Below are positions 1-64,000 of a stretch of DNA of 64,000 nt, in pieces. The notes below the pieces were generated by a model. It ran no database searches and was not told where the DNA came from. It worked only from the letters and a program-made list of their open reading frames with translations. A program made the position numbers and the translations under genes. The stretch spans positions 35,154,001 through 35,218,000 of the forward strand of contig OZ076411.1 in assembly GCA_964187785.1 (NCBI GenBank), given 5' to 3'. Source of the stretch: Amphiscolops sp. MND2022 (Eukaryota). How positions within the stretch are numbered: position 1 is the stretch's first letter; each line of letters starts with the position of its first letter.

Positions 1-3000
1 TAGTGTACTTCCATAGGGGATAAGTTCTGTCGGTTTGAAAAATTGGTGATTTTATGTCCAGCATTTTGGTTTTTTTTATTTTTCTAATTCTCAAAATGAC
101 TCACTTTAGTGTAATTCCATAGAAGATAAGTTCGGTCGTTTCTAAAAATTGTTGAATATTTCCAGCGTATTAACTTTTCAATTGTCTTTAACTCTCAAAA
201 TGGCTTACTTTAGCGTACTTCCATAGGCGATAAATTCTCTCGGTTTGAAAAATTGTTGAATATTTGCAGCATTTTAACTTTTCAAATGTCTTTAACTCTC
301 AAAATGGCTTACTTCAGTAAACATCCATAGGGGATAAGTTCTGTCGGTTTGAAAAATTGTTGATTAGGTCCAGCATTTTAGTTTTTTATTTGTCTTTAAC
401 TCAAAATGGCTTACTTTAGTGTACTTCTATATGGTATAAGTTCTGTCGGTTTGAAAAATTGTTGATTATGTCAAGCATTTTAGGTTTTTATTTGTCTTAA
501 CTCAAAATGACTCACTTAAGTGTAATTCCATAGGTGATAAGTCCTCTCGGTTTGAAAAATTGTTGATTATTTCCAGCATTTTAATCTTTCAAATGTCTTT
601 AACTCTCAAAATGGCTTACTTTAGTGTTATTCCATAGGGGATAAATTCTCTCGGTTTGAAAAATTGTTGGTTATTTCTAGCATTTTAACTTTTCAAAAGT
701 CTTTAACTCTCAAAATGGCTTACTTCAGTATACTTCCATAGGGGATAAGTTCTGTCGGTTCGAAAAATTGTTGATTATGTCAAGCATTTTAGCTTTTTAT
801 TTGTCTTAACTCAAAATGGCTTACTTTAGTGTACTTCCATAGGGGATAAGTTCTCTCGGTTTGAAAAATTGTTGATTATTTTCAGCATTTTAACTTTTCA
901 AATGTCTTTAACTCTCAAAATGGCTCATTTTAGTGTTCTTCCATAGGGGATGAGTTCTGTCGGTTTGAAAAATTGTTGATTATGTCTAGCAATTTAACTT
1001 TTCAAATGTCTTTTACTCTCAAAATGGTTTACTTCAGTATACTTCCATAGTGGATAAGTCCTCTCGGTTTGAAAAATTGTTGATTATTTCCAGCATTTTA
1101 ACTTTTCAAATGTCTTTAACTCTCAAAATGGCTTATTTTAGTGTACTTCCATGGGGCATAAGTTCTGTCGGTTTGAAAAATTGTTGATTATGTCCAGCAA
1201 TTTAACTTTTCAAATGTCTTTAACTCTCAAAGTGGCTTACTTCAGTATACTTCCATAGGGGATAAGTTCTGTCGGTTTCAAAAATTGTTGATTAGCTCCA
1301 GCATTTTAGTTTTTTGGTTTTAACTCTCAAAATGGCTTACTTTAGTGTACTTCCATAGGGGATAAGTTCTCTCGGTTTGAAAAATTGTTGATTTTTTCCA
1401 GCATTTTAACTTTTCAAATGTCTTGTACTCTCAAAGTGGCTTACTTTAGTGTACTTCCATAGGGGATAAGTTCTCTCGGTTTGAAAAATTGTTGATTATT
1501 TCCAGCATTTTAACTTTTCAAATGTCTTTAACTCTCAAAATGGCTTATTTTAGTGTACTTCCATGGGGCATAAGTTCTGTCGGTTTGAAAAATTGTTGAT
1601 TATGTCCAGCAATTTAACTTTTCAAATGTCTTTAACTCTCAAAATGGCTTACTTCAGTATACTTCCATAGGGGATAAGTTCTGTCGGTTTCAAAAATTGT
1701 TGATTAGCTCCAGCATTTTAGTTTTTTGGTTTTAACTCTCAAAATGGCTCACTTTAGTGTACTTCCATAGGGGATAAGTTCTCTCGGTTTGAAAAATTGT
1801 TGATTTTTTCCAGCATTTTAACTTTTCAAATGTCTTTAACTCTCAAAATGGCTCATTTTAGTGTTCTTCCATAGGGGATGAGTTCTGTCGGTTTGAAAAA
1901 TTGTTGATTATGTCTAGCAATTTAACTTTTCAAATGTCTTTTACTCTCAAAATGGTTTACTTCAGTATACTTCCATAGTGGATAAGTCCTCTCGGTTTGA
2001 AAAATTGTTGATTATTTCCAGCATTTTAACTTTTCAAATGTCTTTAACTCTCAAAATGGCTTATTTTAGTATACTTACATAGGGGAAAAGTTCTGTCGGT
2101 TTGAAAAATTGTTGATTATGTCCAGCAATTTAACTTTTCAAATGTCTTGTACTCTCAAAGTGGCTTACTTTAGTGTACTTCCATAGGGGATAAGTTCTCT
2201 CGGTTTGAAAAATTGTTGATTATTTCCAGCATTTTAACTTTTCAAATGTCTTTAACTCTCAAAATGGCTTATTTTAGTGTACTTCCATGGGGCATAAGTT
2301 CTGTCGGTTTGAAAAATAGTTGATTATGTCCAGCAATTTAACTTTTCAAATGTCTTTAACTCTCAAAATGGCTTACTTCAGTATACTTCCATAGGGGATA
2401 AGTTCTGTCGGTTTCAAAAATTGTTGATTAGCTCCAGCATTTTAGTTTTTTGGTTTTAACTCTCAAAATGGCTTACTTTAGTGTACTTCCATAGGGGATA
2501 AGTTCTCTCGGTTTGAAAAATTGTTGATTTTTTCCAGCATTTTAACTTTTCAAATGTCTTGTACTCTCAAAGTGGCTTACTTTAGTGTACTTCCATAGGG
2601 GATAAGTTCTCTCGGTTTGAAAAATTGTTGATTATTTCCAGCATTTTAACTTTTCAAATGTCTTTAACTCTCAAAATGGCTTATTTTAGTGTACTTCCAT
2701 GGGGCATAAGTTCTGTCGGTTTGAAAAATTGTTGATTATGTCCAGCAATTTAACTTTTCAAATGTCTTTAACTCTCAAAATGGCTTACTTCAGTATACTT
2801 CCATAGGGGATAAGTTCTGTCGGTTTCAAAAATTGTTGATTTTTTCCAGCATTTTAACTTTTCAAATGTCTTTAACTCAAAATGGCTTACTTCAGTATAC
2901 TTCCATAGGGGATAAGCTCTGTCGGTTTGAAAAATTGTTGATTATGTCCATCATTTTGGTTTTTTGTTTTCAACTCTCAAAATGACTCACTTTAGTGTAC

Positions 3001-3270
3001 TTCCATAGGTGATAAATTCTGCCGTTTCTAAAAATTGTTGATTATTTCCAGCATTTCAACTTTTCAATTGTCTTTAACTCTCAAAATGGCTTACTTTAGT
3101 GTACTTCCATAGGGGATAAGTTCTGTCGGTTTGAAAAGTAATTGATTATGTCCAGCATTTTAGTTTTTATTTGTTTTCAACTCAAAATGGCTTACTTTAG
3201 TGTACTTCCATGGGGGATAAGTTCTGAAAAATTGGTGATTATATCCAGCATTTTAGTTTTTTAAATGTCT
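1..3270. repeat. Tandem satellite, about 104-bp monomer (100-104 bp variants), about 31 copies, running off the left edge
   Basis: Monomer CCATAGGGGATAAGTTCTCTCGGTTTGAAAAATTGTTGATTATTTCCAGCATTTTAACTTTTCAAATGTCTTTAACTCTCAAAATGGCTTATTTTAGTGTACTT. The CCAT anchor recurs at 1457, 1561, 1665, 1765, 1869 and 1973. The array decays after about 3270. Confidence 0.97.
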
Positions 3271-3603
3271 AACTCTCCAAAGGTATTCGTTTCGAGTAAT
3301 TTTTTAAGGGACCTACTATGTTCGATTGAAAAAATAATCGCTTCTTTGCGGCATTTTGGTGAATAGTTTGTCTTTGTCTTATAAAATGGTTTTGTTTAGT
3401 ATTTTTCAGTTTTTATTGATTATTCTTTCGGCTCCTTGTGCAAATTTTGTCTTCCTCTGATTTGCTATTTGGTAATTTCACTACTCCCTTGATGTAGACA
3501 CAATGTACTGGGTAAGACGGGCCTAACCCATCCTGCACAGTACGAGTGTCTACTGGGTTCTTAGTATTGGTTGACCTCTCTTGAAGCAGGTAGACCGTTA
3601 CAG

Positions 3604-4775
3604 CAGGGTGACCACTTTGTCAGAAATTTCTGACCAGTCAGAAATGGTCAGAAATGGTCAGAAATCGAACCTAGGTCAGAAAACGTTTCTGACCAACGAA
3701 GAATAGCTAACTATTTATTATGATATTTATTAGGAGTTTTCTAACATTAAAGTTATGTTTAATTAAAAATATTTTTTTTCAGATTCATGGGGATCTGTAA
3801 GTTCCAAGATATTTGGAAGACTTTATTTAGCTGGGTATTACCCGTTCCTGAAAATGCACATAAGGCCAAATGCAAGTATTGCCCTGGAAAATTAATTGAC
3901 ATAAAATGTGGCAGTCAAGCACTGAAGCGTCACGAAGCTTGCAGTATTCATATGAAAGCGGTAACTACTGTAGCTGGTTCAAATTTTGTGGCCCAAATGC
4001 AGGCAGGTACCTCTGTGGAAGAAGGAAAACTCAAAGTTGTTTTACTTCATTGCCTCAAACTTGTTCTAGACGGGCATTCTCTACGGTCTAGCGATTGTTG
4101 TTCCCGTTCAAGAAACTTTTATTCAAAGTTGTTCCCTATTCCAAATACGCGGATATTAACTGCGGTCGTACCAAAGCTGTTGTTCAGTGCTCTGTCCGCA
4201 TAATATGATGGTAGAGTCAGGTTTCAGTAAAATGAAGTTCTTCGAAGATAATTATCAAGCCAACTTCAGTGTTGATATGTACAACAGCTTCCGACTTGTG
4301 GCGGATAATTTTTCCCGGGATGCTTTCGAAGATTTCAAGCCGACGGAATCACTTCTAAAATTGGCCAAATCAGCATCAAAAATTTACAAAGATGAACAGA
4401 GCAGTCTTCAAGAAGTCGAAAAAAGTGATAATTAAAATATGTCGAAGTTCTGGTTTTTAAGCGGAAAGCAGATAAAGCGTTGGACAGAGAGCTCCAAGAA
4501 GCAGGAAAAGAACTCGCCGAAGCAGAGATTGCATTTGTTCAAGCTAAAACTGGAAGCGATGAAAAGTGGTGTAATTGCCCGACGAGACAATGTATCTGAT
4601 GAAATAATTTCTTCTATGTTCAGTTGAGTTTCATTTTTCATCCATATATGTTTTCATTCAGAATGATGGGACGATGCGGGACGATAATTTTTGAATTCAT
4701 ATTGTTCTTTTTCAGATCAGAAATTGTAGATTTTTGGTAGGTCAGAAATTTGAATTGATCGAAGTGGTCACCCTG
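3604..4775 (+). mobile_element. Internally deleted (non-autonomous) hAT DNA transposon, 1172 bp
   Basis: Perfect 14-bp TIRs CAGGGTGACCACTT (3604-3617) and AAGTGGTCACCCTG (4762-4775). The 8-bp flanks CGTTACAG (3596-3603) and CGTTACAA (4776-4783) match at 7/8. An 8-bp TSD and CAG termini are typical of hAT elements. Confidence 0.88.
3787..4435 (+). pseudogene. hAT transposase remnant: N-terminal zinc finger joined to the C-terminal dimerisation region, catalytic core missing
   Basis: ORF 3787 has W..LFSW..P...AKCKYC...I..GSQALKRH...IH (BED/TTF-like finger). ORF 4187 has N.MVESGFSKMK...R.V.D..., resembling the hAT C-terminal 'ERxFS' region. Only about 215 codons in total. Confidence 0.7.
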
Positions 4776-5945
4776 CGTTACAACTCTACTCTTCAAGAAT
4801 CGGGTTGAGGTTAACCCTAGACTCCAGTAGACACTCAAAATCTCTTGCACAAGTACTGATTCGATTCGATTCCAATCTTCACTTTTCTTCCCTCATCGTT
4901 TTAAATACCTCTACACTGACTATATGGCGGTATCACATGTAAATTGTACAATTTCTCTACGTGGTATGGAAATACTGCAATATTGGTTTAATCAATTGTT
5001 CTTGAAATTAACTAGCTTGCTCCGTCATTATTTTTTACTTTTGCTGACTTCTCTTTTGTCTTGGAAATAGTTTTTCTGGCTATCGTTTTTTTTGCTTCTG
5101 AAAGGGTATAAAAGCAGAAATAATCGTGTGCCCCGGAGGGGCCTATTTTCATAAAATTTTGCACAGTCATTCAACACCCATAAGTGCTCCTACGTGCGCA
5201 ATGACATCAAAATTGTATGAGTGGAATCTGAGAAACGTAGCCAAAATTTGTCAAATAGTGACCAAAGAACTCATGTTTTTCAATATTTCAATTCGTTTCC
5301 GACTCCTTTACCGCACATGCCGCTCTGGTTCAAAGCAGAGTGTTAATCGTTTCACGTTCTTCATTGCTGAGACCATATATTGACGGATTCTTCCCTGTTT
5401 AAATAAGCCGTTTTTAGTCAGCGCTTTTGTAGGAAACGCAGACTAGTGGCTTTTCGTTTTTAAAGACCAGCGAACGGACAGATTTCTGGAAATATTTCTT
5501 TGAGACTTCGCTTTTTTGAGTCTTGAGCGAGGCGCCGACTTGTTCCAGCTTGTTTTCTGTCTAATGATGATGTGTTCATAAAGAGCTTTTCTTGATATCA
5601 TCACTACCTTCCCGTGTTGCAGTAGTCTGTCTGACACGTTTGTTCATCACTGGTTTGTGCTCGCGGTTCGCTCAGCGCTTCAGTGCTTCTATTTTCCTTA
5701 ATTTTTCCAGAAAATTTTTGTCAATTGTTACTTGGTCAATCCTCTCTCACCTCTTCCGACTCCTGTTTTCAAAAACTTTTAAAGAGCTATATGGTTGTTC
5801 GATGAGATTTTCTGATTTCAGTTTCCGCGTTTTCCGGAAGTTTTTCACGCACTTGGAAATTGTTAACTCACGTCTGCGTTTGACAGTTTTTGAAATTAAA
5901 TACCCATATATGAAAAGATTTTTGAAGCTTCTCTGCATTTTACAG

Positions 5946-7415
5946 GTTTGTTGAGCTTCATCCAAGACCGCGTTGACAACTGGCTGAAGAGTGGGAAATA
6001 TTCAAAAGCTGATTTGTGTTTCTCTTTACAAGAAACAGTTTTTGCCATGTTGGTAGAAGTCACTGGTTAGTCTATGTTGCAATCCTTGAATTTTAGAATA
6101 TTAGAATATGTATGCTGTTTGAATTGTATAGAAAACTGAACTTCGGTTGACTCAAAACACCAAAGCTAACCATCTCAATGCCTGAATCTTCAAATTATTA
6201 TTCGTATTTGCAAAGATCAGGGGCAAAGTGAATGAAGATTGAAAACGTAGTAACACCGTTAAAATCCATGAACCAATTTAATTTTTATATTGAATGAATA
6301 TACAATTAATTTATATAATACTGTAGAGAGGGCCATGGCTCATTGCGGAACAGACGATGTGTTGATAGTTGGTGGTGTCGGCTGTAACGTCCGGTTACAA
6401 AACATGATGGGTGCCATGGCACAGGATCGGAACGCTAAAATGTATGCCATTGATGAGCGATATTGGTTAGTTCCAGCTTTTTGAAAGATATTGAATAGCT
6501 TTTTAAATTGACGAAACAATCACTCGTGTGTTCTATTATATTTTCCTTTGGAGCTAAGTTTGCAAAAGCTTAGAAAAAGCTTCAAATTACAGCTGGTTTC
6601 AACGTTTTCCGTTGTAAGTATTCAATTTACTACTAAAATACATCAGAACCTCGTGTTTCATTATTTTTCTTGAGACTCTCATCGTAAAGCTTGCAAAAGC
6701 TGCAAAGCGAAATGTGCATTGAATTATGAAAGTTTCGTTCACGCGTTTCTAAAATATGTTCACTTAAGTGAGTGCCATATTTGTTCTTTTGAGACCATAT
6801 TGAACCATATTGAACTGCATCGCGATTTTCGATTTTATGGTCAAACACTCTTGCTTGTTGAGCTGTAAAAATCAGTTGTGATTGGCAAAATAAGCTATTA
6901 TAAATTGCGTAAGCTCTAAATATATCCGTTTTTTCACCATGATTGTTTTATTACAAAGCCGTTTTGAAAAATACCCAGAGTTGCTTCTGGTTTCTATATT
7001 TATATAGCTCAAAAGTTCTGCAATCGTATTTTCATTTATCGTTCACTGGTTACTTCATGATTGGGCAATCTCTTCCTGGTGATGTGGTGAAGACAAAATT
7101 TACTTCCAAACAAAAATGCTGGAGAATTTTGGTCATTAGCGTCTACAGAAACCAATAGATTGTATCTGAAGCATTTGGGGGTTTTCCAGCCTTCCCCTGG
7201 AATACCTGTCATATCGTACTTAGGTAGATTAATTGATTTAAAACTGAAGTTTTCTAGATATCATGGGCTCTCCTCGTTTCAGCATTGACAACGGTGCTAT
7301 GATAGCCCAAGCAGGAGCTGTCATGTTTGAAAAAGGAGTAACGACGCCTTTGGATAAAACATGGTGCACCCAGCGATACCGCACTGATGCAGTTCACGTC
7401 AATTGGATTGAATGA
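5946..7415 (+). CDS. OSGEP: tRNA N6-adenosine threonylcarbamoyltransferase (Kae1/OSGEP), last three exons: 5946-6065, 6327-6465, 7283-7415; 5' exons not in window
   Basis: Spliced translation [25 protein letters not shown]|[34 protein letters not shown]|[27 protein letters not shown] matches the C-terminal 130 aa of eukaryotic OSGEP. GT-AG introns are phase-consistent. Confidence 0.95.
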
Positions 7416-7835
7416 GGAAAACGAGTTTATGGAAACATCGGTGAAATTCTTCAAAATTTCGCAATTCGTGAGTTGCCGATAACGTGATGAAATGGAATCA
7501 CTTCGAGGTCTGGTAAATTGAGTCGCTGACAGAATGAAGGGAGGAAACTATATCATCAACTTTCCTAGATATTTATTTGATTGATAACTTTGTTTTACCA
7601 TATCACTGATATTACTTGGCCATGCTATAGTATTTTCTGTTTGACTTGAGTCATCATTTTCAGCTCTCATGTGTTTCTGAAATCATGACTCGTAACTAGT
7701 TTCAGATAAATATGATTTGCACAAAGTTGTCACTACTCTCCAGCTGAGTTTATTCGATACATAGATGATGTAATAGTTATTGAGAGTGACTGCAATTGAC
7801 TGTCAGATTAATGATTGCGGATCAGAGCTGCTATC

Positions 7836-10800
7836 ATGAAACTTGAAGTGCCTCCGGTGATGGACTATCATGACTCTTCCCGTACCACGTCCCTGGTTGA
7901 CCAAGATACCTTCTCATCAATTGGCAAGAAGAGTTCAGATCTTTTGTTTGAAACCCGTGACGCTTTAATCAGAATCACAGGACCTGTCAGAGGTGTGTCA
8001 GATTTGGTCAGACCGCCATCATCTAATGGCTTTTTCTCATCTCAGCATTTTCGGGACAACATTTTCGACGACGAAGATGGCAATACTGTTAGTGATTTTG
8101 CGACCGAAGATATGTCCATCATGGATGATACGTCTTCTGGGCACAAAGGCGATGCCTCAGAAAACTCAGGTAAGAGAGGCTAGCTTTTTTCATTAGTCGA
8201 TCAAAGCAAATTTTTGTCAAAAATCGTTTTGATATTCTAGATAATACAGTGGCGCGAACGTTTTTCATTGTCTGTGTTTCGCCAAATTGTTGAAACGTAA
8301 ATTCGCTGTTGTGTATTTTTTGTTTGCTGCACTTGGCGTTACTTGACGGTCAAAGGGTTCTTTTCATGTTTCGAAAATAAGTTTTACAAAGTAAAAAACC
8401 TTTATTTCGGGAAATCACTTTGTAAACACTTTCATTTTCCTTTTGATCTCGTAGGCATGCTACGTCGGTTCTCCTCCAGCATCTCAGAGATTGCGTCATC
8501 AATCATATCAAGCAGAAATAACAACGATGGTGCTGCTAGTCAACAGAGTTCATCACCGACGGGTGAAATCAGTGCTACTCCTCGGAATGAGCCAGGTGCC
8601 TTGAGTCATGCTATGATCAGTGCCTCCAAACCCATTTCCAACTCACAGTCAGACACCACTGGCTTCAATAAAAGCACATCATTTGATCGGCAGGAAACAG
8701 TTACTCCAGGCAGACAAAATCCCTTCTCCCGTGATATCAATTTCCTTCACGATTTTTACAACGAAGGAGTACTACTTTCATCATCTCAGCCAACACAGTT
8801 TTACTCAGGTAAGGCTGACTTATTATGAATGATGTTTTAGGTTGCTACTTTTTTGAATGAGCCTTTTTCTTTACAATGGGCTGTTTAAATTCGACATCAA
8901 CAAGTTTTGAGGATACTTCGACTAATTTCATTATTCTCTACAAGACTCTAAACTTGAGAGAAGTATCTATTTTCAAGAAGTATATTGCTGGTTTTTTCGT
9001 ACAAAGATTTTCTACTGACTGGCCGTTTCGGATATGCTGATTTCGGTGTCAGGACATTTCGTCCTATGCAATTTCAACCTATGCAATTTCAACCGCTGCC
9101 AATTCAACCGTTCACAATTTCAACCGCTTGCAATTTCAACCGTTCACACTTTCAACCTTTTGCAATTTCAACCTACGGCAATTTCAACCTATCACATTTC
9201 CGCCTAATTGCTCTCAAGCCGTGCTAATTATGAAAGCTTATATGGTAATTAGTAAAGCTATTATAAGAGTCCAGCAACTAACAATAATCTTTCACACTAT
9301 GAAATGTGATAATTACTTGCAACGTTTTAGTAGTATAAATAGCGAAGTCAGCTGTATTGTAGCCAGTCCACACAACAAGCTCAATAATTTGGAATCTTAA
9401 AACTCAAAATGTTAATTCAAATCATAAAATCAAATAGAGGGGGCAATATTGCAGTACACAACGGTTACTGTTACAATCAAAAACAAGTCACTTCAAGTTG
9501 CATTCATTGGAGATGCACGAAATACTATTCAATTAAATGCCCTGCCGTTTTGAAGACAAACCAGAACGTGGTCATTAGTTTGAAAGACAGTCACACTCAT
9601 GAAAGCGACCCTTCCGAGTGTAAAGCGAAAGAAGTTGTTAACCAAATTAAACAGAAGTCCGAGTCATTGACACCAACGGTGGCCATCGCAAGTGAAATAT
9701 CGGTTATCTCCGACGATTATGCAGTCCAGCTTTCCTTGCCGAAAAAAGAAAATTTAATCAGAACAGCTTGCCGCAAGCGACAAAGAGAAAATAGAATTGA
9801 CGCCCCAACCCCGATTGATCGCCATTTTGGCATTCCTGGAGAATTCAAAACCTTTCTTCTGAAAGACAGCGGAAAAGACGACAGTGAACGAATTTTAATG
9901 TTTGGCGATACAACAATGAAAAATTTGCTTATTTTTTCGAAAACATGGCTGATTGATGGAACTTTCAAATTATCCCCGGACAATTTTTACCAAATATACA
10001 CAATCCACATTGAGTTAAAAGGTTTTGCACCACCTTGTGTCTATTTGCTACTACCAAACAAAACAGAAAAAACATATTCCCGAATGCTTGAATTGCTCTG
10101 CGAAGAAACGAACGCCAAACCAGATCGCATCCTTGCGGATTTTGAAAAAGCAGCATTGAACGCATTCAGCAAAAAATTTCCCGATGCGAACATTTCATGT
10201 TGCTACTTTCACTTGACACAATCGTTTAACCGTAAAATAAACGAAATTGGTCTGAAAGTTTTTTACGAAAACTGCCCGGATTTCAATTTGGCACTTAGAA
10301 TGCTTCCTGCGCTTGCCCATGTCCCGCCCTGTCATGTAAAAGCATCTTTTGAATTGGTAGTAGAAGAAATTGCTGAAGTCATTGATAAGGAGACGTTTGA
10401 TGACAGCATCAGCGAAAAGTGGACGAACTTGCACTCTATTTTAAAAACACTTATATAGAGGGCCCCACAGTCACGAAAAAGGCACCGTTCCCAATAGAAT
10501 TATGGAACCAGTTCGAGGCCGCTGGCGAAGGAGTGGCAAGAACAACTAACAGCGTAGAAGGCTGGCATTATGGACTTCAAGCATATTTCATGAAAAAATG
10601 AAGCCCCCGTTATGAAAAAATCAAAAAACAGATGCAAGTCATTCAAAGTGGCTACAATTTCGAAAACGTCTTGCCTCATTTGAGAGCAGTCGCCAGCTTT
10701 AGATGAAAATAATGAACTATTCTGCTGCATTGATTTGTTGCTTCTTTTTATGATGTGATTCATTTTTGTGAGTGTGTATTTGAAAATCGCGTTTTGCTCA

Positions 10801-13800
10801 ATTCAATTTTTAGAATGGGAATAATTTTTTATCAGTTACAATTAACTGGCACCCGGTTGCGTCCTCCCCCGGGTACCGAAGGTTGGCGCACTACTCCCCG
10901 TAACTGCTCTTTGATGTAGCCACATTAGAACCATGCCCGTGAAACCACAAGAGCGTGACAGAGGAATCAGACCAACCTTTTAAAGGAGTAGCACTTGTCT
11001 AAGTTGTTAATTGTAACTGAATGTTTTTAAAAAATGAGGACTTTTAATAGCATTTAACCGAAAACTTTCTTATCACAAATGTTCAGTCACTTCATTTTCA
11101 CACTTTCAAATGGACGTCATCGATGATAAGTTTTTGATCGCGAATAGCATGTTGTTGAATGCTTTTTCAAATTGTGTCATACGATTACATCATTCTGTCT
11201 TTTTCGTACATTGCCAATTTTAGTGCAACGAAAGTTTTCAATGCGTACAATATTATGCGTCTTGACAGTTTGTTTTCTTTTATTTTGCCGCGCTTCGATT
11301 ATGTCCAATTAGTTTTTTAGGACGTTCGCAAAGAACGCAACGACCTTGAACTAATTAAATTAGGTTGAAATTGCGAGCGGTTGAAATTGCAAGCGGTTGA
11401 AATTGCATGCGGTTGAAATTGCAAGCGGTTGAAAGTGTAATAGGTTGAAATGACAGCGGTTGACATTGCATAGGTTGAAATTGCATGGGACGAAATGACA
11501 TGTAACCGCTGATTTCATTCCGTAAAAACAATTTTTGTGATTATTTCTGTACATTTCTAACATATAATTTTTCGTTTAAGAAATCAAACGAAGCTTGTAT
11601 TGCGTGTACGAACAAAAGCGCCCCAGTCAAAGCGCCCATTTTACACAGTCATAAGCGCCCTAAGGCAAAGCGCCTCGCTAATTTTTGAGCTGATTTCATT
11701 GCCCCTAATTAAATCTAATTGAAGGTGTCCAAACAAGATAATAGTTCACTGGTAATGCCATGTTCAACATTTTCACACGTAACAAATTCCAATTGAAATC
11801 GACCTAATTTGTTAATTTTGGCATTTCTGTCAACAAAATATTAATTTCTTAAAGAAGAAATTAACCAATACACGGTTTTAGAATGGAAAACTCATAATTA
11901 TTTAAATGGAGCGAGGAACTTAAAGTCGGTGGCGGAAAAGAGTCAGTAAGACCATGACTGGAGTGCTTATGACTGGGGCGCTTTTAATTGTGTATTTTGG
12001 GCGCTTTTGTCTGGTAACCTTGTATTGGGGTAAAAGTTGAGCTTCACTGAAAAAACTTTTTCGATAGTTTTTTTTGGTTCAGAAAAAGCCCGCAAACCCC
12101 CCTTCCTCTCATCTCATGGAGATTTGCCCAGGAGGGGCTTATGTTTTATACTAATGTTGGTTTTCACAGGGCCCGACACCGAAGTTAGTGTTCTCGGAAC
12201 AAACAACAATGCTTCGTCAACTTCCTTGTACGATTTGCCAAACGTATTTGGAACCGACTCCCTTTCAGAAATAGATAGAAGACGGTCTCTGGATATCGAG
12301 TTCAAAGAAGGGTTTTTCGCTGAGCCGCGAAGTGTGACGTCATCATTGAGTAGCAGCTCAGAGAAGTTCAGTCGTCGGGAACAGCTCATAATGGCGATTG
12401 AAGAATGCAAGCGCATGCTTAAGGATAATCAGAGTGATGAAAAATTGAAAGGTAAAGAATTTGGAACTTTATTAACAACATTATCTGGAACCGCATTTTC
12501 CGTTGAAGCTCTCATTTTCTAGTTTTTTATGCTTGAAAGAAAATTCTTTTAACATGGATGTGTACAGCTAAAACGCAGTTTTCGATAACATAAATGAATG
12601 AGTGACAATTTTAGAGAAGTTCGGGCACCAACTTGTCAAACTGAGACTGATGCTTTTGGAAGAAAGCGAGACGTCTGAAGAGCAGTATAAACGAGTCAAT
12701 GGGCACAAAATGATTCCGACTTTACGCAAGAGAACTTCAAAGGCTGTGTGTGAGCACTGTAACCAGTATTTAATTGGTTAGTTTTTGTATGTTCAACTTC
12801 GGAAAAACTTGTCAACATGAAAATGAAGCATCTATACCTGGGTTTAGATACATCAACGTTTGCAAAGTTCATCCGAAGTAACCAATCTTTAATATAACTC
12901 TGTTGTGTCTATCAACATGACCTATTAACACTCGAATATTTTCCCTCTGCCTGTAACAATTGCTGAAAAATATCCAATTTGACCTGTCGGTTTCAGAGCG
13001 CTTCCAATATATACTTCATGATTATGACAGCAGGAATGCTTCGACGGTGATTTAAAGCTCAATATTCAAGTTTAATAAAATATAATGGAAGTAAATGATC
13101 TTTTTCGAAAGTGCGCTGAACAAATAAACGAAAGATCCTAGTTTTAGATGCAGAATTTTTCTCTTCCCCAGTTTCTGCCATAACTTCTATAAGTTCACTT
13201 CCATTCAATTTAAATGCTGCCAAAAGCGTAGGGGGTTAACTCGTTTTTCCGCACAAAGTGAATGTTTTTTTGCATGTGCGTGTGCTCTAGTCCCTCACTA
13301 AATCAACATGTTTTTATGCGTCCAAAAAGATTAATCTTTGGGGGGTTATCGGCACTCTGACTTTTTTCGAACAAAATTCTTTCGGTGAAAAACATATTCG
13401 GGTTTTTGTGAAACTTTCCGTTTTTCTTTCAAATCCTGAACAAATTCGTTTCGTCAAATTTTTGGCAGAGACAAAAAAGCACATCGTTGGGTTATAATCG
13501 ATATACCCTAATGTAATGAACCCTAATCGATATACGTTTTTAATGAAAGTTTTCAAAATTGGAACCCTGCAGTGAAGTTTTGTCAACACCAGCGTCATCA
13601 GTTGGAAATGAACGGGTGCCCAACACGTCTTATACCTTGCCAGATAAATGACATCCATTAACAAAGTTTTTAAAACTTGTTCTTTTACAAGGCAACATTC
13701 CCATGAGCTTTTTTGGTAATGCCAAATTCAGTTTACATTTTGATATATCGAACAATTTTACAAGCTTTTTGAATGCTAAAACGGAAAGGTACGTTTAGGC

Positions 13801-15510
13801 ACTTCATAAAATAACTACTTGAAAGTTTTTAATATAAAATGCCTTTCAAGTTTTACTTCTCGTACCAATTTATGAAAATATTTGTATGCATGCTGCTAAA
13901 ATATAGTAGAACCAAAAATGTCCTGCTTGGCGGTGTTTTTTTTTCCAGTTACTTCTCAGATACTTGCAAATTAGTAAGAAACTACTGATACAACTCTACT
14001 TTCAATTAGACTTCCATTCTCTATGGATCTTAATTTATGGCAGAATGTTTTGATTTAACTTTGTTCAACCATCCAAATCATTTGTATTCGGATTCGATGA
14101 TTGAACATTTTTATTGTTGCAGGCCTTGTTCATTCATGGCACGAGTGCATTACATGCGGCTACCGTGTACATGACAAATGCCTTGAGTTATCTATTCGAG
14201 TGTGTCCATCAGTTCAAATTGAGAATTCAGCTACCTTCAACTGGGAGATATGCACAAAAAGTGGCCTATCAAGCCAGAACTTCCGCTGTGCCGAATGCAA
14301 GCGAATGATAGGAGGATGCTCTAACAGTTTATCATCACGAGCAAGCATCGGGTCTACTTCCAGTCTTGCTAACGCCAGTACGCTCATGCCAGATGAAGCC
14401 AGATTATGTGACTACTCTGGGTTGTATTACTGCTCTGGCTGCCATTGGAATGATACTGTAGTGATACCTTGCCGAGTAGTGCTTAATTGGGATTTCAGTC
14501 AGTATAAAGTACGTTGAAGCAGAATTTGATACCAATCAGAAAACTCGTTTTTCATGTCGCTGGAACTACTTCGACTGAATTTTGAAATTTTTGTCCTCAT
14601 TTTCCGGTAGTTATTATTTTCCGCCCGTATTCCATATGTGAAATTTTATACTTAGAAGATATTATTGTTCCACAGAACTTAACGAAGAAAAATCTAGGTT
14701 CGAAGCATGTTTTTTGGCGATATTTGAACTTTGTCGAAAACGTGTCTAGAGTTTAGCAGCCTGAAATGAACCTCTAGACACTTCTGAACCAATTTTTTTT
14801 AGAAAGTTTCATTCAAGTTTTGTTGAGGCTGCGTTAAAGTCCTACAAGTATATTGAAATGATTGAAGTATGATTGAAGATTGATTGTCATACAAGTATGA
14901 TTGAAATGATCAAGCAGTAAAGTTGATTTTTGAAGCGTTCTCCTTTTTTATCTAGGTCAGTCGCTATTGGAGGTCGTATCTACAACTGATGCATCGCAAG
15001 GCTGTCATCGACATATCAAAACTGAACAGTAGTCTATACAATCACATTGAAGAGTTAGCACATGTCAATCAATGTCGAATAGACATCTTGAAAATGAAAA
15101 CCTATTTCATCGGCTGTCGAAATGCATCTTCCAACCGTCTACTTCTCCTTTTACAATCGAGGCAACATTTTGTGGAGAACGCCAACATGTATTCAATGCA
15201 AGACCTGGTCGACATTGAAAACAAATCTCTGATACCAATTCTAGACAAAATACATACCATGTTTTCAAACCATATCAGACGGGAGTGTGAAATATGTCGA
15301 AACAAAGGCTTCATCTGTGAAATATGCAATTCCAATCAGATAATTTTCCCTTTCGACACACATGTGTATGTTTGCGCTGTTTGTTCCAACACATACCACG
15401 AAAACTGCTTTGATGAAGGCAATGCAGAATGTCTCAGATGTTCTAGAAGGAAAAACCGAAAAACTGACCCCGAACGTCAGTCCGATGATGACGAATTTGT
15501 CAAGTTTTGA
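7836..15510 (+). CDS. DEF8: DEF8 (C1 domain plus Rubicon-homology/zf-RING_9 domain), 6 exons: 7836-8169, 8455-8808, 12170-12451, 12615-12776, 14123-14508, 14956-15510; 690 aa
   Basis: All junctions are GT-AG and phase-compatible (2073 nt). Motifs AIEECK..LVKLRL, CEHC..GLVHSWHECITCGYRVHDKC, QNFRCAEC, EARLCDYSGLYYCSGCHWND..IPCRVVLNWDF, LLLLQSRQHFVEN and CEICRNKGFICEIC..IFPFD match DEF8 as I recall it. The assignment of exons 1-2 rests on phase only. Confidence 0.9.
9409..10706 (+). pseudogene. FLYWCH plus MULE DDE transposase, frameshifted near 10420 and deleted near 10600
   Basis: FLYWCH-like (HNGYCY..HWRC..C...H.H), WLIDGTFK, FAPPCVYLLLPNKT, ILADFEKA and CCYFHLTQS. It continues in another frame with DELALYFKNTYI..ARTTNSVEGWH and ends ..LRAVASFR* at 10706. 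Confidence 0.88.
10832..11020. mobile_element. 189-bp MITE-like insert with GC-rich core, nested in the Mutator element
   Basis: Perfect 15-bp inverted repeat TCAGTTACAATTAAC (10832-10846) and GTTAATTGTAACTGA (11006-11020). No clear TSD. Confidence 0.55.
11603..12018. mobile_element. Mutator-type MITE, 416 bp
   Basis: Exact 9-bp direct repeat CTTGTATTG at 11594-11602 and 12019-12027. Degenerate modular TIRs (ACAAAAGCGCCC../..GGGCGCTTTTGT) contain repeated AAGCGCCC units. Confidence 0.78.
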
Positions 15511-16251
15511 AAGTTCCCCAAATCCTAATCATACCATTTTTGTTTACCCAAGTAAAACTGTAATTATTGATAATTGTGAAGTGGCAGTTGAAATTGCTCT
15601 GATGAAATGAATTTTATGTGTAGAAATGATCAGTTAGTTGTTAGATTGAATGTTCGTCGTAGATAGAAGATTGTTGATTACTAAATGTTCCTTTCTTGGC
15701 ACTAGTTAACTATTTCTAAATCATTTTGTTTTGATTTCAGCTGAATCAGAGTTAGTTTCTGGCATCAATTTGTAAAACATCTCAATCTGTTACAGTTCCG
15801 AAATCGAAGCATGTGTGTCGTCATAGATTTCGATTTTCGATTATTCCGAGGAAGTATTTGGGAAAAGTAGTAGGTAAAGAATTGAACCGGGGGGTTTGAT
15901 TCATTCCAAAGAAATTCCTTGACCATCGGAAGTACTTGTGCTGTATTTGAGCCTTAAGAACTGACTTATGCTGTTCCCTGCTGTTTTTTTTTCAATCCGG
16001 CTGAAGTGACCCTTTCACGCCGAATGACAAAATTCTTAAAATTGGTTCGGAAAGGTCCTCCCTTTCATATTTGAATAAGATTGAGTATTTTCGACACTGG
16101 AACTTTTTTCGAAAAACTTCCGATCTTCCGTGGAATTCCCCCTTTGGCTTTTTGCACATGACGAAGTCAATGTGCATTGCAGTCCAGCTAAGAAAGTTTT
16201 TTTTTCCACAGTAGCCAACTTCATAATAAGCCCCTTTTAGAGAAAGGCCAA

Positions 16252-16325
16252 AACCCCAGAGAGATTCGAACCTGCAGCCTCCCGATTGCGCGGCATAAGT
16301 GTTAACCACTGTGCCATAAGGACGT
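16252..16325 (-). other. tRNA-like sequence (SINE head or tRNA pseudogene)
   Basis: The minus strand has an A box TGGCACAGTGG and a B box GGTTCGAATCT at tRNA-like spacing. The anticodon arm is poorly formed. Confidence 0.55.
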
Positions 16326-17604
16326 TATTGAATAAAGTTGAACTGTTGAATATATACGCATGCTATTAAAATAATATATACGCATATTAAAATAATCGTT
16401 GTCTTCGTCATGTGTTGCGAAGCACCGCTTCGCCTCTGTGTTGATACTGTTAGCTCTAAAAAAGTTTTTTTGAGCCTCTTTGGGTTTACGGCTCTGTGCG
16501 ACATTTTTTGCGGGGAACTTTTCATATAAAAAGAGTTTTTATGCAACATTAACGGCGAAGTTGTTTAATAATTTTGCGTGAGCTGGAATAAAATTAAGCT
16601 TAAAGTTAATTTTTCTGACCAAACGATCTTGACAATGTTCTTCACCTCTCTAACTTATTTACTTATCCAAATCTATCAGCAGCTAATGTAACAGCGGTTA
16701 CAAGTCAGTTTTTTGTGGAATCTCTGACGGCAAAAAAAGTTAGGTTCCATGTAAAAATCTATTAAAAGGAAGTCTAAACTTTACAGAGTTGTATGACTCG
16801 ACTTTCCTTCACCGTGTCGGCCTTCATCAAATTGAATTATTTTTGGTATGCTCTAATAGCAAGTGTCCTAACAGCGCAATGTCTAATGATAAGTGCCCCT
16901 TCGATCAGTATGGTCACGGAAAGGATATTTTTGGATTGTAATATTATATATCCAATTGTTCAAATAATTGAATCTCAATTGTGTGAAAGTTGCGTTAGTG
17001 CTATGGCTCAAGGTGATCAGCCTATCCGAAAACCGAAGCTTTTGTAAAAAGCAAGAAGTTTCTAGGAAAATAACACATTGCCAAGGAACTCTTCGAGCAC
17101 AAAAAAATGGAAATTTTGAATTGGAATTTTCCAAAAAATCATGGGAAATAATTCTGAAATGAAAAAAAAAGATGACAGTGCCGAAAAACCTACAAACAAC
17201 TTCCTAATCTCGATAAAAATTTCAATATGAAAGGGTTGACCCCCTCCGTGCGATTTGGCCCTCTGCAGAACTTACACGTATCGAAGATCTTAGTAGATCT
17301 TTTTTGGTCACTTCGACCTGATTAAAAAAACGACAAAGCCACTTTCATAGTGTCGTTTTATTAGTCGGCGCCTTCGAAGAAAACACGGACTATGGTGGTA
17401 GCTCCTCGTTTTTCTCAAGACCAGCAAACTGGTACATTTTTAGTCGGCGCTTTTGTAGAAAGAGCTACTATAGTAGTGGTTTTTTTTAAACCGACGAAGT
17501 GGCCGATTTCATGGGCTTTATAAGCTGTTGGCAATGTCCCTTTTGACAATCTACATACCACGTTTGAGCTCTAAAAACTGCTAAAGAGTCCCCTTCGACA
17601 ATAA

Positions 17605-17965
17605 CACAACCCACGCCTGATTTAACGAAAACTGTATATAACGAATTCCGGTTATAACGCTTCTTGGAGAATTTTCCAATGTTACCCCTTTCGCCTTTTA
17701 GGATATTTAGATTTGATACAAACTCATTTGAAGCCAAAGGGTCCCCCTTTGGAGTTTTTTTGGCGCAAACCCGATTTAACGCAAACCGGATATAACGAAT
17801 ACCCGATTTAACGCAAACGGGATATAGCGAATACCCGGTATAACGTATAGCGTATATAGCGAATACACGATATAACGTATAGCGGATATAACGACAACCC
17901 ATACCGGATTTAACGCAAACCGGATACAACGAATTCCGGATATAACGTATACCGGATATAACGTT
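17605..17965. repeat. Short-period array of CGGATATAACG / CGATTTAACGCAAAC motifs (probable subterminal repeats of a decayed TIR element)
   Basis: More than 10 degenerate 11-15-bp units, densest at 17770-17965. Confidence 0.6.
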
Positions 17966-18200
17966 TCTTGAAGAATTTCTCGAAGCTGTGAAAAGTGCTA
18001 AACAAAAAGTTTCTCATAACATCTAACACGTACTTAAATTCGGATAAAACGTGTTCAAAGTTCGGATACAATGTTCTCATTTCTCGTATAACGTTATCGA
18101 TTTTCCCCAAGTGTAAACCTTTGGGTCATGTTTTCAGTACTATTTTGGGTTTTCGAAACAAAAAATTCAAAACCACTTCCCCCGGATACACTTTTGTGCC

Positions 18201-18238
18201 TTGAGCGGGGCGCCGACTTGGGCCGTTCCCGGCTTGTT
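18201..18238 (+). repeat. Dispersed GC-rich hairpin motif ending in CTTGT (Helitron-3'-end-like); related copies at 5523-5554 and 22537-22576
   Basis: TTGAGCGGGGCGCCGACTTGGGCCGTTCCCGGCTTGTT; the GCCGACTTG core is shared by the three loci. Confidence 0.45.
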
Positions 18239-18913
18239 ATAAATTCTATTACTTGTAAGTAACTTGCTCCCGCCATTGGCCTAATTGTTAACGCGCGAGT
18301 GACAGTGGCTGGAGAGCTGGTTTTAGTAGGTTCTAATTGTGTGTATTTTTTTTCGCAAAAGTAAACGAGACCAAAGGGTTCGTTTTGGGTTTTTCACTGG
18401 ACTGTGCGACTTTTCGAATTTTTTTCTCATTGATCAAAGGGTACCCCTTTCATTTTTTCGGTTTCCAAAAAGGGTTTTGCGAGTCTTCTGAATGGTCTTA
18501 CATTGAATCTTTCGGCACTGTGCGACTTTTTCGGAAGAAACTGCTTTCTTCGAAACTTCGGATTTTTTGAAGTTTCCAGTTAGTAAAGAAGCGGTTTTCG
18601 AGTCTCAAGGGTACCCCTTCGGCTATTTTTCGGAACAGTAATATTGATAGAAATTTTCACAACCATTGTCGAAACTCAAAAACAATGAGTCTTTTCTCTG
18701 AGCAAAACAATCAACCGAAAATCCCAAATTGTTGTAAAAAGTTTTGCAAAAAAAGTCGCATACTGGCGAAAAACAGTGAGAAACCATTTCTCCAAGGCGA
18801 AACAAAATCAAAAAGCGAAAGGGGCCTTTGTTGAAAAATTTCCAAAAGTAGCAGTGGACGAAAAAAATTCAAAGTTGAACTGTTGGTCTCGTTCATCTTT
18901 GCCAAAATTTATT

Positions 18914-18989
18914 CGTCCATCCCGGGATTCGAACCAACGTACCCCGGCTTCACAGTCACCCACTGTATCCATTAGGCCACGTGAAGTGG
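18914..18989 (-). other. tRNA-like sequence (SINE head or tRNA pseudogene)
   Basis: Minus strand CGTGGCCTAATGGATA (A box)..CTGTGAA..GGTTCGAATCCC (B box). The acceptor stem does not pair well. Confidence 0.55.
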
Positions 18990-19324
18990 AATTGAAGTTT
19001 TGAAAAATTTATAGAATCTGCCAGTTCGCTGGTCTTAAAAGCAACTACAATCGTCTGCGTTTGCTTTCAGCCCTTCAGCCCTAAACACCAGTTTAAAGCT
19101 GCAGTTCGACCAGATAGTTGTAAAACGGCACTATAGTTATCATTGGTATGTTCTACACTTCTGCCTAATTTTGAAAAGTGGTTACAAACAGTAACAGATT
19201 AATTAGTATTGTTGAAAAACTTCACCTGAGTTGAGTTAAAATAAAAAATAGAATTTTTCAAGAACTCGCGAGCTTTTTTGAAGTTCTGCAAAGTTTTAAA
19301 ACTTTCGTTGTCTAATTTGGTTAG

Positions 19325-19580
19325 GATGTGAGGTACGCAAAACAATCCGAGGTCTGTAGATGCGGTCCACGGTCCGTGCTTTTCAATATTGATGGGTATA
19401 CATTTTGTGTGAAATTATTTTTAAAACTTTATTTCTAGTTTCAAATTCAAAAATTTTGAGCTACCCAACTCGGGTGATCCGAAGATCGTTGATTGCCGTT
19501 CAAAAAACCTGAAATGTGATGTTCTCGTTGCGTGGAGTCTATTTGCCTGACATGTTTTGTGCTACTAGCATAAAACATGT
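19325..19580 (+). pseudogene. Possible fossil piggyBac-like C-terminal cysteine-rich domain
   Basis: Fragments translate DVRYAK.. and KPEM*CSRCVESICLTCF, resembling the C-x2-C..LC..CF motif. Stops and frameshifts are present. Confidence 0.3.
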
Positions 19581-19719
19581 CAGGCAAATAAACTGAAAAT
19601 TACATCTTTGAACTGCAATATGCTGAAAATACTGATGAAAGATTCAATTACGTTAGTTTAACCCCGTTTAATTTCAGGGTCTTTTAATGTTACGTTTATA
19701 AGAGGGTTCCATTATAACC

Positions 19720-22700
19720 ATGCCTTCTGGCCATCACAGAAGTCCTGATAGACGAGAAAGGGACAGAGACCGAGGAAAACGCGAATGGAAAGAGGAAAGA
19801 GGTGACAGTCGAGAGCGCTCACGGAAGTATGAAGATAGTGCGAAACACCGTGAGAGCCATCGATCAGATCAACAGAGTTCTCGGGACGAAGAATACGTCT
19901 CTAGCAGTTCGAAGAAGAAATCACGGAAGTCAGAGAAACTTGAAAGAAGTGAGCGTTCTGTAATATATCTATTCAGTAAACTTTTCAAAAGCCCTGCTTT
20001 CCTGCTCTTCAATATTGAATTGATTTTTGTGAACTCAAACAACTGATGTATTACTGACGTCACAAAATAGCTTTAAAATGTCTGATGGTCTCTATTTAGT
20101 TTCGGATGATGACAGTTTCGATGCAGCTCCATCAGTGAAAAAATCAAGCAAACGAGAATCGCGAAAGTGTAGCGATGATGAGGAATTTCTGGAATCAATC
20201 GTGTCTGAGAAAAGCCACAGAGACAGACATAGAGACGAGTATTACGAGGGGTCGTCGTCCAGGAAGCGGAAAAACGAATCCATTGAAAGCGGTAAGTATT
20301 ACTTTTTCCCGATTTCAGTTTGTGAGAATCTTAATTTTTCTTTTGCATGATGTGTATAATTATTTTAGATCGAGTCAAAGTCGAAGAAGCTCCAAAGCAC
20401 AATGCTGACGAGTACGAAGCTGTGAGTGATGACAATGATCATTCCCTCTCTCCTGAAAATTCTCGGAGAGAATCCAAGAAAAAGAAACGCCGCGACAGGT
20501 CACGTGAAAGGTCAGACTCACACGAACGACACAGCTACCGCGAGGACAAACGGCGGTCAGACTTGATTGCCGAAGGAGGTCGTCGTGTCTTCATGGAGTA
20601 TGATGATCGCGAGTCGAAGAAGAATAAAAAATATAAGTATGATGACAGAGAAGAAAGTGACTCCAAGCATGGTAACGACAGAAGTCATTACTCTAGTAGG
20701 AAGAGGTCCAAATCTCCATCGGAAAAGAGAAGCAAACGTTCCCGGAGAGACGAAGATGAAAAAGAAGATCACCGTGACGAATTGAATGAAACGGAGAAAC
20801 AGAAACACAGACGAGAAAAGGCCAAAGATTTCATAGCCCGTCAGAAGTGAGGAACATTACATTTTTAGCGCATGGAAGTCATGAGTTTCTTGATGGGTTC
20901 ATTCGATATTGATTTTTTTGCTCTCAGCTCTCCTTGTGCGGTTTAATATTTCGTTGGGTTCGAATTTAAGAGGAAAAAATGTTTAACTTTGAGCAACGGA
21001 GAAAATTTTCAAGATTGAAATATACTTTCAAAGCTGAGTTTCCTTAAAATTTTGAAATAATTGTTTCGCTGCTGCTTAGTGAACTCAATTCATCCATTGG
21101 CGAACAAGAGACAGAAAATTCTACTGAAGACAAACCTTTGGGCTCCAAATGGGTTTCTATTACTCCCGAAAAACCAGCTTCAGTCAAACCCGAAGATCTG
21201 ACTCATGATCATTATGATCCCATGTCTCCAACCAAAGAAGAGTTAGTCTCCGTTTAACGTTTTCCACGTTTATTCTTTCCTTTCTCACAACCTAACTTCG
21301 ATTTATTTTAGGTCACCCGCGAGAGCGGGCCTATATGACGGGGTTGACTTGAGTGAAAAGCCTGAATCATCAAGGCGACGGAGATCAAAAGATAAACGCA
21401 GCTCACGGTCGCCTTCACTCCAAAGAAAAGTGTCCAGTCGGCGTTCGCGTGAAAAAGACAGAAGAAGCGATAAAGGTGATCGAATTCGAGATCGGTCTAG
21501 ATCTCCATCCCGAAGTCCCATTGATAAAGTCCCTGAAAGGAAAGAAGTTGATAAAAAGGTCAATAATAATGATTTCTACGAAGATTTGCCTTCAGTGTCG
21601 CCTACAGATGATTCTGCGTTCGATTTCGAAAATGCGAACCACGAATCGGGACGCAGGAGAAGTAAGTCAAGGTCCCGACACAGAGATAGAGATTATAAAC
21701 GAAGATACGAGTATTCGGAAAATAGAGACAGTAGAAAGCGCAAATCATATCACTCGAGCGAAGCTTACGATGAAACCGATCACAGAGAATCTTCGAGCAA
21801 GCATCAGTCTAGTCATCACCGGTCAGAAATTCCATCAGATGATTTCAAGAACAACGAGCGAGAAAGATCTCCAGATCACAGTACAAGTGGAAACTACCGG
21901 AGTTCGTTGTCACCAAGTGGAAGATTCAAAATTCCTGGTAGTCCAGTTGACCCGAAAAGCAAGTTAGTGATATTTGTCTAAGTGATTTCAATATATTTTT
22001 ATCTAGCTATCTGTTTCAGATAAACGAATGACTTCGAGAATCAAAACATTTTTATTTGGCTCGTTCTGCTAAAGAAATGTTTACTGGAAAGTTTGTAAGT
22101 CAAGTTGATAGACCGCGATATAGCCGAAAATGTTGGAGTGAATATCGGTGTAAATAATTGATTAATCTACAATAATTGTCCTTATTACATCAAATTTAAA
22201 TTTCTACACTACCGTCGTATGTGAACTTTTTTGTATTTTATCATATCAGGAAACTCAAATATACATTATCTGCGAAGCTACAACAAACCAAAATGTTCCT
22301 TCTGTTTTTTTTTGATTTTTTTTCACTAGATGGTGTCTTTTGACATTTTGTGTAAGGGAAAAGCTTTTTAATATCCATATGGTCCATATTGGAGTTTTTC
22401 CACACTGTGCAACATTTTTGGAAACTTTTATACTTCACGAAATATTCTTTTTAAAAATCTTTTTGACATAAGTAAAGATTTTTTGGCAGAGATTTTTCAA
22501 AAGTTTTATATTTGAAAGGCTGCGCTTTTTGAGCGTTTAGCGGGCAGGTGCCGACTTGGGACGTTCCCGTTTTGTTTAATCGTTCATTTTAAATAGTAAT
22601 CCCAGTGACTCCAAATTAAGGCTACGTCTTCGATTAGGGATGTAACTTAGAGACAATTACCAAATTTTTTAAACTCATCTACGTCAAGTTTGTTCGAAAA

Positions 22701-25700
22701 TCTTGACTAATGGTCTCTATTTTCTCTCCCTGCTCTGCACAGATATCCCTCACGGCTTTCAGTCTGGACAATTCCTGGTTATCACAATAGACAAATGAGC
22801 ACCTGTTTCGTTTCGAAAACAGACATCGTTGATGGAAAAGAAATAACTCACTGATTAGTTTTGATGCTGTTAGATCCCTGCGTCTTAGCGCAAAAAGTAC
22901 CTCACAATAAACTTTTGTATAGCGGAATGATGTCCTTTTGGTCTTTCCTTTAGAATGGGTGGTCAGCATTGGTTCCCCACACCTCATGACACTGCAGTTG
23001 TTTTTTCCAAAAGATGCAAAATGATATATGGTGGTGCTCTAGAATTTTATTAAATACAATAATGAATTAATTTGCCTAACAACTTCGCCACAAAATGACG
23101 GCTTCAATGATGTTCTAATGTTTGTTCAATTTTAAAAACAAGACGCCCGCTGAGCAGCGGGATATTTTCCGCCCCGAACTGTTCTACAACTACATAAGTT
23201 TGAGGCTCAAGAATAAGCCAATGCACTAAAAACGCCAATAAGTTCGCAGAAAAGAAAACTTTGATTCATCGTACCCCATTTTAAAGGAAACCCCTAATTT
23301 ATTATTTCAGAGAGCTGGTCACCTTTCGTTTTTTCGGCACTATGCGACTTACCGAGAAAAAAGAAAGTTTTCAATAAATTTTTTGAAAATATTTTTTTTA
23401 AAACAATTTTCAAAATTTTTAGTTTTTGAGGTTTTCTGTAAAGGAAACAAGTTTACCAAGTCTTGAGGGTGACCTCTTTGTTACTTTTGATAATGTGGAA
23501 CTGATGAGTTTTCTTTTTGATTGTGGGAAATACCTCATTTAAGTTTTTTTCGACTCTGTACGTCTTTCCGAAACTTTCATTTGGTCAAGTGTACCCCTTG
23601 CTTTCATAATAGCACATTTCGGCTTGAGAAGAGCAGTTTCGCGAGCTGAAACTAGTTTCGCCATAAATGGTAAAAGAGAAAATAGTAAAAGCTTGAAATT
23701 AGGTCTGTTTCAAATTTCGAAAAGTTGAGCAACCCCGGTTTGTTATATTATTGTACATTGTTTCATCAGAAGTGTCAAAAACTGCAAATAGTTTTGACAA
23801 GTTTAGGGTCAATTTGAGGAAATTTTCGAACATGAATCTACAGATGTCTCTTCAAAAATAAGCCTACTGGACACCGAGTTTAGCTGTTGTTGAATGTTTA
23901 CACCATTCTAACCCACGATTTAGCACGAAACATCTTTCGTAGGAAGATGTACTCCATTTCTAGTGAAATTGCTTGGAAGTTTTTGAATGACAAAAATTGG
24001 ACAAATGAGGTTGAAATTTACGTTTTCAAGTAAAGTATTTGAAAGTTGTGCGAATAAACTTGTCTGATGTCTTTTCGGAACACTACCGGTAGCTAGACGT
24101 TTCAATCCTTAGCCTATGATATTTCTGATTGAAGTAAATTTTAGGAAAGTGTCCAAAATTGGGACTATGTTGTCGAAAGTGAAAAAAGTTCGAAACTTTG
24201 ACATCCTTGCTGTAAACTCGATGAACTTCATGCCTCTTTTTCCCACAATTGCGTTTTGAATACCTTATTGTTTAAACGCTGAGGTCATTGGAATTTCTCT
24301 TCCTTAAAACCTTTCGTGGCTTGAACAAAAAATGGGATTAGTTTGTCAAACAACGTGCTTTTTTGTTGTTTCATGAATTTTTGGGTGTTTTTGAGACCAA
24401 TTCCAACAAAACATGCAGTTATCTCTTGAAAAATTCCTACTGGAGATACCCAGGTGAGTTAGTGTTGAGTGTTTAAAACCATTATATGCAAGGAAGTAGG
24501 TCAAAAAAAAACTTGAAAATTTTCGGTTTTTCCAATAATTGTGTTATTTTGACTAAACTTCCGACCATAAATTAGGCATTCTTAAAAACCGTGTTCCGGG
24601 CCTAGTTTTATCAACGCGAGCTTTTTGAACCCTTAAGTTTACCAAAATTTTCCAATCTCAAATAAAAATTCACTGAAAATGTCAGAAATCGACAAAAGTT
24701 TTCAAGCTTTCGACTTTTTACGGTCACTTTTCAGCCATTTTCCGACCGGAATCTGCAAATATTCCCCTGAAAGCCTAATTGAATATGAGTTCAGTCTTTG
24801 TTGAACGTTTGCTGACATTCTGACACCAAAACGATTCAAAAAGTACACAAGTTGCACAAAAACAAAGTTGAATTTTTTTGATTCCTTTGGAGTCATATTG
24901 AAGTGTTTGTGAAGCAAAACACTGTAATGTTCTCTTCAAGAAAAAATTGCATATCTAGTTTTTTCGTTGTTAAGTGGATTGCGGAACTAAATCTACAGAA
25001 ATTAAATAAAAAACGACAAAAACTTCGAAATTTTGACATCTCAGGTCAATTTGAGGCCCTTTTCTTTTACGAATTGAACCTTTCTCGTAACGAAAGCTCA
25101 CCAAAACAACAAGTTTGCCCACGCCTTAAGCGTTTAGACACTGTAGTCCACGAAGTCTATCGTTATTTTCACAAAAAGTGGAAAAAAATGAATTTGACAA
25201 TTTTTCGAAATTTGGTCTTTTTCGATGTCGATTCCGGACAATTTCCTATTGAAAAACTGCATTTATCTCTTTTCTAAGCATACTGGACAATGCTTATTTT
25301 CCTTGTTGACCCTTTTCAACGTTCCAATTGACGGAGTCTGTCAAAAATTTAGAAAATTGCACGAAATCTTTGAAAATTGGAAACTTTTGGGACTTTTGTC
25401 ATTTTCGGTGTCAATTTGAGACCTTTTCAAGCAGAACATTGCAATTATCTCTTCATTAAAGACTACGGGACGTACCGATTTTTTCATTGTTGACCCTTTA
25501 AAACATTCCAATCCACGAAGTCTGTGAAACTTTAACAAAAATGCATAAAACTTTGTTTTGAAAATTGGAAAATTTTGTGTTTTTTGTCAATTTCAGTGTC
25601 AATTTGAGACATTTTTATTTCGAAAAATGCAATAAACTCTTAAAAATGGTTACTGGACAACCAACGTTTTCCTTGTTGACCCCGTAAAACATTCCAATCC

Positions 25701-27952
25701 ACGAAGTCTCCAAAATTTGACGAAAAAAGCGTAGAAACTTTGAAAAATGGAAAATTTAGGGACTTTTGTCATTTTCGGTGTCAATTTGAGACATTTTTCA
25801 AATAAAGAACAGCCATTATCTCTTCGGAAATGCCTACTGGACAACAAACGTGTACCATGTTGATCGTTTTCAACAATCTAGTCCACGAATTCTATCGAAA
25901 ATTTGACAAAAATTGCTTAAAAACGTTAAAAATCTGGAAATTTTTGGTTTTCTTTGTCCTTTTTTGGGTCTTTTTCTTTCCAAAAAACCGCATTTATCTC
26001 CATAAACGACTATTGGACAACGAGTTCTTGTCTTTGTGAATCTTTTCAACATTCTAATCCACGACATTTATCGGAAACTCGACAGAAATTGCATTAAAAC
26101 GTAAAAAACGCAAATTCTCACTTCTTGGGGTCATTTTTGAGTTAATTTGGGGTCATTCTGGGGTCCTTGGGGTCAACTAAAAAAGTCCGGAAATTTCCAC
26201 AATTACAAATCCCACGAAGCTAAACTTATGTGAGCTGAATTCTATGGGTGAAACCCTTTAGCTTTGATATGAATAAATTCTTGGCAAATTTTGTAAAAAA
26301 AAACCCGTTCGATTTAAATATTTTCCTTTCCCATATGAAATATGGGCGGAAAATAAAAATATCGTTTGCAACATTCGTATGGCTAGGTTTTCTCAGAAGT
26401 CTTCCAAGCAATTTCATTGTGCTGTATCCAGCAAAGGTCGCAAAAGTATTGCTTGAAAAACAATGATAATGAAAGTAAATCGACTGACTTATTCTAGAAG
26501 GAGATCGCATAGAGATTCAAACGGAGTACCGACTGAAGAATTGAGACATTTAATTGAGAAGCAAAAGAATGATGATAATTTCGACAGACGACGGCGTGGT
26601 TCCGAGGAGAGAAGTAGAGAACGGCCATGCAAGCGATTGTCAGAAAGCAGAGACGTAAAAGATGACGAGAAAGTTGAAGATGACGTTAAAGAGTCTTTCG
26701 ATTTGTCGTCCAACTACAGGGGCGGTTCTAGGAAACGAGGCAAAAGTCCCGATGATAATGAAATTGAGGTAGAGCTACCAGCAATTGGGCCCAAATTTTC
26801 AGTGTCAGAACTTGCCCGTGAGTTATTTGCCTGTTGATTCCATTTTTGTAACAAGTTTTCGAATCTGAAATGCAGTCGTTACAAATGCTTGACATCATGT
26901 GAACAGTCTTTTTTCAGAATGCTCTTTCGTTCCATGTGTATTTTCCCCTTCCCCAAGTGGCGGCGGTTGGATAAGAAATGAGTTTCGAATACCATTCTGC
27001 GGTCGTTTGCATGCTTTTAGTCAAAATCATACCTTTTGTGGCCCAAGTGAAACGAAATTCAAGTGAAAATGTGCTCATTGCGGAAGTTCAAGAGAAACAC
27101 CGTAAATTTGACAGGCTTTTGGGAGCTATGCGTTTGATTTTATTTCTCTGGGAGAATACTTGGATCCTGTTTTTCTCTTGAATCATTAGAGTGGGTGGAG
27201 CCTTTTGTACGTTTTGCTTTGATTGTCTAGAAATGATGACGAATGTAAGTGGCGATTTTTGACAATCTTCACCAGCGAGTTTCTCAGTCAATTCCTTCGG
27301 ATAGCTTTCAATTTTTAGGTCAGCAGTAATTTGTCAAAAAAGTTACCTCAGTCGTGTGCAAAAAAATTTGTCTCTAGTGTGATTTTTAAAATATTATTTG
27401 GTATTTCAGACAAGCCACAGCAATATTCTTGGCCCCGACCAAACGACGAACGTGTTATTGGAGGTCTGACAAGCAGTAATAGAGTATCATTAAAGGAAAA
27501 ATTCTCGGCTGAGACAATCGTAGAAAAATATAACTTGAACCGAAGTGCCAGCGGATCGATATCTATTAACGGTAAGTTTAATTGAGCTTGTTTGCAAAAG
27601 TATTAATAATGTTATTAATGCAAATTTACGGTAAGATGACTTTTTATGGAAAATTTTACTAAGTTTTTGCCCTCTACAGCGAGACATTTTTCTTTCATGT
27701 TTAATCCTTTTAGCAGACGTGGCGAAAGATGCATGTCGAAAGGGCGGAGCAAGTGTTGTGTCAGTTCGAGAAATTCTTGAAAAGTACAATGGTAGAGCAA
27801 CCGGCGCCAGGGCAGACATGGAAATCCGCGACAAAATACGCAAATCATCGGTGGGTTCTTTTCTATCAAGGGGAAAAACTTCGGATCGAAAAGCTTTTTT
27901 TTTAAACAAATGTAGACCATCATCAGAATCTAAAAAATCAAAAACAAATTAA
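19720..27952 (+). CDS. Arg/Ser/Glu/Lys-rich low-complexity (SR-related) protein. Exons 19720-19948, 20100-20291, 20369-20846, 21080-21241, 21312-21962, then either 22020-22023 (571 aa) or 26498-26817, 27410-27571, 27714-27952 (810 aa)
   Basis: All junctions are GT-AG and phase-compatible in both models (1716 nt or 2433 nt). RS/RE dipeptide runs (RSRSRHRDRDY, RSRSPSRSP) are abundant. No globular domain recognised. The 5' five exons are more secure than the 3' three. Confidence 0.65.
25100..26190. repeat. Old, degenerate tandem repeat, about 184-bp period, at least 5 copies
   Basis: TACTGGACAA-like anchor at 25281, 25464, 25651, 25835 and 26011. Each unit has AATCCACGAAGTC and TTTTGTCATTTTCGGTGTCAATTTGAGAC-like blocks. 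Confidence 0.7.
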
Positions 27953-29517
27953 AAGTCAAGAACAAATACATTCATTAAGAGTTTATTATCAATTCAAACG
28001 TACTTAGTGAAGTTCGCTCGTCCGATACTCTTCTTTCTGATTGAGTGCGATGTCCTGGGTATGCGAAGGACTGTCTAAAAGAATAAAATTATTTTTCCGA
28101 CTGGTTGATCTTAGCAAACCTAATTTCAACTATATAACTTTCTTAGCACACGGGGGTTGCTATTTTGACATAGAGAAAGCGTTTCCTAATTAATCCTCGC
28201 TGAGAGCTTCGCTTGCATTCAGATAAGAATGCAAAAAGTCGTTACCACAAAAGCTTATCAAAATTTCGGATAATTCAAAATTTGAAATTGTTTTTGAACG
28301 TTTGAACGGAATTTTGGAACGGTTAACCCGAAAATTTTATAAATTTAATTTTTTTTCCGAGAATTTGTGGTCATGAGCAAATATAGGATGACTGAAAAAA
28401 CTTCAATTTCAGGTCCACCCGGTAATGAACAAATCGGTTATTTGGATCTTGATTTTTGAAAATTCCCTGACCCTTAAGTTTTATGGTAGTTTAAATTTTA
28501 TCCAATTCGCTTCAGTGTGCTGTATGTGTAGATATATAGTCAGTGTAAGAAGGCTTCAGGCTTTTAAAAAATAGGAAAAGCCTCATCGCTTATTGCCGTT
28601 GAAAATAATTACAAATAATCTTCCCTCAAACTTTATTCATTTTGATAGAAAGCCAATTTCCTCGTCAGATTTGGGTTAGTGAAAAATTTCTTTCAGATGA
28701 AAAAAGTTTTGGCTTCGCACAATTTTGTAGCTTCAATTATTCACTAGAGGCTATTAGTGTACTGTAACATTATACGACATTACTTTTTGATTTGTGACGT
28801 AATCAAATGTCTTCTGTTTTTGAAGTATTCACCTGCTGTTTCAGACATCTTCTGTGCCCATTTCTCCCTCTCATCCTCTGTTCAAGAACTTCAAAAACTT
28901 GTCCAGGAAATTTCTTGTTAATTCATCAGAAACTTTATAAATTATTTTCGTGTATACCAATTGAACTTGGAATATGTATTTCCTGTTACATCGCCGGTTT
29001 TTTTGCAACTATCCACTGCTTTTCCTGACGAATGTTATAGTTCTCAATTTAGCTTGTTTCTCGTTAAAAGTTTTTCTTTGTTGGCAACTTGATCGTGCAG
29101 TCAAGTATGGTCTAGTCCATCTTGTAGAATCTAGAAATGTCACTTAATACCTGTAAGTGTTAGCAGCTGCCCTCCAACTCAAGAATTTTAATTTTTCAAG
29201 ACCACCAGCGAAATGACAGATTCTAAAAAAACTATAGGTTTCCTCTTCGTTTTGCCCCCATTTCACTTGCCGCTTGGCGGTGTGGTTAGCGCGGGTGTCT
29301 GACATTTCTTTTTTGACATTTTTTTCCGAACTTTATTCTACCAAAGGGTTCTCTTGAATGTTTTCAGCAAGGAAAAAGCGTTTTGCAAGGCTAGAGAGTC
29401 CCACTTTTTGGTTTTCGACGCCGTATGACTTCTGTCGAAAAAAAGCCTTTCGGATGAAAATTTTCCAATTTTTTTTGGGAACTTTGGGTTTTGTGAAGTT
29501 GAGACTTGTTCAATAAT

Positions 29518-29518
<1 letters not shown>

Positions 29519-29594
<76 letters not shown>
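29519..29594. repeat. (CT)38 microsatellite
   Basis: Perfect CT run of 76 bp. Confidence 0.98.
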
Positions 29595-29598
<4 letters not shown>

Positions 29599-30104
29599 AT
29601 TTTGAACTGTTTGCTCTGGAATGCATATTTCATCTAACTTTAATTATCGTTCAAGTCCCACCATTTTTTGTTCGCAATTTATGAGATAAAATACGACTAT
29701 TATGGCGACTTTTCCTAATTGGTCGGAAGACTCTGCCCATTTGTATTTTCTGATATTTATTCGGATTAAAGGGAGTTTGAGTGTTATTCAGTTTTCCCAA
29801 ATAGTTCTTCTGTGGTTTTTCTGATATTTTTGGATAGGGAAAAGTTTTAAGCCCGAAGGGCTAAAAAAGAACTAAAAGGCGCGTAAAGCATAAATATTTT
29901 CTGTTTTTGAACTTTTCGTGCCAATTTTGTAGAGTTTTCACTTCTATCGAGCCCTAGAAATTGTCGCTAAATAAATCCATGCGGTACTCATCGGGGGTCC
30001 TATTTTCCGTTTTCCAAGAAAATAAATCATTCTAAGCGTGATTTTTTTCTTTTCCAACAGTTACTCCTCTAAAATGATTGATGCTTTCCACCTGACCCAG
30101 TTGT

Positions 30105-30176
30105 CAACGCGTGGTCCGGGGCGTGGTGAAGTGCGATAGGAAACTGATGTACGTGGGTTCGACTCCCGTGGTGCGC
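30105..30176 (+). other. tRNA-like sequence (possible SINE head)
   Basis: GC-rich segment with B box GGTTCGACTCCC and a weak A-box-like TGGTCCGGGGCGTGG. Confidence 0.35.
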
Positions 30177-30461
30177 TAAAATCCTATGTTTGCAAAGATT
30201 GACGAGAAGAAAGGGTCCTCTTTTTTTCGTCACAGTGGGCCTTATTTGGATTTTTCCACTAGAGGTTCGCTTCATAGAACGTTTTCTAGCCTTTAACGTA
30301 CGCCATTTTGATATTTTTGTCATTGTGCGACTCTTTTTGAGATTGTTTCTCACCGAATAGTCGCAAACACTGCGAAAGCTCACAACATACCAGTATCGAT
30401 TTTCTGTACTTCTTCAAATTGATATACAGTTTTTTTTAAAAAATTAACGTTTCTAATTCAA

Positions 30462-31151
30462 CAATAGCTTTTTACTATGCTTCAATTGGTTTCAACTTTT
30501 GGTGCATGGAGCCTTTGTTGGGTAAAAACGTTTTCTATGTCTTTAAAGTGACTAGTGGGTATTTTCAGAAGGGAAAAATAATACAAAGTGAAAACTTTAA
30601 ATTATCTTGAAAGAACAAAATTGAGAATATTTATGGCGAATAACATGCGACTTGCATTGGGCTCGGTTATTGGATGTTATGGTTCTGCTATATTTCTGTT
30701 TTTGATAATAATTCTGCAGGTGCAGAACCTCGATTCAGTTGATGAAATATTGAAATCTGCCTTGTGTATTAAGGTGCTTCTAATAAAGGAGCAGCTGAAA
30801 TAGGCTGACAAAATTTTAAGTTTTGCACCCAGTGGTAAGAAGCTTTCAGTAAAGGAGCAGCTCGAATGAGGGGGCTGCTGAACAAATGGGCTGTTGAATA
30901 ATGCTCAACAAAAGTGATAAATTTTTTATTACTGTGAGGAAGCTGTAATTTTGAAAACGAACACGAGGCTTTTTAACACTGCCTGGATGTAAGTGAAAAT
31001 TTTTAAAATTTTAAAAGAAATTGCACATAGATAAAAATTAAAATGTTACATTGTGCAAGTGTACACTGTATAGTATTAACTATCATTTAATGTATATAAC
31101 GTATATCTCACATGTAAATAAAATGTCACTTCCTGTTTGCCGTCCGCTACA
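30462..31151 (-). repeat. 3' LTR, about 690 bp
   Basis: Starts TGTAGCGGACGGCAAACAGG on the - strand directly after the PPT. It is collinear with 41652-42352 and the other copies. Confidence 0.85.
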
Positions 31152-31163
31152 TTGCCCTCCCTC
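31152..31163 (-). promoter_or_regulatory. Polypurine tract
   Basis: GAGGGAGGGCAA abuts the TG of the 3' LTR. Confidence 0.8.
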
Positions 31164-31199
31164 ATAGGAGGTTGCGTCCCCGCAATCTAACTCATTCAA

Positions 31200-32135
31200 A
31201 CCAATCGGACATATGCGAGTCGCAATCCAGGTTCGCAAAGTGCGGCGAATACCTGACATGCCCCAACGCTGATATACTCTGTTGAGCCGGGGATCCGTGA
31301 GTATGTTTTTCGCCTCCTTATGACAGGGGTTTGTTGGGACACCTCAGCTGGGGTGGAAGGTTCTTGTCGAGGTGTACAAGTCTCAGAAGATGCCTAGCAT
31401 GACGATTGATCTTTTGTGCTTCGGCTGTTGGGGACAGGCCCAGTATATAAAAGATGTTATCATCAATAAAATCGAGTTGAAGAGTATATGTGGAAAGTTT
31501 GTATTCGAGCATGTCAGTGTGAGTCGGCAACCTCCAGTCAGGAGGCCTCCAGTTTGTGTTTGAAGGATAGCCTCGCTCTGCTCGAGGCTGTGCTTGAGTA
31601 GAGAACTATTTTCCTCTGTAAATGTTTTGAGACGGCCCTTGAGGGCCTTAAGTTCCCCTGTGTGTTCGGTTAGTGTAGCTGCCTGTGAAGATAGTTGTTG
31701 TTGAACGGTGGAAAGTGTTCCCTGGGTTGTCACGAGTTCCTTTTCTTTTGACTCTCTGAACATCATCTGCTCACAGAGCAAGTCGAATGTATGTATAATT
31801 TCAGTGTGATTTGATGGCTGCGGAGCAGGTCTCTTCGAACTCTTCCGAAGTTCGCCAACGGAAGCAAATTCCGTGCAAGTGATTACATGCCCTCCTCGTC
31901 GTCCGAGGACGCAACTACTCCGACATAACAGGTGCCCACATTTAATTTTGGTGGTACTGGCGAGCAATCACAAATTGCGGGAGGGTGAGTCCACTTCTAC
32001 GCTCGTGCTGTTATTTGTTTGGGCAGGAAGCCAAACTTCTGTAGCGGGCCGAGCAAAGGTACGATTGTTGGAATTAATTTTTTTGAAGCACGACAGTTTG
32101 TGTAAGGGGGTTGACTCGTTCGATTCGGTAATCAT
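31200..32135 (-). pseudogene. Extra retrotransposon ORF: RING-like zinc finger, coiled coil and J-domain (DnaJ), with one stop and two frameshifts
   Basis: (R)NL*LLASTTKIKCGHLLCRSSC..ITC (RING remnant) and a heptad-rich segment ELVTTQGTLSTVQQQLSSQAATLTEHTGELKALK. These are followed by NIFYILGLSPTAEAQKINRHARHLLRLVHLDKN and, after a frameshift, KEAKNILTDPRLNRVYQRWGMSGI. Confidence 0.72.
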
Positions 32136-32349
32136 CTCTGTCCAAAATTCGGATTACATCTCCCTCGGCCAGAGGCTGTACGCGACCGCTGCTGATGAGG
32201 AAGGGCGCTGGGACTGGAGCTGCTGGAAACTGAACCTGAAACAAAAATTGATTGCACCCTTCATACTGTTGTACTGAGATCCTGAATGGGACGCGGAAAC
32301 GTGTCTGCTAGGCACTAATTGGTAATCCAATTAGGAAAAAAGGATTGTA

Positions 32350-32630
32350 TTTTTGCTCACGGAAACGTGTTATAAGGACTAGTTGCACAGCGAAGGAACT
32401 AGGATTGACATCCTAGAAAAAAGTAGTTAACACGGAGCTATGTAACCAAGGCACTAGTTGCGCAGCGAAACAACTAGGAAAAAAGACAACCTAGAAAGAA
32501 AGTAAATACTACGGAAACGTGTAACAAGCCGCTAGTTGCGTAGCGAAGCTATTGGGGAAAAGACAAACTTGAAAGTAATTAACACGGAAATGTGTAACAA
32601 GGCACTAGGTGCGTAGCGAAGCAACTAGAA
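32350..32630. repeat. Four tandem 73-79-bp units, each with a CTAGTTGC-N8-GCAACTAG stem-loop
   Basis: CACGGAAACGTG-like anchor at 32358, 32431, about 32510 and 32583. Confidence 0.8.
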
Positions 32631-32699
32631 GGGACCTCTTAAGTGGTTGATAAATAAGCTAAAATGACAGTGAGACAGAAATGTGAATGAGCAGTTAGA

Positions 32700-34880
32700 T
32701 CATGTTGACGTAGACTCATAAGTAGGTGCACTAATATTAGAGTAAACACGTGGTTGAACTGTGGGGGCGTTTGGTGCAGCATAATTTGATGGTTTCGGTT
32801 CAACGTGGCGAATTGTTTCACGGGCCAGCAAAATCAGTGCACGGAATTCAGGGTCCGTCAAATACAAAAATGAAGAATCAGTTGAATCGTACTCCGGCGG
32901 AAGGGAGTCGACTATAATAATGAACCGGCCCGAAGTAGTCCGGAAAAAGCGTTGAGGATTGGTGAAAAGCTGTTGCCAATGACGGCGGAACAATGTAAAA
33001 CCCATAGAAATGGTTAAAAGTGACAATGATTGACAATGACGAAAAGCAGTGTTGGTAAATAGGATTGTAAAGCTGCTGATCTGACAGGCGAGATCAGAAA
33101 ATATTATTTGATTCAGGTGATCCAAGGTCTCCGGGGACATGTGTTGAACGTCTGGCAGTTCGGCTAGCTCCTTTCGTTGGCTGCGCAAAACCGCTTGACG
33201 ATCTTCACTAGTAGAAGTTGCCTGAAATTTGGCGCTACCAATAGGGGGTACATGTACCAAGACCTGATTCAAAGACGGAGCCAATTCAATAGAGGCAAGG
33301 AAGGGCTCCGGCCGGGTATCACAAAAGTCCATCTCAGGGTGAAGAACTTGTTCACCCTGGTTAAAAGATAGTGTACTCGAACAGCTAGGGCGTTTGACAC
33401 AAGCCTGACAGGTGATGGTAGAGATGGAAAGGCCGTCAATGCGGCTATCGGTTTTGAATTTGAGGGTGGGAGACCGTTCTGAGGAGTGTCGGTTAAAAGT
33501 ACTGCGCGGACTTCACAGTTGTGTAAGCGGGAATGTGGTAATTGTAGAAAAAGGGTCTCAGGCAAAGAATTTTTGTCTGTTGTTGTCGAGACACCTTTTC
33601 TACATAGTTTAATACGATTGTTACCCGAACATTGCTGCAACGTACTAGCACAGAGCTCTGCAAATCTATTATCAGTTGAGACTGCCTAAAACGGGTTCGC
33701 AAAATTGAAAAGTGATGCAGTCTTCTGGTCATTGTTGGGCTGATACAGAGGCGTGTCATGATAAATGTCCAAGTTCGACGACTTTGAGTTCATTGGGATC
33801 CCAAATATGAGAGATATACCACGTGTTATCGAAGTTACTTCAAGTACTACTTGTATCTCATAGTAAATTGCCCCAAAACCAGGTAAAATTGCTGTGGAGT
33901 TTTGTTCCTCGCTTTACTTCGTCATCTGCTAAGTGTTTCACAATTTGCGCCACTAGCTAATGAGCAGATAGCGGAGTACAAGGAAATACGGTAAGCGTAA
34001 AAAGCGGCACGGTAAGATTTGAAATGGGTGTGAAGTGTTTCGACCTGATGGGCATAATTTCACAAGAATTGTGTCACGCTGATGCGCCGAACACTTACTC
34101 TATCGCATGTAAAACTAGTGGCAGCCAAGTAGCGGGTAGCGTTGACCAAGTGAAAATCCATTTGTTGGAAACGGAGGTTGACGCTGTCTCTCAGTTTCTG
34201 TACACTTTCTTGGGTCTAACTAATTTTGTTACCGAAATTCTTGTTCCGTGTCTACACGCGCTGCAAAGTCAACAATGTCTCGTTGAGTGCTCAATATTCG
34301 TTCTACGTCGCGACTCAAATATTCTTTTGTGTGACAGAGATTGAAGATGGAGAGAGCATCAAAAGCTGCGTTTTGGAGAGGTTCACCAAGAACCCTTCCA
34401 GCACCAGCTGCTATTGATTTGTGTGGACGAGGGTATTAATCGGTTTGTTTGACGCGTGGTGATATGAAAAATTGACAACCTCGAAAAATGTGCTTTCCTG
34501 TTGCTTGGCCGCTGTCAACCCTGTCTGCAGGAAACTGACTCGTGTTGCAAGCTGTTGTAAAAGAAGATTGTAGGTGTTATTAATCTCGGTAAATTCGCCG
34601 TTTGTATTGATATATATGCCTCCAATGCTTTTGCGAGCTGCTTTGAAGTTGATGTTGATGGCGTTGGTAATATTGATTTCAGGAATTTTTGGGAAGGCGG
34701 AGAATACACGGACTTTGCTTTCGCTTCTCGAGGTAACAGCTTGGTATTTTAACACGCTGCACCTTGTTTGAATACAGGTTTTTCCTAGTCATCGTTGAGG
34801 TGCGTTGTGAACTGCACATCCGCAAAGATCAGGACTGACCAAAAGAGCACAAACAGGAACCAGGAATGTTTCGAGATTGG
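32700..34880 (-). pseudogene. env-like membrane glycoprotein remnant (multiple stops and frameshifts)
   Basis: Located after IN. It has a signal-peptide-like FLFVLFWSVLIFADVQ (34812-34868), a heptad-rich segment (ETLLTLQRV..ISETQESVQKLRDSVNLRFQQM), a Cys motif TITCQACVKRPSC..DFCDT and a late hydrophobic stretch in ORF 32700-33332. Confidence 0.55.
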
Positions 34881-35699
34881 AAGTAGGGAAATCCTGAAAA
34901 ACAGAGTAGCCTTGTTAGGCAGTTGATCAGAGCTAATTGAGGGAAAGGTTTTTTTGCGATAATTTCAAGTTACTTTCGAAGTTTTTGAAAAAGGGTTTGT
35001 GTTTGTTATTAATGTGGACCGGTGGTGAGTTGAAGTCGGTTAGATCAGAAGGTAGTAAGGCAGTACACATGGTTTCCGCCAAACGCTGCGTGCATGTGTT
35101 TGCGCGGAGATTGTAAGGCCTGGTTTTCATGTCGCGGAACTGAGCAGCGACGTGTTCAATTAAGTTTCGATGTTCTTTCGGAACAGGTGAATGGGGTGCT
35201 GGATCTTGAAGACAGCTTGACTTCTTACCTGATTGGATTGTGAGAGTGGCGATCGTCTGAAGACCAGGAGATTGGAAAGGTGACGGTATTTAGTCACTGG
35301 AGTTGAAGACAGGTAATGAAGGATGGTTCGACGAGTTAGCAGTGTTTCCTGTCGACTGTGGGGTTAAGGAGGTATGGGGATTTTGATGAGCAGGACTGCA
35401 GAGGCCGTTGTTTAAAATGCATGCAGCACCTATGCGATGTTTCGTGTGTTGCGTTCAAGTCGTTATTCCGTGTTGGGCAATTCGAGTGGACTCGTTTAAC
35501 GGGCTGGGGTAGGTTAGTGGACCTAGGCCAAAGAGGTTTGGACCTATCGCAATGAACAATCATTTCTTTAGATGTTGCGATTTCTTTAGTTTTGTATGTG
35601 ACATCGTTGAAACAGTCGAGTATCAAACATGAGCCTTTCCACGGGGTGTGGAACATAGGCGTTTGGCCAACTGGAACCATTGGTGTGTGGAGCAACACT

Positions 35700-38600
35700 T
35701 TGTCGTTGTTCGTAGGTAGTACCGTTGTACGTTGCGTTGCAACGTTTTTGGTTTTTCTTATTGTTGCCTCGCGTTATTTATTAACTGATATCAACATTTT
35801 TTATTCAAGTTCAAAAGGTCATTGGTTCTTCGTTTTCAGGTGCATGATGTATCGAATCGATTGGCAAGGACTTCTCTCGCCCATGATCAAGAAATTGAGG
35901 CGAATAACTGGTTGATTTATGTACAAATAACCGGTAGACCATCATCACGTACGGTAACTGTTGCGTCCAGTTACTTCGTTCAGCGTTTACACTTTGCTAG
36001 CATGTTTTGGAGTGTTCGGCTCATCCGCTCGATCACTGCATTAGACTGAGCGCCTAAAAGCAGTTGTTCTTGTTTTTTAGGTGCCTTGTTCTTTCTTTGT
36101 CATGAAAGTCTAGAACAACTTGGATTCAAAATTACGTCGTTGATCACCGTGAATACTGTAAAGGCAACCTAATCGACAGATCCAATGTTCGATAAGAGCA
36201 GTAGCCATTGTTGTTGCTTGTTGATCTGGCAAAGGTACTGCCTCATACCATTTTGTAAAATGATCCTCTATCAACAGAATTACCTTGTTTCCATTCGAAA
36301 CCGACAATTTGCCCATAAAATCGATTCCAATTTCAGAAAACTTGGGACTTTCAGAAATCTTTTCTGGTCATGCTAATTTTTAGGACATCGTTCATTTCAA
36401 AATGACAACGCATGTGCTCCAGAGACGCTCGAAGTGAAGTTTACGTTGGCTTTTTTAGAAACGTTCATTAGTCAACAAGTGGTATGGGAAGCGGTGTTCA
36501 CCAGGTAGTGGTTGTACCCAGAGGGGCACAGTTTGCTTCGAAATGTCCTCCGGATACTGCGATGGGAACTTTCGTTTGAATGATCGGGCTTTTCCAGAAC
36601 TCATTCTGAAATCAGCTGAGATACAGTGTACTAGCGACTCAGATGAAGTGAATGAATCTCCCTTCACTTCACGATACTTGACAATGCTGTTTTCTGTAAT
36701 AAGTATTGCTTCAATGGGTACCTTGTGTCTGCTGTTGTTCTATAAGGTCGCCTGCTTTGCTTTTGCTCTGAGTATTCACCATTCGTTGAGCTCAATAATA
36801 GCGTGGAGTGATATCCTTGCTGTATCTTCAGGAACGAAGTTGATACGGTGGTTAGGTTTTGCGTTCGGCCATTGCTTGTCATTGTGGTAAGCTTTTGTAT
36901 TTGTGGCATGTTTTTGCTGGGCCTTCTCGAGCTACTTGGTCAGACGTAGTAGGTGTTCCTGACAGCATATTGGCGTGTCCAATAGATTTGCCGGGTCTGT
37001 TGCACTTCGTAATCGAAGGCCGCTAACGTTTCCATCCAGCGTGCAATGAGACTATCTGGGTCTTCGAAATTATGTAACCACCGAATGGCCCTATGGTCTG
37101 TGATAATTTCTCAATTTTTTTCTCTCTCTGTGTGTGTAACAACTTTCTCCTGAGTAGGAGTTGTAAGTACCCGGTGAAGTGGACCATGGCTAGAAGTTCA
37201 GGTTTTGTTGCCGAAGACTTTGATTGCGGCTTGGAGAATGCCTTTGATGCATAGCATATTGCACGTTCCTGGCCATTTTGAACTTCGGCCAAAACGGCTC
37301 TCATGGCGAGTTAACTGGCATCCGTATACAGGGGGTGAAAGGATCTTTGATTGTGGGAAGGACTAAACTTGGGGTTGTGAGCAGTCGTGCTTTCAAATCA
37401 TCAAACGCTTGTAGTGCCTCGGTTGTCCACTTGAAGGGGGATGTTGTTTCACTTGCTGTATGCAAGGGGCGAACTATTTCAGCAAAAGTTTTGTTCTAGC
37501 GTGTATAGTAGAATCAGAAGCCCAAGAATGACTTCACCTGTGTGGGCCAACTAGAAGGCCTTCTTTGCTCATGACATGGCCCAAGAAATGAACCTTGGTA
37601 CGGGAGAATTGACACTTCAGGGGATGTATTTTCAAGTTGGCATGTCGGAACCTGCTTGTAACTTCTCACTCGTTCGATGTGTTCCTCTGGTGAAGCGGCA
37701 AAGATGATACAATAGTCAAGGTAGGCAGTACGATAAATATGCCGCAAAAGTGGAAGTTATCTTCAAGTGTAAAGTGTATTTTCCGTAAAACGCGAGCGAA
37801 CCGTGTTCTAGTCAAACAGTGCATCGTGTTCATCGCGGATTGTGATGCACCTTGTAATCAGAAATTGCGGATTGTGGTCATTGAGCGTAATTAGAAAACA
37901 GTGGAAACCAGTCAAGAATGTTCAACCTACAATTGATTCATCCGTAATGTGAATGAAGTGTAAATTAGGCAATCTTTGACTAGAATTCACTTTTGGAGTA
38001 ATTAGACTTATCATTCGATGAAAATGGGGAAAGTGAACAAAGTTTCACTACTTTACACCAAAGATCCTATTGCTTTCTTACTTAACAAAAACGCTTCACA
38101 TTGTAATTGCCGCTGCAGCAGTCGGTGATTAGTTTGACTGTTTTACACTATTCATTTTGACTGGTTTACACTAGTTTGACTAATTCACAATTACAGGAAA
38201 AGAAAAGAGCCTTGTGAAATGTTTCGTGTTTTTTATATGCGCGGACAACAACCTGCGAGACCGTGCAGCAGAAAAACATCTACTTTTCCAACGCATCAAC
38301 ATGGCCGTGCACAGGTCGAACGGGTCCTTTTTGTAATACATATTCAGGCGTCAAATTGAAAACAAATATTTGTTTCATGTATGTAGTGATCACTAGAGCT
38401 GCGCCCCAATCGGCCGCTGTTAACAATGCACGGTAATTAATAACCATTCTAAGAGCGATCGAAGCATCTTGAGTTATTTTTACTCACGGTGGGTACAAAA
38501 TTTTTCTTCAATCAAGTTCGAGCTGTTAATACGGCGTATCAAATCCAACTACTATTAATACTGTGGTATCTGGTAACTGCTCAAAACTTGTGCTTGCCTC

Positions 38601-40549
38601 ATTTCAGTTGCGTTTATGCTAACATGGCCATGTTTAAGATGATAAAAAGATCTGTGGTAACTTCTCGTCGAAATTATTTGAGAGAAAATGAGAGTAGAGA
38701 AAATCGAAGCAAATGTGGGGTGTCATAGTAATAGAGTCTTTTGTCCTCGAATCATGTTTTTCCTTGGGTCTAGGGTTGAGACAAGTAGACTTGTTTTGTG
38801 CGATTCAATGTCATAATCGTATATCCAATATTGGACCACGAAGAAAAAAATCACTAATTCACACCCTTCGCCAAAGTGAATTCCAGTCAAAATGTGTACC
38901 AGGTTAGAAAAAAAATTATGAATGCTTCAGAGTGGAAAACAGTCAAAGTTATCACTAACTAGCACACTTTGATTGTTTTTCACTTTGAAAAAGAATTCCA
39001 GTCAAAATGTGTACCAGGTTAAAGTGTAAAACAATCAACTTCCGTCTTCGTGTGTGAAGTGGAAACCAGTCAAAGTACGTAATTTTAGATAGTGGAAAGT
39101 AGTCATTTACTGCGCGTAACGTGTGATTTTGATCACTGCGCGTAACGCCAAATCACACAGCGTAACGAGCAAAACACGTAACGCGTATTTGAAATAATAT
39201 CGCGTTTTTATTGGCTGTTAATGGAACTAGCAAGATCTTGCTAGTTCGTTGCGGTATATGTATCGTAATGGGGGATAGTTGTTTTCCAGATAAGTTTTGC
39301 TAAGACGATTTCCATTGTATTTTGGAACGTCGTGGGCTATATGCGAGACCCATCGGAATATGGAGAGGCGTTCTTCGATTTGGAATTTCAATCGGCTTTG
39401 ATCCCGGATGTACGTTTATCTTGTATCGTAGCTTCACAACGACCAATGTTCCATTGGTTTTGCGAAAACACATCGTCGTATTCATGAACAAGTTCTGCGA
39501 ACCCTTTTTTTTACCTTCAGTGGAATTTCTGGACTAACTCTATCCATTACGTTTTTCGAATGGTACGATTCATCGTTTTCGTTTGTTGTACTTCAAGCTT
39601 TTTGTTTCGGTTACTACGTTTTGTGTGGGTGATTTAGAGACTACTTCCGAAGTCTTTTCCGCACAAGATAAGTGGCTCTTCAGAATTGTCGATAGTTACC
39701 GGGATATTTTTTCTCAGCAAAGTTGAACAAAATGCTTGGGGCCTCTGCATCGAACCGTTCGTGCTGCTCAAAAATTGCTACACCGTCATTCAATGGGCGT
39801 TTCCTGTCCGTGGTGTCTTGGTGGTACCGAAACTGTCTCCGACACCACCACTCTGAACACAGTTGTCGTAGCATCAGTGAGCTGACGATGATACAAGGGG
39901 ACTGTCGTCTTTTCATCGACGCGCAGTAAATCTTGGTAAACTAACGGGTCGCATTTATGAGTTTTCAGGAAGTCTAAGCCGAGTAGACAATCGGCTTCTG
40001 CTTGCTCCAGAACATGAAACGCATGTTCGTTTCGTCTCGGACCGATTTTCAAAGGTTGTTGCACAATGCCACGTGTTACTATAGGTTGAATATTGGCTGC
40101 CACTAGCTTCGTGTTTGACGGTTTCCCCTCTAATTTAGTCAAATTCTATTTCCCAAGTGCCTCAGAACTCTGGCAAGACACACTCGCTCCACTATCACAC
40201 ACAGCCTCAATCGCTGTATCAAAAGTTTTTATACCAGCCTGACATAAGTGCTGCCGTATTAAATTGTTGCAGGAAATCTTCGAAATCACCTTTTCCTGTG
40301 AAAGAAAGACTTTGGCATCAGGCATGACGGAAGCGGGCGGGGCTATGTATGGAACACTAGTTGTGGTTGTCTACCGCCAGGCAGAGTGGAAAAGGAAGCT
40401 GTTGGGGTTGTACTAGTGTTAGAAGCCATAGTAGGTCCTTGTATGGGGGCTTGGGAACTACTTGCGCTACCACTATTAACTGGGGTTGTAGTAGTGGTGG
40501 TCACCGATGTCGAGGTGGCTGTTGCGGGGGTGCTTGGTTGGGTGCTCAT
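35700..40549 (-). pseudogene. Gypsy gag remnant and pol (PR, RT, RNase H, IN), heavily disrupted
   Basis: PR: AVCDSGAS (about 40190) and ADCLLGLDFL. RT: PMGL..TFQ and AYLDY.IIF. RH: ERAICYASKAF..KPELLAMV. IN: EDHFTKWYEAVPLPDQ..SIHGDQRRNFES. Most of gag and early RT are deleted. Confidence 0.9.
37731..39265. mobile_element. 1535-bp non-autonomous TIR element (TA target, Tc1/mariner-type) inserted in the RT domain
   Basis: TIRs CGATAAATATGCCGCAA and TTGCGGTATATGTATCG match at 15/17. TA lies on both sides (37729-30, 39266-67). Removing the insert rejoins the RT region ..IVLAKLIW..PHYC / AYLD. Confidence 0.8.
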
Positions 40550-43500
40550 TCTTTTTTTGGAACGTCTGCGCTAGATCTAGAACGTTTCACATGTGATCCG
40601 TTCGCAGCGGACCAGAACAGACTAGGTGGTTTGCAGTCGGGTAGACCAAATGGAATGGATTCGTTAAGTGTACTGCTAGAAATTGAATATGAGAAGCAGA
40701 AATGTTGGCTAATTGAGGTACATAAGGACGCACAAGAAGCTTTTACACTTGCATTATCTTCGACACGACCATACGGGATTGTAGAACAAATGTTTCGATG
40801 TTGCCAATTTTGAATAGCTTCTAGACGCAAATCTATCGACAGTTCGTGTGCTGTGAAACGCCGTTCTGGTTCATGCGATAAAGGAGTTTTGAAAATTTTC
40901 ACTTGGCAGAAGTAGCAAACAATGACTAAATTTCGCGGCGGTGTATTTGATAAAACGGAAACAGGTATGCCGAAAGTGTACATCAGGCCGCTCTCACAGA
41001 GACGTATAGTCCAATCGTTGAGTTTGGAGTGCTTTACGAGTTATATTCATCTTGTTGATTTTTTACGACATCGCACGAAGAGCTAAAACGGTTAAAAGAA
41101 GCGCGAAACAGAGAGTCAAGAGTAGCAAACTCAAAACGCAGGACGTGAACAACTGTTTTTCACCTTTTACGCTGTAAACAGGCGGAGGACTAGGTGGTCG
41201 AAGCAGTCGTTGAGGCAAAACGTACAACGTGGGGTGAGAATGCTTATTATGAGTACTGGGCATATCGACAAAAACACTCACAGCTGTGATTAGAATTTAG
41301 GTTACCAAAAGAAAACGAAACTAATTTTGAAGAAATTACAACTCAAACGCTATTGTATGTTTTACGACAAGCATTTATCGTGTATGCCCTTAAAACTTAT
41401 CGGCCTTGATTCAAATGTGCCATTTTAAAGCCTGAGACACTCCGAAGCGGAAAGACAGCATTGAGCTAGGCACGGACCATGTCTGGATTGGAAATCTTAT
41501 GGGCAACACTGACAAACCAGGAAATAGCACATTTCAGAGAAAGAAGTTTTCGGATCGGGTCCATGGTTGAGAATAATTTGATTCTAAGTTACTTTGATTT
41601 TATGAAAGAAAAGTTCCTTTTTTTACAGATATATCACTCCTGTCACCATTTTAACTAGCTTTTTACTAGGTGTTAATTGCTTTCATTTTTTGATGCGTGG
41701 AGCGTTTGTTGGGGTAATCGGGTTTTCTATGACTTTGAAGTGACTAGCGGGTATTTCCAGAAGAGAAAAATTATACAAGGAAAAGAAAACTTTAAATTGT
41801 CTTCAAAGAACAGAATTAAGAAGAGTATATTTATGGCGAATAATTTGCTACTTACATTGGGCTCGGTTATTGGATGTTATGATTCTGCTGAATTTCTGTT
41901 TTTGATAATATTTCTGCAGGTGCAGAACCTCTTTCCAGTTGTTGAAATTTTAAAATCTGCACTGAGTAATAAGGGTCTTCTAATAAAGGAGCAGCTGAAC
42001 TAGGCTGACAAAATATAAGTTTTGCACCGGGTAATAAGAAGGTTTCAATAAAGGAGCAGCTGAAATATGGGGCGGCTGAAGAAATGGGCGGTTGAATAAT
42101 GCTGAACAAACGTAATAAAAATAATACTGCAAGGAAGCTGTAATTCTGAAAACGAACACGAGGCTTTTTAACACTGCCTGGATGTCAGTGAATATTGTTT
42201 GTAAAGTTTTAAAAGAAATTGCACATCGATAAAAATTTTACCTTGTATAAGTGTTGACTGCATAGTATCAAGCAACACCTAATACAAGTAAGGTATTTTA
42301 GGTATATATCACATGTATAAAAATGTCACTTGCCTGTTTGCTGTCTGCTAGACTATCAAAAATTCGATATATCCAAATTTTTGTCCTTACCGAACTAGCT
42401 TTTTTTACACTTGCATTATCGCCACGACCATACGGGAATTTTGATCAAATGTTTCGATGTTGCCAATTGTGAATAGCTTCTAGAGGCAAATGAATCGACC
42501 GTTCGTGTGCTTTGAAACGCCGTTCTGGTTGATGCGATGAAGGAGTTTTGAAGTTTCACTTGGCAGAAGTAGCGAGGAAAAACTAAATATTGAGGCGATG
42601 TAATTGACAAAACGGAAACAGGTATTCTAAAAGTCTACATCAGGCCGCTCTTAGAGAGACGTATAGTCCAATCTTTGAGTTTGGTGTGCTTAACAAGTTT
42701 TTCTTCTCTTGTTGTTTTCGTACTACATCGCACGAAGAGCTAAAACGGTTAAAAGAAGCGCGAAACAGAGAGTCAAGAGTAGCAAACTCAAAACGCAGGA
42801 CGTGAACAACTGTTTTTCACCTTTTTCGCTGTAAACAGGCGGAGGACTAGGTGGTCGAAGCAGTCGTTGAGGCAAAACGTACAACGTGGGGTGAGAATGC
42901 TTATTATGAGTACTGGGCATATCGACAAAAACACTCACAGCTGTGATTAGAATTTAGGTTACCAAAAGAAAACGAAACTAATTTTGAAGAAAAGATTACA
43001 ACTCAAACGCTATTGTATAAGTTACGACAAGTAGTTACCGTGTAGGCCCTTAACACTTATCGGCCTTGATTCAAATGTGCCATTTTAAATCCTGAGACAC
43101 TCCGAAACGGAACGACAGCATTGAGCTGGAAAGCTAGACACGGACTATATCTGGATTGGAAATCTTATGGGCAATACTGGCGAACCAGGAAATAGCACAT
43201 TTCAAAGAAAAAAGTTTTCGGATCGGGTCTAGGGCTAAGAATGTTTTGATTCTAAGTTACTTTATTTTTATGAAAGAAAAGTTTTCTTTTCACATATCTC
43301 ACTACTGTCACCATTTTAACTAGCTTTTTACTAGGTGTCAATTGGTTCCATCTTTTGATGCGTGGGGCGTTTGTTGGGGTATTTGTGTTTTCTGTGTCTT
43401 CAAAGTGACAGTGGGTATTTCTAGAAGAGAAAAATTATACAAGAAAGTGAAAACTTTAAGTTATCCTCAAAGAAAATTGAGAAGAGTAATTTTTTGGCGA

Positions 43501-46500
43501 ATAAATTGCTTCTTACACTTTTTGATAAAAATTCTGCAGGTGAAGAACCTCGATTCAGTTGATGAAATTTCAAAATGTGCACTGTGTAATAAGGGTTTTC
43601 TAATAAAGGAGCAGCTGATATAGGCTGACAAAATATTCAGTTTTGCACCGGGTAATAAGAAGGTTTCAATAAAAGAGCAGCTGAAATAAGGGGGCGGTTG
43701 AAGAAATAGGCGGTTGAATAATGCTGAACAAAAGTAGTAAAATTATTTAATACTGCAAGGAAGCTGTGATTCTGAAAACGAACACGAGGCTTTTTAACAC
43801 TGCCTGGATGTCAGTGAAAATTGTTAGTGAAGTTTTAAAAGAAATTGCACATAGATAAAAATTTACCTTGTATAAGTGTAGACTGTTTAGTACCAAGCAA
43901 CACTTAATATAAGTAAGGTATATTAGGTCTCAAATGTATATAAAATGCCACTTGCCTGTTTGCTGTCTGCTGCACTATCAAAAATGCGATATATCCAAAT
44001 TTTTGTCCTTACCGAACTAGCTTTTACACTTGCATTATCATCGCCACGACCATACGGGAATTTTGAACAAATGTTTCGATGTTGCCAATTGTGAATAGCT
44101 TCTAGAGGCAAATGAATCGACAGTTCGTGTGCTTTGAAACGACGTTCTGGTTGATGCGATAAAGGAGTTTTGAAAGGTTTCACTTGGCAGAAGTAGCAAG
44201 GAAAAACTAAATGTTGAGGCGGTGTAATTGACAAAACGGAAACAATATGCTAAAAGTGTACATCAGGCGCTCTTAGAGGGCGTATAGTCCAATCTTTGAG
44301 TTTGGGGTGCTTAACAAGTTTTTCTTATCTTGTTGGTTTCGTACGACATCGCACAAAACAGTTGAAAGAAGCGCGAAACAGAGAGTCAAGAGTAGCAAAC
44401 TCAAAACGCAGGACGTGAACAACGGTTTTTCACTTTATTCGCTGTAAACAGGCGGAGGACTAGGTGGTCGAAGCAGTCGTTGAGGCAGAACGTACAACGT
44501 GGGGTGAGAATGCTTATTATGAGTACTGGGCATATCGACAAAAACACTCACAGCTGTGATTAGAATTTAGGTTACCAAAAGAAAACGAAACTAATTTTGA
44601 AGAAAAGATTACAACTCAAACGCTATTGTATAAGTTACGACAAGCACTTACCGTGTAGGCTCTTAAAACTTATCGGCCTTGATTCAAATGTGCCATTTTA
44701 AAGCCTGAGACACTCCGAAGCGGAACGACAGCATTGAGCTGGAAAGCTAGACACGGACTATATCTGGATTGGAAATCTTATGGGCAATACTGGCGAACCA
44801 GGAAATAGCACATTTCAAAGAAAAAAGTTTTCGGATCGGGTCTACGGCTAAGAATGTTTTGATTCTAAGTTACTTTAATGTTATGAAAGAAAAAAGTTTT
44901 CTTTTCACATATCTCACTACTGTCACCATTTTAACTAGCTTTTTACAAGGTGTCAATTGGTTCCATCTTTCGATGCGTGGGGCGTTTGTTGGGGTATTTG
45001 TGTTTTCAATGTCTTCAAAGTGACAGTGGGTATTTCTAGAAGAGAAAAATTATACAAGAAAGTGAAAAGTTTAAGTTATCTTCAAAGAAAATTGAGAAGA
45101 TAAATTTTTTGGCGAATAAATTGCTTCTTACACTTTTTGATAAAAATTCTGCAGGTGAAGAACCTCGATTCAGTTGATGAAATTTCAAAATCTGCACTGT
45201 GTAATAAGGGTTTTCTAATAAAGGAGCAGCTGATATAGGCTGACAAAATATACAGTTTTGCACCGGGTAATAAGGTTTCAATAAAAGAGCAGCTGAAATA
45301 AGGGGGCGGTTGAAGAAATAGGCGGTTGAATAATGCTGAACAAAAGTAGTAAAATTATTTAATACTGCAAGGAAGCTGTAATTCTGAAAACGAACACGAG
45401 GCTTTTTAACACTGCCTGGATGTCAGTGAATATTGTTTGTAAAGTTTTAAAAGAAATTGCACATAGATAAAAATTTTACCTTGTATAAGTGTAGACTGTT
45501 TAGTACCAAGCAACACTTAATATAAGTAAGGTATATTAGGTCTCAAATGTATATAAAATGCCACTTGCCTGTTTGCTGTCTGCTGCACTATCAAAAATGC
45601 GATATATCCAAATTTTTGTCCTCACCGAACTAGCTTTTACACTTGCATTATCATCGCCACGACCATACGGGAATTTTGAACAAATGTTTCGATGTTGCCA
45701 ATTGTGAATAGCTTCTAAAGGCAAATGAATCGACAGTTCGTGTGCTTTGAAACGACGTTCTGGTTGATGCGATAAAGGAGTTTTGAAAATTTTCACTTGG
45801 CAGAAGTAGCAAGGAAAAACTAAATGTTGAGGCGGTGTAATTGACAAAACGGAAACAGGTATGCTAAAAGTGTACATCAGGCCGCTCTTAGAGGGACGTA
45901 TAGTCCAATCTTTGAGTTTGGGGTGCTTAACAAGTTTTTCTTATCTTGTTGGTTTCGTACGACATCGCACAAAACAGTTGAAAGAAGCGCGAAACAGAGA
46001 GTCAAGAGTAGCAAACTCAAAACGCAGGACGTGAACAACGGTTTTTCACGTTTTTCGCTGTAAACAGGCGGAGGACTAGGTGGTCGAAGCAGTCGTTGAG
46101 GCAAAACGTACAACGTGGGGTGAGAGTGCTCATTACGAGTACAGGTCATATCGACAAAAACACTTACAGCTATGATTAGAATTTAGGTTACCAGAAAGAA
46201 AACGAAACTACTTTTGACGAAAAGATTACAACTCAAACGCTATTGTATGTGTTACGACAAGCACTTACCGTGTAGGCCCTTAACACTTATCGGCCTTAAT
46301 TCAAATGTGCCATTTTAAAGCCTGAGACACTCCGATGCGGGAAGAAGGCATTGAGCTGGAAAGCTAGACACGGACTATATCTGGATTGGAAATCTTATGG
46401 GCAATACTGGCGAACCAGGAAATAACACATTTCAAAGAAAAAAGTTTTCGGATCGGGTCTAGCGCTAAGAATGTTTTGATTCTAAGTTACTTTAATTTTA

Positions 46501-46527
46501 TGAAAGAAAAAAGTATTCTTTTCACAT

Positions 46528-46545
46528 ATCTCACTCCTGTCACCA
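46528..46545 (-). promoter_or_regulatory. Primer-binding site, tRNA-Leu-like (other copies end at 41648, 43313, 44928)
   Basis: TGGTGACAGGAGTGAGAT matches the complement of the 3' end of animal tRNA-Leu(CAG), TGGTGTCAGGAGTGGGAT as I recall it, at 16/18. It lies directly inside the LTR boundary. Confidence 0.7.
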
Positions 46546-46816
46546 TTTTAACTAGCTTTTTACTAGTTTTCAATTGGTTTCATCTCTTGATGCGTGGGGC
46601 GTTTGTTGGGGTAATTGTGTTTTCTATGTCTTCAAAGTGACAGTGGGTATTTCTAGAAGAGAAAAATTATAAAGAAAGTGAAAACTTTAAATTATCTTCA
46701 AAGAAAATTGAGAAGAGTAAGTTTTTGGCGAATAAATTGCTTCTTGCACTTTTTGATAAAAATTCTGCAGGTGCAGAACCTCGATTCAGTTGATGAAATA
46801 TTAAAATCTGCACTGT

Positions 46817-47225
46817 GTTTTGGACACATTTCTGGGAGGTTTCTAAGAATATATTTTTATTTTTCGGTAGTTTTCGGTGCTCTGCCTTCTCACGTTCAAA
46901 ACTCCCGTCTTGTTTGTACGCCACAATAATACGATGCACAGAAGGTTTTGAGACCAAAAGGTCTTTCAAACTTTTCGATTCAGAAAAGTTTTGAAGGAAT
47001 TTCTGAATGACCTTTTTTCTGGTTTCATCACTGGTTTTCCTCGGACCCATAATTTCAATGCTTTCAGAAAACGTGAATTCAAAGACTGAGCGTTTGAGCG
47101 GCAATGAACATGGCTAATGAATTTTTTTTGTCAACATTTTTTGGCGGGTGTTTAATTAGCGAATTAAATCGAGCGTTCACTTTTGCATGTTCAAACTACC
47201 TGTTGGTTCGGTTGCTACAAACAAG
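46817..47225 (-). mobile_element. Tc1-like transposase N-terminal (HTH) fragment replacing part of the outermost LTR copy
   Basis: MGPRKTSDETRKKVIQKF..SKSLKDLLVSKPSVHRIIVAYKQDGSFER resembles the Tc1 paired-type HTH. About 380 bp of LTR sequence is absent at this position. Confidence 0.6.
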
Positions 47226-48118
47226 AGTGTAAAGTGTCACTTTCTTTCTGCCGTCTGCTACACTAACAAAAATGCGATGTATCCAAAGTTTTGTCCTTTC
47301 CGAACTAGATATTGGCTGGGTGAAGCGGTGGAAATACCTATACTCATACCTTTTTGACCTTTTATGCATTAAAGCATGAACTTGTCTCCAGATTTGTCAT
47401 TTGTATAAGCATTTTAGTTGATATTTCTTCCAAACAATTGAAGTTTGTATGTGTGCGATTTTTTCCTGAAGGCGTGTTGTAACAGTATCCAAAAGATTTC
47501 ACAGTGTCGCTGCGGGTCTCGTGTTTCTTTTCATTAGTCACCGCGAAATGTTTATCATATATCTACTCGGAATAATCTCAGGTAGTACGATTACCTTGGG
47601 ATTCGATCGAACAAGAACAAGAAAAAATACTTTGTTGTCCAGTATATTTATAATTTCAACCGATTTGTCATATCGCCAAAAGCTGGATCGATGAATTGGT
47701 TTCAGTTGTAAAATGCTCGTTAGCTAGCTCAGTCGGGATACTGTTTTACGAAGGTGCCTTAGTTTTTGTGTCCAAACTATCCACTCTGAATTTCAAAGCG
47801 CTGTAAGACCACAACCACTTGCAGGATTCTGTATCAGGGTTGTGTTTCTCTTCAGTATGTTCTGTTCACTTCGCGAGCCTCGCGCCAAAAGTCTATCTTT
47901 CAAATGTTGAATGAGGACATGGGTTGTATGCAGTGCAGCGTTACCTGGGGCGCTGTCATATCAACAAATATTCGTTCTTTGGGTTCTGCTAATGCTCCAA
48001 CTAGTGATCCATGTTCTGCATAGCTTTTCCATTCCATCTGCTAGTGAAGACAAGACAGTTGCTTCATTCGAATCACATTCTTTTCCCATTTTTTTTTCGG
48101 ATCTGTTTTCAGTTTTCA

Positions 48119-49509
48119 ATGGCACAATTGAAAGAATTGAAAGCTTTTGTGGTGGGGTGGACGGGAGCTTGTGGAGAACAATTAGTGAAACTACTTGCAA
48201 ACCGTGGTACATTCAAGGAAGTGATTCTTCTTGGCCGTCGGAAAATCGATTTTCCTGAAGACGATGCCCGCTCAAAATTGAGACAGGTAACGTCATTTTT
48301 CGTTGTTCTGTTCATTGAAGTGGTTTAATAATTTCGAAAAAGTTAGCATCTGCTCTCATTATCATTTCCAGTCGCTTTTTCTTGGTTTTAAGTGAATAGA
48401 GTTAATCCAGAAGTGACCAGAAAACTTCTCAATTATGCCTTATATTTAAAGAGCATCGAAAGGGTTCAAAGGATTTTTTCTACACTTTGACTTTTTGACT
48501 TTTTTCTCAGATTCCCCGCTCTGATTTTGATATTTCAACCAGGAAATAATCCTTTTGAGGCCAAATGTGTCTTTTTTGGACACTGTGCGACTTTTTTCCA
48601 ATTTCACAAAAAGCTTCTCGCTAAACCACAAAAAGGGTTCTTGATGCTCACAGTTAGGAACAAGTTTTCGAAGCTCAAGGGTCCTTCCTTCAATTATTTT
48701 GTGGCACCGTAAGTTTTGAAGTACTTGGCGCTTTTTCAGCCTCACCAGGGTGTCGACTAATACTGTTCCTGGCCATTTTCATTGTATAGAATATATTTTG
48801 TTCATGATATTGCTTCCAAATAGTTATGTGATGGGAAACCGCATATGAGTTTCAATGGTTGTCCCAATTCAGAGCTTTTTCATGTAAAGTGTTCAAAATT
48901 TCATGCTCTGTGATGCTTCGATGGCGTTCGCACAGCAACTGATCCCCTTGTGAGAATTGTTGCGATGAAAATTGTTGATTTCAGGAAATAGTTGATTTCG
49001 AAGATCTGCCCAAAAGTAAAGAGCTGTTCGCGGGCTGCGATGTAGGCTATTGTGCATTGGGAACCACTCGAATGGAATCCGGGTCTTCGGGTTTTATTAA
49101 AGTGGATTACGATTATATCATGAGTGTGGCGAAGTTGGCCAAAGAACAGGGCTGTAAGCAGTTCCACTTGATATCTTCCGTTGGAGCTGACAAGAAAAGT
49201 AAGATTTTGTACAGCCAGATCAAAGGAAAAACCGAAGAGGAAATTGCGGATCTTGGGTTCGATCAGTTCATCATCTACCGACCTGCTTTGTTGCTCAGAG
49301 GGGAGAAAGCTCGTGGTGTCGAAAAGTTCTACGCTGCAATAATAAAACCTGTCACAATTTTCAAACCAGAGCGCGGTCAAGTATCTAGCGAAGCCGTTGC
49401 TAAGTCTATGGTCCAACAGAGCCAATGTTTTGGAGTAGAAGGAACCGAGAAGAGGGTTCTTGTCACAAATGGCATCATCCACAAACTCGCCAAAGAGTTA
49501 GCTGATTGA
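48119..49509 (+). CDS. HTATIP2: Oxidoreductase HTATIP2/TIP30-like atypical SDR, 2 exons (48119-48286, 48985-49509), 230 aa
   Basis: AFVVGWTGACG..VILLGRRKIDF..Q|EIVDFEDL..DVGYCALGTTR..GFIKVDYDY..AKEQGCKQFHLISSVGADKKS..Y..IKGKTE..YRPALLL matches TIP30. Phase-0 GT-AG intron. Confidence 0.92.
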
Positions 49510-49624
49510 ACAGATAAAAGCGGTGGCTTGACCTAGTGATTCCCCTGAATGCTAAATTTTCCTCTATCTTCCTTGATTTCTACAATTTTTGTAGTTTTTA
49601 ATTTTGCTTGAAGTGTGTCTTACA

Positions 49625-49846
49625 AGTAGTAAAGGAGGGGGGGGTTATGAACGTAAGATAGATTTCTTATGCACGTTTTGGGCTCCCAACCGAAATTATT
49701 CTAAGATAGATTTCTTGTGCACGTTTTGGGCTCCCAACTCGAAAACTTTCAAAGTCATAAAGCTCAAAGGTCAAACTGATTCTTTATTCAAAATGTGTGC
49801 CATATGTCAAGCTTTGTTTACATTGCAAAGCGATGAAGGTTTCTTA
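49625..49846 (+). repeat. Polinton left TIR with internal 48-bp tandem unit
   Basis: Reverse complement of 63210-63459 apart from a 26-bp gap and a few substitutions. The AAGATAGATTTC.. unit occurs at 49655 and 49703. Confidence 0.95.
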
Positions 49847-50226
49847 ATGGTTTCTATACCAAGAGAAACGTTAACTTAGAAAGATTTCGAATCTTATTGA
49901 TACAGAAGACTGCTGACTGTCCTTTCGTGACATTCTCACAGAGATAGAATAGAAAAGTACCGTTTGGACAAACTTTGAAAGAAATCGAATGTTATATCAG
50001 AGCTCACAAGTGAATGAAAATCTTCGCTCTTAAAAGCCCATAATTACGATTTCTTACTGTTCCGGAAAATTGAAAAGCTAAACTGTCTCAAATTTTCCTT
50101 CACGGTGCCATTCTCCTTCAAAAAAGTAGTTGAATTTCCTAGTACGTTTTCTGCTCTTTTTTATCTTGAGAAATTTCAACTTGATATGGAATGGCACCGT
50201 GAATATTTGAAAGGTTTCACTCTGGA

Positions 50227-53200
50227 ATGAATTTTTCATGCCAACATTGTGGGAAGATTTTGGCTTCCCAGCGAGCTTTAAGCAATCATATGAAAACAAA
50301 ACATGGAAATATTGAACAGAGCACCAAAATATTCCACTGTGGACACTGTCCTACAGGTTTCACCCAATCAAAGAATTTGTTGAGGCATTTACGCTCCGTC
50401 CATAAAATGACAAACCAATTCCGATGTTCTACATGTCCCAGTTTTTATGGTTGCTCTACAGCTCTTTCTACGCATGAGAAGGAGTTGCATTCCACTGGAA
50501 ACGTCAAACGCTCTCTTCCAGAAAATGTTTCAACTGTCGCATTCTCAACAAAAGCTTTGAAATCACATTTCCAAATTCATCGATTGAAACTTGGGGAGTC
50601 GTCGTTTATTGAACCTTTCAATTGCTTGATTTCTTTGAAAGACAAAATTATGGGATTTGTCAACTCGATTTTGGAGGTTGAAGGCAACATGAAGATGGGG
50701 TTTTCAATGAGCGTGCGTTTACGCAAACCTTTAGTTGACGATTCGACCGAAGCTTTTTTCAATTCAAGCATGGCCAAGCTATCGCTGGAATTTACTGAAG
50801 AGGAGTTCTTGGAGCACTTGGATCAACTGATGAGCCAACTCAACGTGTTTGCTACTGGTGGCTCAGGCTGGGTTGTGGAAAAAATGGAGAGATTTGAAAT
50901 CAAGACTGCAAAATGTGCTACTGTGGTTGCTGGTTCCTACATCAAAACGCCCCCTATTCTGCAGAAATTGAAAAGAAGCCTTTTGAATATAGTCAATAAA
51001 AAGGACAATTTCTGCTTCCTGTATTGTGTTGCCGCGGCGCTGTTCTCTTTCGTCGGTCGTGCCTTTCGACCCAAAACACATTTGGAAAATGTGCATAAGC
51101 TACATTTTAATGCAAAACAAATGCCCATGCCACTCTCTGGTATTCGATCCTTTGAAGTTAGAAACCAATGCTCAATCAATGTCTATCAGTTAGATGGGAG
51201 AAAATTGATCAATATCTACAGTAGCAAAAACAAAAGTCACAGAAGAAAAGTTAATCTTTTGCGATTGGTTGAAGGGAAACGGAGTCACTATTGTCTCATC
51301 AAAAACTTTTCAAACCTTATTCATCATCTTTCTCGCTCTCCGCGGAAAAGGTCAACTGGTCCGAAAAGTCGATTCTGCAGGAATTGTTTCCAACCAGTTT
51401 TGAAACAAAATATGGCCAGGCATTCCACTTTTTGTGAATCCAACGATCCTTTGGAAATCCTAATGCCGAAAGACGACCGATTACTCCAGTTTGTGAATTG
51501 GCAGAAAACACAGCAGTGTCCATTTGTTGTGTACGCTGATTTGGAGGCATTGAATGTTTGTCAAACTGAAACCCACAGCCTCTCGACAAAAACGCGGGAG
51601 ATTGAGCGACAGTTTCCTGCTAGTTACGGTGCTGTTCTGGTCGATAACAAGGGTTAGTGTTTTCATTTATATTTTCCAACAATTAATCAACCATATTTCA
51701 ACTATAATTGGTAATTTTAGCTGGAGCAGTTGTGAAAGAGTCCTTTTATCGTGGTCGAAACTCTATATCGAAGCACCTGAACACTTTACGACAATGGTCT
51801 GTCTGGTGTTACTCAGAAAAGCAAAAGTTCCGTTGGCTCAAAATCCCAAAAGCTGAGCGCGAAAGGATCCTAAATGTGCATTTTGCCGAGTGTTGCATCT
51901 GCGGTAAAGAAGCTGAAGTTTCCACACGGGTGATTCACCATTGCCATTTGTCTGGAAAAGTCTTTGGCGTGGCCCACTCCAAGTGTAACCTGCAAGCAAG
52001 AACAACAAATTTTCTGCCCGTATTCTTCCACAATTTTTCGCGCTACGATTCGCATCATATGTTGAAAAATTTGAAATTGGAGAAGGGTGAAAAACTTTCA
52101 GCAATCGCCAGAACTGATGAGACTTTTACTTCAATTAACTTATCTATGCCGGTGGGAAGCTACACTGACAAAAAGAACAGAATTGTCAGGCTGTTTCATT
52201 CATTGCGATTCCTTGACAGCTTGCAATTCATGTCACAAAGTTTGGAATCATTGGCTAAGACATTGAAGGCTGACGATTTTGCACTCCTTCGTCAACATTT
52301 TTCTGGTGTACCTGATCAGGTGTTCGAAAAACTGACCAAAAAAGGTTTTTTTCCATACAGCTTTCTGGACAGCTTCCAAAAGTTTGATGAACCGTTGCCA
52401 CCCCTCGGAATTGATTGGAAAAATACCCTCACTGGGACAGTGGATATAACTCCTGACCAATACAATGAAGCTGTTACTATCTATGAAGCTTTTGCTTGTA
52501 AGAATCTGAGAGATTACCACGATCTCTACTTGCAAACGGATGTTTTTCTGTTAGCTGACATTTTTGAAAAATTTAGAAGGGTTTGTCTCAAGGTGTACAA
52601 GCTTGACCCGGCTCATTTCTACTCAGCTCCGAACCTCAGTTGGGACGCGATGCTGATCTCAACGGATGCAAAGTTGGGCTTATTGGATGAAATTGACAAA
52701 CTTTTGTTTTTCGAACGTGGAATTAGGGGTGGAGTTAATGGTGTCGGCGAGATTCGACATTTCTGTGCCAACAACGGTTTGCTACCTCATCACAACCCTA
52801 GCAAAGCTACAACGTTTGGAGCGTTCTTTGATGTCACGTCTCTATATGCGGGCACAATGCAAAAAATGATGCCCATAGGCAATTATAAATGGAACACCGC
52901 GCTAACATTGCAACAAATTCTCGATACTCCCGCTGATGCAGATGTCGGTTTCTTTGTCGAAGTTGACCTCCTGTATCCAAAAGAACTTCATGATACTCAC
53001 AATGGCTTGCCTTTGGCACCCGAGAAACGTCAAATTATGCCTCAATGGCTGTCTGCTTACGCTAAATCTTTTGGCTTGAAGCCGAACAAAGTCCCTAAAC
53101 TGATTGAAACCCTCTTTGACAAGAAAAACTACGTCTGTCACTACGAAAATTTGAAATTTTATGTAAAGCATGGATTGGTTGTGGAAAAACTGCATCGTGT

Positions 53201-54101
53201 GTGCGAGTTTAATCAAAGTAAATGGTTGGGTGTCTACATTGAAAAAAATACCATCATGCGTAAGCAGGCTGAAAATGACTTTGAAAAAAACTTTTTCAAG
53301 CTAATGAGCAACGCTTGTTTCGGAAAAACAATGGAGAATCTACGCAAGCGAAGTAAAATTGCTTTTGTGGGAAACGTTCAACAAGCTGAATCAATGATTC
53401 AAAAACCATCTTTCAAATCATTCAATATCGTCAATGAAAATCTGGTCAGCGTATCGTTCAAATCGAGCAGTGTCCTATGGGACAAACCAACTCCGGTGGG
53501 AGCATCAATTCTTGACTTGTCCAAACTTTCGCTTTACAAATTCCATTATGAGCAAATGGTACCCCGCTATTCTGCAGCTAAGTTGAAATTGGCCTACAAA
53601 GACACGGATTCGCTGCTTTATTGCGTCGAAACAGAAAATTTGTATCAAGACATGGCCAGTTTCAAACACCTTCTCGACTTGTCTGATTATCCTAAAGACC
53701 ACTTTCTATATGACCCAACAAACAAAAAAGTCCCTTTAACTATGACGGATGAGCTCCAAGGCAAAGTTCTGAGAGAAGTCGTCTGTCTCAGATCCAAGTT
53801 GTACAGCATCGACTTCGTGGGCGGAAAGAAACAGAGTGCAAAGGGCGTTGCCAAGTCTGTTAAAAAGACGTTGCATCATGATCTTTTCAAAAAGTGCCTC
53901 CTCTCGAAAGAACAAGTAACCAAGACCATGTTTCAACTGAAGTCCGTCAATCACCAAATTGTTGTTAATTCTGTCGAGAAAATAGCATTGAGTGCTTTTG
54001 ACGACAAGCGCTACATATTGAATGATGGGATTGCGTCGCTAGCGTATGGTCATTATGCCATTCCAGTTCCAGATCAAGGTATTTTTCGTTTTTTAATTTA
54101 A
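50227..54101 (+). CDS. polB: Protein-primed family-B DNA polymerase with 3 N-terminal C2H2 fingers and an endonuclease-VII-like His-Me module; exons 50227-51652 and 51721-54101 (1268 aa)
   Basis: ExoI VYADLE, C.IC..HHCHLSG..AHSKCN, ExoII FHNFSRYD, and polymerase motifs FDVTSLY, KLMSNACFGK and YKDTDS. The 68-nt GTTAGT..TTTTAG intron joins the two ORFs in phase 1. Confidence 0.93.
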
Positions 54102-54138
54102 AAAATTTTTTTTGTGTATTGAGAGCGTGAGGTTTTAG

Positions 54139-54694
54139 TCAATGTTGCTTCTGACGAAGAGTTGGACTCTTCTAGTGACTGTGATAAATCAGTGAGCTGC
54201 AGCAGCAGCAGCAGTGTCCCCACTTCTGACAGTGATACTGATGCCGACTCTCTCGATGGCAGCTGCTCATCGCGTGCTTCCAGCTACGCGAGTCCTCTGA
54301 AACAAGCTTTAAAATCTGACTTGACAAATTTCAGTTGGTACCGTTTTATTCCAAATGTATCGATCACTTTATATTCACCATTGATATAAACCTAATTGTT
54401 AATTTAGATGCCCCCGATCCTGGCTTCAATCAATCAGCTTCTTGCTCTAACGATGATGAAGAATTACCAGATGTTGTTGATTGGGACACTCTATCTGACG
54501 ACTTGGCTGATGAGCAGCACGATGCACACTTTGATTGTCCATTCATTAATTATGAGGCACAAGAGTCGACTGACGACGACGATGGTTCTCAATTTAATGG
54601 AGAGTATTATTCAACTCAGAAACGACGAAAAATTTTCTCAAGTGCCGAATTTAAACTAGTGAATTATTCTTCCAGTAGCGGAGATGAAAACTAA
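54139..54694 (+). CDS. Ser/Asp-rich acidic coding segments (54139-54333, 54408-54694), possibly extra 3' exons of pPolB
   Basis: The two acidic ORFs can be joined to pPolB by phase-1 introns 54079-54138 (60 nt) and 54334-54407 (74 nt). The donor sites are weaker than that of the first intron. Confidence 0.4.
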
Positions 54695-54765
54695 TAGCTC
54701 AATACTGCTTCTATTTATGCAAAATGGCGAGGGTATATAACGTTTAAATTCAAAAAGTAGATGTC

Positions 54766-55323
54766 TTACACTACAGTATATCTAAACAATGTATGATATT
54801 GACCATTCATGAAACGAATAATTTCAACTTCTGTAAAGTGTTTGAGTTTTGGATCAATTTCCTTAGGTGCTTTTGTAGGATTCCTTGCAATGTAGTCAAT
54901 CATGAAGAGACAATAGAGCCCGCACAGATTTGAGCTGGCGTTTTGAAGGGTCAGGTTGATTGTCGAGAATCCTGTCTTTCCGTACAGCATCTTCAGACGC
55001 TGAGCGAAAATTTTGTAACGTGACAAGGGTTGACCTAGACAATCCCAATTAAAAACTAGATTTTTCTTCTTTTGTGTCGAGACTGCTCCCAGTAGCAGCC
55101 AATGTTTTCCTACTGCACCCAATGGGGATGTGTTGACAATTTGGAACCAAACCAAACGAGGTCTATAGTACAATGAATGTTTTGATCCTCTCCGCAAAAT
55201 TATCCGTTGTTCGGTCCATCCTGGCTGTTTGGGAAAATTGTCTGCAGACCAAACACCAGCAAAGCTTGGTTTCAAATGTGGATTCTGTAGAACAATCTGC
55301 TGTAATGTTGAATTATCCATCAA
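54766..55323 (-). CDS. Adenain-like (Ulp1-fold) cysteine maturation protease, 185 aa
   Basis: IVNTSP..GKHWLLL, NWDCLGQP and LQNASSNLCGLYC give the His/Asp/Gln/Cys motifs in Polinton PRO order. Confidence 0.92.
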   Translation of the reverse strand: MMDNSTLQQIVLQNPHLKPSFAGVWSADNFPKQPGWTEQRIILRRGSKHSLYYRPRLVWFQIVNTSPLGAVGKHWLLLGAVSTQKKKNLVFNWDCLGQPLSRYKIFAQRLKMLYGKTGFSTINLTLQNASSNLCGLYCLFMIDYIARNPTKAPKEIDPKLKHFTEVEIIRFMNGQYHTLFRYTVV

Positions 55324-56665
55324 ACGGGCTGTTTTTCTTTATGTTGCGCGCTGAGTCAATAAACACTTGACTAAATCGCTCTCCAATCAAAAAAAGTTCA
55401 ATAGCATCATCGAGTGCTTTCTCAAAGTACAGCTTTACAGTCAAACTGGATCCCGTTAGCTCGGGGAAAAGTGTGAAAGTTTTGCTAGCTTCTTCAGTTG
55501 ATGTTAAGTCGAACACGAGAAAAAAATGGTTGTCTGTATAATCCTCAAGGCTGATGCCGTTACTCTTTTGGGTGAATCCAAGAGCGGTAATCGTATTGTA
55601 GTACAATCTCACATTGTTTGTAGTATCCAATGGTGTCCCAGCTAAAGGAACACCATTGCCCCTTTGGATTTCCACTCTTTGCAAGTTGAACTTTTGGTAT
55701 GAGAAAGGAGACTCGTTTAGTGGCGTACTTCGGAACAAGGAGTTTTTAACCATGCACAAAGTTAATCGTCGAATTGGCTCGGTGCCAAAAACATTTTCCT
55801 TTATGAAACAATTTTGCCCGGCTTGAATAATGAAACTTTTGTTCAAACTCTCAATGTACGGATACATTGCATCGCTTTTCACCAGTGCTCTTTCTATCGA
55901 CAATTTAACACTGTCAGTCACTACAACCTTCCTCACAAAAAGCGAAGCCTTCTCGACAATGGCCAAAAGTTTTCCGTCGTGCGCTTTTGCTTCATCATCG
56001 GTGCCTTTGAGATGGATGATTGTGTTATTTGGCGAGCGGTAAAGACGAATATGTAGGGTGACATTGGGCAGTAAAAGTTTTTCGCAATCCAGAAAATCAA
56101 TGTGGAGAGCACCGCATAACTGCATTTTGGATTCTTTCAGTTGAGCAAAATCAGCTGCAAGCTTGTTGAACATTTGATCTTTCTCACTGGACTTGGCTAA
56201 ATAATTGTAGCCTTGACATTTGGCCCATGAAGCTTTACTATCAGTGTCGGTGGTTAATTCAGTTTCCACAAATGCGGAATGTAAGTAACAATTGTTGCTG
56301 TGAGAAATCAATTTCCCATTGAGATACAATTCTGCATGCGAAAAGAGCGTGTGGAGGGTATTGTTGGAAAAAACTGCATCAAAGTCACCTGGTTTTGCCT
56401 TTGTCTTTCCATCCTCATGATAGATTGCCACCTCAACACTGAGAACAATGCGATTCAAGTCAATCAAATTTTTTGCTTCAGCGGCAACAAAAAAATCCAA
56501 CTGTGGTCCGCGACAACCAACATGGGGGAATACTTCTTGATCGTAGGCCCCTTCGTAATTGATCATTACTTCAGGCTTTTCGAAATAGTCTAGAGCGCTG
56601 TGTGTCACTGGTTTTGCAATTTCCGTCGAGTTTCCCACAAAGAGGTTGTTAACTGATGCTGCCAT
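55313..56665 (-). CDS. Major capsid protein (double jelly-roll, hexon-like), 450 aa
   Basis: NNTLHTLFSHAELYLNGKLIS..NCYLHSAFVE, LHIDF..EKLLLPNV.L.I.L.R and F.VFDLT are typical of Polinton MCP; size and position also fit. Confidence 0.9.
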   Translation of the reverse strand: MAASVNNLFVGNSTEIAKPVTHSALDYFEKPEVMINYEGAYDQEVFPHVGCRGPQLDFFVAAEAKNLIDLNRIVLSVEVAIYHEDGKTKAKPGDFDAVFSNNTLHTLFSHAELYLNGKLISHSNNCYLHSAFVETELTTDTDSKASWAKCQGYNYLAKSSEKDQMFNKLAADFAQLKESKMQLCGALHIDFLDCEKLLLPNVTLHIRLYRSPNNTIIHLKGTDDEAKAHDGKLLAIVEKASLFVRKVVVTDSVKLSIERALVKSDAMYPYIESLNKSFIIQAGQNCFIKENVFGTEPIRRLTLCMVKNSLFRSTPLNESPFSYQKFNLQRVEIQRGNGVPLAGTPLDTTNNVRLYYNTITALGFTQKSNGISLEDYTDNHFFLVFDLTSTEEASKTFTLFPELTGSSLTVKLYFEKALDDAIELFLIGERFSQVFIDSARNIKKNSPFDG

Positions 56666-56680
56666 TCTCTGAATTTTTGT

Positions 56681-57244
56681 CTATTGGGAAAATTGAATTT
56701 CAGACAAAATGTCGGACCGACTTCTCTTGGCGCGCGCTTTTTTTGAAATGCTTGAGAGACTATTACTTCGCTTTCTATTGCCTGATGATTGTTTGACATT
56801 TCGTGTAACTCCGTTCTTTGCCTTCGCCGCCGACCGCTGCGGTCCGGGTTTCCGCTCGCCGACGCCGCCGCCCGGCCGAAGGGCAACACCGCTCGGCAAG
56901 TTTGTCTTTACAGTTTCAATGGCAGCCCTTTTGGCGACATTAGTCAACAGCTTACGGCTGGGCTTTTTCTTGCCTGACAAAATCTGTCCAATTTCCGGAA
57001 CGGCGCTTTCTATCAAGTTTTTGCCGACTTGTTTTGCTACAGGTAAGACGTACTTTCTAACTAGTGGAATGGCTACACGACCCATTCGAACAGCAAAAGC
57101 TCCAATGCCACCCCCAGATCCCATCTGTCTGGCTGGTCCACTGAATGTTGTGTGAGTATTGGCTTTAATTTGTGAATCGTAATGGGAATCCATTCCGGAG
57201 CCAATGAAATTAAATTGGTCAATTTGAGCGACTGTACTTTTCAC
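56681..57244 (-). CDS. Basic amphipathic virion core or membrane-active protein (first ATG at 57193)
   Basis: QMGSGGGIGAFAVRMGRVAIPLVRKYVLPVAKQVGKNL followed by an Arg/Lys-rich tail. It sits between penton and MCP, the usual position of the 'Q.G.G' Polinton protein. Confidence 0.7.
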   Translation of the reverse strand: MKSTVAQIDQFNFIGSGMDSHYDSQIKANTHTTFSGPARQMGSGGGIGAFAVRMGRVAIPLVRKYVLPVAKQVGKNLIESAVPEIGQILSGKKKPSRKLLTNVAKRAAIETVKTNLPSGVALRPGGGVGERKPGPQRSAAKAKNGVTRNVKQSSGNRKRSNSLSSISKKARAKRSRSDILSEIQFSQ

Positions 57245-57269
57245 AAATTTCAGAATGAATGATGTCTGG

Positions 57270-58304
57270 TCAGTGTCGAGGTGTTGGTCTAAAAGCCAAA
57301 GTCACATTGGTGCGACCGCAACTCAAGAAGGGAATTTTTTGACCCATTTCATTGGCGAGCGTGACGTTGATTGACTGAAATTGCGATTTAATGACGCGTT
57401 TCCACTGCAGATTGCTGAAACTTTTGTGATTCATCTCTCCCAACGTCTGCACCAAAGCTAGACTTTTAACGGGAATCGATCGCAAGAGTGCCGTCTGCTT
57501 ATCGCCCAATGTTTGGTTTTGCACGAGGTCGCAATACAAAAACATGGTATGGCTGCCTGCATTCAAGTCAACTGGCCATTTTCCAACATGCTTGACAATT
57601 GTGTTTGATGCAGATTCTGTATCGATCTCTTCCACTGCTTCTTTTTGTGACTCACCACAATCAATGATTACATTCGTGCCCAAAATGTTTCGCAAATCAT
57701 TGGACTCGGTGAAAATTCTCAACCCATATTGTTTGTGATTTCCGCAAAATTTAACATGTAGTTTTCTCGTTACATTGTCAACTTTCCATGACAAAAGTGA
57801 TAAGACATTGTCAGGGGATGATGAGATTCGTTTTCTTCCAATTTGTTCTTCTCCCATGGCAATTTTTGTGATTGATGCTAAAATTGAATCGACCGATGTA
57901 TAACATCCCGGTTTTAGGCGGTGCTTTACAGGAGCTGTGTAAAACGGGAGAGTCGAAGCAGGAGATTGACTCTCGAATGCTGCAGGAATCGCCATTGAAA
58001 TGGCACCGGGTCGGTTGTGCTTGCGTGGTCGCTTCTCGACTGGCGACTGGATGTTTCGTTTGTATACTGTGAATTTTCCCACAGTCACATTCTGGATAAT
58101 ATTGGGCCAAGCAATTTCCCGTAGAGCCACCTGACACTCGCCGGAAAGATGAATTGGTGTCGGTAAAAGAGTCGTAAAACTGGACAATGTGTTTTCGGGA
58201 AAAGTATCCATAGAAGCATTGGAAATGAGATTCATGGTGAATTCTTGGTTGCAACTTGAATGCTCAACACTTGCTGACAGTCCGTCCATCGTTGACACAG
58301 TCAA
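57270..58304 (-). CDS. Minor capsid protein (penton-like); start uncertain (TTG 58304, ATG 58289 or 58235)
   Basis: NLISNAS..FPEN..SSF..LLP.PI.LSGE.QVAL.EI.WP and MFLYCDLV..LGD..TALLRSIP are Polinton penton motifs. Confidence 0.88.
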   Translation of the reverse strand: MTVSTMDGLSASVEHSSCNQEFTMNLISNASMDTFPENTLSSFTTLLPTPIHLSGECQVALREIAWPNIIQNVTVGKFTVYKRNIQSPVEKRPRKHNRPGAISMAIPAAFESQSPASTLPFYTAPVKHRLKPGCYTSVDSILASITKIAMGEEQIGRKRISSSPDNVLSLLSWKVDNVTRKLHVKFCGNHKQYGLRIFTESNDLRNILGTNVIIDCGESQKEAVEEIDTESASNTIVKHVGKWPVDLNAGSHTMFLYCDLVQNQTLGDKQTALLRSIPVKSLALVQTLGEMNHKSFSNLQWKRVIKSQFQSINVTLANEMGQKIPFLSCGRTNVTLAFRPTPRH

Positions 58305-59482
58305 TTTGGAGCGAATCGCACGAGTTCAGGTTCGTAAAATTTTCCTTGTATAATTTCGCCGTCGCAGTCTTTGACAATATAAGTTGGAGGGTTGTTGGTT
58401 GGTATTGCCGCAATTTTAAACAATTCTTCCGTGAACTGTATTTTGTAACCTCGATGAAAAGTGTCAATCTTGCGCCTAATGCGAACTTGTTGGCCAATTC
58501 TGAATTTTGGCTTCTTTTGGGCGTTGGTGTGACAGAGAGAAACTAAATAGTTGACGTCCTTTTGTGAAACCGAAGACGGTGCCAACTTTGTCATACGGTT
58601 CACTCGGTTGTTAATGATTGCCACAAATTGATCAAGTTTGTCAAAATATCTACTTTGGTCATGTTCGTGCATGTATTTGAAAATTAACGACTTCAAAGAT
58701 CTGATGTTTCTTTCGGCTAAAGCAGATTTTGTCTCGCTTTTGGTGGAATAAATCTCAATTCCACGTTGACTGCAAAAAGTGGCAAATTCGCCCGAGAATT
58801 CACGACCGTTGTCGACCCAAAGTTTTTCTGGTTGGTGTGTTTCACGACAAATTTTGGGATTTCGTGACTTGTCATTCTTGGCGAATATTTTTTTCAAAGC
58901 TTCCCTACACGCATGGGCCGTTTTCACCTTGATGGGTTCAACCCATAAGTAACGACTCAGGACGTCAACAGCGACGAATAGGTATCTGATGCCGGCATTA
59001 GTGTTTGCCAGTTTTTGCATGTCTGCCAAGTCTATTGACCAAATTTCGTTCAGTCTATAGCTAATAACCTTCAACCGTGGAAAACGTTTTCGGGGTAATT
59101 TGAATTTTGTGTAAGTTTCGCTCGAGTTTAAATAACGGTCTACATCTTGTGGCCGGAACTTTGATGCTTTAATCAAGCTTCGTCTACTCCCAAAAGCTGA
59201 TGTATTTCCAGGATTCGTGTAGTGATCATGAATTTTTGGAAACGCAACTGCATAGTCTCCGTCCTTTTCATCATCGAGCAAGACTCGGCTTTCTCGACAA
59301 TGTGAACACAAAAAATTGTCGTGATATTCTTTGCTGTCTGTTAGCCCGCTGCACTTGAAGTGAATCCATCCGCAAACGTGGCACCAAAGCGATGGAGTTT
59401 TCTTGGAACCTTTGCCGAGACTTTTTTTGCATGATCCACAAACCCACTTCTTGTTTCCCATTTTCAGAAATTTGTAAGCCAC
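58301..59482 (-). CDS. Retroviral-like DDE integrase with N-terminal PHD finger (first ATG at 59461)
   Basis: WSIDLADM, LWVDNGREF and KSALAERNIRSLK give an intact D-D-E triad. C-terminus KFRIGQQVRI..F.RGY..FTEE.F. N-terminus CGSC..CHVC.W.H.KC..CSHC. Confidence 0.93.
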   Translation of the reverse strand: MAYKFLKMGNKKWVCGSCKKSLGKGSKKTPSLWCHVCGWIHFKCSGLTDSKEYHDNFLCSHCRESRVLLDDEKDGDYAVAFPKIHDHYTNPGNTSAFGSRRSLIKASKFRPQDVDRYLNSSETYTKFKLPRKRFPRLKVISYRLNEIWSIDLADMQKLANTNAGIRYLFVAVDVLSRYLWVEPIKVKTAHACREALKKIFAKNDKSRNPKICRETHQPEKLWVDNGREFSGEFATFCSQRGIEIYSTKSETKSALAERNIRSLKSLIFKYMHEHDQSRYFDKLDQFVAIINNRVNRMTKLAPSSVSQKDVNYLVSLCHTNAQKKPKFRIGQQVRIRRKIDTFHRGYKIQFTEELFKIAAIPTNNPPTYIVKDCDGEIIQGKFYEPELVRFAPN

Positions 59483-60153
59483 TGATTAGGTACGGTTTCG
59501 CTATCAAGCTTCAGTTTCTTGTAAGGCGAGGCACCGGCAGCAAGTCTAATATGATGTTGATTTTGACTGCTAGTATGCCTAGCATAAGTGTTTGCTAGTA
59601 AAAATTGAGGAAGTCTGAGAACTTCAACCAAAGTTAAAAACTTTTTCGGTAGCTGTTTGGTATTAACCTGCAGTGCTGACAGAAACTCTACTACACTGAT
59701 TCCAGTGTCCTGTTGATCCAAAATTATGGTATGATTGGTATCATCTAATGTGGTTCGCTCACAATCTTCAATCTTTTTCAAAATTTGCCTCGACCTCTCA
59801 ACTTTACCACCCGTGACGCCAGATTCCAGTAAATTCGATAAAACTAGATCGGACGGTTTTTGGCGTGCTTCATTCACTTTCTCACTGCTTTTGCTGATAT
59901 CTTTTTCTGTGGGATACCTTGAATTTAAATTCAACTGGGCTACTAGAGCGTCCTCTGATGACTGTTTTGAGGGTTCAGAAACATCCATGTCTTTTTCTTG
60001 TCGGTGAAGGTAGTCTGTGTCTTGACCCAGATTCGAAAGTATATGTTGCTTTTGTTTTTCGCGAGCATCTGGCTTTTTGACTTGTTGCTTCAAGGATATA
60101 AACTCCTCGTGAGTGATTAAAATAAGATCGCGTAAGCTACTGCTTGCTGTCAT
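59464..60153 (-). CDS. Conserved Polinton protein of unknown function (PZ-like), 229 aa
   Basis: Intact ORF tightly packed between INT and the next gene. The C-terminal half (I.G.S..EFL..LP..LL.N..W) resembles Polinton PZ-type proteins from memory. Confidence 0.55.
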   Translation of the reverse strand: MTASSSLRDLILITHEEFISLKQQVKKPDAREKQKQHILSNLGQDTDYLHRQEKDMDVSEPSKQSSEDALVAQLNLNSRYPTEKDISKSSEKVNEARQKPSDLVLSNLLESGVTGGKVERSRQILKKIEDCERTTLDDTNHTIILDQQDTGISVVEFLSALQVNTKQLPKKFLTLVEVLRLPQFLLANTYARHTSSQNQHHIRLAAGASPYKKLKLDSETVPNQWLTNF

Positions 60154-60478
60154 GGCAATTTTTCAAATGATTCAGAACTGACGGAATGACTAGTTTCAGC
60201 AAACGCATTCCTCTGTCAGAGCCTAACACTTGACGTTTTCTTTTCAAAGAGACGCGTCTCTTGGTGCAAATTGTTTCAATGTTCGTTTTTTCGCGTGAAA
60301 GCACAGCCATTTTTCGTTGAATGTTGTTTTCAAGTTTCACTTTTCCCTTCACTACATTGAAAATGCAATCACAAAAAAATTTAATTAACTCATCAGAACA
60401 GTGGAGAATAAAAAACTTTTTCAGGGTAGGTGAAAACTTTTGGTATAAATCAAGAGTATAATAATTTTGTGAATTCAT
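60137..60478 (-). CDS. Small basic Polinton protein (PW-like), 113 aa
   Basis: LIKFFCDCIFNVVKGKVKL..KRKRQVL..LLKLVIPSVL resembles the conserved 'CEC..N+L.G.V.L' Polinton family. Confidence 0.6.
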   Translation of the reverse strand: MNSQNYYTLDLYQKFSPTLKKFFILHCSDELIKFFCDCIFNVVKGKVKLENNIQRKMAVLSREKTNIETICTKRRVSLKRKRQVLGSDRGMRLLKLVIPSVLNHLKNCHDSKQ

Positions 60479-61151
60479 CGTTTAGTGAAACAAAAAGTTG
60501 ATCTGTAGCACAATAAAAATGAGTTGGTACGTCTGCAGAGCAATGAGAGCAATATCTCAAGTTTCTATTGCTTCGAACATCCAGATCAATCATCAAATGA
60601 CCGAATGGTTCCTGCGTAGCCCTTTTATATGCCTTCATTAAAGTTGATCGCTCTCCTAGTTGACGACCCAAGATTCCAATTTGCTCTAAATCTCGCGGGC
60701 TGTTGAACAGAATCATCTGAGTGACATTCAGGTCGATCGTCTTCGAGTTTTTACATTGTTGAAAAAGGTTATGTCGCAGAACCATTAGATGTACGTTTTT
60801 GTGACGTCCAGCAATAACTAGGTCTAGAAACTCTTTAGTTTGAGCAGCTTCATCATACAAGTCGTCGATAACAACAAGAGTTCTCTGCTTCAAAGCCTCG
60901 CTTCGCTCGACAGCATTCCACTCCAAACCTTGAACAAGGTCAAGATCGACAGCTTTAGTCGAACACTCAAATCTAAGTTTTTCGTAGGAATCTTGATCGT
61001 GTTTGTAAAAATAGATTATTCTATCGAAAGACGGTCGGAAAATTTTCTCTTGGTTTGAAATCATCCTTCCAATTAAGCGTGTCTTGCCACAGCCAGCAGG
61101 CCCGACGACTGAAATGAAGCAATGCGGGTTAGTGCTGATTCTTTTGTTCAT
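60450..61151 (-). CDS. A32/FtsK-like DNA packaging ATPase
   Basis: Walker A GPAGCGKT, Walker B LVVIDD, AGRHKNV and ..HNLF..KTIDLN..LFNSPRD. The ATG at 61151 overlaps the upstream stop (ATGA). Confidence 0.93.
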   Translation of the reverse strand: MNKRISTNPHCFISVVGPAGCGKTRLIGRMISNQEKIFRPSFDRIIYFYKHDQDSYEKLRFECSTKAVDLDLVQGLEWNAVERSEALKQRTLVVIDDLYDEAAQTKEFLDLVIAGRHKNVHLMVLRHNLFQQCKNSKTIDLNVTQMILFNSPRDLEQIGILGRQLGERSTLMKAYKRATQEPFGHLMIDLDVRSNRNLRYCSHCSADVPTHFYCATDQLFVSLNDEFTKLLYS

Positions 61152-61504
61152 CGTTTTGGACCGGGTAAAACGTGGCCAACGCAAGCTGATAAAAGTGCCA
61201 AGACGCCTGATGCAAATTTGCTCTCTGAATCACAAAGCGACAGAAAAATTATACAAAAAGATATTACTGCGAGTATGATAGCATAATGAAAGAAAACTAG
61301 GAGTAACGATCTCTCCACGCGTGAGTCACAGCAATTGAAGTTGAAGGGAGGTCTTTCTTGATCAGTGTTATCGAAAATTATCCTTTCAAGATTTGGACCA
61401 GACAAATCAGCGTAGTCAAGTTGATCTTCTTGATCTCGGGGGTTTTCGTTCAACGTCAACTCGCTACAATATCCACTGCTGCGACACGTATCGATTGTGC
61501 TCAT
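61148..61504 (-). CDS. Small protein with two C-terminal hydrophobic helices, 118 aa
   Basis: SLLLVFFHYAIILAVISFCIIFLSL and FASGVLALLSACVGHVLP. Its stop overlaps the ATPase ATG. Confidence 0.7.
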   Translation of the reverse strand: MSTIDTCRSSGYCSELTLNENPRDQEDQLDYADLSGPNLERIIFDNTDQERPPFNFNCCDSRVERSLLLVFFHYAIILAVISFCIIFLSLCDSESKFASGVLALLSACVGHVLPGPKR

Positions 61505-61588
61505 AATCGTTAGTGTTTCGAATGCAACGTTTTCCCTCTAGTTCTGTTGCGACCGAACTCAAAGAGGTTCAAGGTAAGAAATGAAAAT

Positions 61589-62002
61589 TCAGAAAGGGAA
61601 TGCGTCGAAATGTTCGCGATGGAAAAGTTTGACAAACGTCCAATAAGCTATTCCGGAGACATGTCCTAGAAGCATATTATTCCGAAAGGATTGAGTTTTT
61701 GTAACGGTATAAACGTAACCAGGTCCTACGTTCTCAAAACTTCTCATGTAGCCATGAGCATCATGAAAAATTGCATGCAATCTCAATATCTTTGAAAAGT
61801 TAAAGTAGTCGTCAAGTTTGCTGTCTCCTGGTCCTATTTTGCCTCCAGACTGGGCTAAAGCATTGACTTTTCTCAAATCAACATTTTCATCCAGATAACG
61901 GCACACTGCTAGAAATGCGTTTTTAGTTGTAGTGTTTCTTGGGAACAAATAATTTACGGCGTTAAAGTTCTCACAAATTTCTCGCGCTGAAAACATTTTC
62001 AC
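61589..62002 (-). CDS. Phospholipase A2-like protein (parvovirus-type motif arrangement); first ATG at 61996
   Basis: KIGPGDSKLD (Ca-loop-like GPG) followed by LHAIFHDAHGY (HD..Y catalytic-like motif). Confidence 0.55.
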   Translation of the reverse strand: MKMFSAREICENFNAVNYLFPRNTTTKNAFLAVCRYLDENVDLRKVNALAQSGGKIGPGDSKLDDYFNFSKILRLHAIFHDAHGYMRSFENVGPGYVYTVTKTQSFRNNMLLGHVSGIAYWTFVKLFHREHFDAFPF

Positions 62003-62049
62003 TTCGTGAAAAGAAATGTATTGGATCCAACTGATTTCTAGAAAAGTTT

Positions 62050-62937
62050 TTACAAAAATGAAGTATCAATTATAGTGTCTTCATTGAAGAGAGAAAATTC
62101 AGAGTTTGTGCTTTGGTCGTCTTGTGTTTCATGTAATGGCTGATAGAGACACTCGTAGCATGTGCATTGAGCATTTGAAACACCCAAGTCAATGTCCAAC
62201 GTTCGGCTGTGCTCCGTAAGGAAAAGTCGCCCCATTCCCCGTTGTAGAAGATCGATGTAGGAAATTATTGTGTCTTTGAAAGGTGCGTCACTTTTCTCGA
62301 GCTGCAAAAGTTTCTGGAAAACGTAAAGTGCCTTCTCACTCTCGGGACAGTTTCCTAGGGAATTGTGTTTCTCAAATTCCCATGAAGATACAAACTTACA
62401 ACCCAAAGTCTCAGTTGTTTTCACTTTGATTAGCTTCTGCATCCTTTCGCCTCTGATAATTAGCGATTCATCGTGGAACATTGAGATTTCCGTTTTCATA
62501 AAGTTTTCTGGGTAAGAGACGGTTAGTAGTTTGACTTTGGCATTTTGTACATTGGATAGCGTTTGAGAAACAGACTGTTTTATCAACTTCTCGGCTCCAG
62601 AAAAATAGGGAATGTAGAGCAGTATGTGAGAGTGGTTTGAAGGCATGGATTGGCAGAAATCGTTAAGTTCACCATCGCTATTCTCTCCGTTTTTGTGCTT
62701 CCTGTAAATGAACTGACAACCATTCGAGTTTGTTAGTGTTTCGAGCATCTCTGCAACACTGACTGGCATCTCGGAATTACCTTCTTTTTGAGATTCTCGA
62801 TTTTCATCAGTGGCAAACAGAACAAGCCAATAATTGAATGGTATTTCGCGAAATACAGTAGTCATATTTTCTGATTTTTCTTCTGAGTTTGCTTCTGATT
62901 TGTAATGAGGATACTTTAATAATGGCGTTTTCGCCAA
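62050..62937 (-). CDS. Polinton ORF of unknown function, about 271-295 aa (first ATG at 62865)
   Basis: Long uninterrupted ORF, co-oriented with the structural module and next to the right TIR. No motif recognised apart from C.C..C near the acidic C-terminus. Confidence 0.6.
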   Translation of the reverse strand: MAKTPLLKYPHYKSEANSEEKSENMTTVFREIPFNYWLVLFATDENRESQKEGNSEMPVSVAEMLETLTNSNGCQFIYRKHKNGENSDGELNDFCQSMPSNHSHILLYIPYFSGAEKLIKQSVSQTLSNVQNAKVKLLTVSYPENFMKTEISMFHDESLIIRGERMQKLIKVKTTETLGCKFVSSWEFEKHNSLGNCPESEKALYVFQKLLQLEKSDAPFKDTIISYIDLLQRGMGRLFLTEHSRTLDIDLGVSNAQCTCYECLYQPLHETQDDQSTNSEFSLFNEDTIIDTSFL

Positions 62938-63209
62938 CCGTTATCTGGACAATTGCATCAATTTCATGATAGGAGGTGTCATAGGTGCCTTTTATGGGAG
63001 TTTTCCATGGAATTTCCAGAGTCTAAGTACATAGATACTGCTGTCGCTGTGTTTTTCAGTTTTCCGGAACGAACATGGCTTCACTTTGTCAGTTTATCAA
63101 AATCTCTTTACTTTTACTTCTTAATGGCCTCGGGCCTCATGTTCAGCAGAGAAAAGGTTGGACTGCTTCATATTTTCATTAATGCTAAGATTATTCACTT
63201 TTATTGCAG

Positions 63210-63459
63210 TAAGAAGCTTCATCGGTTTGCAATGTAAATAATGCTTGACATACGGCACACATTTTGAATAAAGAATCAGTTTGACCTTTGAGCTTTATGA
63301 CTTTGAAAGTTTTCGAGTTGGGAGCCCAAAACGTGCACACGAAATCTATCTTAGAATAATTTCGGTTGGGAGCCCAAAACGTGCATAAGAAATCTATCTT
63401 AGAAAATTTTCGCTTGGGAGCCAAAAACGTTCATAAACCCCCCCCCCTCCTTTACTACT
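63210..63459 (-). repeat. Polinton right TIR
   Basis: Inverted copy of the left TIR with 26 extra bp (63401-63426), ending ACTACT. Confidence 0.95.
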
Positions 63460-64000
63460 CTTACATTATAGCTAAATTGCAACTTCTTGAAGAAGTTCCT
63501 GCTGATTGCAATGCCTGATACATATTGAATTTTATCAAAGCTTATGAATGCCTCTATTTTTATTGTTTTTCTAATACCCCTGCATAGTGGGATAATAGAA
63601 TTTTAATTAGCTTTCGATTTTGCCTCTTTTGATTGAACATCGTGAGCGGAGTGTTAACAACTTCTCATTGTATTTATCCAGAAGTCGTCATAAACTCAAG
63701 ATCATAGAAACTGCGAAGCCAACTAGAGGTTCCTGTATTTGCAAGACTATAAACATGCAAAGATCTGGCTTCTTAATTATTTAGCATCCTAAGTATATAC
63801 ATGTAACCACATCAAAAGTATTCGAATATTTACTGAACTTTTTTCATACTAATTGTCGAATAATCGAAAAAGTTATTTTCTACGTACATTTTTTGAATAA
63901 CGAAAAGTCAATGGAGTATATACAAATGCTGTATCATATTTTGGATTACTTCAACAAAAAACATAGTTACCAATTGCTAAAAGAAATGTGGAGGACTTTA

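Follow-up and report, generated by a model that had tools for sequence, protein, structure and literature searches.

The window analyzed here is a 64,000-nucleotide stretch of the Amphiscolops sp. MND2022 genome (contig OZ076411.1, positions 35,154,001 to 35,218,000), and the open reading frame under study, hereafter the J ORF, is the broken final gene of an old, ~11.9-kb Ty3/gypsy element on its minus strand. The element extends from ~30457 to ~42380 in window coordinates, and a young copy of the same family aligned with it throughout at 73-82% identity by BLAST. That alignment placed the 3′ LTR at 30457-31151, with a TG edge at 31151, and the 5′ LTR at 41650-42380, the outer end being approximate; the two were also detected as direct repeats (30465-31005 versus 41656-42200). 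Since the window LTRs are only ~85% alike, the insertion must be old. A donor-like AT:GTAAGT (the colon marking the exon boundary) lies in the 5′ LTR, with the last exon base at 41856. Between the LTRs, in the direction of the minus strand, tblastn detected a broken gag start (~40225-40623), a pol remnant (35014-40274, also matched by BLAST) with protease, reverse transcriptase (RT), RNase H, a piece of macrodomain and integrase, and an env remnant (32703-34937) whose open copies carry class I fusion-protein features. The pol remnant has suffered an internal deletion, and ~1.5 kb at 37751-39261 has no pol match. Downstream of env are a spacer (32288-32628) with sense-strand hairpins and a tandem array of 73-nt units (32358-32628), then the decayed J ORF as fourth gene, and finally a polypurine tract (PPT), GAGGGAGGGCAA, at 31152-31163, which adjoins the 3′ LTR on its upstream side and has equivalent purine runs in three other lineages. 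Beyond the 5′ LTR, a 1.6-kb "satellite" at 42403-47300 is built from repeats that combine the 5′ internal part of the element with its LTR.

The J ORF of the window (31195-32235, minus strand) is 82% identical in nucleotides to its nearest open copy, and alignment to that copy revealed at least ten frame-shifting indels together with in-frame stops. The window copy is dead. Its parts can nevertheless be traced in order, all on the minus strand. A predicted 3′ splice site, formed by a pyrimidine tract and CAG (32236-32256) and conserved in all lineages, precedes an exon that would start with the G at 32235. An N-terminal SH3-like beta-barrel domain with an SSGRV...VVLQK motif follows at 32077-32193, as delimited by an alignment of 37 sequences, AlphaFold2 and fold matches. 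An acidic, proline-rich linker (31875-31978) leads to a coiled-coil region whose limits (31540-31874) are approximate, having been set by an AlphaFold2 helix on an open copy and projection of the window sequence. The J-domain remnant, recognized by Pfam, PDB matches and codon comparison, occupies 31248-31458, and the true C-terminus (...DCDSHMSDWFE) ends at 31195. The stop codon (31192-31194) and a short spacer complete the feature (31164-31194); the spacer holds GGGGACGCAACCTCC, the window's form of the GAGGACGCA(A/G)CCT of other lineages. With the stop codon, the PPT and an LTR beginning at 31151 in direct succession, the J ORF does lie immediately before the PPT, as the first-pass annotation of this DNA had it.

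That annotation, made from the window letters, had recognized a J-domain split by a frameshift, and both observations hold. The peptides it quoted are encoded on the minus strand, and six-frame translation placed the first half of the domain (31360-31458) in frame 0 and the second half (31248-31316) in frame 1. The HPD signature is mutated to HLD at 31366-31374, and the first half alone matched Pfam DnaJ with an E value of 0.011 and 16.3 bits, under the cut-off of 27.8. In an open copy of the gene, PF00226 (DnaJ) matched with 40.0 bits (E 4.3e-10) over profile positions 2-62 of 63, well above the same cut-off, so that the profile match is significant. All 40 of the 40 matches returned by a phmmer search against the PDB were J-domains, the best being Ydj1 (1.3e-4), with DNAJC5 at E 2.7e-4. 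The motif LLRL(V/I)HPDKN, and HPD with it, is kept in eight lineages, with codons that vary at synonymous sites. Its proline codon reads CCC, CCA, CCG or CCT in eight open copies and CTC in the window, which confirms that HLD is a single base away from HPD. Among proteins retrieved from public collections, 38 motif contexts read HPD and a minority HLD, RLD or HPE; these last are probably decayed copies.

Two further elements had been proposed upstream of the J-domain, a coiled coil and a RING-like remnant, and they met different fates. The coiled coil corresponds to an AlphaFold2 helix of the open copy (residues 126-236, pLDDT ~90). The RING-like remnant was an out-of-frame reading. A string of the CxHxxC...C type (KCGHLLCRSSC...) is indeed present in frame 1 of the window at 31875-31943, and it had suggested a RING E3 ligase fused through a coiled coil to a J-domain, coupling ubiquitination to Hsp70. 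The string is, however, out of frame relative to every open copy, and the true frame 2, read at 31928-31978, encodes the linker. A zf-RING_UBOX match in the window reached only an E value of 1.3, no RING-family profile matched the open copies at E ≤ 0.1, and instead of eight zinc ligands in RING spacing the alignment of the linker shows two conserved cysteines. We therefore regard a RING ligase at this position as exceedingly unlikely. The proposal of an accessory gene coupling Hsp70 to ubiquitination thus survives in its first part, accessory gene and J-domain, and loses its second, because without a RING domain the J protein has no link to ubiquitination.

A decayed frame with a subthreshold J-domain match could also stem from a one-off capture, in which a fragment of a host DNAJ gene, or chance, left an ORF without a role in a single element copy. 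The broken state of the window copy and its own weak Pfam score would suit such an origin. A DNA search, however, found more than 20 other copies of the J stretch in the 1.07-Gb genome, on 13 large pieces as well as small ones, and in many of them HPD is intact and an open frame of 373-382 codons is preserved. A protein search of the genome recovered ~12 young stop-free copies at 92-100% amino acid identity (~357 codons from the predicted start), at least five stop-free copies of a second lineage (54% amino acid identity, 342 codons), and further lineages at 30-40% amino acid identity with 355-407 codons. At least five diverged lineages of this genome share the plan of gag, pol, env, J ORF, PPT and LTR; from one lineage to another, the J proteins are 27-55% identical.

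Between lineages, dN/dS values by the Nei-Gojobori method were 0.05-0.28 for the whole ORF and 0.03-0.21 for its J-domain part; the J ORF is under strong purifying selection between lineages. With the gene in the same place in dozens of copies, at least five lineages of this genome and four other assemblies, and with an omega of 0.03-0.28, these other copies and the selection test refute a one-off capture, to which we assign practically no probability. Over five lineages, the identity of the J protein (27-55%) tracks that of gag (50-70%), pol (58-70%) and env (58-77%), a pattern that fits common descent of the four genes with J changing faster. Between two young sub-lineages, dS is ~0.1 over the N-terminal two thirds of the ORF versus ~2 in the J-domain segment, a jump which indicates that recombination with a distant lineage supplied the J segment of one of them.

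Relatives were also found outside this genome. Searches of public proteins returned 13 relatives by a word-based method and then, with a profile HMM, 814 at E ≤ 1e-3 and 127 at E ≤ 1e-10. In four assemblies (ERZ26859043, ERZ25074608, ERZ976241 and ERZ1742291), the J gene follows an env-sized ORF behind a Ty3/gypsy pol. ERZ26859043 holds several J-gene lineages, and ERZ976241, from Tara Oceans marine plankton, provides a 12.8-kb contig encoding a pol of 1593, an env of 767 and a J protein of 305 residues. J proteins from two of the other assemblies scored 34.5 and 31.1 bits with Pfam DnaJ. Compared with every copy in this genome, the ERZ26859043 and Tara proteins reached at most 52% and 50% identity, respectively, and these proteins must therefore come from other organisms. 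For the barrel and linker, the public-protein searches detected no sequence relative outside this element family; among look-alikes of the J protein in the ESM Atlas, the best score was 0.78, an uninformative value.

Intact elements show the genomic setting of the gene. One young element measures 12,703 bp with 712-bp LTRs that are 99.7% identical, and its frames follow one another as gag (432 codons), protease, RT/RNase H/integrase, env (~750-810 codons), a spacer with tandem units of ~80 nt, and a J ORF that ends ~40 nt short of the 3′ LTR. Pfam identified Retrotrans_gag and CCHC knuckles in its gag, and an integrase part that includes Integrase_p58_C. Two diverged lineages with LTRs 100% and 99.9% identical encode, respectively, gag of 409 and 449, pol of 1617 and 1598, env of 788 and 805, and J of 342 and 365 codons. 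In total, gag, pol, env and J are all open in three lineages with LTRs 99.7-100% identical; full elements measure 12.7-12.9 kb and their LTRs 537-780 bp. The LTR pair, a PBS-like sequence starting with TGG downstream of the 5′ LTR, the PPT, the CCHC gag and the Pol order of protease, RT, RNase H and integrase assign them to Ty3/gypsy.

The env gene makes these elements more than the plain Gypsy retrotransposon that had been annotated, although the assignment to LTR retroelements was right. In an alignment of four lineages, env has a basic (furin-type) cleavage motif, a hydrophobic, Ala/Gly-rich fusion peptide, heptad regions, and a C-terminal membrane segment followed by a conserved tail of ~95 residues; an N-terminal signal peptide is predicted. 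Because of these class I fusion-protein features, we assign the element to the Ty3/gypsy elements that carry an envelope ("errantiviruses" in the wide sense). Metazoan elements of this kind with an F-type env have been scored for three ORFs, and the F-type env features reported for them match the furin-type site, fusion peptide and membrane anchor seen here (Chary and Hayashi, eLife 2026, PMC13524379). The two groups are alike in their LTR-gag-pol-env organization, the Ty3/gypsy Pol domains, the presence of near-identical copies and the env features. They differ in that the elements described here carry a fourth gene after env and an extra Pol domain, and that homology of env to F was tried here by sequence only: Pfam gave no F-family match for env at E ≤ 0.1 in open copies and two other assemblies, and an env profile searched against the PDB returned coiled-coil noise and nothing relevant. 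The text of the published study contains no mention of DnaJ, J-domain, accessory gene, macrodomain or ADP-ribose (PMC13524379).

The extra Pol domain is a full macrodomain between RNase H and integrase. Pfam Macro matched at the same place of Pol in every lineage, with up to 23.3 bits in one lineage against a cut-off of 22, and a four-lineage profile searched against the PDB matched human OARD1/TARG1 (C6orf130) with an E value of 2.2e-41 and 145 bits over ~146 residues. The TK and GCGxD positions, whose Lys and Asp we take to be catalytic after human TARG1, are invariant in the four lineages. In the window pol, tblastn located a piece of this domain at 36369-36712 (minus strand).

The J protein itself comprises ~330-360 residues and has neither a signal peptide nor a membrane segment. 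Its layout, an SH3-like beta-barrel, a proline-rich acidic linker, a ~110-residue helix, a C-terminal J-domain and a Cys-containing tail, corresponds to that of class C J-domain proteins whose J-domain is C-terminal. The tail past helix IV keeps a CCG..G..R....C..C pattern. With an alignment of nine sequences, AlphaFold2 modeled the helix confidently, the linker as disordered, and the J-domain helices at residues 260-336 with pLDDT of only 60-79; Foldseek searches with the whole-protein model gave weak matches, mostly J-domains, with E values of 0.01-0.1. Judging from the model, the long helix is probably a dimerizing coiled coil. When the N-terminal 125 residues were modeled separately from 37 sequences, a six-stranded barrel emerged at residues 10-66 with pLDDT 84-93. 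Its fold matches KOW, Tudor and chromo domains (Spt5 KOW with Z 7.4 and rmsd 2.1 Å over 56 residues; SMN Tudor with Z 6.9), where a Z of ~7, a level common among small barrels, shows the fold class only. No aromatic cage was evident in the barrel in the 37-sequence alignment.

The absence of an ATG ahead of the conserved barrel in several lineages raised the question of how the J ORF is translated. All lineages have a pyrimidine tract and (C/T)AG 40-70 nt upstream of the barrel. Seven lineages, including that of the window, have a single AT:GTAAGT per LTR, with flanks that are otherwise unrelated. We scanned whole elements for pyrimidine-tract-plus-YAG:G sites from which an exon preceded by "AT" is open for at least 250 codons. 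Only two kinds of place emerged, the J start and the env start, the latter giving Met and a signal peptide; the one exception was a spurious site in the degraded copy L032, within an ORF. A fourth lineage fits the donor/acceptor scan after the pyrimidine threshold is relaxed. The Tara element has an AAG:GT donor, and its J exon starts as tag:ATG with an ATG of its own, as one would predict if the start codon otherwise arises at the join. We consider it quite probable, on the strength of these conserved sequence signals, that the J gene is expressed by splicing and that its start codon is split across the junction of LTR donor and J exon. The J gene would then be translated from a singly spliced subgenomic mRNA: the LTR donor would end in AT, the J exon would begin with G, and their join would create the AUG, with env served by the same AT:G join in several lineages. 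In the young lineage, the predicted product begins MFQFPAAP. An upstream AUG in exon 1 may be an alternative start. Four sequencing runs of one sample, none of them recorded as RNA, behaved at this locus as DNA contigs and contained no splice joints. A leader donor at element position 1004 with a leader ATG was rejected, being out of frame with both env and J.

The same observations could be read in another way, with the J ORF as a 3′ exon joined to env to yield a membrane-anchored Env isoform with a cytosolic J-domain. Such a fusion would explain both the missing ATG of several lineages and the acceptor-like site before the frame. It would require a donor in env, and no strong internal one was found there in three lineages; moreover, the LTR donor ending in AT gives an in-frame start codon, and the lineages without that AT carry their own ATG. 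An env-J fusion is accordingly very improbable in our estimation, and a separate spliced J mRNA is the reading we retain.

Hairpins of the form NNNCG-UUUC-CGNNN, 2-5 in number, occur on the sense strand of the spacer between env and J. Covariation is seen at three stem pairs not imposed by the search pattern (AU/GC, CG/UA and AU/GC), with five of 72 cells unpaired. Five of the six hairpin copies of one element cluster in the env-J spacer, and none lies on the other strand. A tandem repeat search of the C8 array found nothing at periods up to 500.

Taken with the position of the J gene, hairpins of this kind could be the target of a Rev/Rex/Rec-like regulator that multimerizes on the array just ahead of the exon encoding it and governs how element RNA is spliced or exported. 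The J gene is 3′-proximal and probably expressed from a spliced RNA, its product combines a long oligomerizing helix with a KOW-like barrel of the kind frequently found to bind nucleic acid, and the hairpins with covarying stems are present in the env-J spacer of most lineages examined. On the other hand, J-domains are not known to feature in such regulators, the alignment of retrieved proteins revealed no conserved basic RNA-binding motif in the J protein, and the UUUC hairpin is absent from the C2 lineage. We judge a regulator of this type improbable.

J-domains have a single known task, the activation of host Hsp70, and the retention of an HPD-bearing J-domain under purifying selection implies recruitment of host Hsp70. 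By analogy with known J-domain proteins, the J protein very probably recruits Hsp70. Mechanistically, the J-domain would dock on host Hsp70/Hsc70 and trigger its ATPase while the barrel and linker hold a client; the modeled combination of barrel, oligomerizing helix and C-terminal J-domain is suggestive of an adaptor delivering a client to Hsp70. Overall, we think it likely that the J ORF is the fourth gene of an envelope-carrying Ty3/gypsy lineage with the order LTR-gag-pol-env-J-PPT-LTR, that it encodes an Hsp70-recruiting J protein made from a spliced mRNA, and that the window contains a dead copy of it. The existence of the gene, its domains, position, conservation and selection are demonstrated by the data above; splicing and the split start codon are predicted from sequence comparison, and Hsp70 recruitment from general knowledge of J-domains.

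Known systems resemble this arrangement in part. The large and small T antigens of polyomaviruses have an HPD J-domain of their own that uses host Hsc70, and they employ it on Rb-E2F complexes. Like the elements described here, polyomaviruses are virus-type elements with their own HPD J-domain; in T antigens, however, which belong to a DNA virus, the domain is N-terminal and fused to helicase or PP2A-binding parts, whereas in the J protein, encoded by a retroelement, a barrel and a coiled coil come first and the domain is C-terminal, and the sequence relation between the two is confined to the domain. Cellular class C proteins with a C-terminal J-domain (auxilin/GAK) resemble the J protein in having that domain behind an N-terminal part that binds, or here would bind, a client, and DNAJC5 is among the best PDB sequence matches; the J protein lacks any clathrin-binding, PTEN-like or cysteine-string region. 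The genes between env and the 3′ LTR of complex retroviruses (nef, tax/rex, bet and sag) are similar in position, in probable expression from a spliced subgenomic RNA and in evolving faster than gag, pol and env. These are genes of Retroviridae, however, while the elements here are Metaviridae-like and their splice-junction start codon is a prediction; to our knowledge, none of nef, tax/rex, bet and sag encodes a J-domain protein. Capture of host-type genes by Ty3/gypsy-type elements does have a precedent in bdelloid rotifers, where LTR elements acquired GDSL esterase and DEDDy exonuclease ORFs (Rodriguez et al., 2017, PMC5408684). The rotifer elements carry the host-type gene as ORF3, which encodes an enzyme and replaces env or stands in its place, whereas the gene described here is an extra one after env. 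That study contains no DnaJ or chaperone ORF (PMC5408684), and a literature search of limited coverage found no paper on a J-domain or a macrodomain in an LTR retroelement.

Among candidate clients that the adaptor would deliver, we put first the element's own particle or Env traffic, with a part in assembly or uncoating; this is a serious possibility, if somewhat short of probable. A three-chain fold prediction that combined the capsid region of Gag, the Env tail and the N-terminal part of the J protein scored 0.13 against a mark of 0.34, a result that speaks neither for nor against such contacts. Second comes a host factor, as counter-defence, which is rather unlikely as far as we can judge; far behind, in third place, comes a Rev-like role on the spacer hairpins, and some different client takes much of the remaining weight. 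In the counter-defence case, the barrel and linker would bind a host restriction or silencing factor and pass it to Hsp70 for remodelling, with the Pol macrodomain as a possible second module directed against the host. RNA viruses use macrodomains against host ADP-ribosylation, and the same elements that carry the J gene carry a TARG1-like one. The J protein changes at about twice the rate of env and pol (27-55% versus 58-77% identity), as host-facing proteins often do, and its N-terminal fold resembles Tudor and chromo readers. That resemblance, however, is at the level of small barrels with Z ~7, the cage of aromatic residues is not evident in the alignment, and omega, in whole-gene values between lineages, is far under 1. 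We hold seizure of a host factor to be possible at a lower level of confidence than service to the element's own particle or envelope.

The reading of the J gene as an Hsp70-recruiting fourth gene bears on how these elements are described. At present, envelope-carrying Gypsy elements are described as having three genes, and complex vertebrate retroviruses are the group for which accessory genes are considered a hallmark; in the lineage reported here, purifying selection has preserved a fourth gene across species. Such genes escape searches that look for gag, pol and env alone. The J gene offers a directly testable case of a retroelement that brings its own co-chaperone, and an entry point to a step of replication or host conflict that needs one. 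The split-AUG design and the TARG1-like macrodomain suggest a richer host-interaction toolkit than has been recognized. At its furthest, which we consider fairly doubtful, this would amount to a "complex" Gypsy clade with an Hsp70-adaptor gene whose barrel seizes either a factor of host defence or hairpin RNA made by the element, a Pol macrodomain that removes ADP-ribose, and start codons of env and J that are assembled by splicing. If true, no reverse-transcribing element would previously have been described with a macrodomain or with an accessory gene that hijacks chaperones.

A TARG1/OARD1-like macrodomain sits in the Pol of these elements, with RNase H on one side and integrase on the other. 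Full macrodomains are located at L038:6566-7228, L036:7119-7811 and L022:4242-4934 (all minus strand) and at L034:4537-5229 (plus strand), the L numbers denoting DNA pieces that carry element copies, and the decayed pol of the window retains a remnant (36369-36712, minus strand). A macrodomain profile from four lineages matched C6orf130/OARD1 in the PDB with an E value of 2.2e-41, and all four lineages keep the Lys and Asp at the positions presumed to be catalytic. No LTR retroelement with a macrodomain turned up in our literature search. Also within the window's pol remnant, about 1.5 kb (37751-39261) is without a match to the element family and contains inverted repeats at 38120-38172 and 38931-39093; this stretch may be a nested insertion.

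The env gene also lacks an ATG of its own in several lineages (examined in L022, L026, L028, L038 and the copy at C8:34682096-34694798, spanning L023 and L024). In several lineages, the predicted env exon follows a pyrimidine tract and AG and has G as its first base, so that joining it to the predicted LTR donor, which ends in AT, would create a Met followed by a predicted signal peptide. Where the acceptor has no G after AG, env carries its own ATG a few bases downstream.

Sense-strand hairpins of the form NNNCG-UUUC-CGNNN, whose stems covary, occur two to five times per spacer between env and the J ORF, the fourth gene. Such spacers include those at window 32288-32628 (minus strand), L021:9642-9905, L023:8977-9302, L027:9661-9864 and, in a degraded copy, L032:9685-9821, and others carry the hairpins as well. 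In some lineages, tandem units of 73-83 nt within the spacer contain a second hairpin, CTAGTTG...CAACTAG, or its variant CCAGTTG...CAACTGG. On the other side of the J ORF, between its stop codon and the PPT, the motif GAGGACGCA(A/G)CCT is found in the window (31164-31191, as GGGGACGCAACCTCC) and at the equivalent place in L023, L036 and L038, although the J proteins of those lineages share just 35-55% identity.

Window 42403-47300, which abuts the old copy's 5' LTR, holds roughly three to four tandem 1.6 kb units, each comprising the element's 5' internal region plus an LTR. L025 (G000:C8:55924000-55933999) looks like a further case in which an element end was amplified in tandem: pieces of the J ORF's 3' half and of the LTR start, riddled with stops, recur there in a cluster at intervals of about 0.5-1.2 kb.

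On the strand opposite the J ORF, all young copies have a 134-codon open frame that overlaps the N-terminal and linker region (L008:1678-2079 and the corresponding position in the others), probably a by-product of codon usage. Two young sub-lineages (L021:8454-9599 and L023:7852-8970) have J-domain segments at saturated synonymous distance despite 97% overall identity; one of them acquired its segment from a distant lineage via recombination. The Env cytoplasmic tail, about 95 residues long (L022:12-296, minus strand), is almost invariant between lineages, and its PTLPPR matches the class II SH3-ligand pattern PxxPxR. A link between this motif and the J protein's SH3-like barrel is no more than a speculation.

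Follow-up and report, generated by a model that had tools for sequence, protein, structure and literature searches.

Polintons, or Mavericks, are recognized by a 6-bp target-site duplication (TSD) and by terminal inverted repeats (TIRs) whose end motif is (AG)3 or (AGT)2 (PMC8097293). Descriptions of intact animal Polintons state that they lack introns (PMC8097293; 10.1101/2022.07.12.499685), and at least one large survey demanded a polymerase ORF of at least 900 aa (PMC10748475). Spliceosomal introns inside a Polinton-like element have been reported in dinoflagellate Maverick-Polinton-like elements where most of them are post-integration transposon insertions (10.1101/2025.03.18.643946). Here we consider an element of 13.8 kb that occupies positions 49625–63459 of the window, that is, of the whole 64,000-nt stretch of contig OZ076411.1 (Amphiscolops sp. 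MND2022) that was analysed. With a probability of roughly 80%, judging from sequence comparison, this is a recently inserted, complete animal Polinton/Maverick of a lineage whose protein-primed polymerase gene appears to have gained spliceosomal introns.

Ends, gene set and affiliation

The features outside the polymerase gene are the following:
49619–49624, no strand: left TSD, 6 bp, identical to 63460–63465
49625–49850, plus strand: left TIR, with AGTAGT end, G-run and about two copies of a 48-nt repeat (end comparison)
54766–55320, minus strand: adenain/Ulp1-like maturation protease, 184 aa (Pfam Peptidase_C48 E 5e-4, Peptidase_C5 E 0.012)
55313–56665, minus strand: major capsid protein (MCP), double jelly-roll, 450 aa (AF2 pLDDT 89.5 and Foldseek)
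56681–57193, minus strand: basic protein, 170 aa, PW or virion core-like by position (PMC8097293)
57270–58289, minus strand: minor capsid (penton)-like protein, 339 aa (atlas features)
58301–59461, minus strand: RVE integrase, 386 aa, with an N-terminal C4HC3 PHD-like finger (Pfam rve E 1.6e-11; D/D/E motifs)
59464–60153, minus strand: ORF229, PZ by position (synteny with PMC8097293)
60137–60478, minus strand: ORF113, PM by position (synteny with PMC8097293)
60450–61151, minus strand: A32-like packaging ATPase, 233 aa (Pfam Pox_A32 E 1.1e-6; Walker A and B)
61148–61504, minus strand: small protein, 118 aa, with two hydrophobic, probably membrane-spanning segments (read from sequence)
61589–61996, minus strand: parvovirus-type phospholipase A2 (PLA2)-like protein, 135 aa (GPG and HDxxxY motifs)
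62050–62865, minus strand: ORF271, clade-specific protein, 271 aa, with a predicted HUH-endonuclease or origin-binding-domain-like N-terminal fold
63205–63459, minus strand: right TIR, with 2.8 copies of the 48-nt repeat (end comparison)
63460–63465, no strand: right TSD, identical to the left copy

Both ends of the element begin with AGTAGT, about 225 nt are paired in the TIRs, and CTTACA flanks the element on either side. The preliminary description had reported an exact TSD, both TIRs and a recent insertion; the first of these claims holds, the last is supported, and the TIRs are indeed present but not identical, with about 3 copies of the 48-nt repeat in the right one versus about 2 in the left, a G-run of unequal length and 8 mismatches in the 225 paired columns (7 in the inner third, 1 in the outer two-thirds). 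An indel and these mismatches between the TIRs show that the insertion is not brand new. It is probably young, as suggested by the perfect TSD, the nearly clean outer TIRs and the near-identical copies that had been proposed as a check: there are clusters of 45–54 sequences at 90% identity, sizes that may include several assemblies of a single genome, and one protein occurs in identical form on 7 contigs. The inner arms share a stretch of 18 nt, which is no more than chance would give (59 of 500 shuffles).

In keeping with the earlier count of 12 or more genes, the polymerase reading from the left end and the rest from the right, the ORF list gives 12, the polymerase on the plus strand and 11 ORFs on the minus strand. 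The gene overlaps reported before are exact at 61148–61151 (4 nt, ATGA) and in the 17-nt and 29-nt cases, whereas the 11 nt given for MCP and protease presuppose an upstream TTG start and shrink to 8 nt when counted from ATG. The AF2 model of the MCP matches the MCPs of iridovirus, mavirus, Sputnik and PBCV-1 in Foldseek with E ~1e-15; the MCP profile found no match among PDB sequences, the identity having come from folding alone, and relatives of 420–450 aa are conserved across a wide range. The product of 57270–58289 is, by its atlas features, a single-jelly-roll minor capsid-like protein (0.97–0.98 to Preplasmiviricota clusters, in one of which Sputnik V18/19 makes up 26% of the members). 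In the protease, His and Asp motifs were found and Gln/Cys are visible in the alignment, the HMM matches being under the curated cut-offs. Catalytic motifs are intact in polymerase, integrase, ATPase and protease; with the double-jelly-roll MCP and the penton-like protein, these motifs support the full virion module ascribed to this Polinton.

The remaining proteins are less readily named. Pfam yields only sub-threshold DUF matches for the 118-aa protein; the GPG and HDxxxY motifs of the 135-aa protein are presumably those of a parvovirus-type PLA2, which gave no match in Pfam or PDB and in which a pX-like tail was not recognised. Neither the basic protein at 56681–57193 nor ORF229 and ORF113 have a significant match in Pfam or PHROG. 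By the gene order of PMC8097293, a synteny argument rather than a sequence-based one, ORF113, previously labelled PW, is more likely PM, the name PW passing to the basic protein.

The element is a Polinton/Maverick (Polintoviricetes): it combines the characteristic ends and TSD with a protein-primed PolB, a DDE RVE integrase, an A32-like ATPase, an adenain-like protease and both capsid proteins. With the group-I Mavericks, including those of vertebrates (Barreat & Katzourakis 2021, PMC8097293), it shares the 6-bp TSD, the (AGT)2 end motif, a size inside their range of 12.7–24.6 kb and the gene blocks atp-pm-pz and int-minor capsid-pw-MCP-pro. It differs from them in having every gene except the polymerase on one strand and in its three intron-like gaps and acidic polymerase tail; the intact group-I Mavericks are reported to be without introns and are counted as intact by intronless core ORFs, whereas here the polymerase is spread over two frames and two further tail frames. 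With adintoviruses (Starrett 2021, PMC8502044; Buck 2024, 10.1101/2024.03.25.586562), the element has in common PolB, rve integrase, ATPase, adenain, hexon, penton and a PLA2-like gene, as well as OTU-like Cys/His residues in the N-terminal region of PolB. The adintoviral integrase carries a C-terminal chromodomain; here a search of the final 90 aa, with E values of up to 10 allowed, found none, the next gene begins 11 nt on, and an N-terminal PHD-like finger is present instead, with a weak match (E 0.039–0.041) and a finger class read from the ligand order. Taken strictly, the designation "adintovirus" fails on one feature, the integrase chromodomain. The putative PHD-like finger in an integrase lacking a chromodomain offers a lead on target choice. 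A motif search of the text of the Starrett supplement found nothing; within the Alpha and Beta classes of adintoviruses, the PolB motifs look tentatively Beta-like.

The interrupted polymerase gene

The polymerase region comprises:
50227–51657, plus strand: pPolB piece 1, 476 aa, with C2H2 zinc fingers, a probable (putative) terminal-protein region, vOTU-like Cys/His and the Exo I motif
51650–51720, plus strand: intron-like interval 1, approximate limits, within the exonuclease domain (GC content, GT...AG, shared position)
51708–54101, plus strand: pPolB piece 2, 797-codon open frame, with an EndoVII/HNH-like domain, Exo II–III and Pol A–C
54080–54140, plus strand: intron-like interval 2, approximate limits (lowest 50-nt GC 0.20; GT...AG ends)
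54123–54389, plus strand: acidic, Ser-rich open frame, probable coding exon 3 (weak tail similarity)
54335–54410, plus strand: intron-like interval 3, approximate limits (GC 0.28; GT...AG ends)
54398–54694, plus strand: acidic open frame with PDPG[FL] and PFIxxEA motifs, probable last coding exon

The preliminary description had seen no evident frameshifts, which does not apply to the polymerase: its motifs Exo I–III and Pol A–C are all present but distributed across the frames of pieces 1 and 2, and, since the gene is interrupted, the element is intact only if spliced. The two acidic frames downstream had not been mentioned before. Pfam recognizes zf-C2H2 in piece 1 (E 7e-6) and both DNA_pol_B_2 (E 1.6e-21) and Endonuclease_7 (E 1.2e-5) in piece 2; the candidate OTU-like region has no Pfam match, and its C263 and H354 are each kept in 28 of 29 aligned rows. 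Among named relatives, the polymerase of the acoel Convolutriloba macropyga comes closest (53% identity), and all named matches are from animals; on this single named match, the host is probably an acoel worm. The Polintons of Dendronephthya gigantea and Montipora foliosa (~41% identity) have the same type of polymerase, often with an EndoVII domain, but the long distant matches (~1,200–1,350 aa) are single ORFs, nearly all of which end a few residues past the last conserved motif.

The site of break 1 is covered by 41 of the 191 proteins examined; the comparison being one of proteins, a shared break is seen in protein ends rather than in the relatives' DNA. Twenty-four of the 41 terminate at the same residue, 15 of them stopping immediately, and in 24 of 24 cases this residue is G, S or C, which here correspond to xGT codons (the background of G/S/C/R being 0.23). 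Another 14 are colinear through the break with no residue for the gap, P0182 reads about 36 unrelated residues at the site, and P0159 and P0178 are uninterrupted there with a frameshift downstream. The 24 are not independent events because the relatives share ancestry; in a tree of 45 polymerase rows, the break requires 2 changes, while shuffling gives 14.6 on average and never as few in 500 trials, and 24 of the 26 break-carrying rows belong to one clade with 100/99 support.

No part of the element is richer in AT than the three intervals (in interval 1, with its GT...AG ends, the lowest 50-nt GC is 0.18 versus at least 0.22 in ORFs), and the intervals resemble, by eye, three host introns of 57–77 nt; their size is host-like and the flanking frames are compatible with GT...AG removal. 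No Rfam family was found at gathering thresholds, hence no group I or II intron, and one scan for DNA-level relatives in bacterial and archaeal genomes gave 203 pattern matches, of which 0 were confirmed. On sequence grounds, break 1 (~51.65–51.72 kb) looks like a spliceosomal intron rather than decay. The case for intervals 2 and 3 is weaker than for interval 1: close polymerase relatives terminate at interval 2 and end on G or S in 11 of 11 cases, within a loose three-residue window, and the relative P0025 has, by eye, a non-homologous hydrophobic stretch at the site of interval 3. Of four polymerase relatives with long tails, three have a C-terminal tail that the frame at 54398–54694 matches (0, 0 and 11 of 1000 shuffles), one of them being the named C. 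macropyga protein; the frame at 54123–54389 is weakly similar to the tail of 1 of the 4 (5 of 1000 shuffles). In 3 relatives the tails are fused to the polymerase, with divergence too great for exact colinearity at intervals 2 and 3; these intervals probably join the acidic tail to the polymerase.

Alternative explanations and a possible life cycle

When considering whether splicing is the proper explanation, three other origins of the gaps have to be weighed. The stop that separates the two frames, the broken copies that are common among the matches and the degradation of 96% of vertebrate Maverick loci (PMC8097293) would suit a decayed pseudogene in a non-autonomous element, with chance insertions or frameshifts as gaps; however, the ORFs flanking the gap are open, every motif is kept, and 24 relatives of ~44–93% identity carry the break at this very site, always at an xGT residue and within one clade, which makes decay very improbable. 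Some polintons have split terminal-protein genes (PMC11071308), and the pieces might similarly yield two proteins or be read by ribosomal frameshifting, the acidic frames being separate small genes or noise. Yet the published split separates TP from vOTU and break 1 interrupts the exonuclease domain, piece 2 has its first ATG downstream of Exo II, the last acidic frame has no ATG ahead of its conserved motifs, and the length of the gap varies among copies (P0182), so that we consider an unspliced gene improbable. Introners, finally, colonise Maverick-Polinton-like elements once these have integrated (10.1101/2025.03.18.643946), and the introns could be recent insertions of this kind into a single integrated copy, dinoflagellate-style; but here one site is inherited throughout a deep clade, and within the window the intervals do not look like repeats, being unlike each other (107, 7 and 180 of 300 shuffles as high) and without a blastn match elsewhere in it. 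For intron 1 this largely refutes the introner origin, to which we assign hardly any probability.

If the polymerase is spliced, the life cycle can be envisaged as follows. In the nucleus, host RNA polymerase II would transcribe the element; the spliceosome would excise three introns of ~60–75 nt each to give a single polymerase with an acidic C-terminal tail. Once the linear genome has been excised, this enzyme would replicate it from the AGTAGT ends, primed by protein, and the integrase would insert the copies, generating the 6-bp duplications. The DNA may be packaged with the help of capsid, penton, ATPase, protease and the PLA2-like protein. It is this virion step alone that separates our preferred reading from one in which the spliced element now moves solely within the germ line, its capsid module retained by recent ancestry and no particles formed. 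The gain of introns would suggest long residence in the nucleus, and Maverick virions have never been observed according to 10.64898/2026.06.19.733378 and PMC8097293; on the other hand, the ORFs for MCP, penton-like protein, ATPase and protease retain their full length and their motifs and overlap tightly, and the MCP relatives are conserved across a wide range. We regard confinement to the germ line as a real, though not the leading, possibility.

Returning to the spliced Polinton, intron 1 would have been passed through many transposition events and would thus be a heritable trait of a lineage that stayed mobile. Adenoviruses are expressed in the nucleus and rely on the host spliceosome; a heritable intron in the replicase would imply the same for this element. 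The coexistence of intron-bearing and intronless relatives would offer a compact system for studying how a DNA virus gains and loses introns, and split reads across the introns would be a cheap and direct indicator of element transcription. With 797 codons as the longest polymerase frame, screens by ORF length would lose the whole clade or label it degraded or dead. A bolder extension, which we think unlikely, is a still-infectious acoel polintovirus lineage with the replicase under splicing control (retention yielding truncated, tail-less and full forms), an acidic tail that handles histones, a HUH nickase that frees the provirus and a PHD-guided integrase; if true, it would be a testable answer to how Polintons exit from and re-enter chromatin. 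As an Spt5 histone-binding motif, the tail fits in the F-x3-E spacing but not in the Val at +7 (PMC8886531), and it stays a lead.

A HUH-like candidate and the surrounding region

ORF271 has 50 relatives, and in an alignment of 36 rows H78 is conserved in 35, H80 in 34 and Y118 in 34. The HUH motif (H78, H80) sits at the start of a strand (79–84), so that, as in HUH and origin-binding domains, a conserved HxH is followed by hydrophobic residues and accompanied by a conserved Tyr. Over ~100–130 residues the predicted fold is like those of AAV Rep, pMV158 RepB, polyomavirus LT and papillomavirus E1; the match is weak (VIA Z 7.0–7.1, rmsd 3.1–4.1, 102–129 residues aligned, none with Z of 8 or more; E 1e-4 to 1e-2 versus BFVD), Foldseek found nothing in PDB at E 0.001, and Rep_OBD appeared in Pfam in only 1 of 36 rows, with E 0.15. 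Unlike the HUH and origin-binding proteins, ORF271 lacks a helicase domain, and its Z of ~7 is tied with designed ferredoxin folds. The left TIR forms no stable hairpin (z -0.4 to -1.1) and, the TIRs being unremarkable in this respect, a hairpin substrate for a HUH enzyme gains no support. Modelling thus puts ORF271 forward as a HUH/origin-binding-like candidate, with putative activity and as a lead on excision. An Argonaute MID domain (atlas 0.82) was discarded when the fold gave no support, and a weak profile match to FGF (E 0.04) was taken as chance.

The flanks of the element carry eukaryotic genes with introns. The neighbouring transposons, previously noted as broken, are so in both cases examined, a MULE transposase having a frame change at ~10.4 kb and a Gypsy pol being dispersed over many short frames. 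A hAT/BED-like fragment lies at 3.8 kb of the window.

Interruption of the polymerase gene

The preliminary description saw no evident frameshifts in this Polinton/Maverick (window 49625-63459); its polymerase, however, occupies two frames, and two acidic open frames lie downstream:

50227-51657 (+), polymerase, piece 1
51708-54101 (+), polymerase, piece 2
54123-54389 (+), middle acidic frame
54398-54694 (+), last acidic frame

The interval between the two pieces (interval 1) has GT...AG ends and is among the most AT-rich stretches of the element. Pieces 1 and 2 were queried separately in protein searches, and 191 proteins were examined, 41 of which span the break. In 24 of these 41 relatives, the protein ends at the break residue, which is G, S or C in all 24 cases, each encodable by xGT (G/S/C/R background in these proteins, 0.23); after it comes either a stop or a brief hydrophobic stretch. 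Another 14 of the 41 run colinearly into piece 2 with zero residues for the gap, several of them on contigs longer than 100 kb; two further relatives, P0159 and P0178, which automatic scoring had given as ending, are uninterrupted at the site and frameshifted downstream, and were relabelled. In P0182, ~36 unrelated residues are read through exactly at the break site; in both P0182 and P0025, the reading frame continues through an intron-like interval free of stops, which makes the insertion site visible in the protein. The break position is also where several of piece 2's close relatives start. Judging from the sequences, interval 1 is very probably a real intron (probability of about 0.93).

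An alternative is decay of the gene. We built a tree from 259 columns of piece 1 and 45 rows: the window itself plus relatives, of which 25 carry the break, 13 are continuous and 6 are distant (P0028, P0186 and P0187 were excluded as too short). The break requires 2 changes on this tree vs 14.6 under shuffled labels, with 0 of 500 shuffles as low, and a single clade (support 100/99) holds 24 of the 26 break-carrying rows, the window included. With the root on a long branch, one gain plus one loss and two gains fit the tree equally well. In either case inheritance of the break spans a deep divergence over which both reading frames remained open, and this fits an intron rather than decay. In one mixed subclade, break-carrying P0142 and P0153 stand beside uninterrupted P0005, P0141, P0144 and P0178, which implies that the intron was lost, that it was gained a second time at the identical site, or that recombination took place.

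Further intervals and precedents

Two more AT-rich GT...AG intervals follow the polymerase, at ~54080-54140 and ~54335-54410 (intervals 2 and 3). The end motif is reached in 96 of 120 polymerase matches, and 4 continue for more than 40 residues past it. For three of these four tails there is a match to the last acidic frame (equalled in 0, 0 and 11 of 1000 shuffles), with PDPG[FL] and PFIxxEA in common; one of the three belongs to a named protein of Convolutriloba macropyga. The fourth tail is short and does not match this frame. The middle acidic frame matches one tail only (5/1000 shuffles). Close relatives with short ends have G or S 8-10 residues beyond the motif in 11/11 cases, a looser test than that applied to interval 1. 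Intervals 2 and 3 are likely to be real introns as well.

Each interval measures 60-75 nt, similar to the 57-77 nt estimated by eye for three introns of a flanking host gene (the third taken one base off); this gene, at 19720-27000 (+), is Arg/Ser-rich and has several short introns. Derivation of all three intervals from one introner family is disfavoured because their sequences are mutually dissimilar. In the available parts of the sources, intact vertebrate elements are stated to have shown no introns (PMC8097293), nematode Mavericks have intronless core genes, with introns confined to cargo (10.1101/2022.07.12.499685), introns of dinoflagellate elements are mostly introners acquired after integration (10.1101/2025.03.18.643946), some protist PLVs contain group I introns (PMC12220804), and the gaps of Oxyrrhis PLV lack splice sites (PMC12721341); the word "intron" occurs 0 times in the part seen of 10.1101/2023.10.06.561300. 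The literature covered, with Repbase and most subscription papers outside its scope, contained no description of an animal Polinton polymerase with inherited spliceosomal introns and nothing on acoel Polintons past one repeat table; an earlier description elsewhere is possible.

Ends and gene content

The element spans 13,835 bp, bears AGTAGT at both termini and is flanked, as previously claimed, by an exact target-site duplication (6 bp, no mismatch); Mavericks share the (AGT)2 motif and the duplication length, according to the excerpt of PMC8097293. Both TIRs are indeed present and pair over ~225 nt, but the arms are unequal, differing in part of a 48-nt repeat, in G-run length and at 8 mismatched positions, of which 7 lie in the inner third. 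Both arms contain a short ATG frame in the inner TIR with a CxxC pair at its start (49793-49879 (+) and 63265-63194 (-)), which differs between arms mostly by silent or conservative changes, by eye, and may be a leader exon or a tiny gene. From the right end, 11 ORFs run inward; the overlaps of 4, 17 and 29 nt were given correctly, and that of MCP and protease is 8 nt, not 11.

Pfam identified the integrase, A32 ATPase, protease and polymerase, and catalytic motifs were found in all four. The 450-aa ORF (MCP) has no sequence match in Pfam or PDB; its predicted fold (pLDDT 89.5, 51-row input alignment) matches capsids of the double-jelly-roll type from iridovirus, mavirus, Sputnik and PBCV-1 (E ~1e-15), and the relatives of this ORF at E <=0.001 number 3249. 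The 339-aa ORF is similar to the minor capsids of preplasmiviricots. Since the gene order is that of the vertebrate Maverick blocks atp-pm-pz and int-minor capsid-pw-MCP-pro, as excerpted from PMC8097293, it suggests that the gene previously called PW needs another label. The 135-aa ORF shows PLA2-type motifs by eye, a gene class already known from adintoviruses (PMC8502044, in part). In the candidate vOTU-like protease region of the polymerase, whose domain architecture (terminal-protein region, vOTU etc.) follows the accessible part of PMC11071308, Cys and His are each present in 28/29 rows. The integrase carries a PHD-like finger of C4HC3 type (E ~0.04), and no chromodomain was detected in it; as an integrase chromodomain is a stated adintovirus feature in the excerpt seen, the earlier designation holds for an adintovirus-like Polinton/Maverick and not for a strict adintovirus.

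The 271-aa ORF (62050-62865 (-)) has 50 relatives. The top structural matches of its model (pLDDT 66.5, residues 210-271 unreliable) are to AAV Rep, pMV158 RepB and polyomavirus origin-binding domains; their scores (Z 7.0-7.1) are level with those of designed ferredoxin folds and stay under the Z 8 at which the tool advises caution; in BFVD, the named matches are mainly parvovirus NS/Rep (E 1e-4 to 1e-2). H78 is conserved in 35/36 rows, H80 and Y118 in 34/36 each. Homology to HUH proteins has roughly even odds, and a role in excision seems improbable; no special hairpin was detected in the TIRs, and the literature within the same scope held no report of HUH genes in animal Polintons.

Mobility and genomic setting

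We envisage that host Pol II and the spliceosome would yield a single polymerase from pieces 1 and 2 and the tail, ordered as zinc fingers, terminal-protein region, vOTU-like protease, exonuclease bearing an HNH-like insert, then the palm and the acidic tail. This enzyme would copy the excised linear genome starting at the TIR ends, the integrase would return a copy to the chromosome, and the capsid module may package the DNA. The perfect duplication, near-identical outer TIRs, 90% identity clusters (45 and 54 sequences) and one protein that is the same on 7 contigs, counts that repeated assemblies may inflate, point to a young element, which has probably been mobile recently; continued production of particles has, on sequence grounds, slightly less than an even chance. 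A complete Polinton alone is ordinary; what is new here is a mobile lineage whose replicase appears to be split by introns and which would escape ORF-length filters, such as the 900 aa applied to the polymerase in one survey (PMC10748475, in part).

The element starts 109 bp beyond the stop of a host gene (48119-49509 (+)) that contains introns, encodes an NAD(P)H-binding domain and is presumably HTATIP2/TIP30-like; the element possibly lies inside the 3' UTR of this gene. The neighbouring MULE and Gypsy are both broken, in line with the preliminary description, and the combination of Gypsy, MULE and Polinton fits, as weak evidence, an acoel genome with Gypsy, MULE and Maverick as main repeats (PMC6451197, in part). 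An acoel is the probable host, judging by a single named match of 53% identity. The surroundings comprise:

1-3400, tandem array, unit ~104 bp
3763-4203 (+), BED-finger/hAT-like fragment (by eye), no match in Pfam
9044-11508, MULE with TIRs of ~148 nt, 84% identical; its FLYWCH-MULE transposase shifts frame near 10.4 kb
12000-15510 (+), host gene encoding C1 and Rubicon homology domains, presumably DEF8-like
31000-40400 (-), fragmented Gypsy-like retrotransposon, whose protease, RNase H and integrase pieces each lie in a frame of their own
40738-46821, tandem segmental repeat, unit ~1.6 kb, 85-92% identity; a related copy lies at 30465-31151
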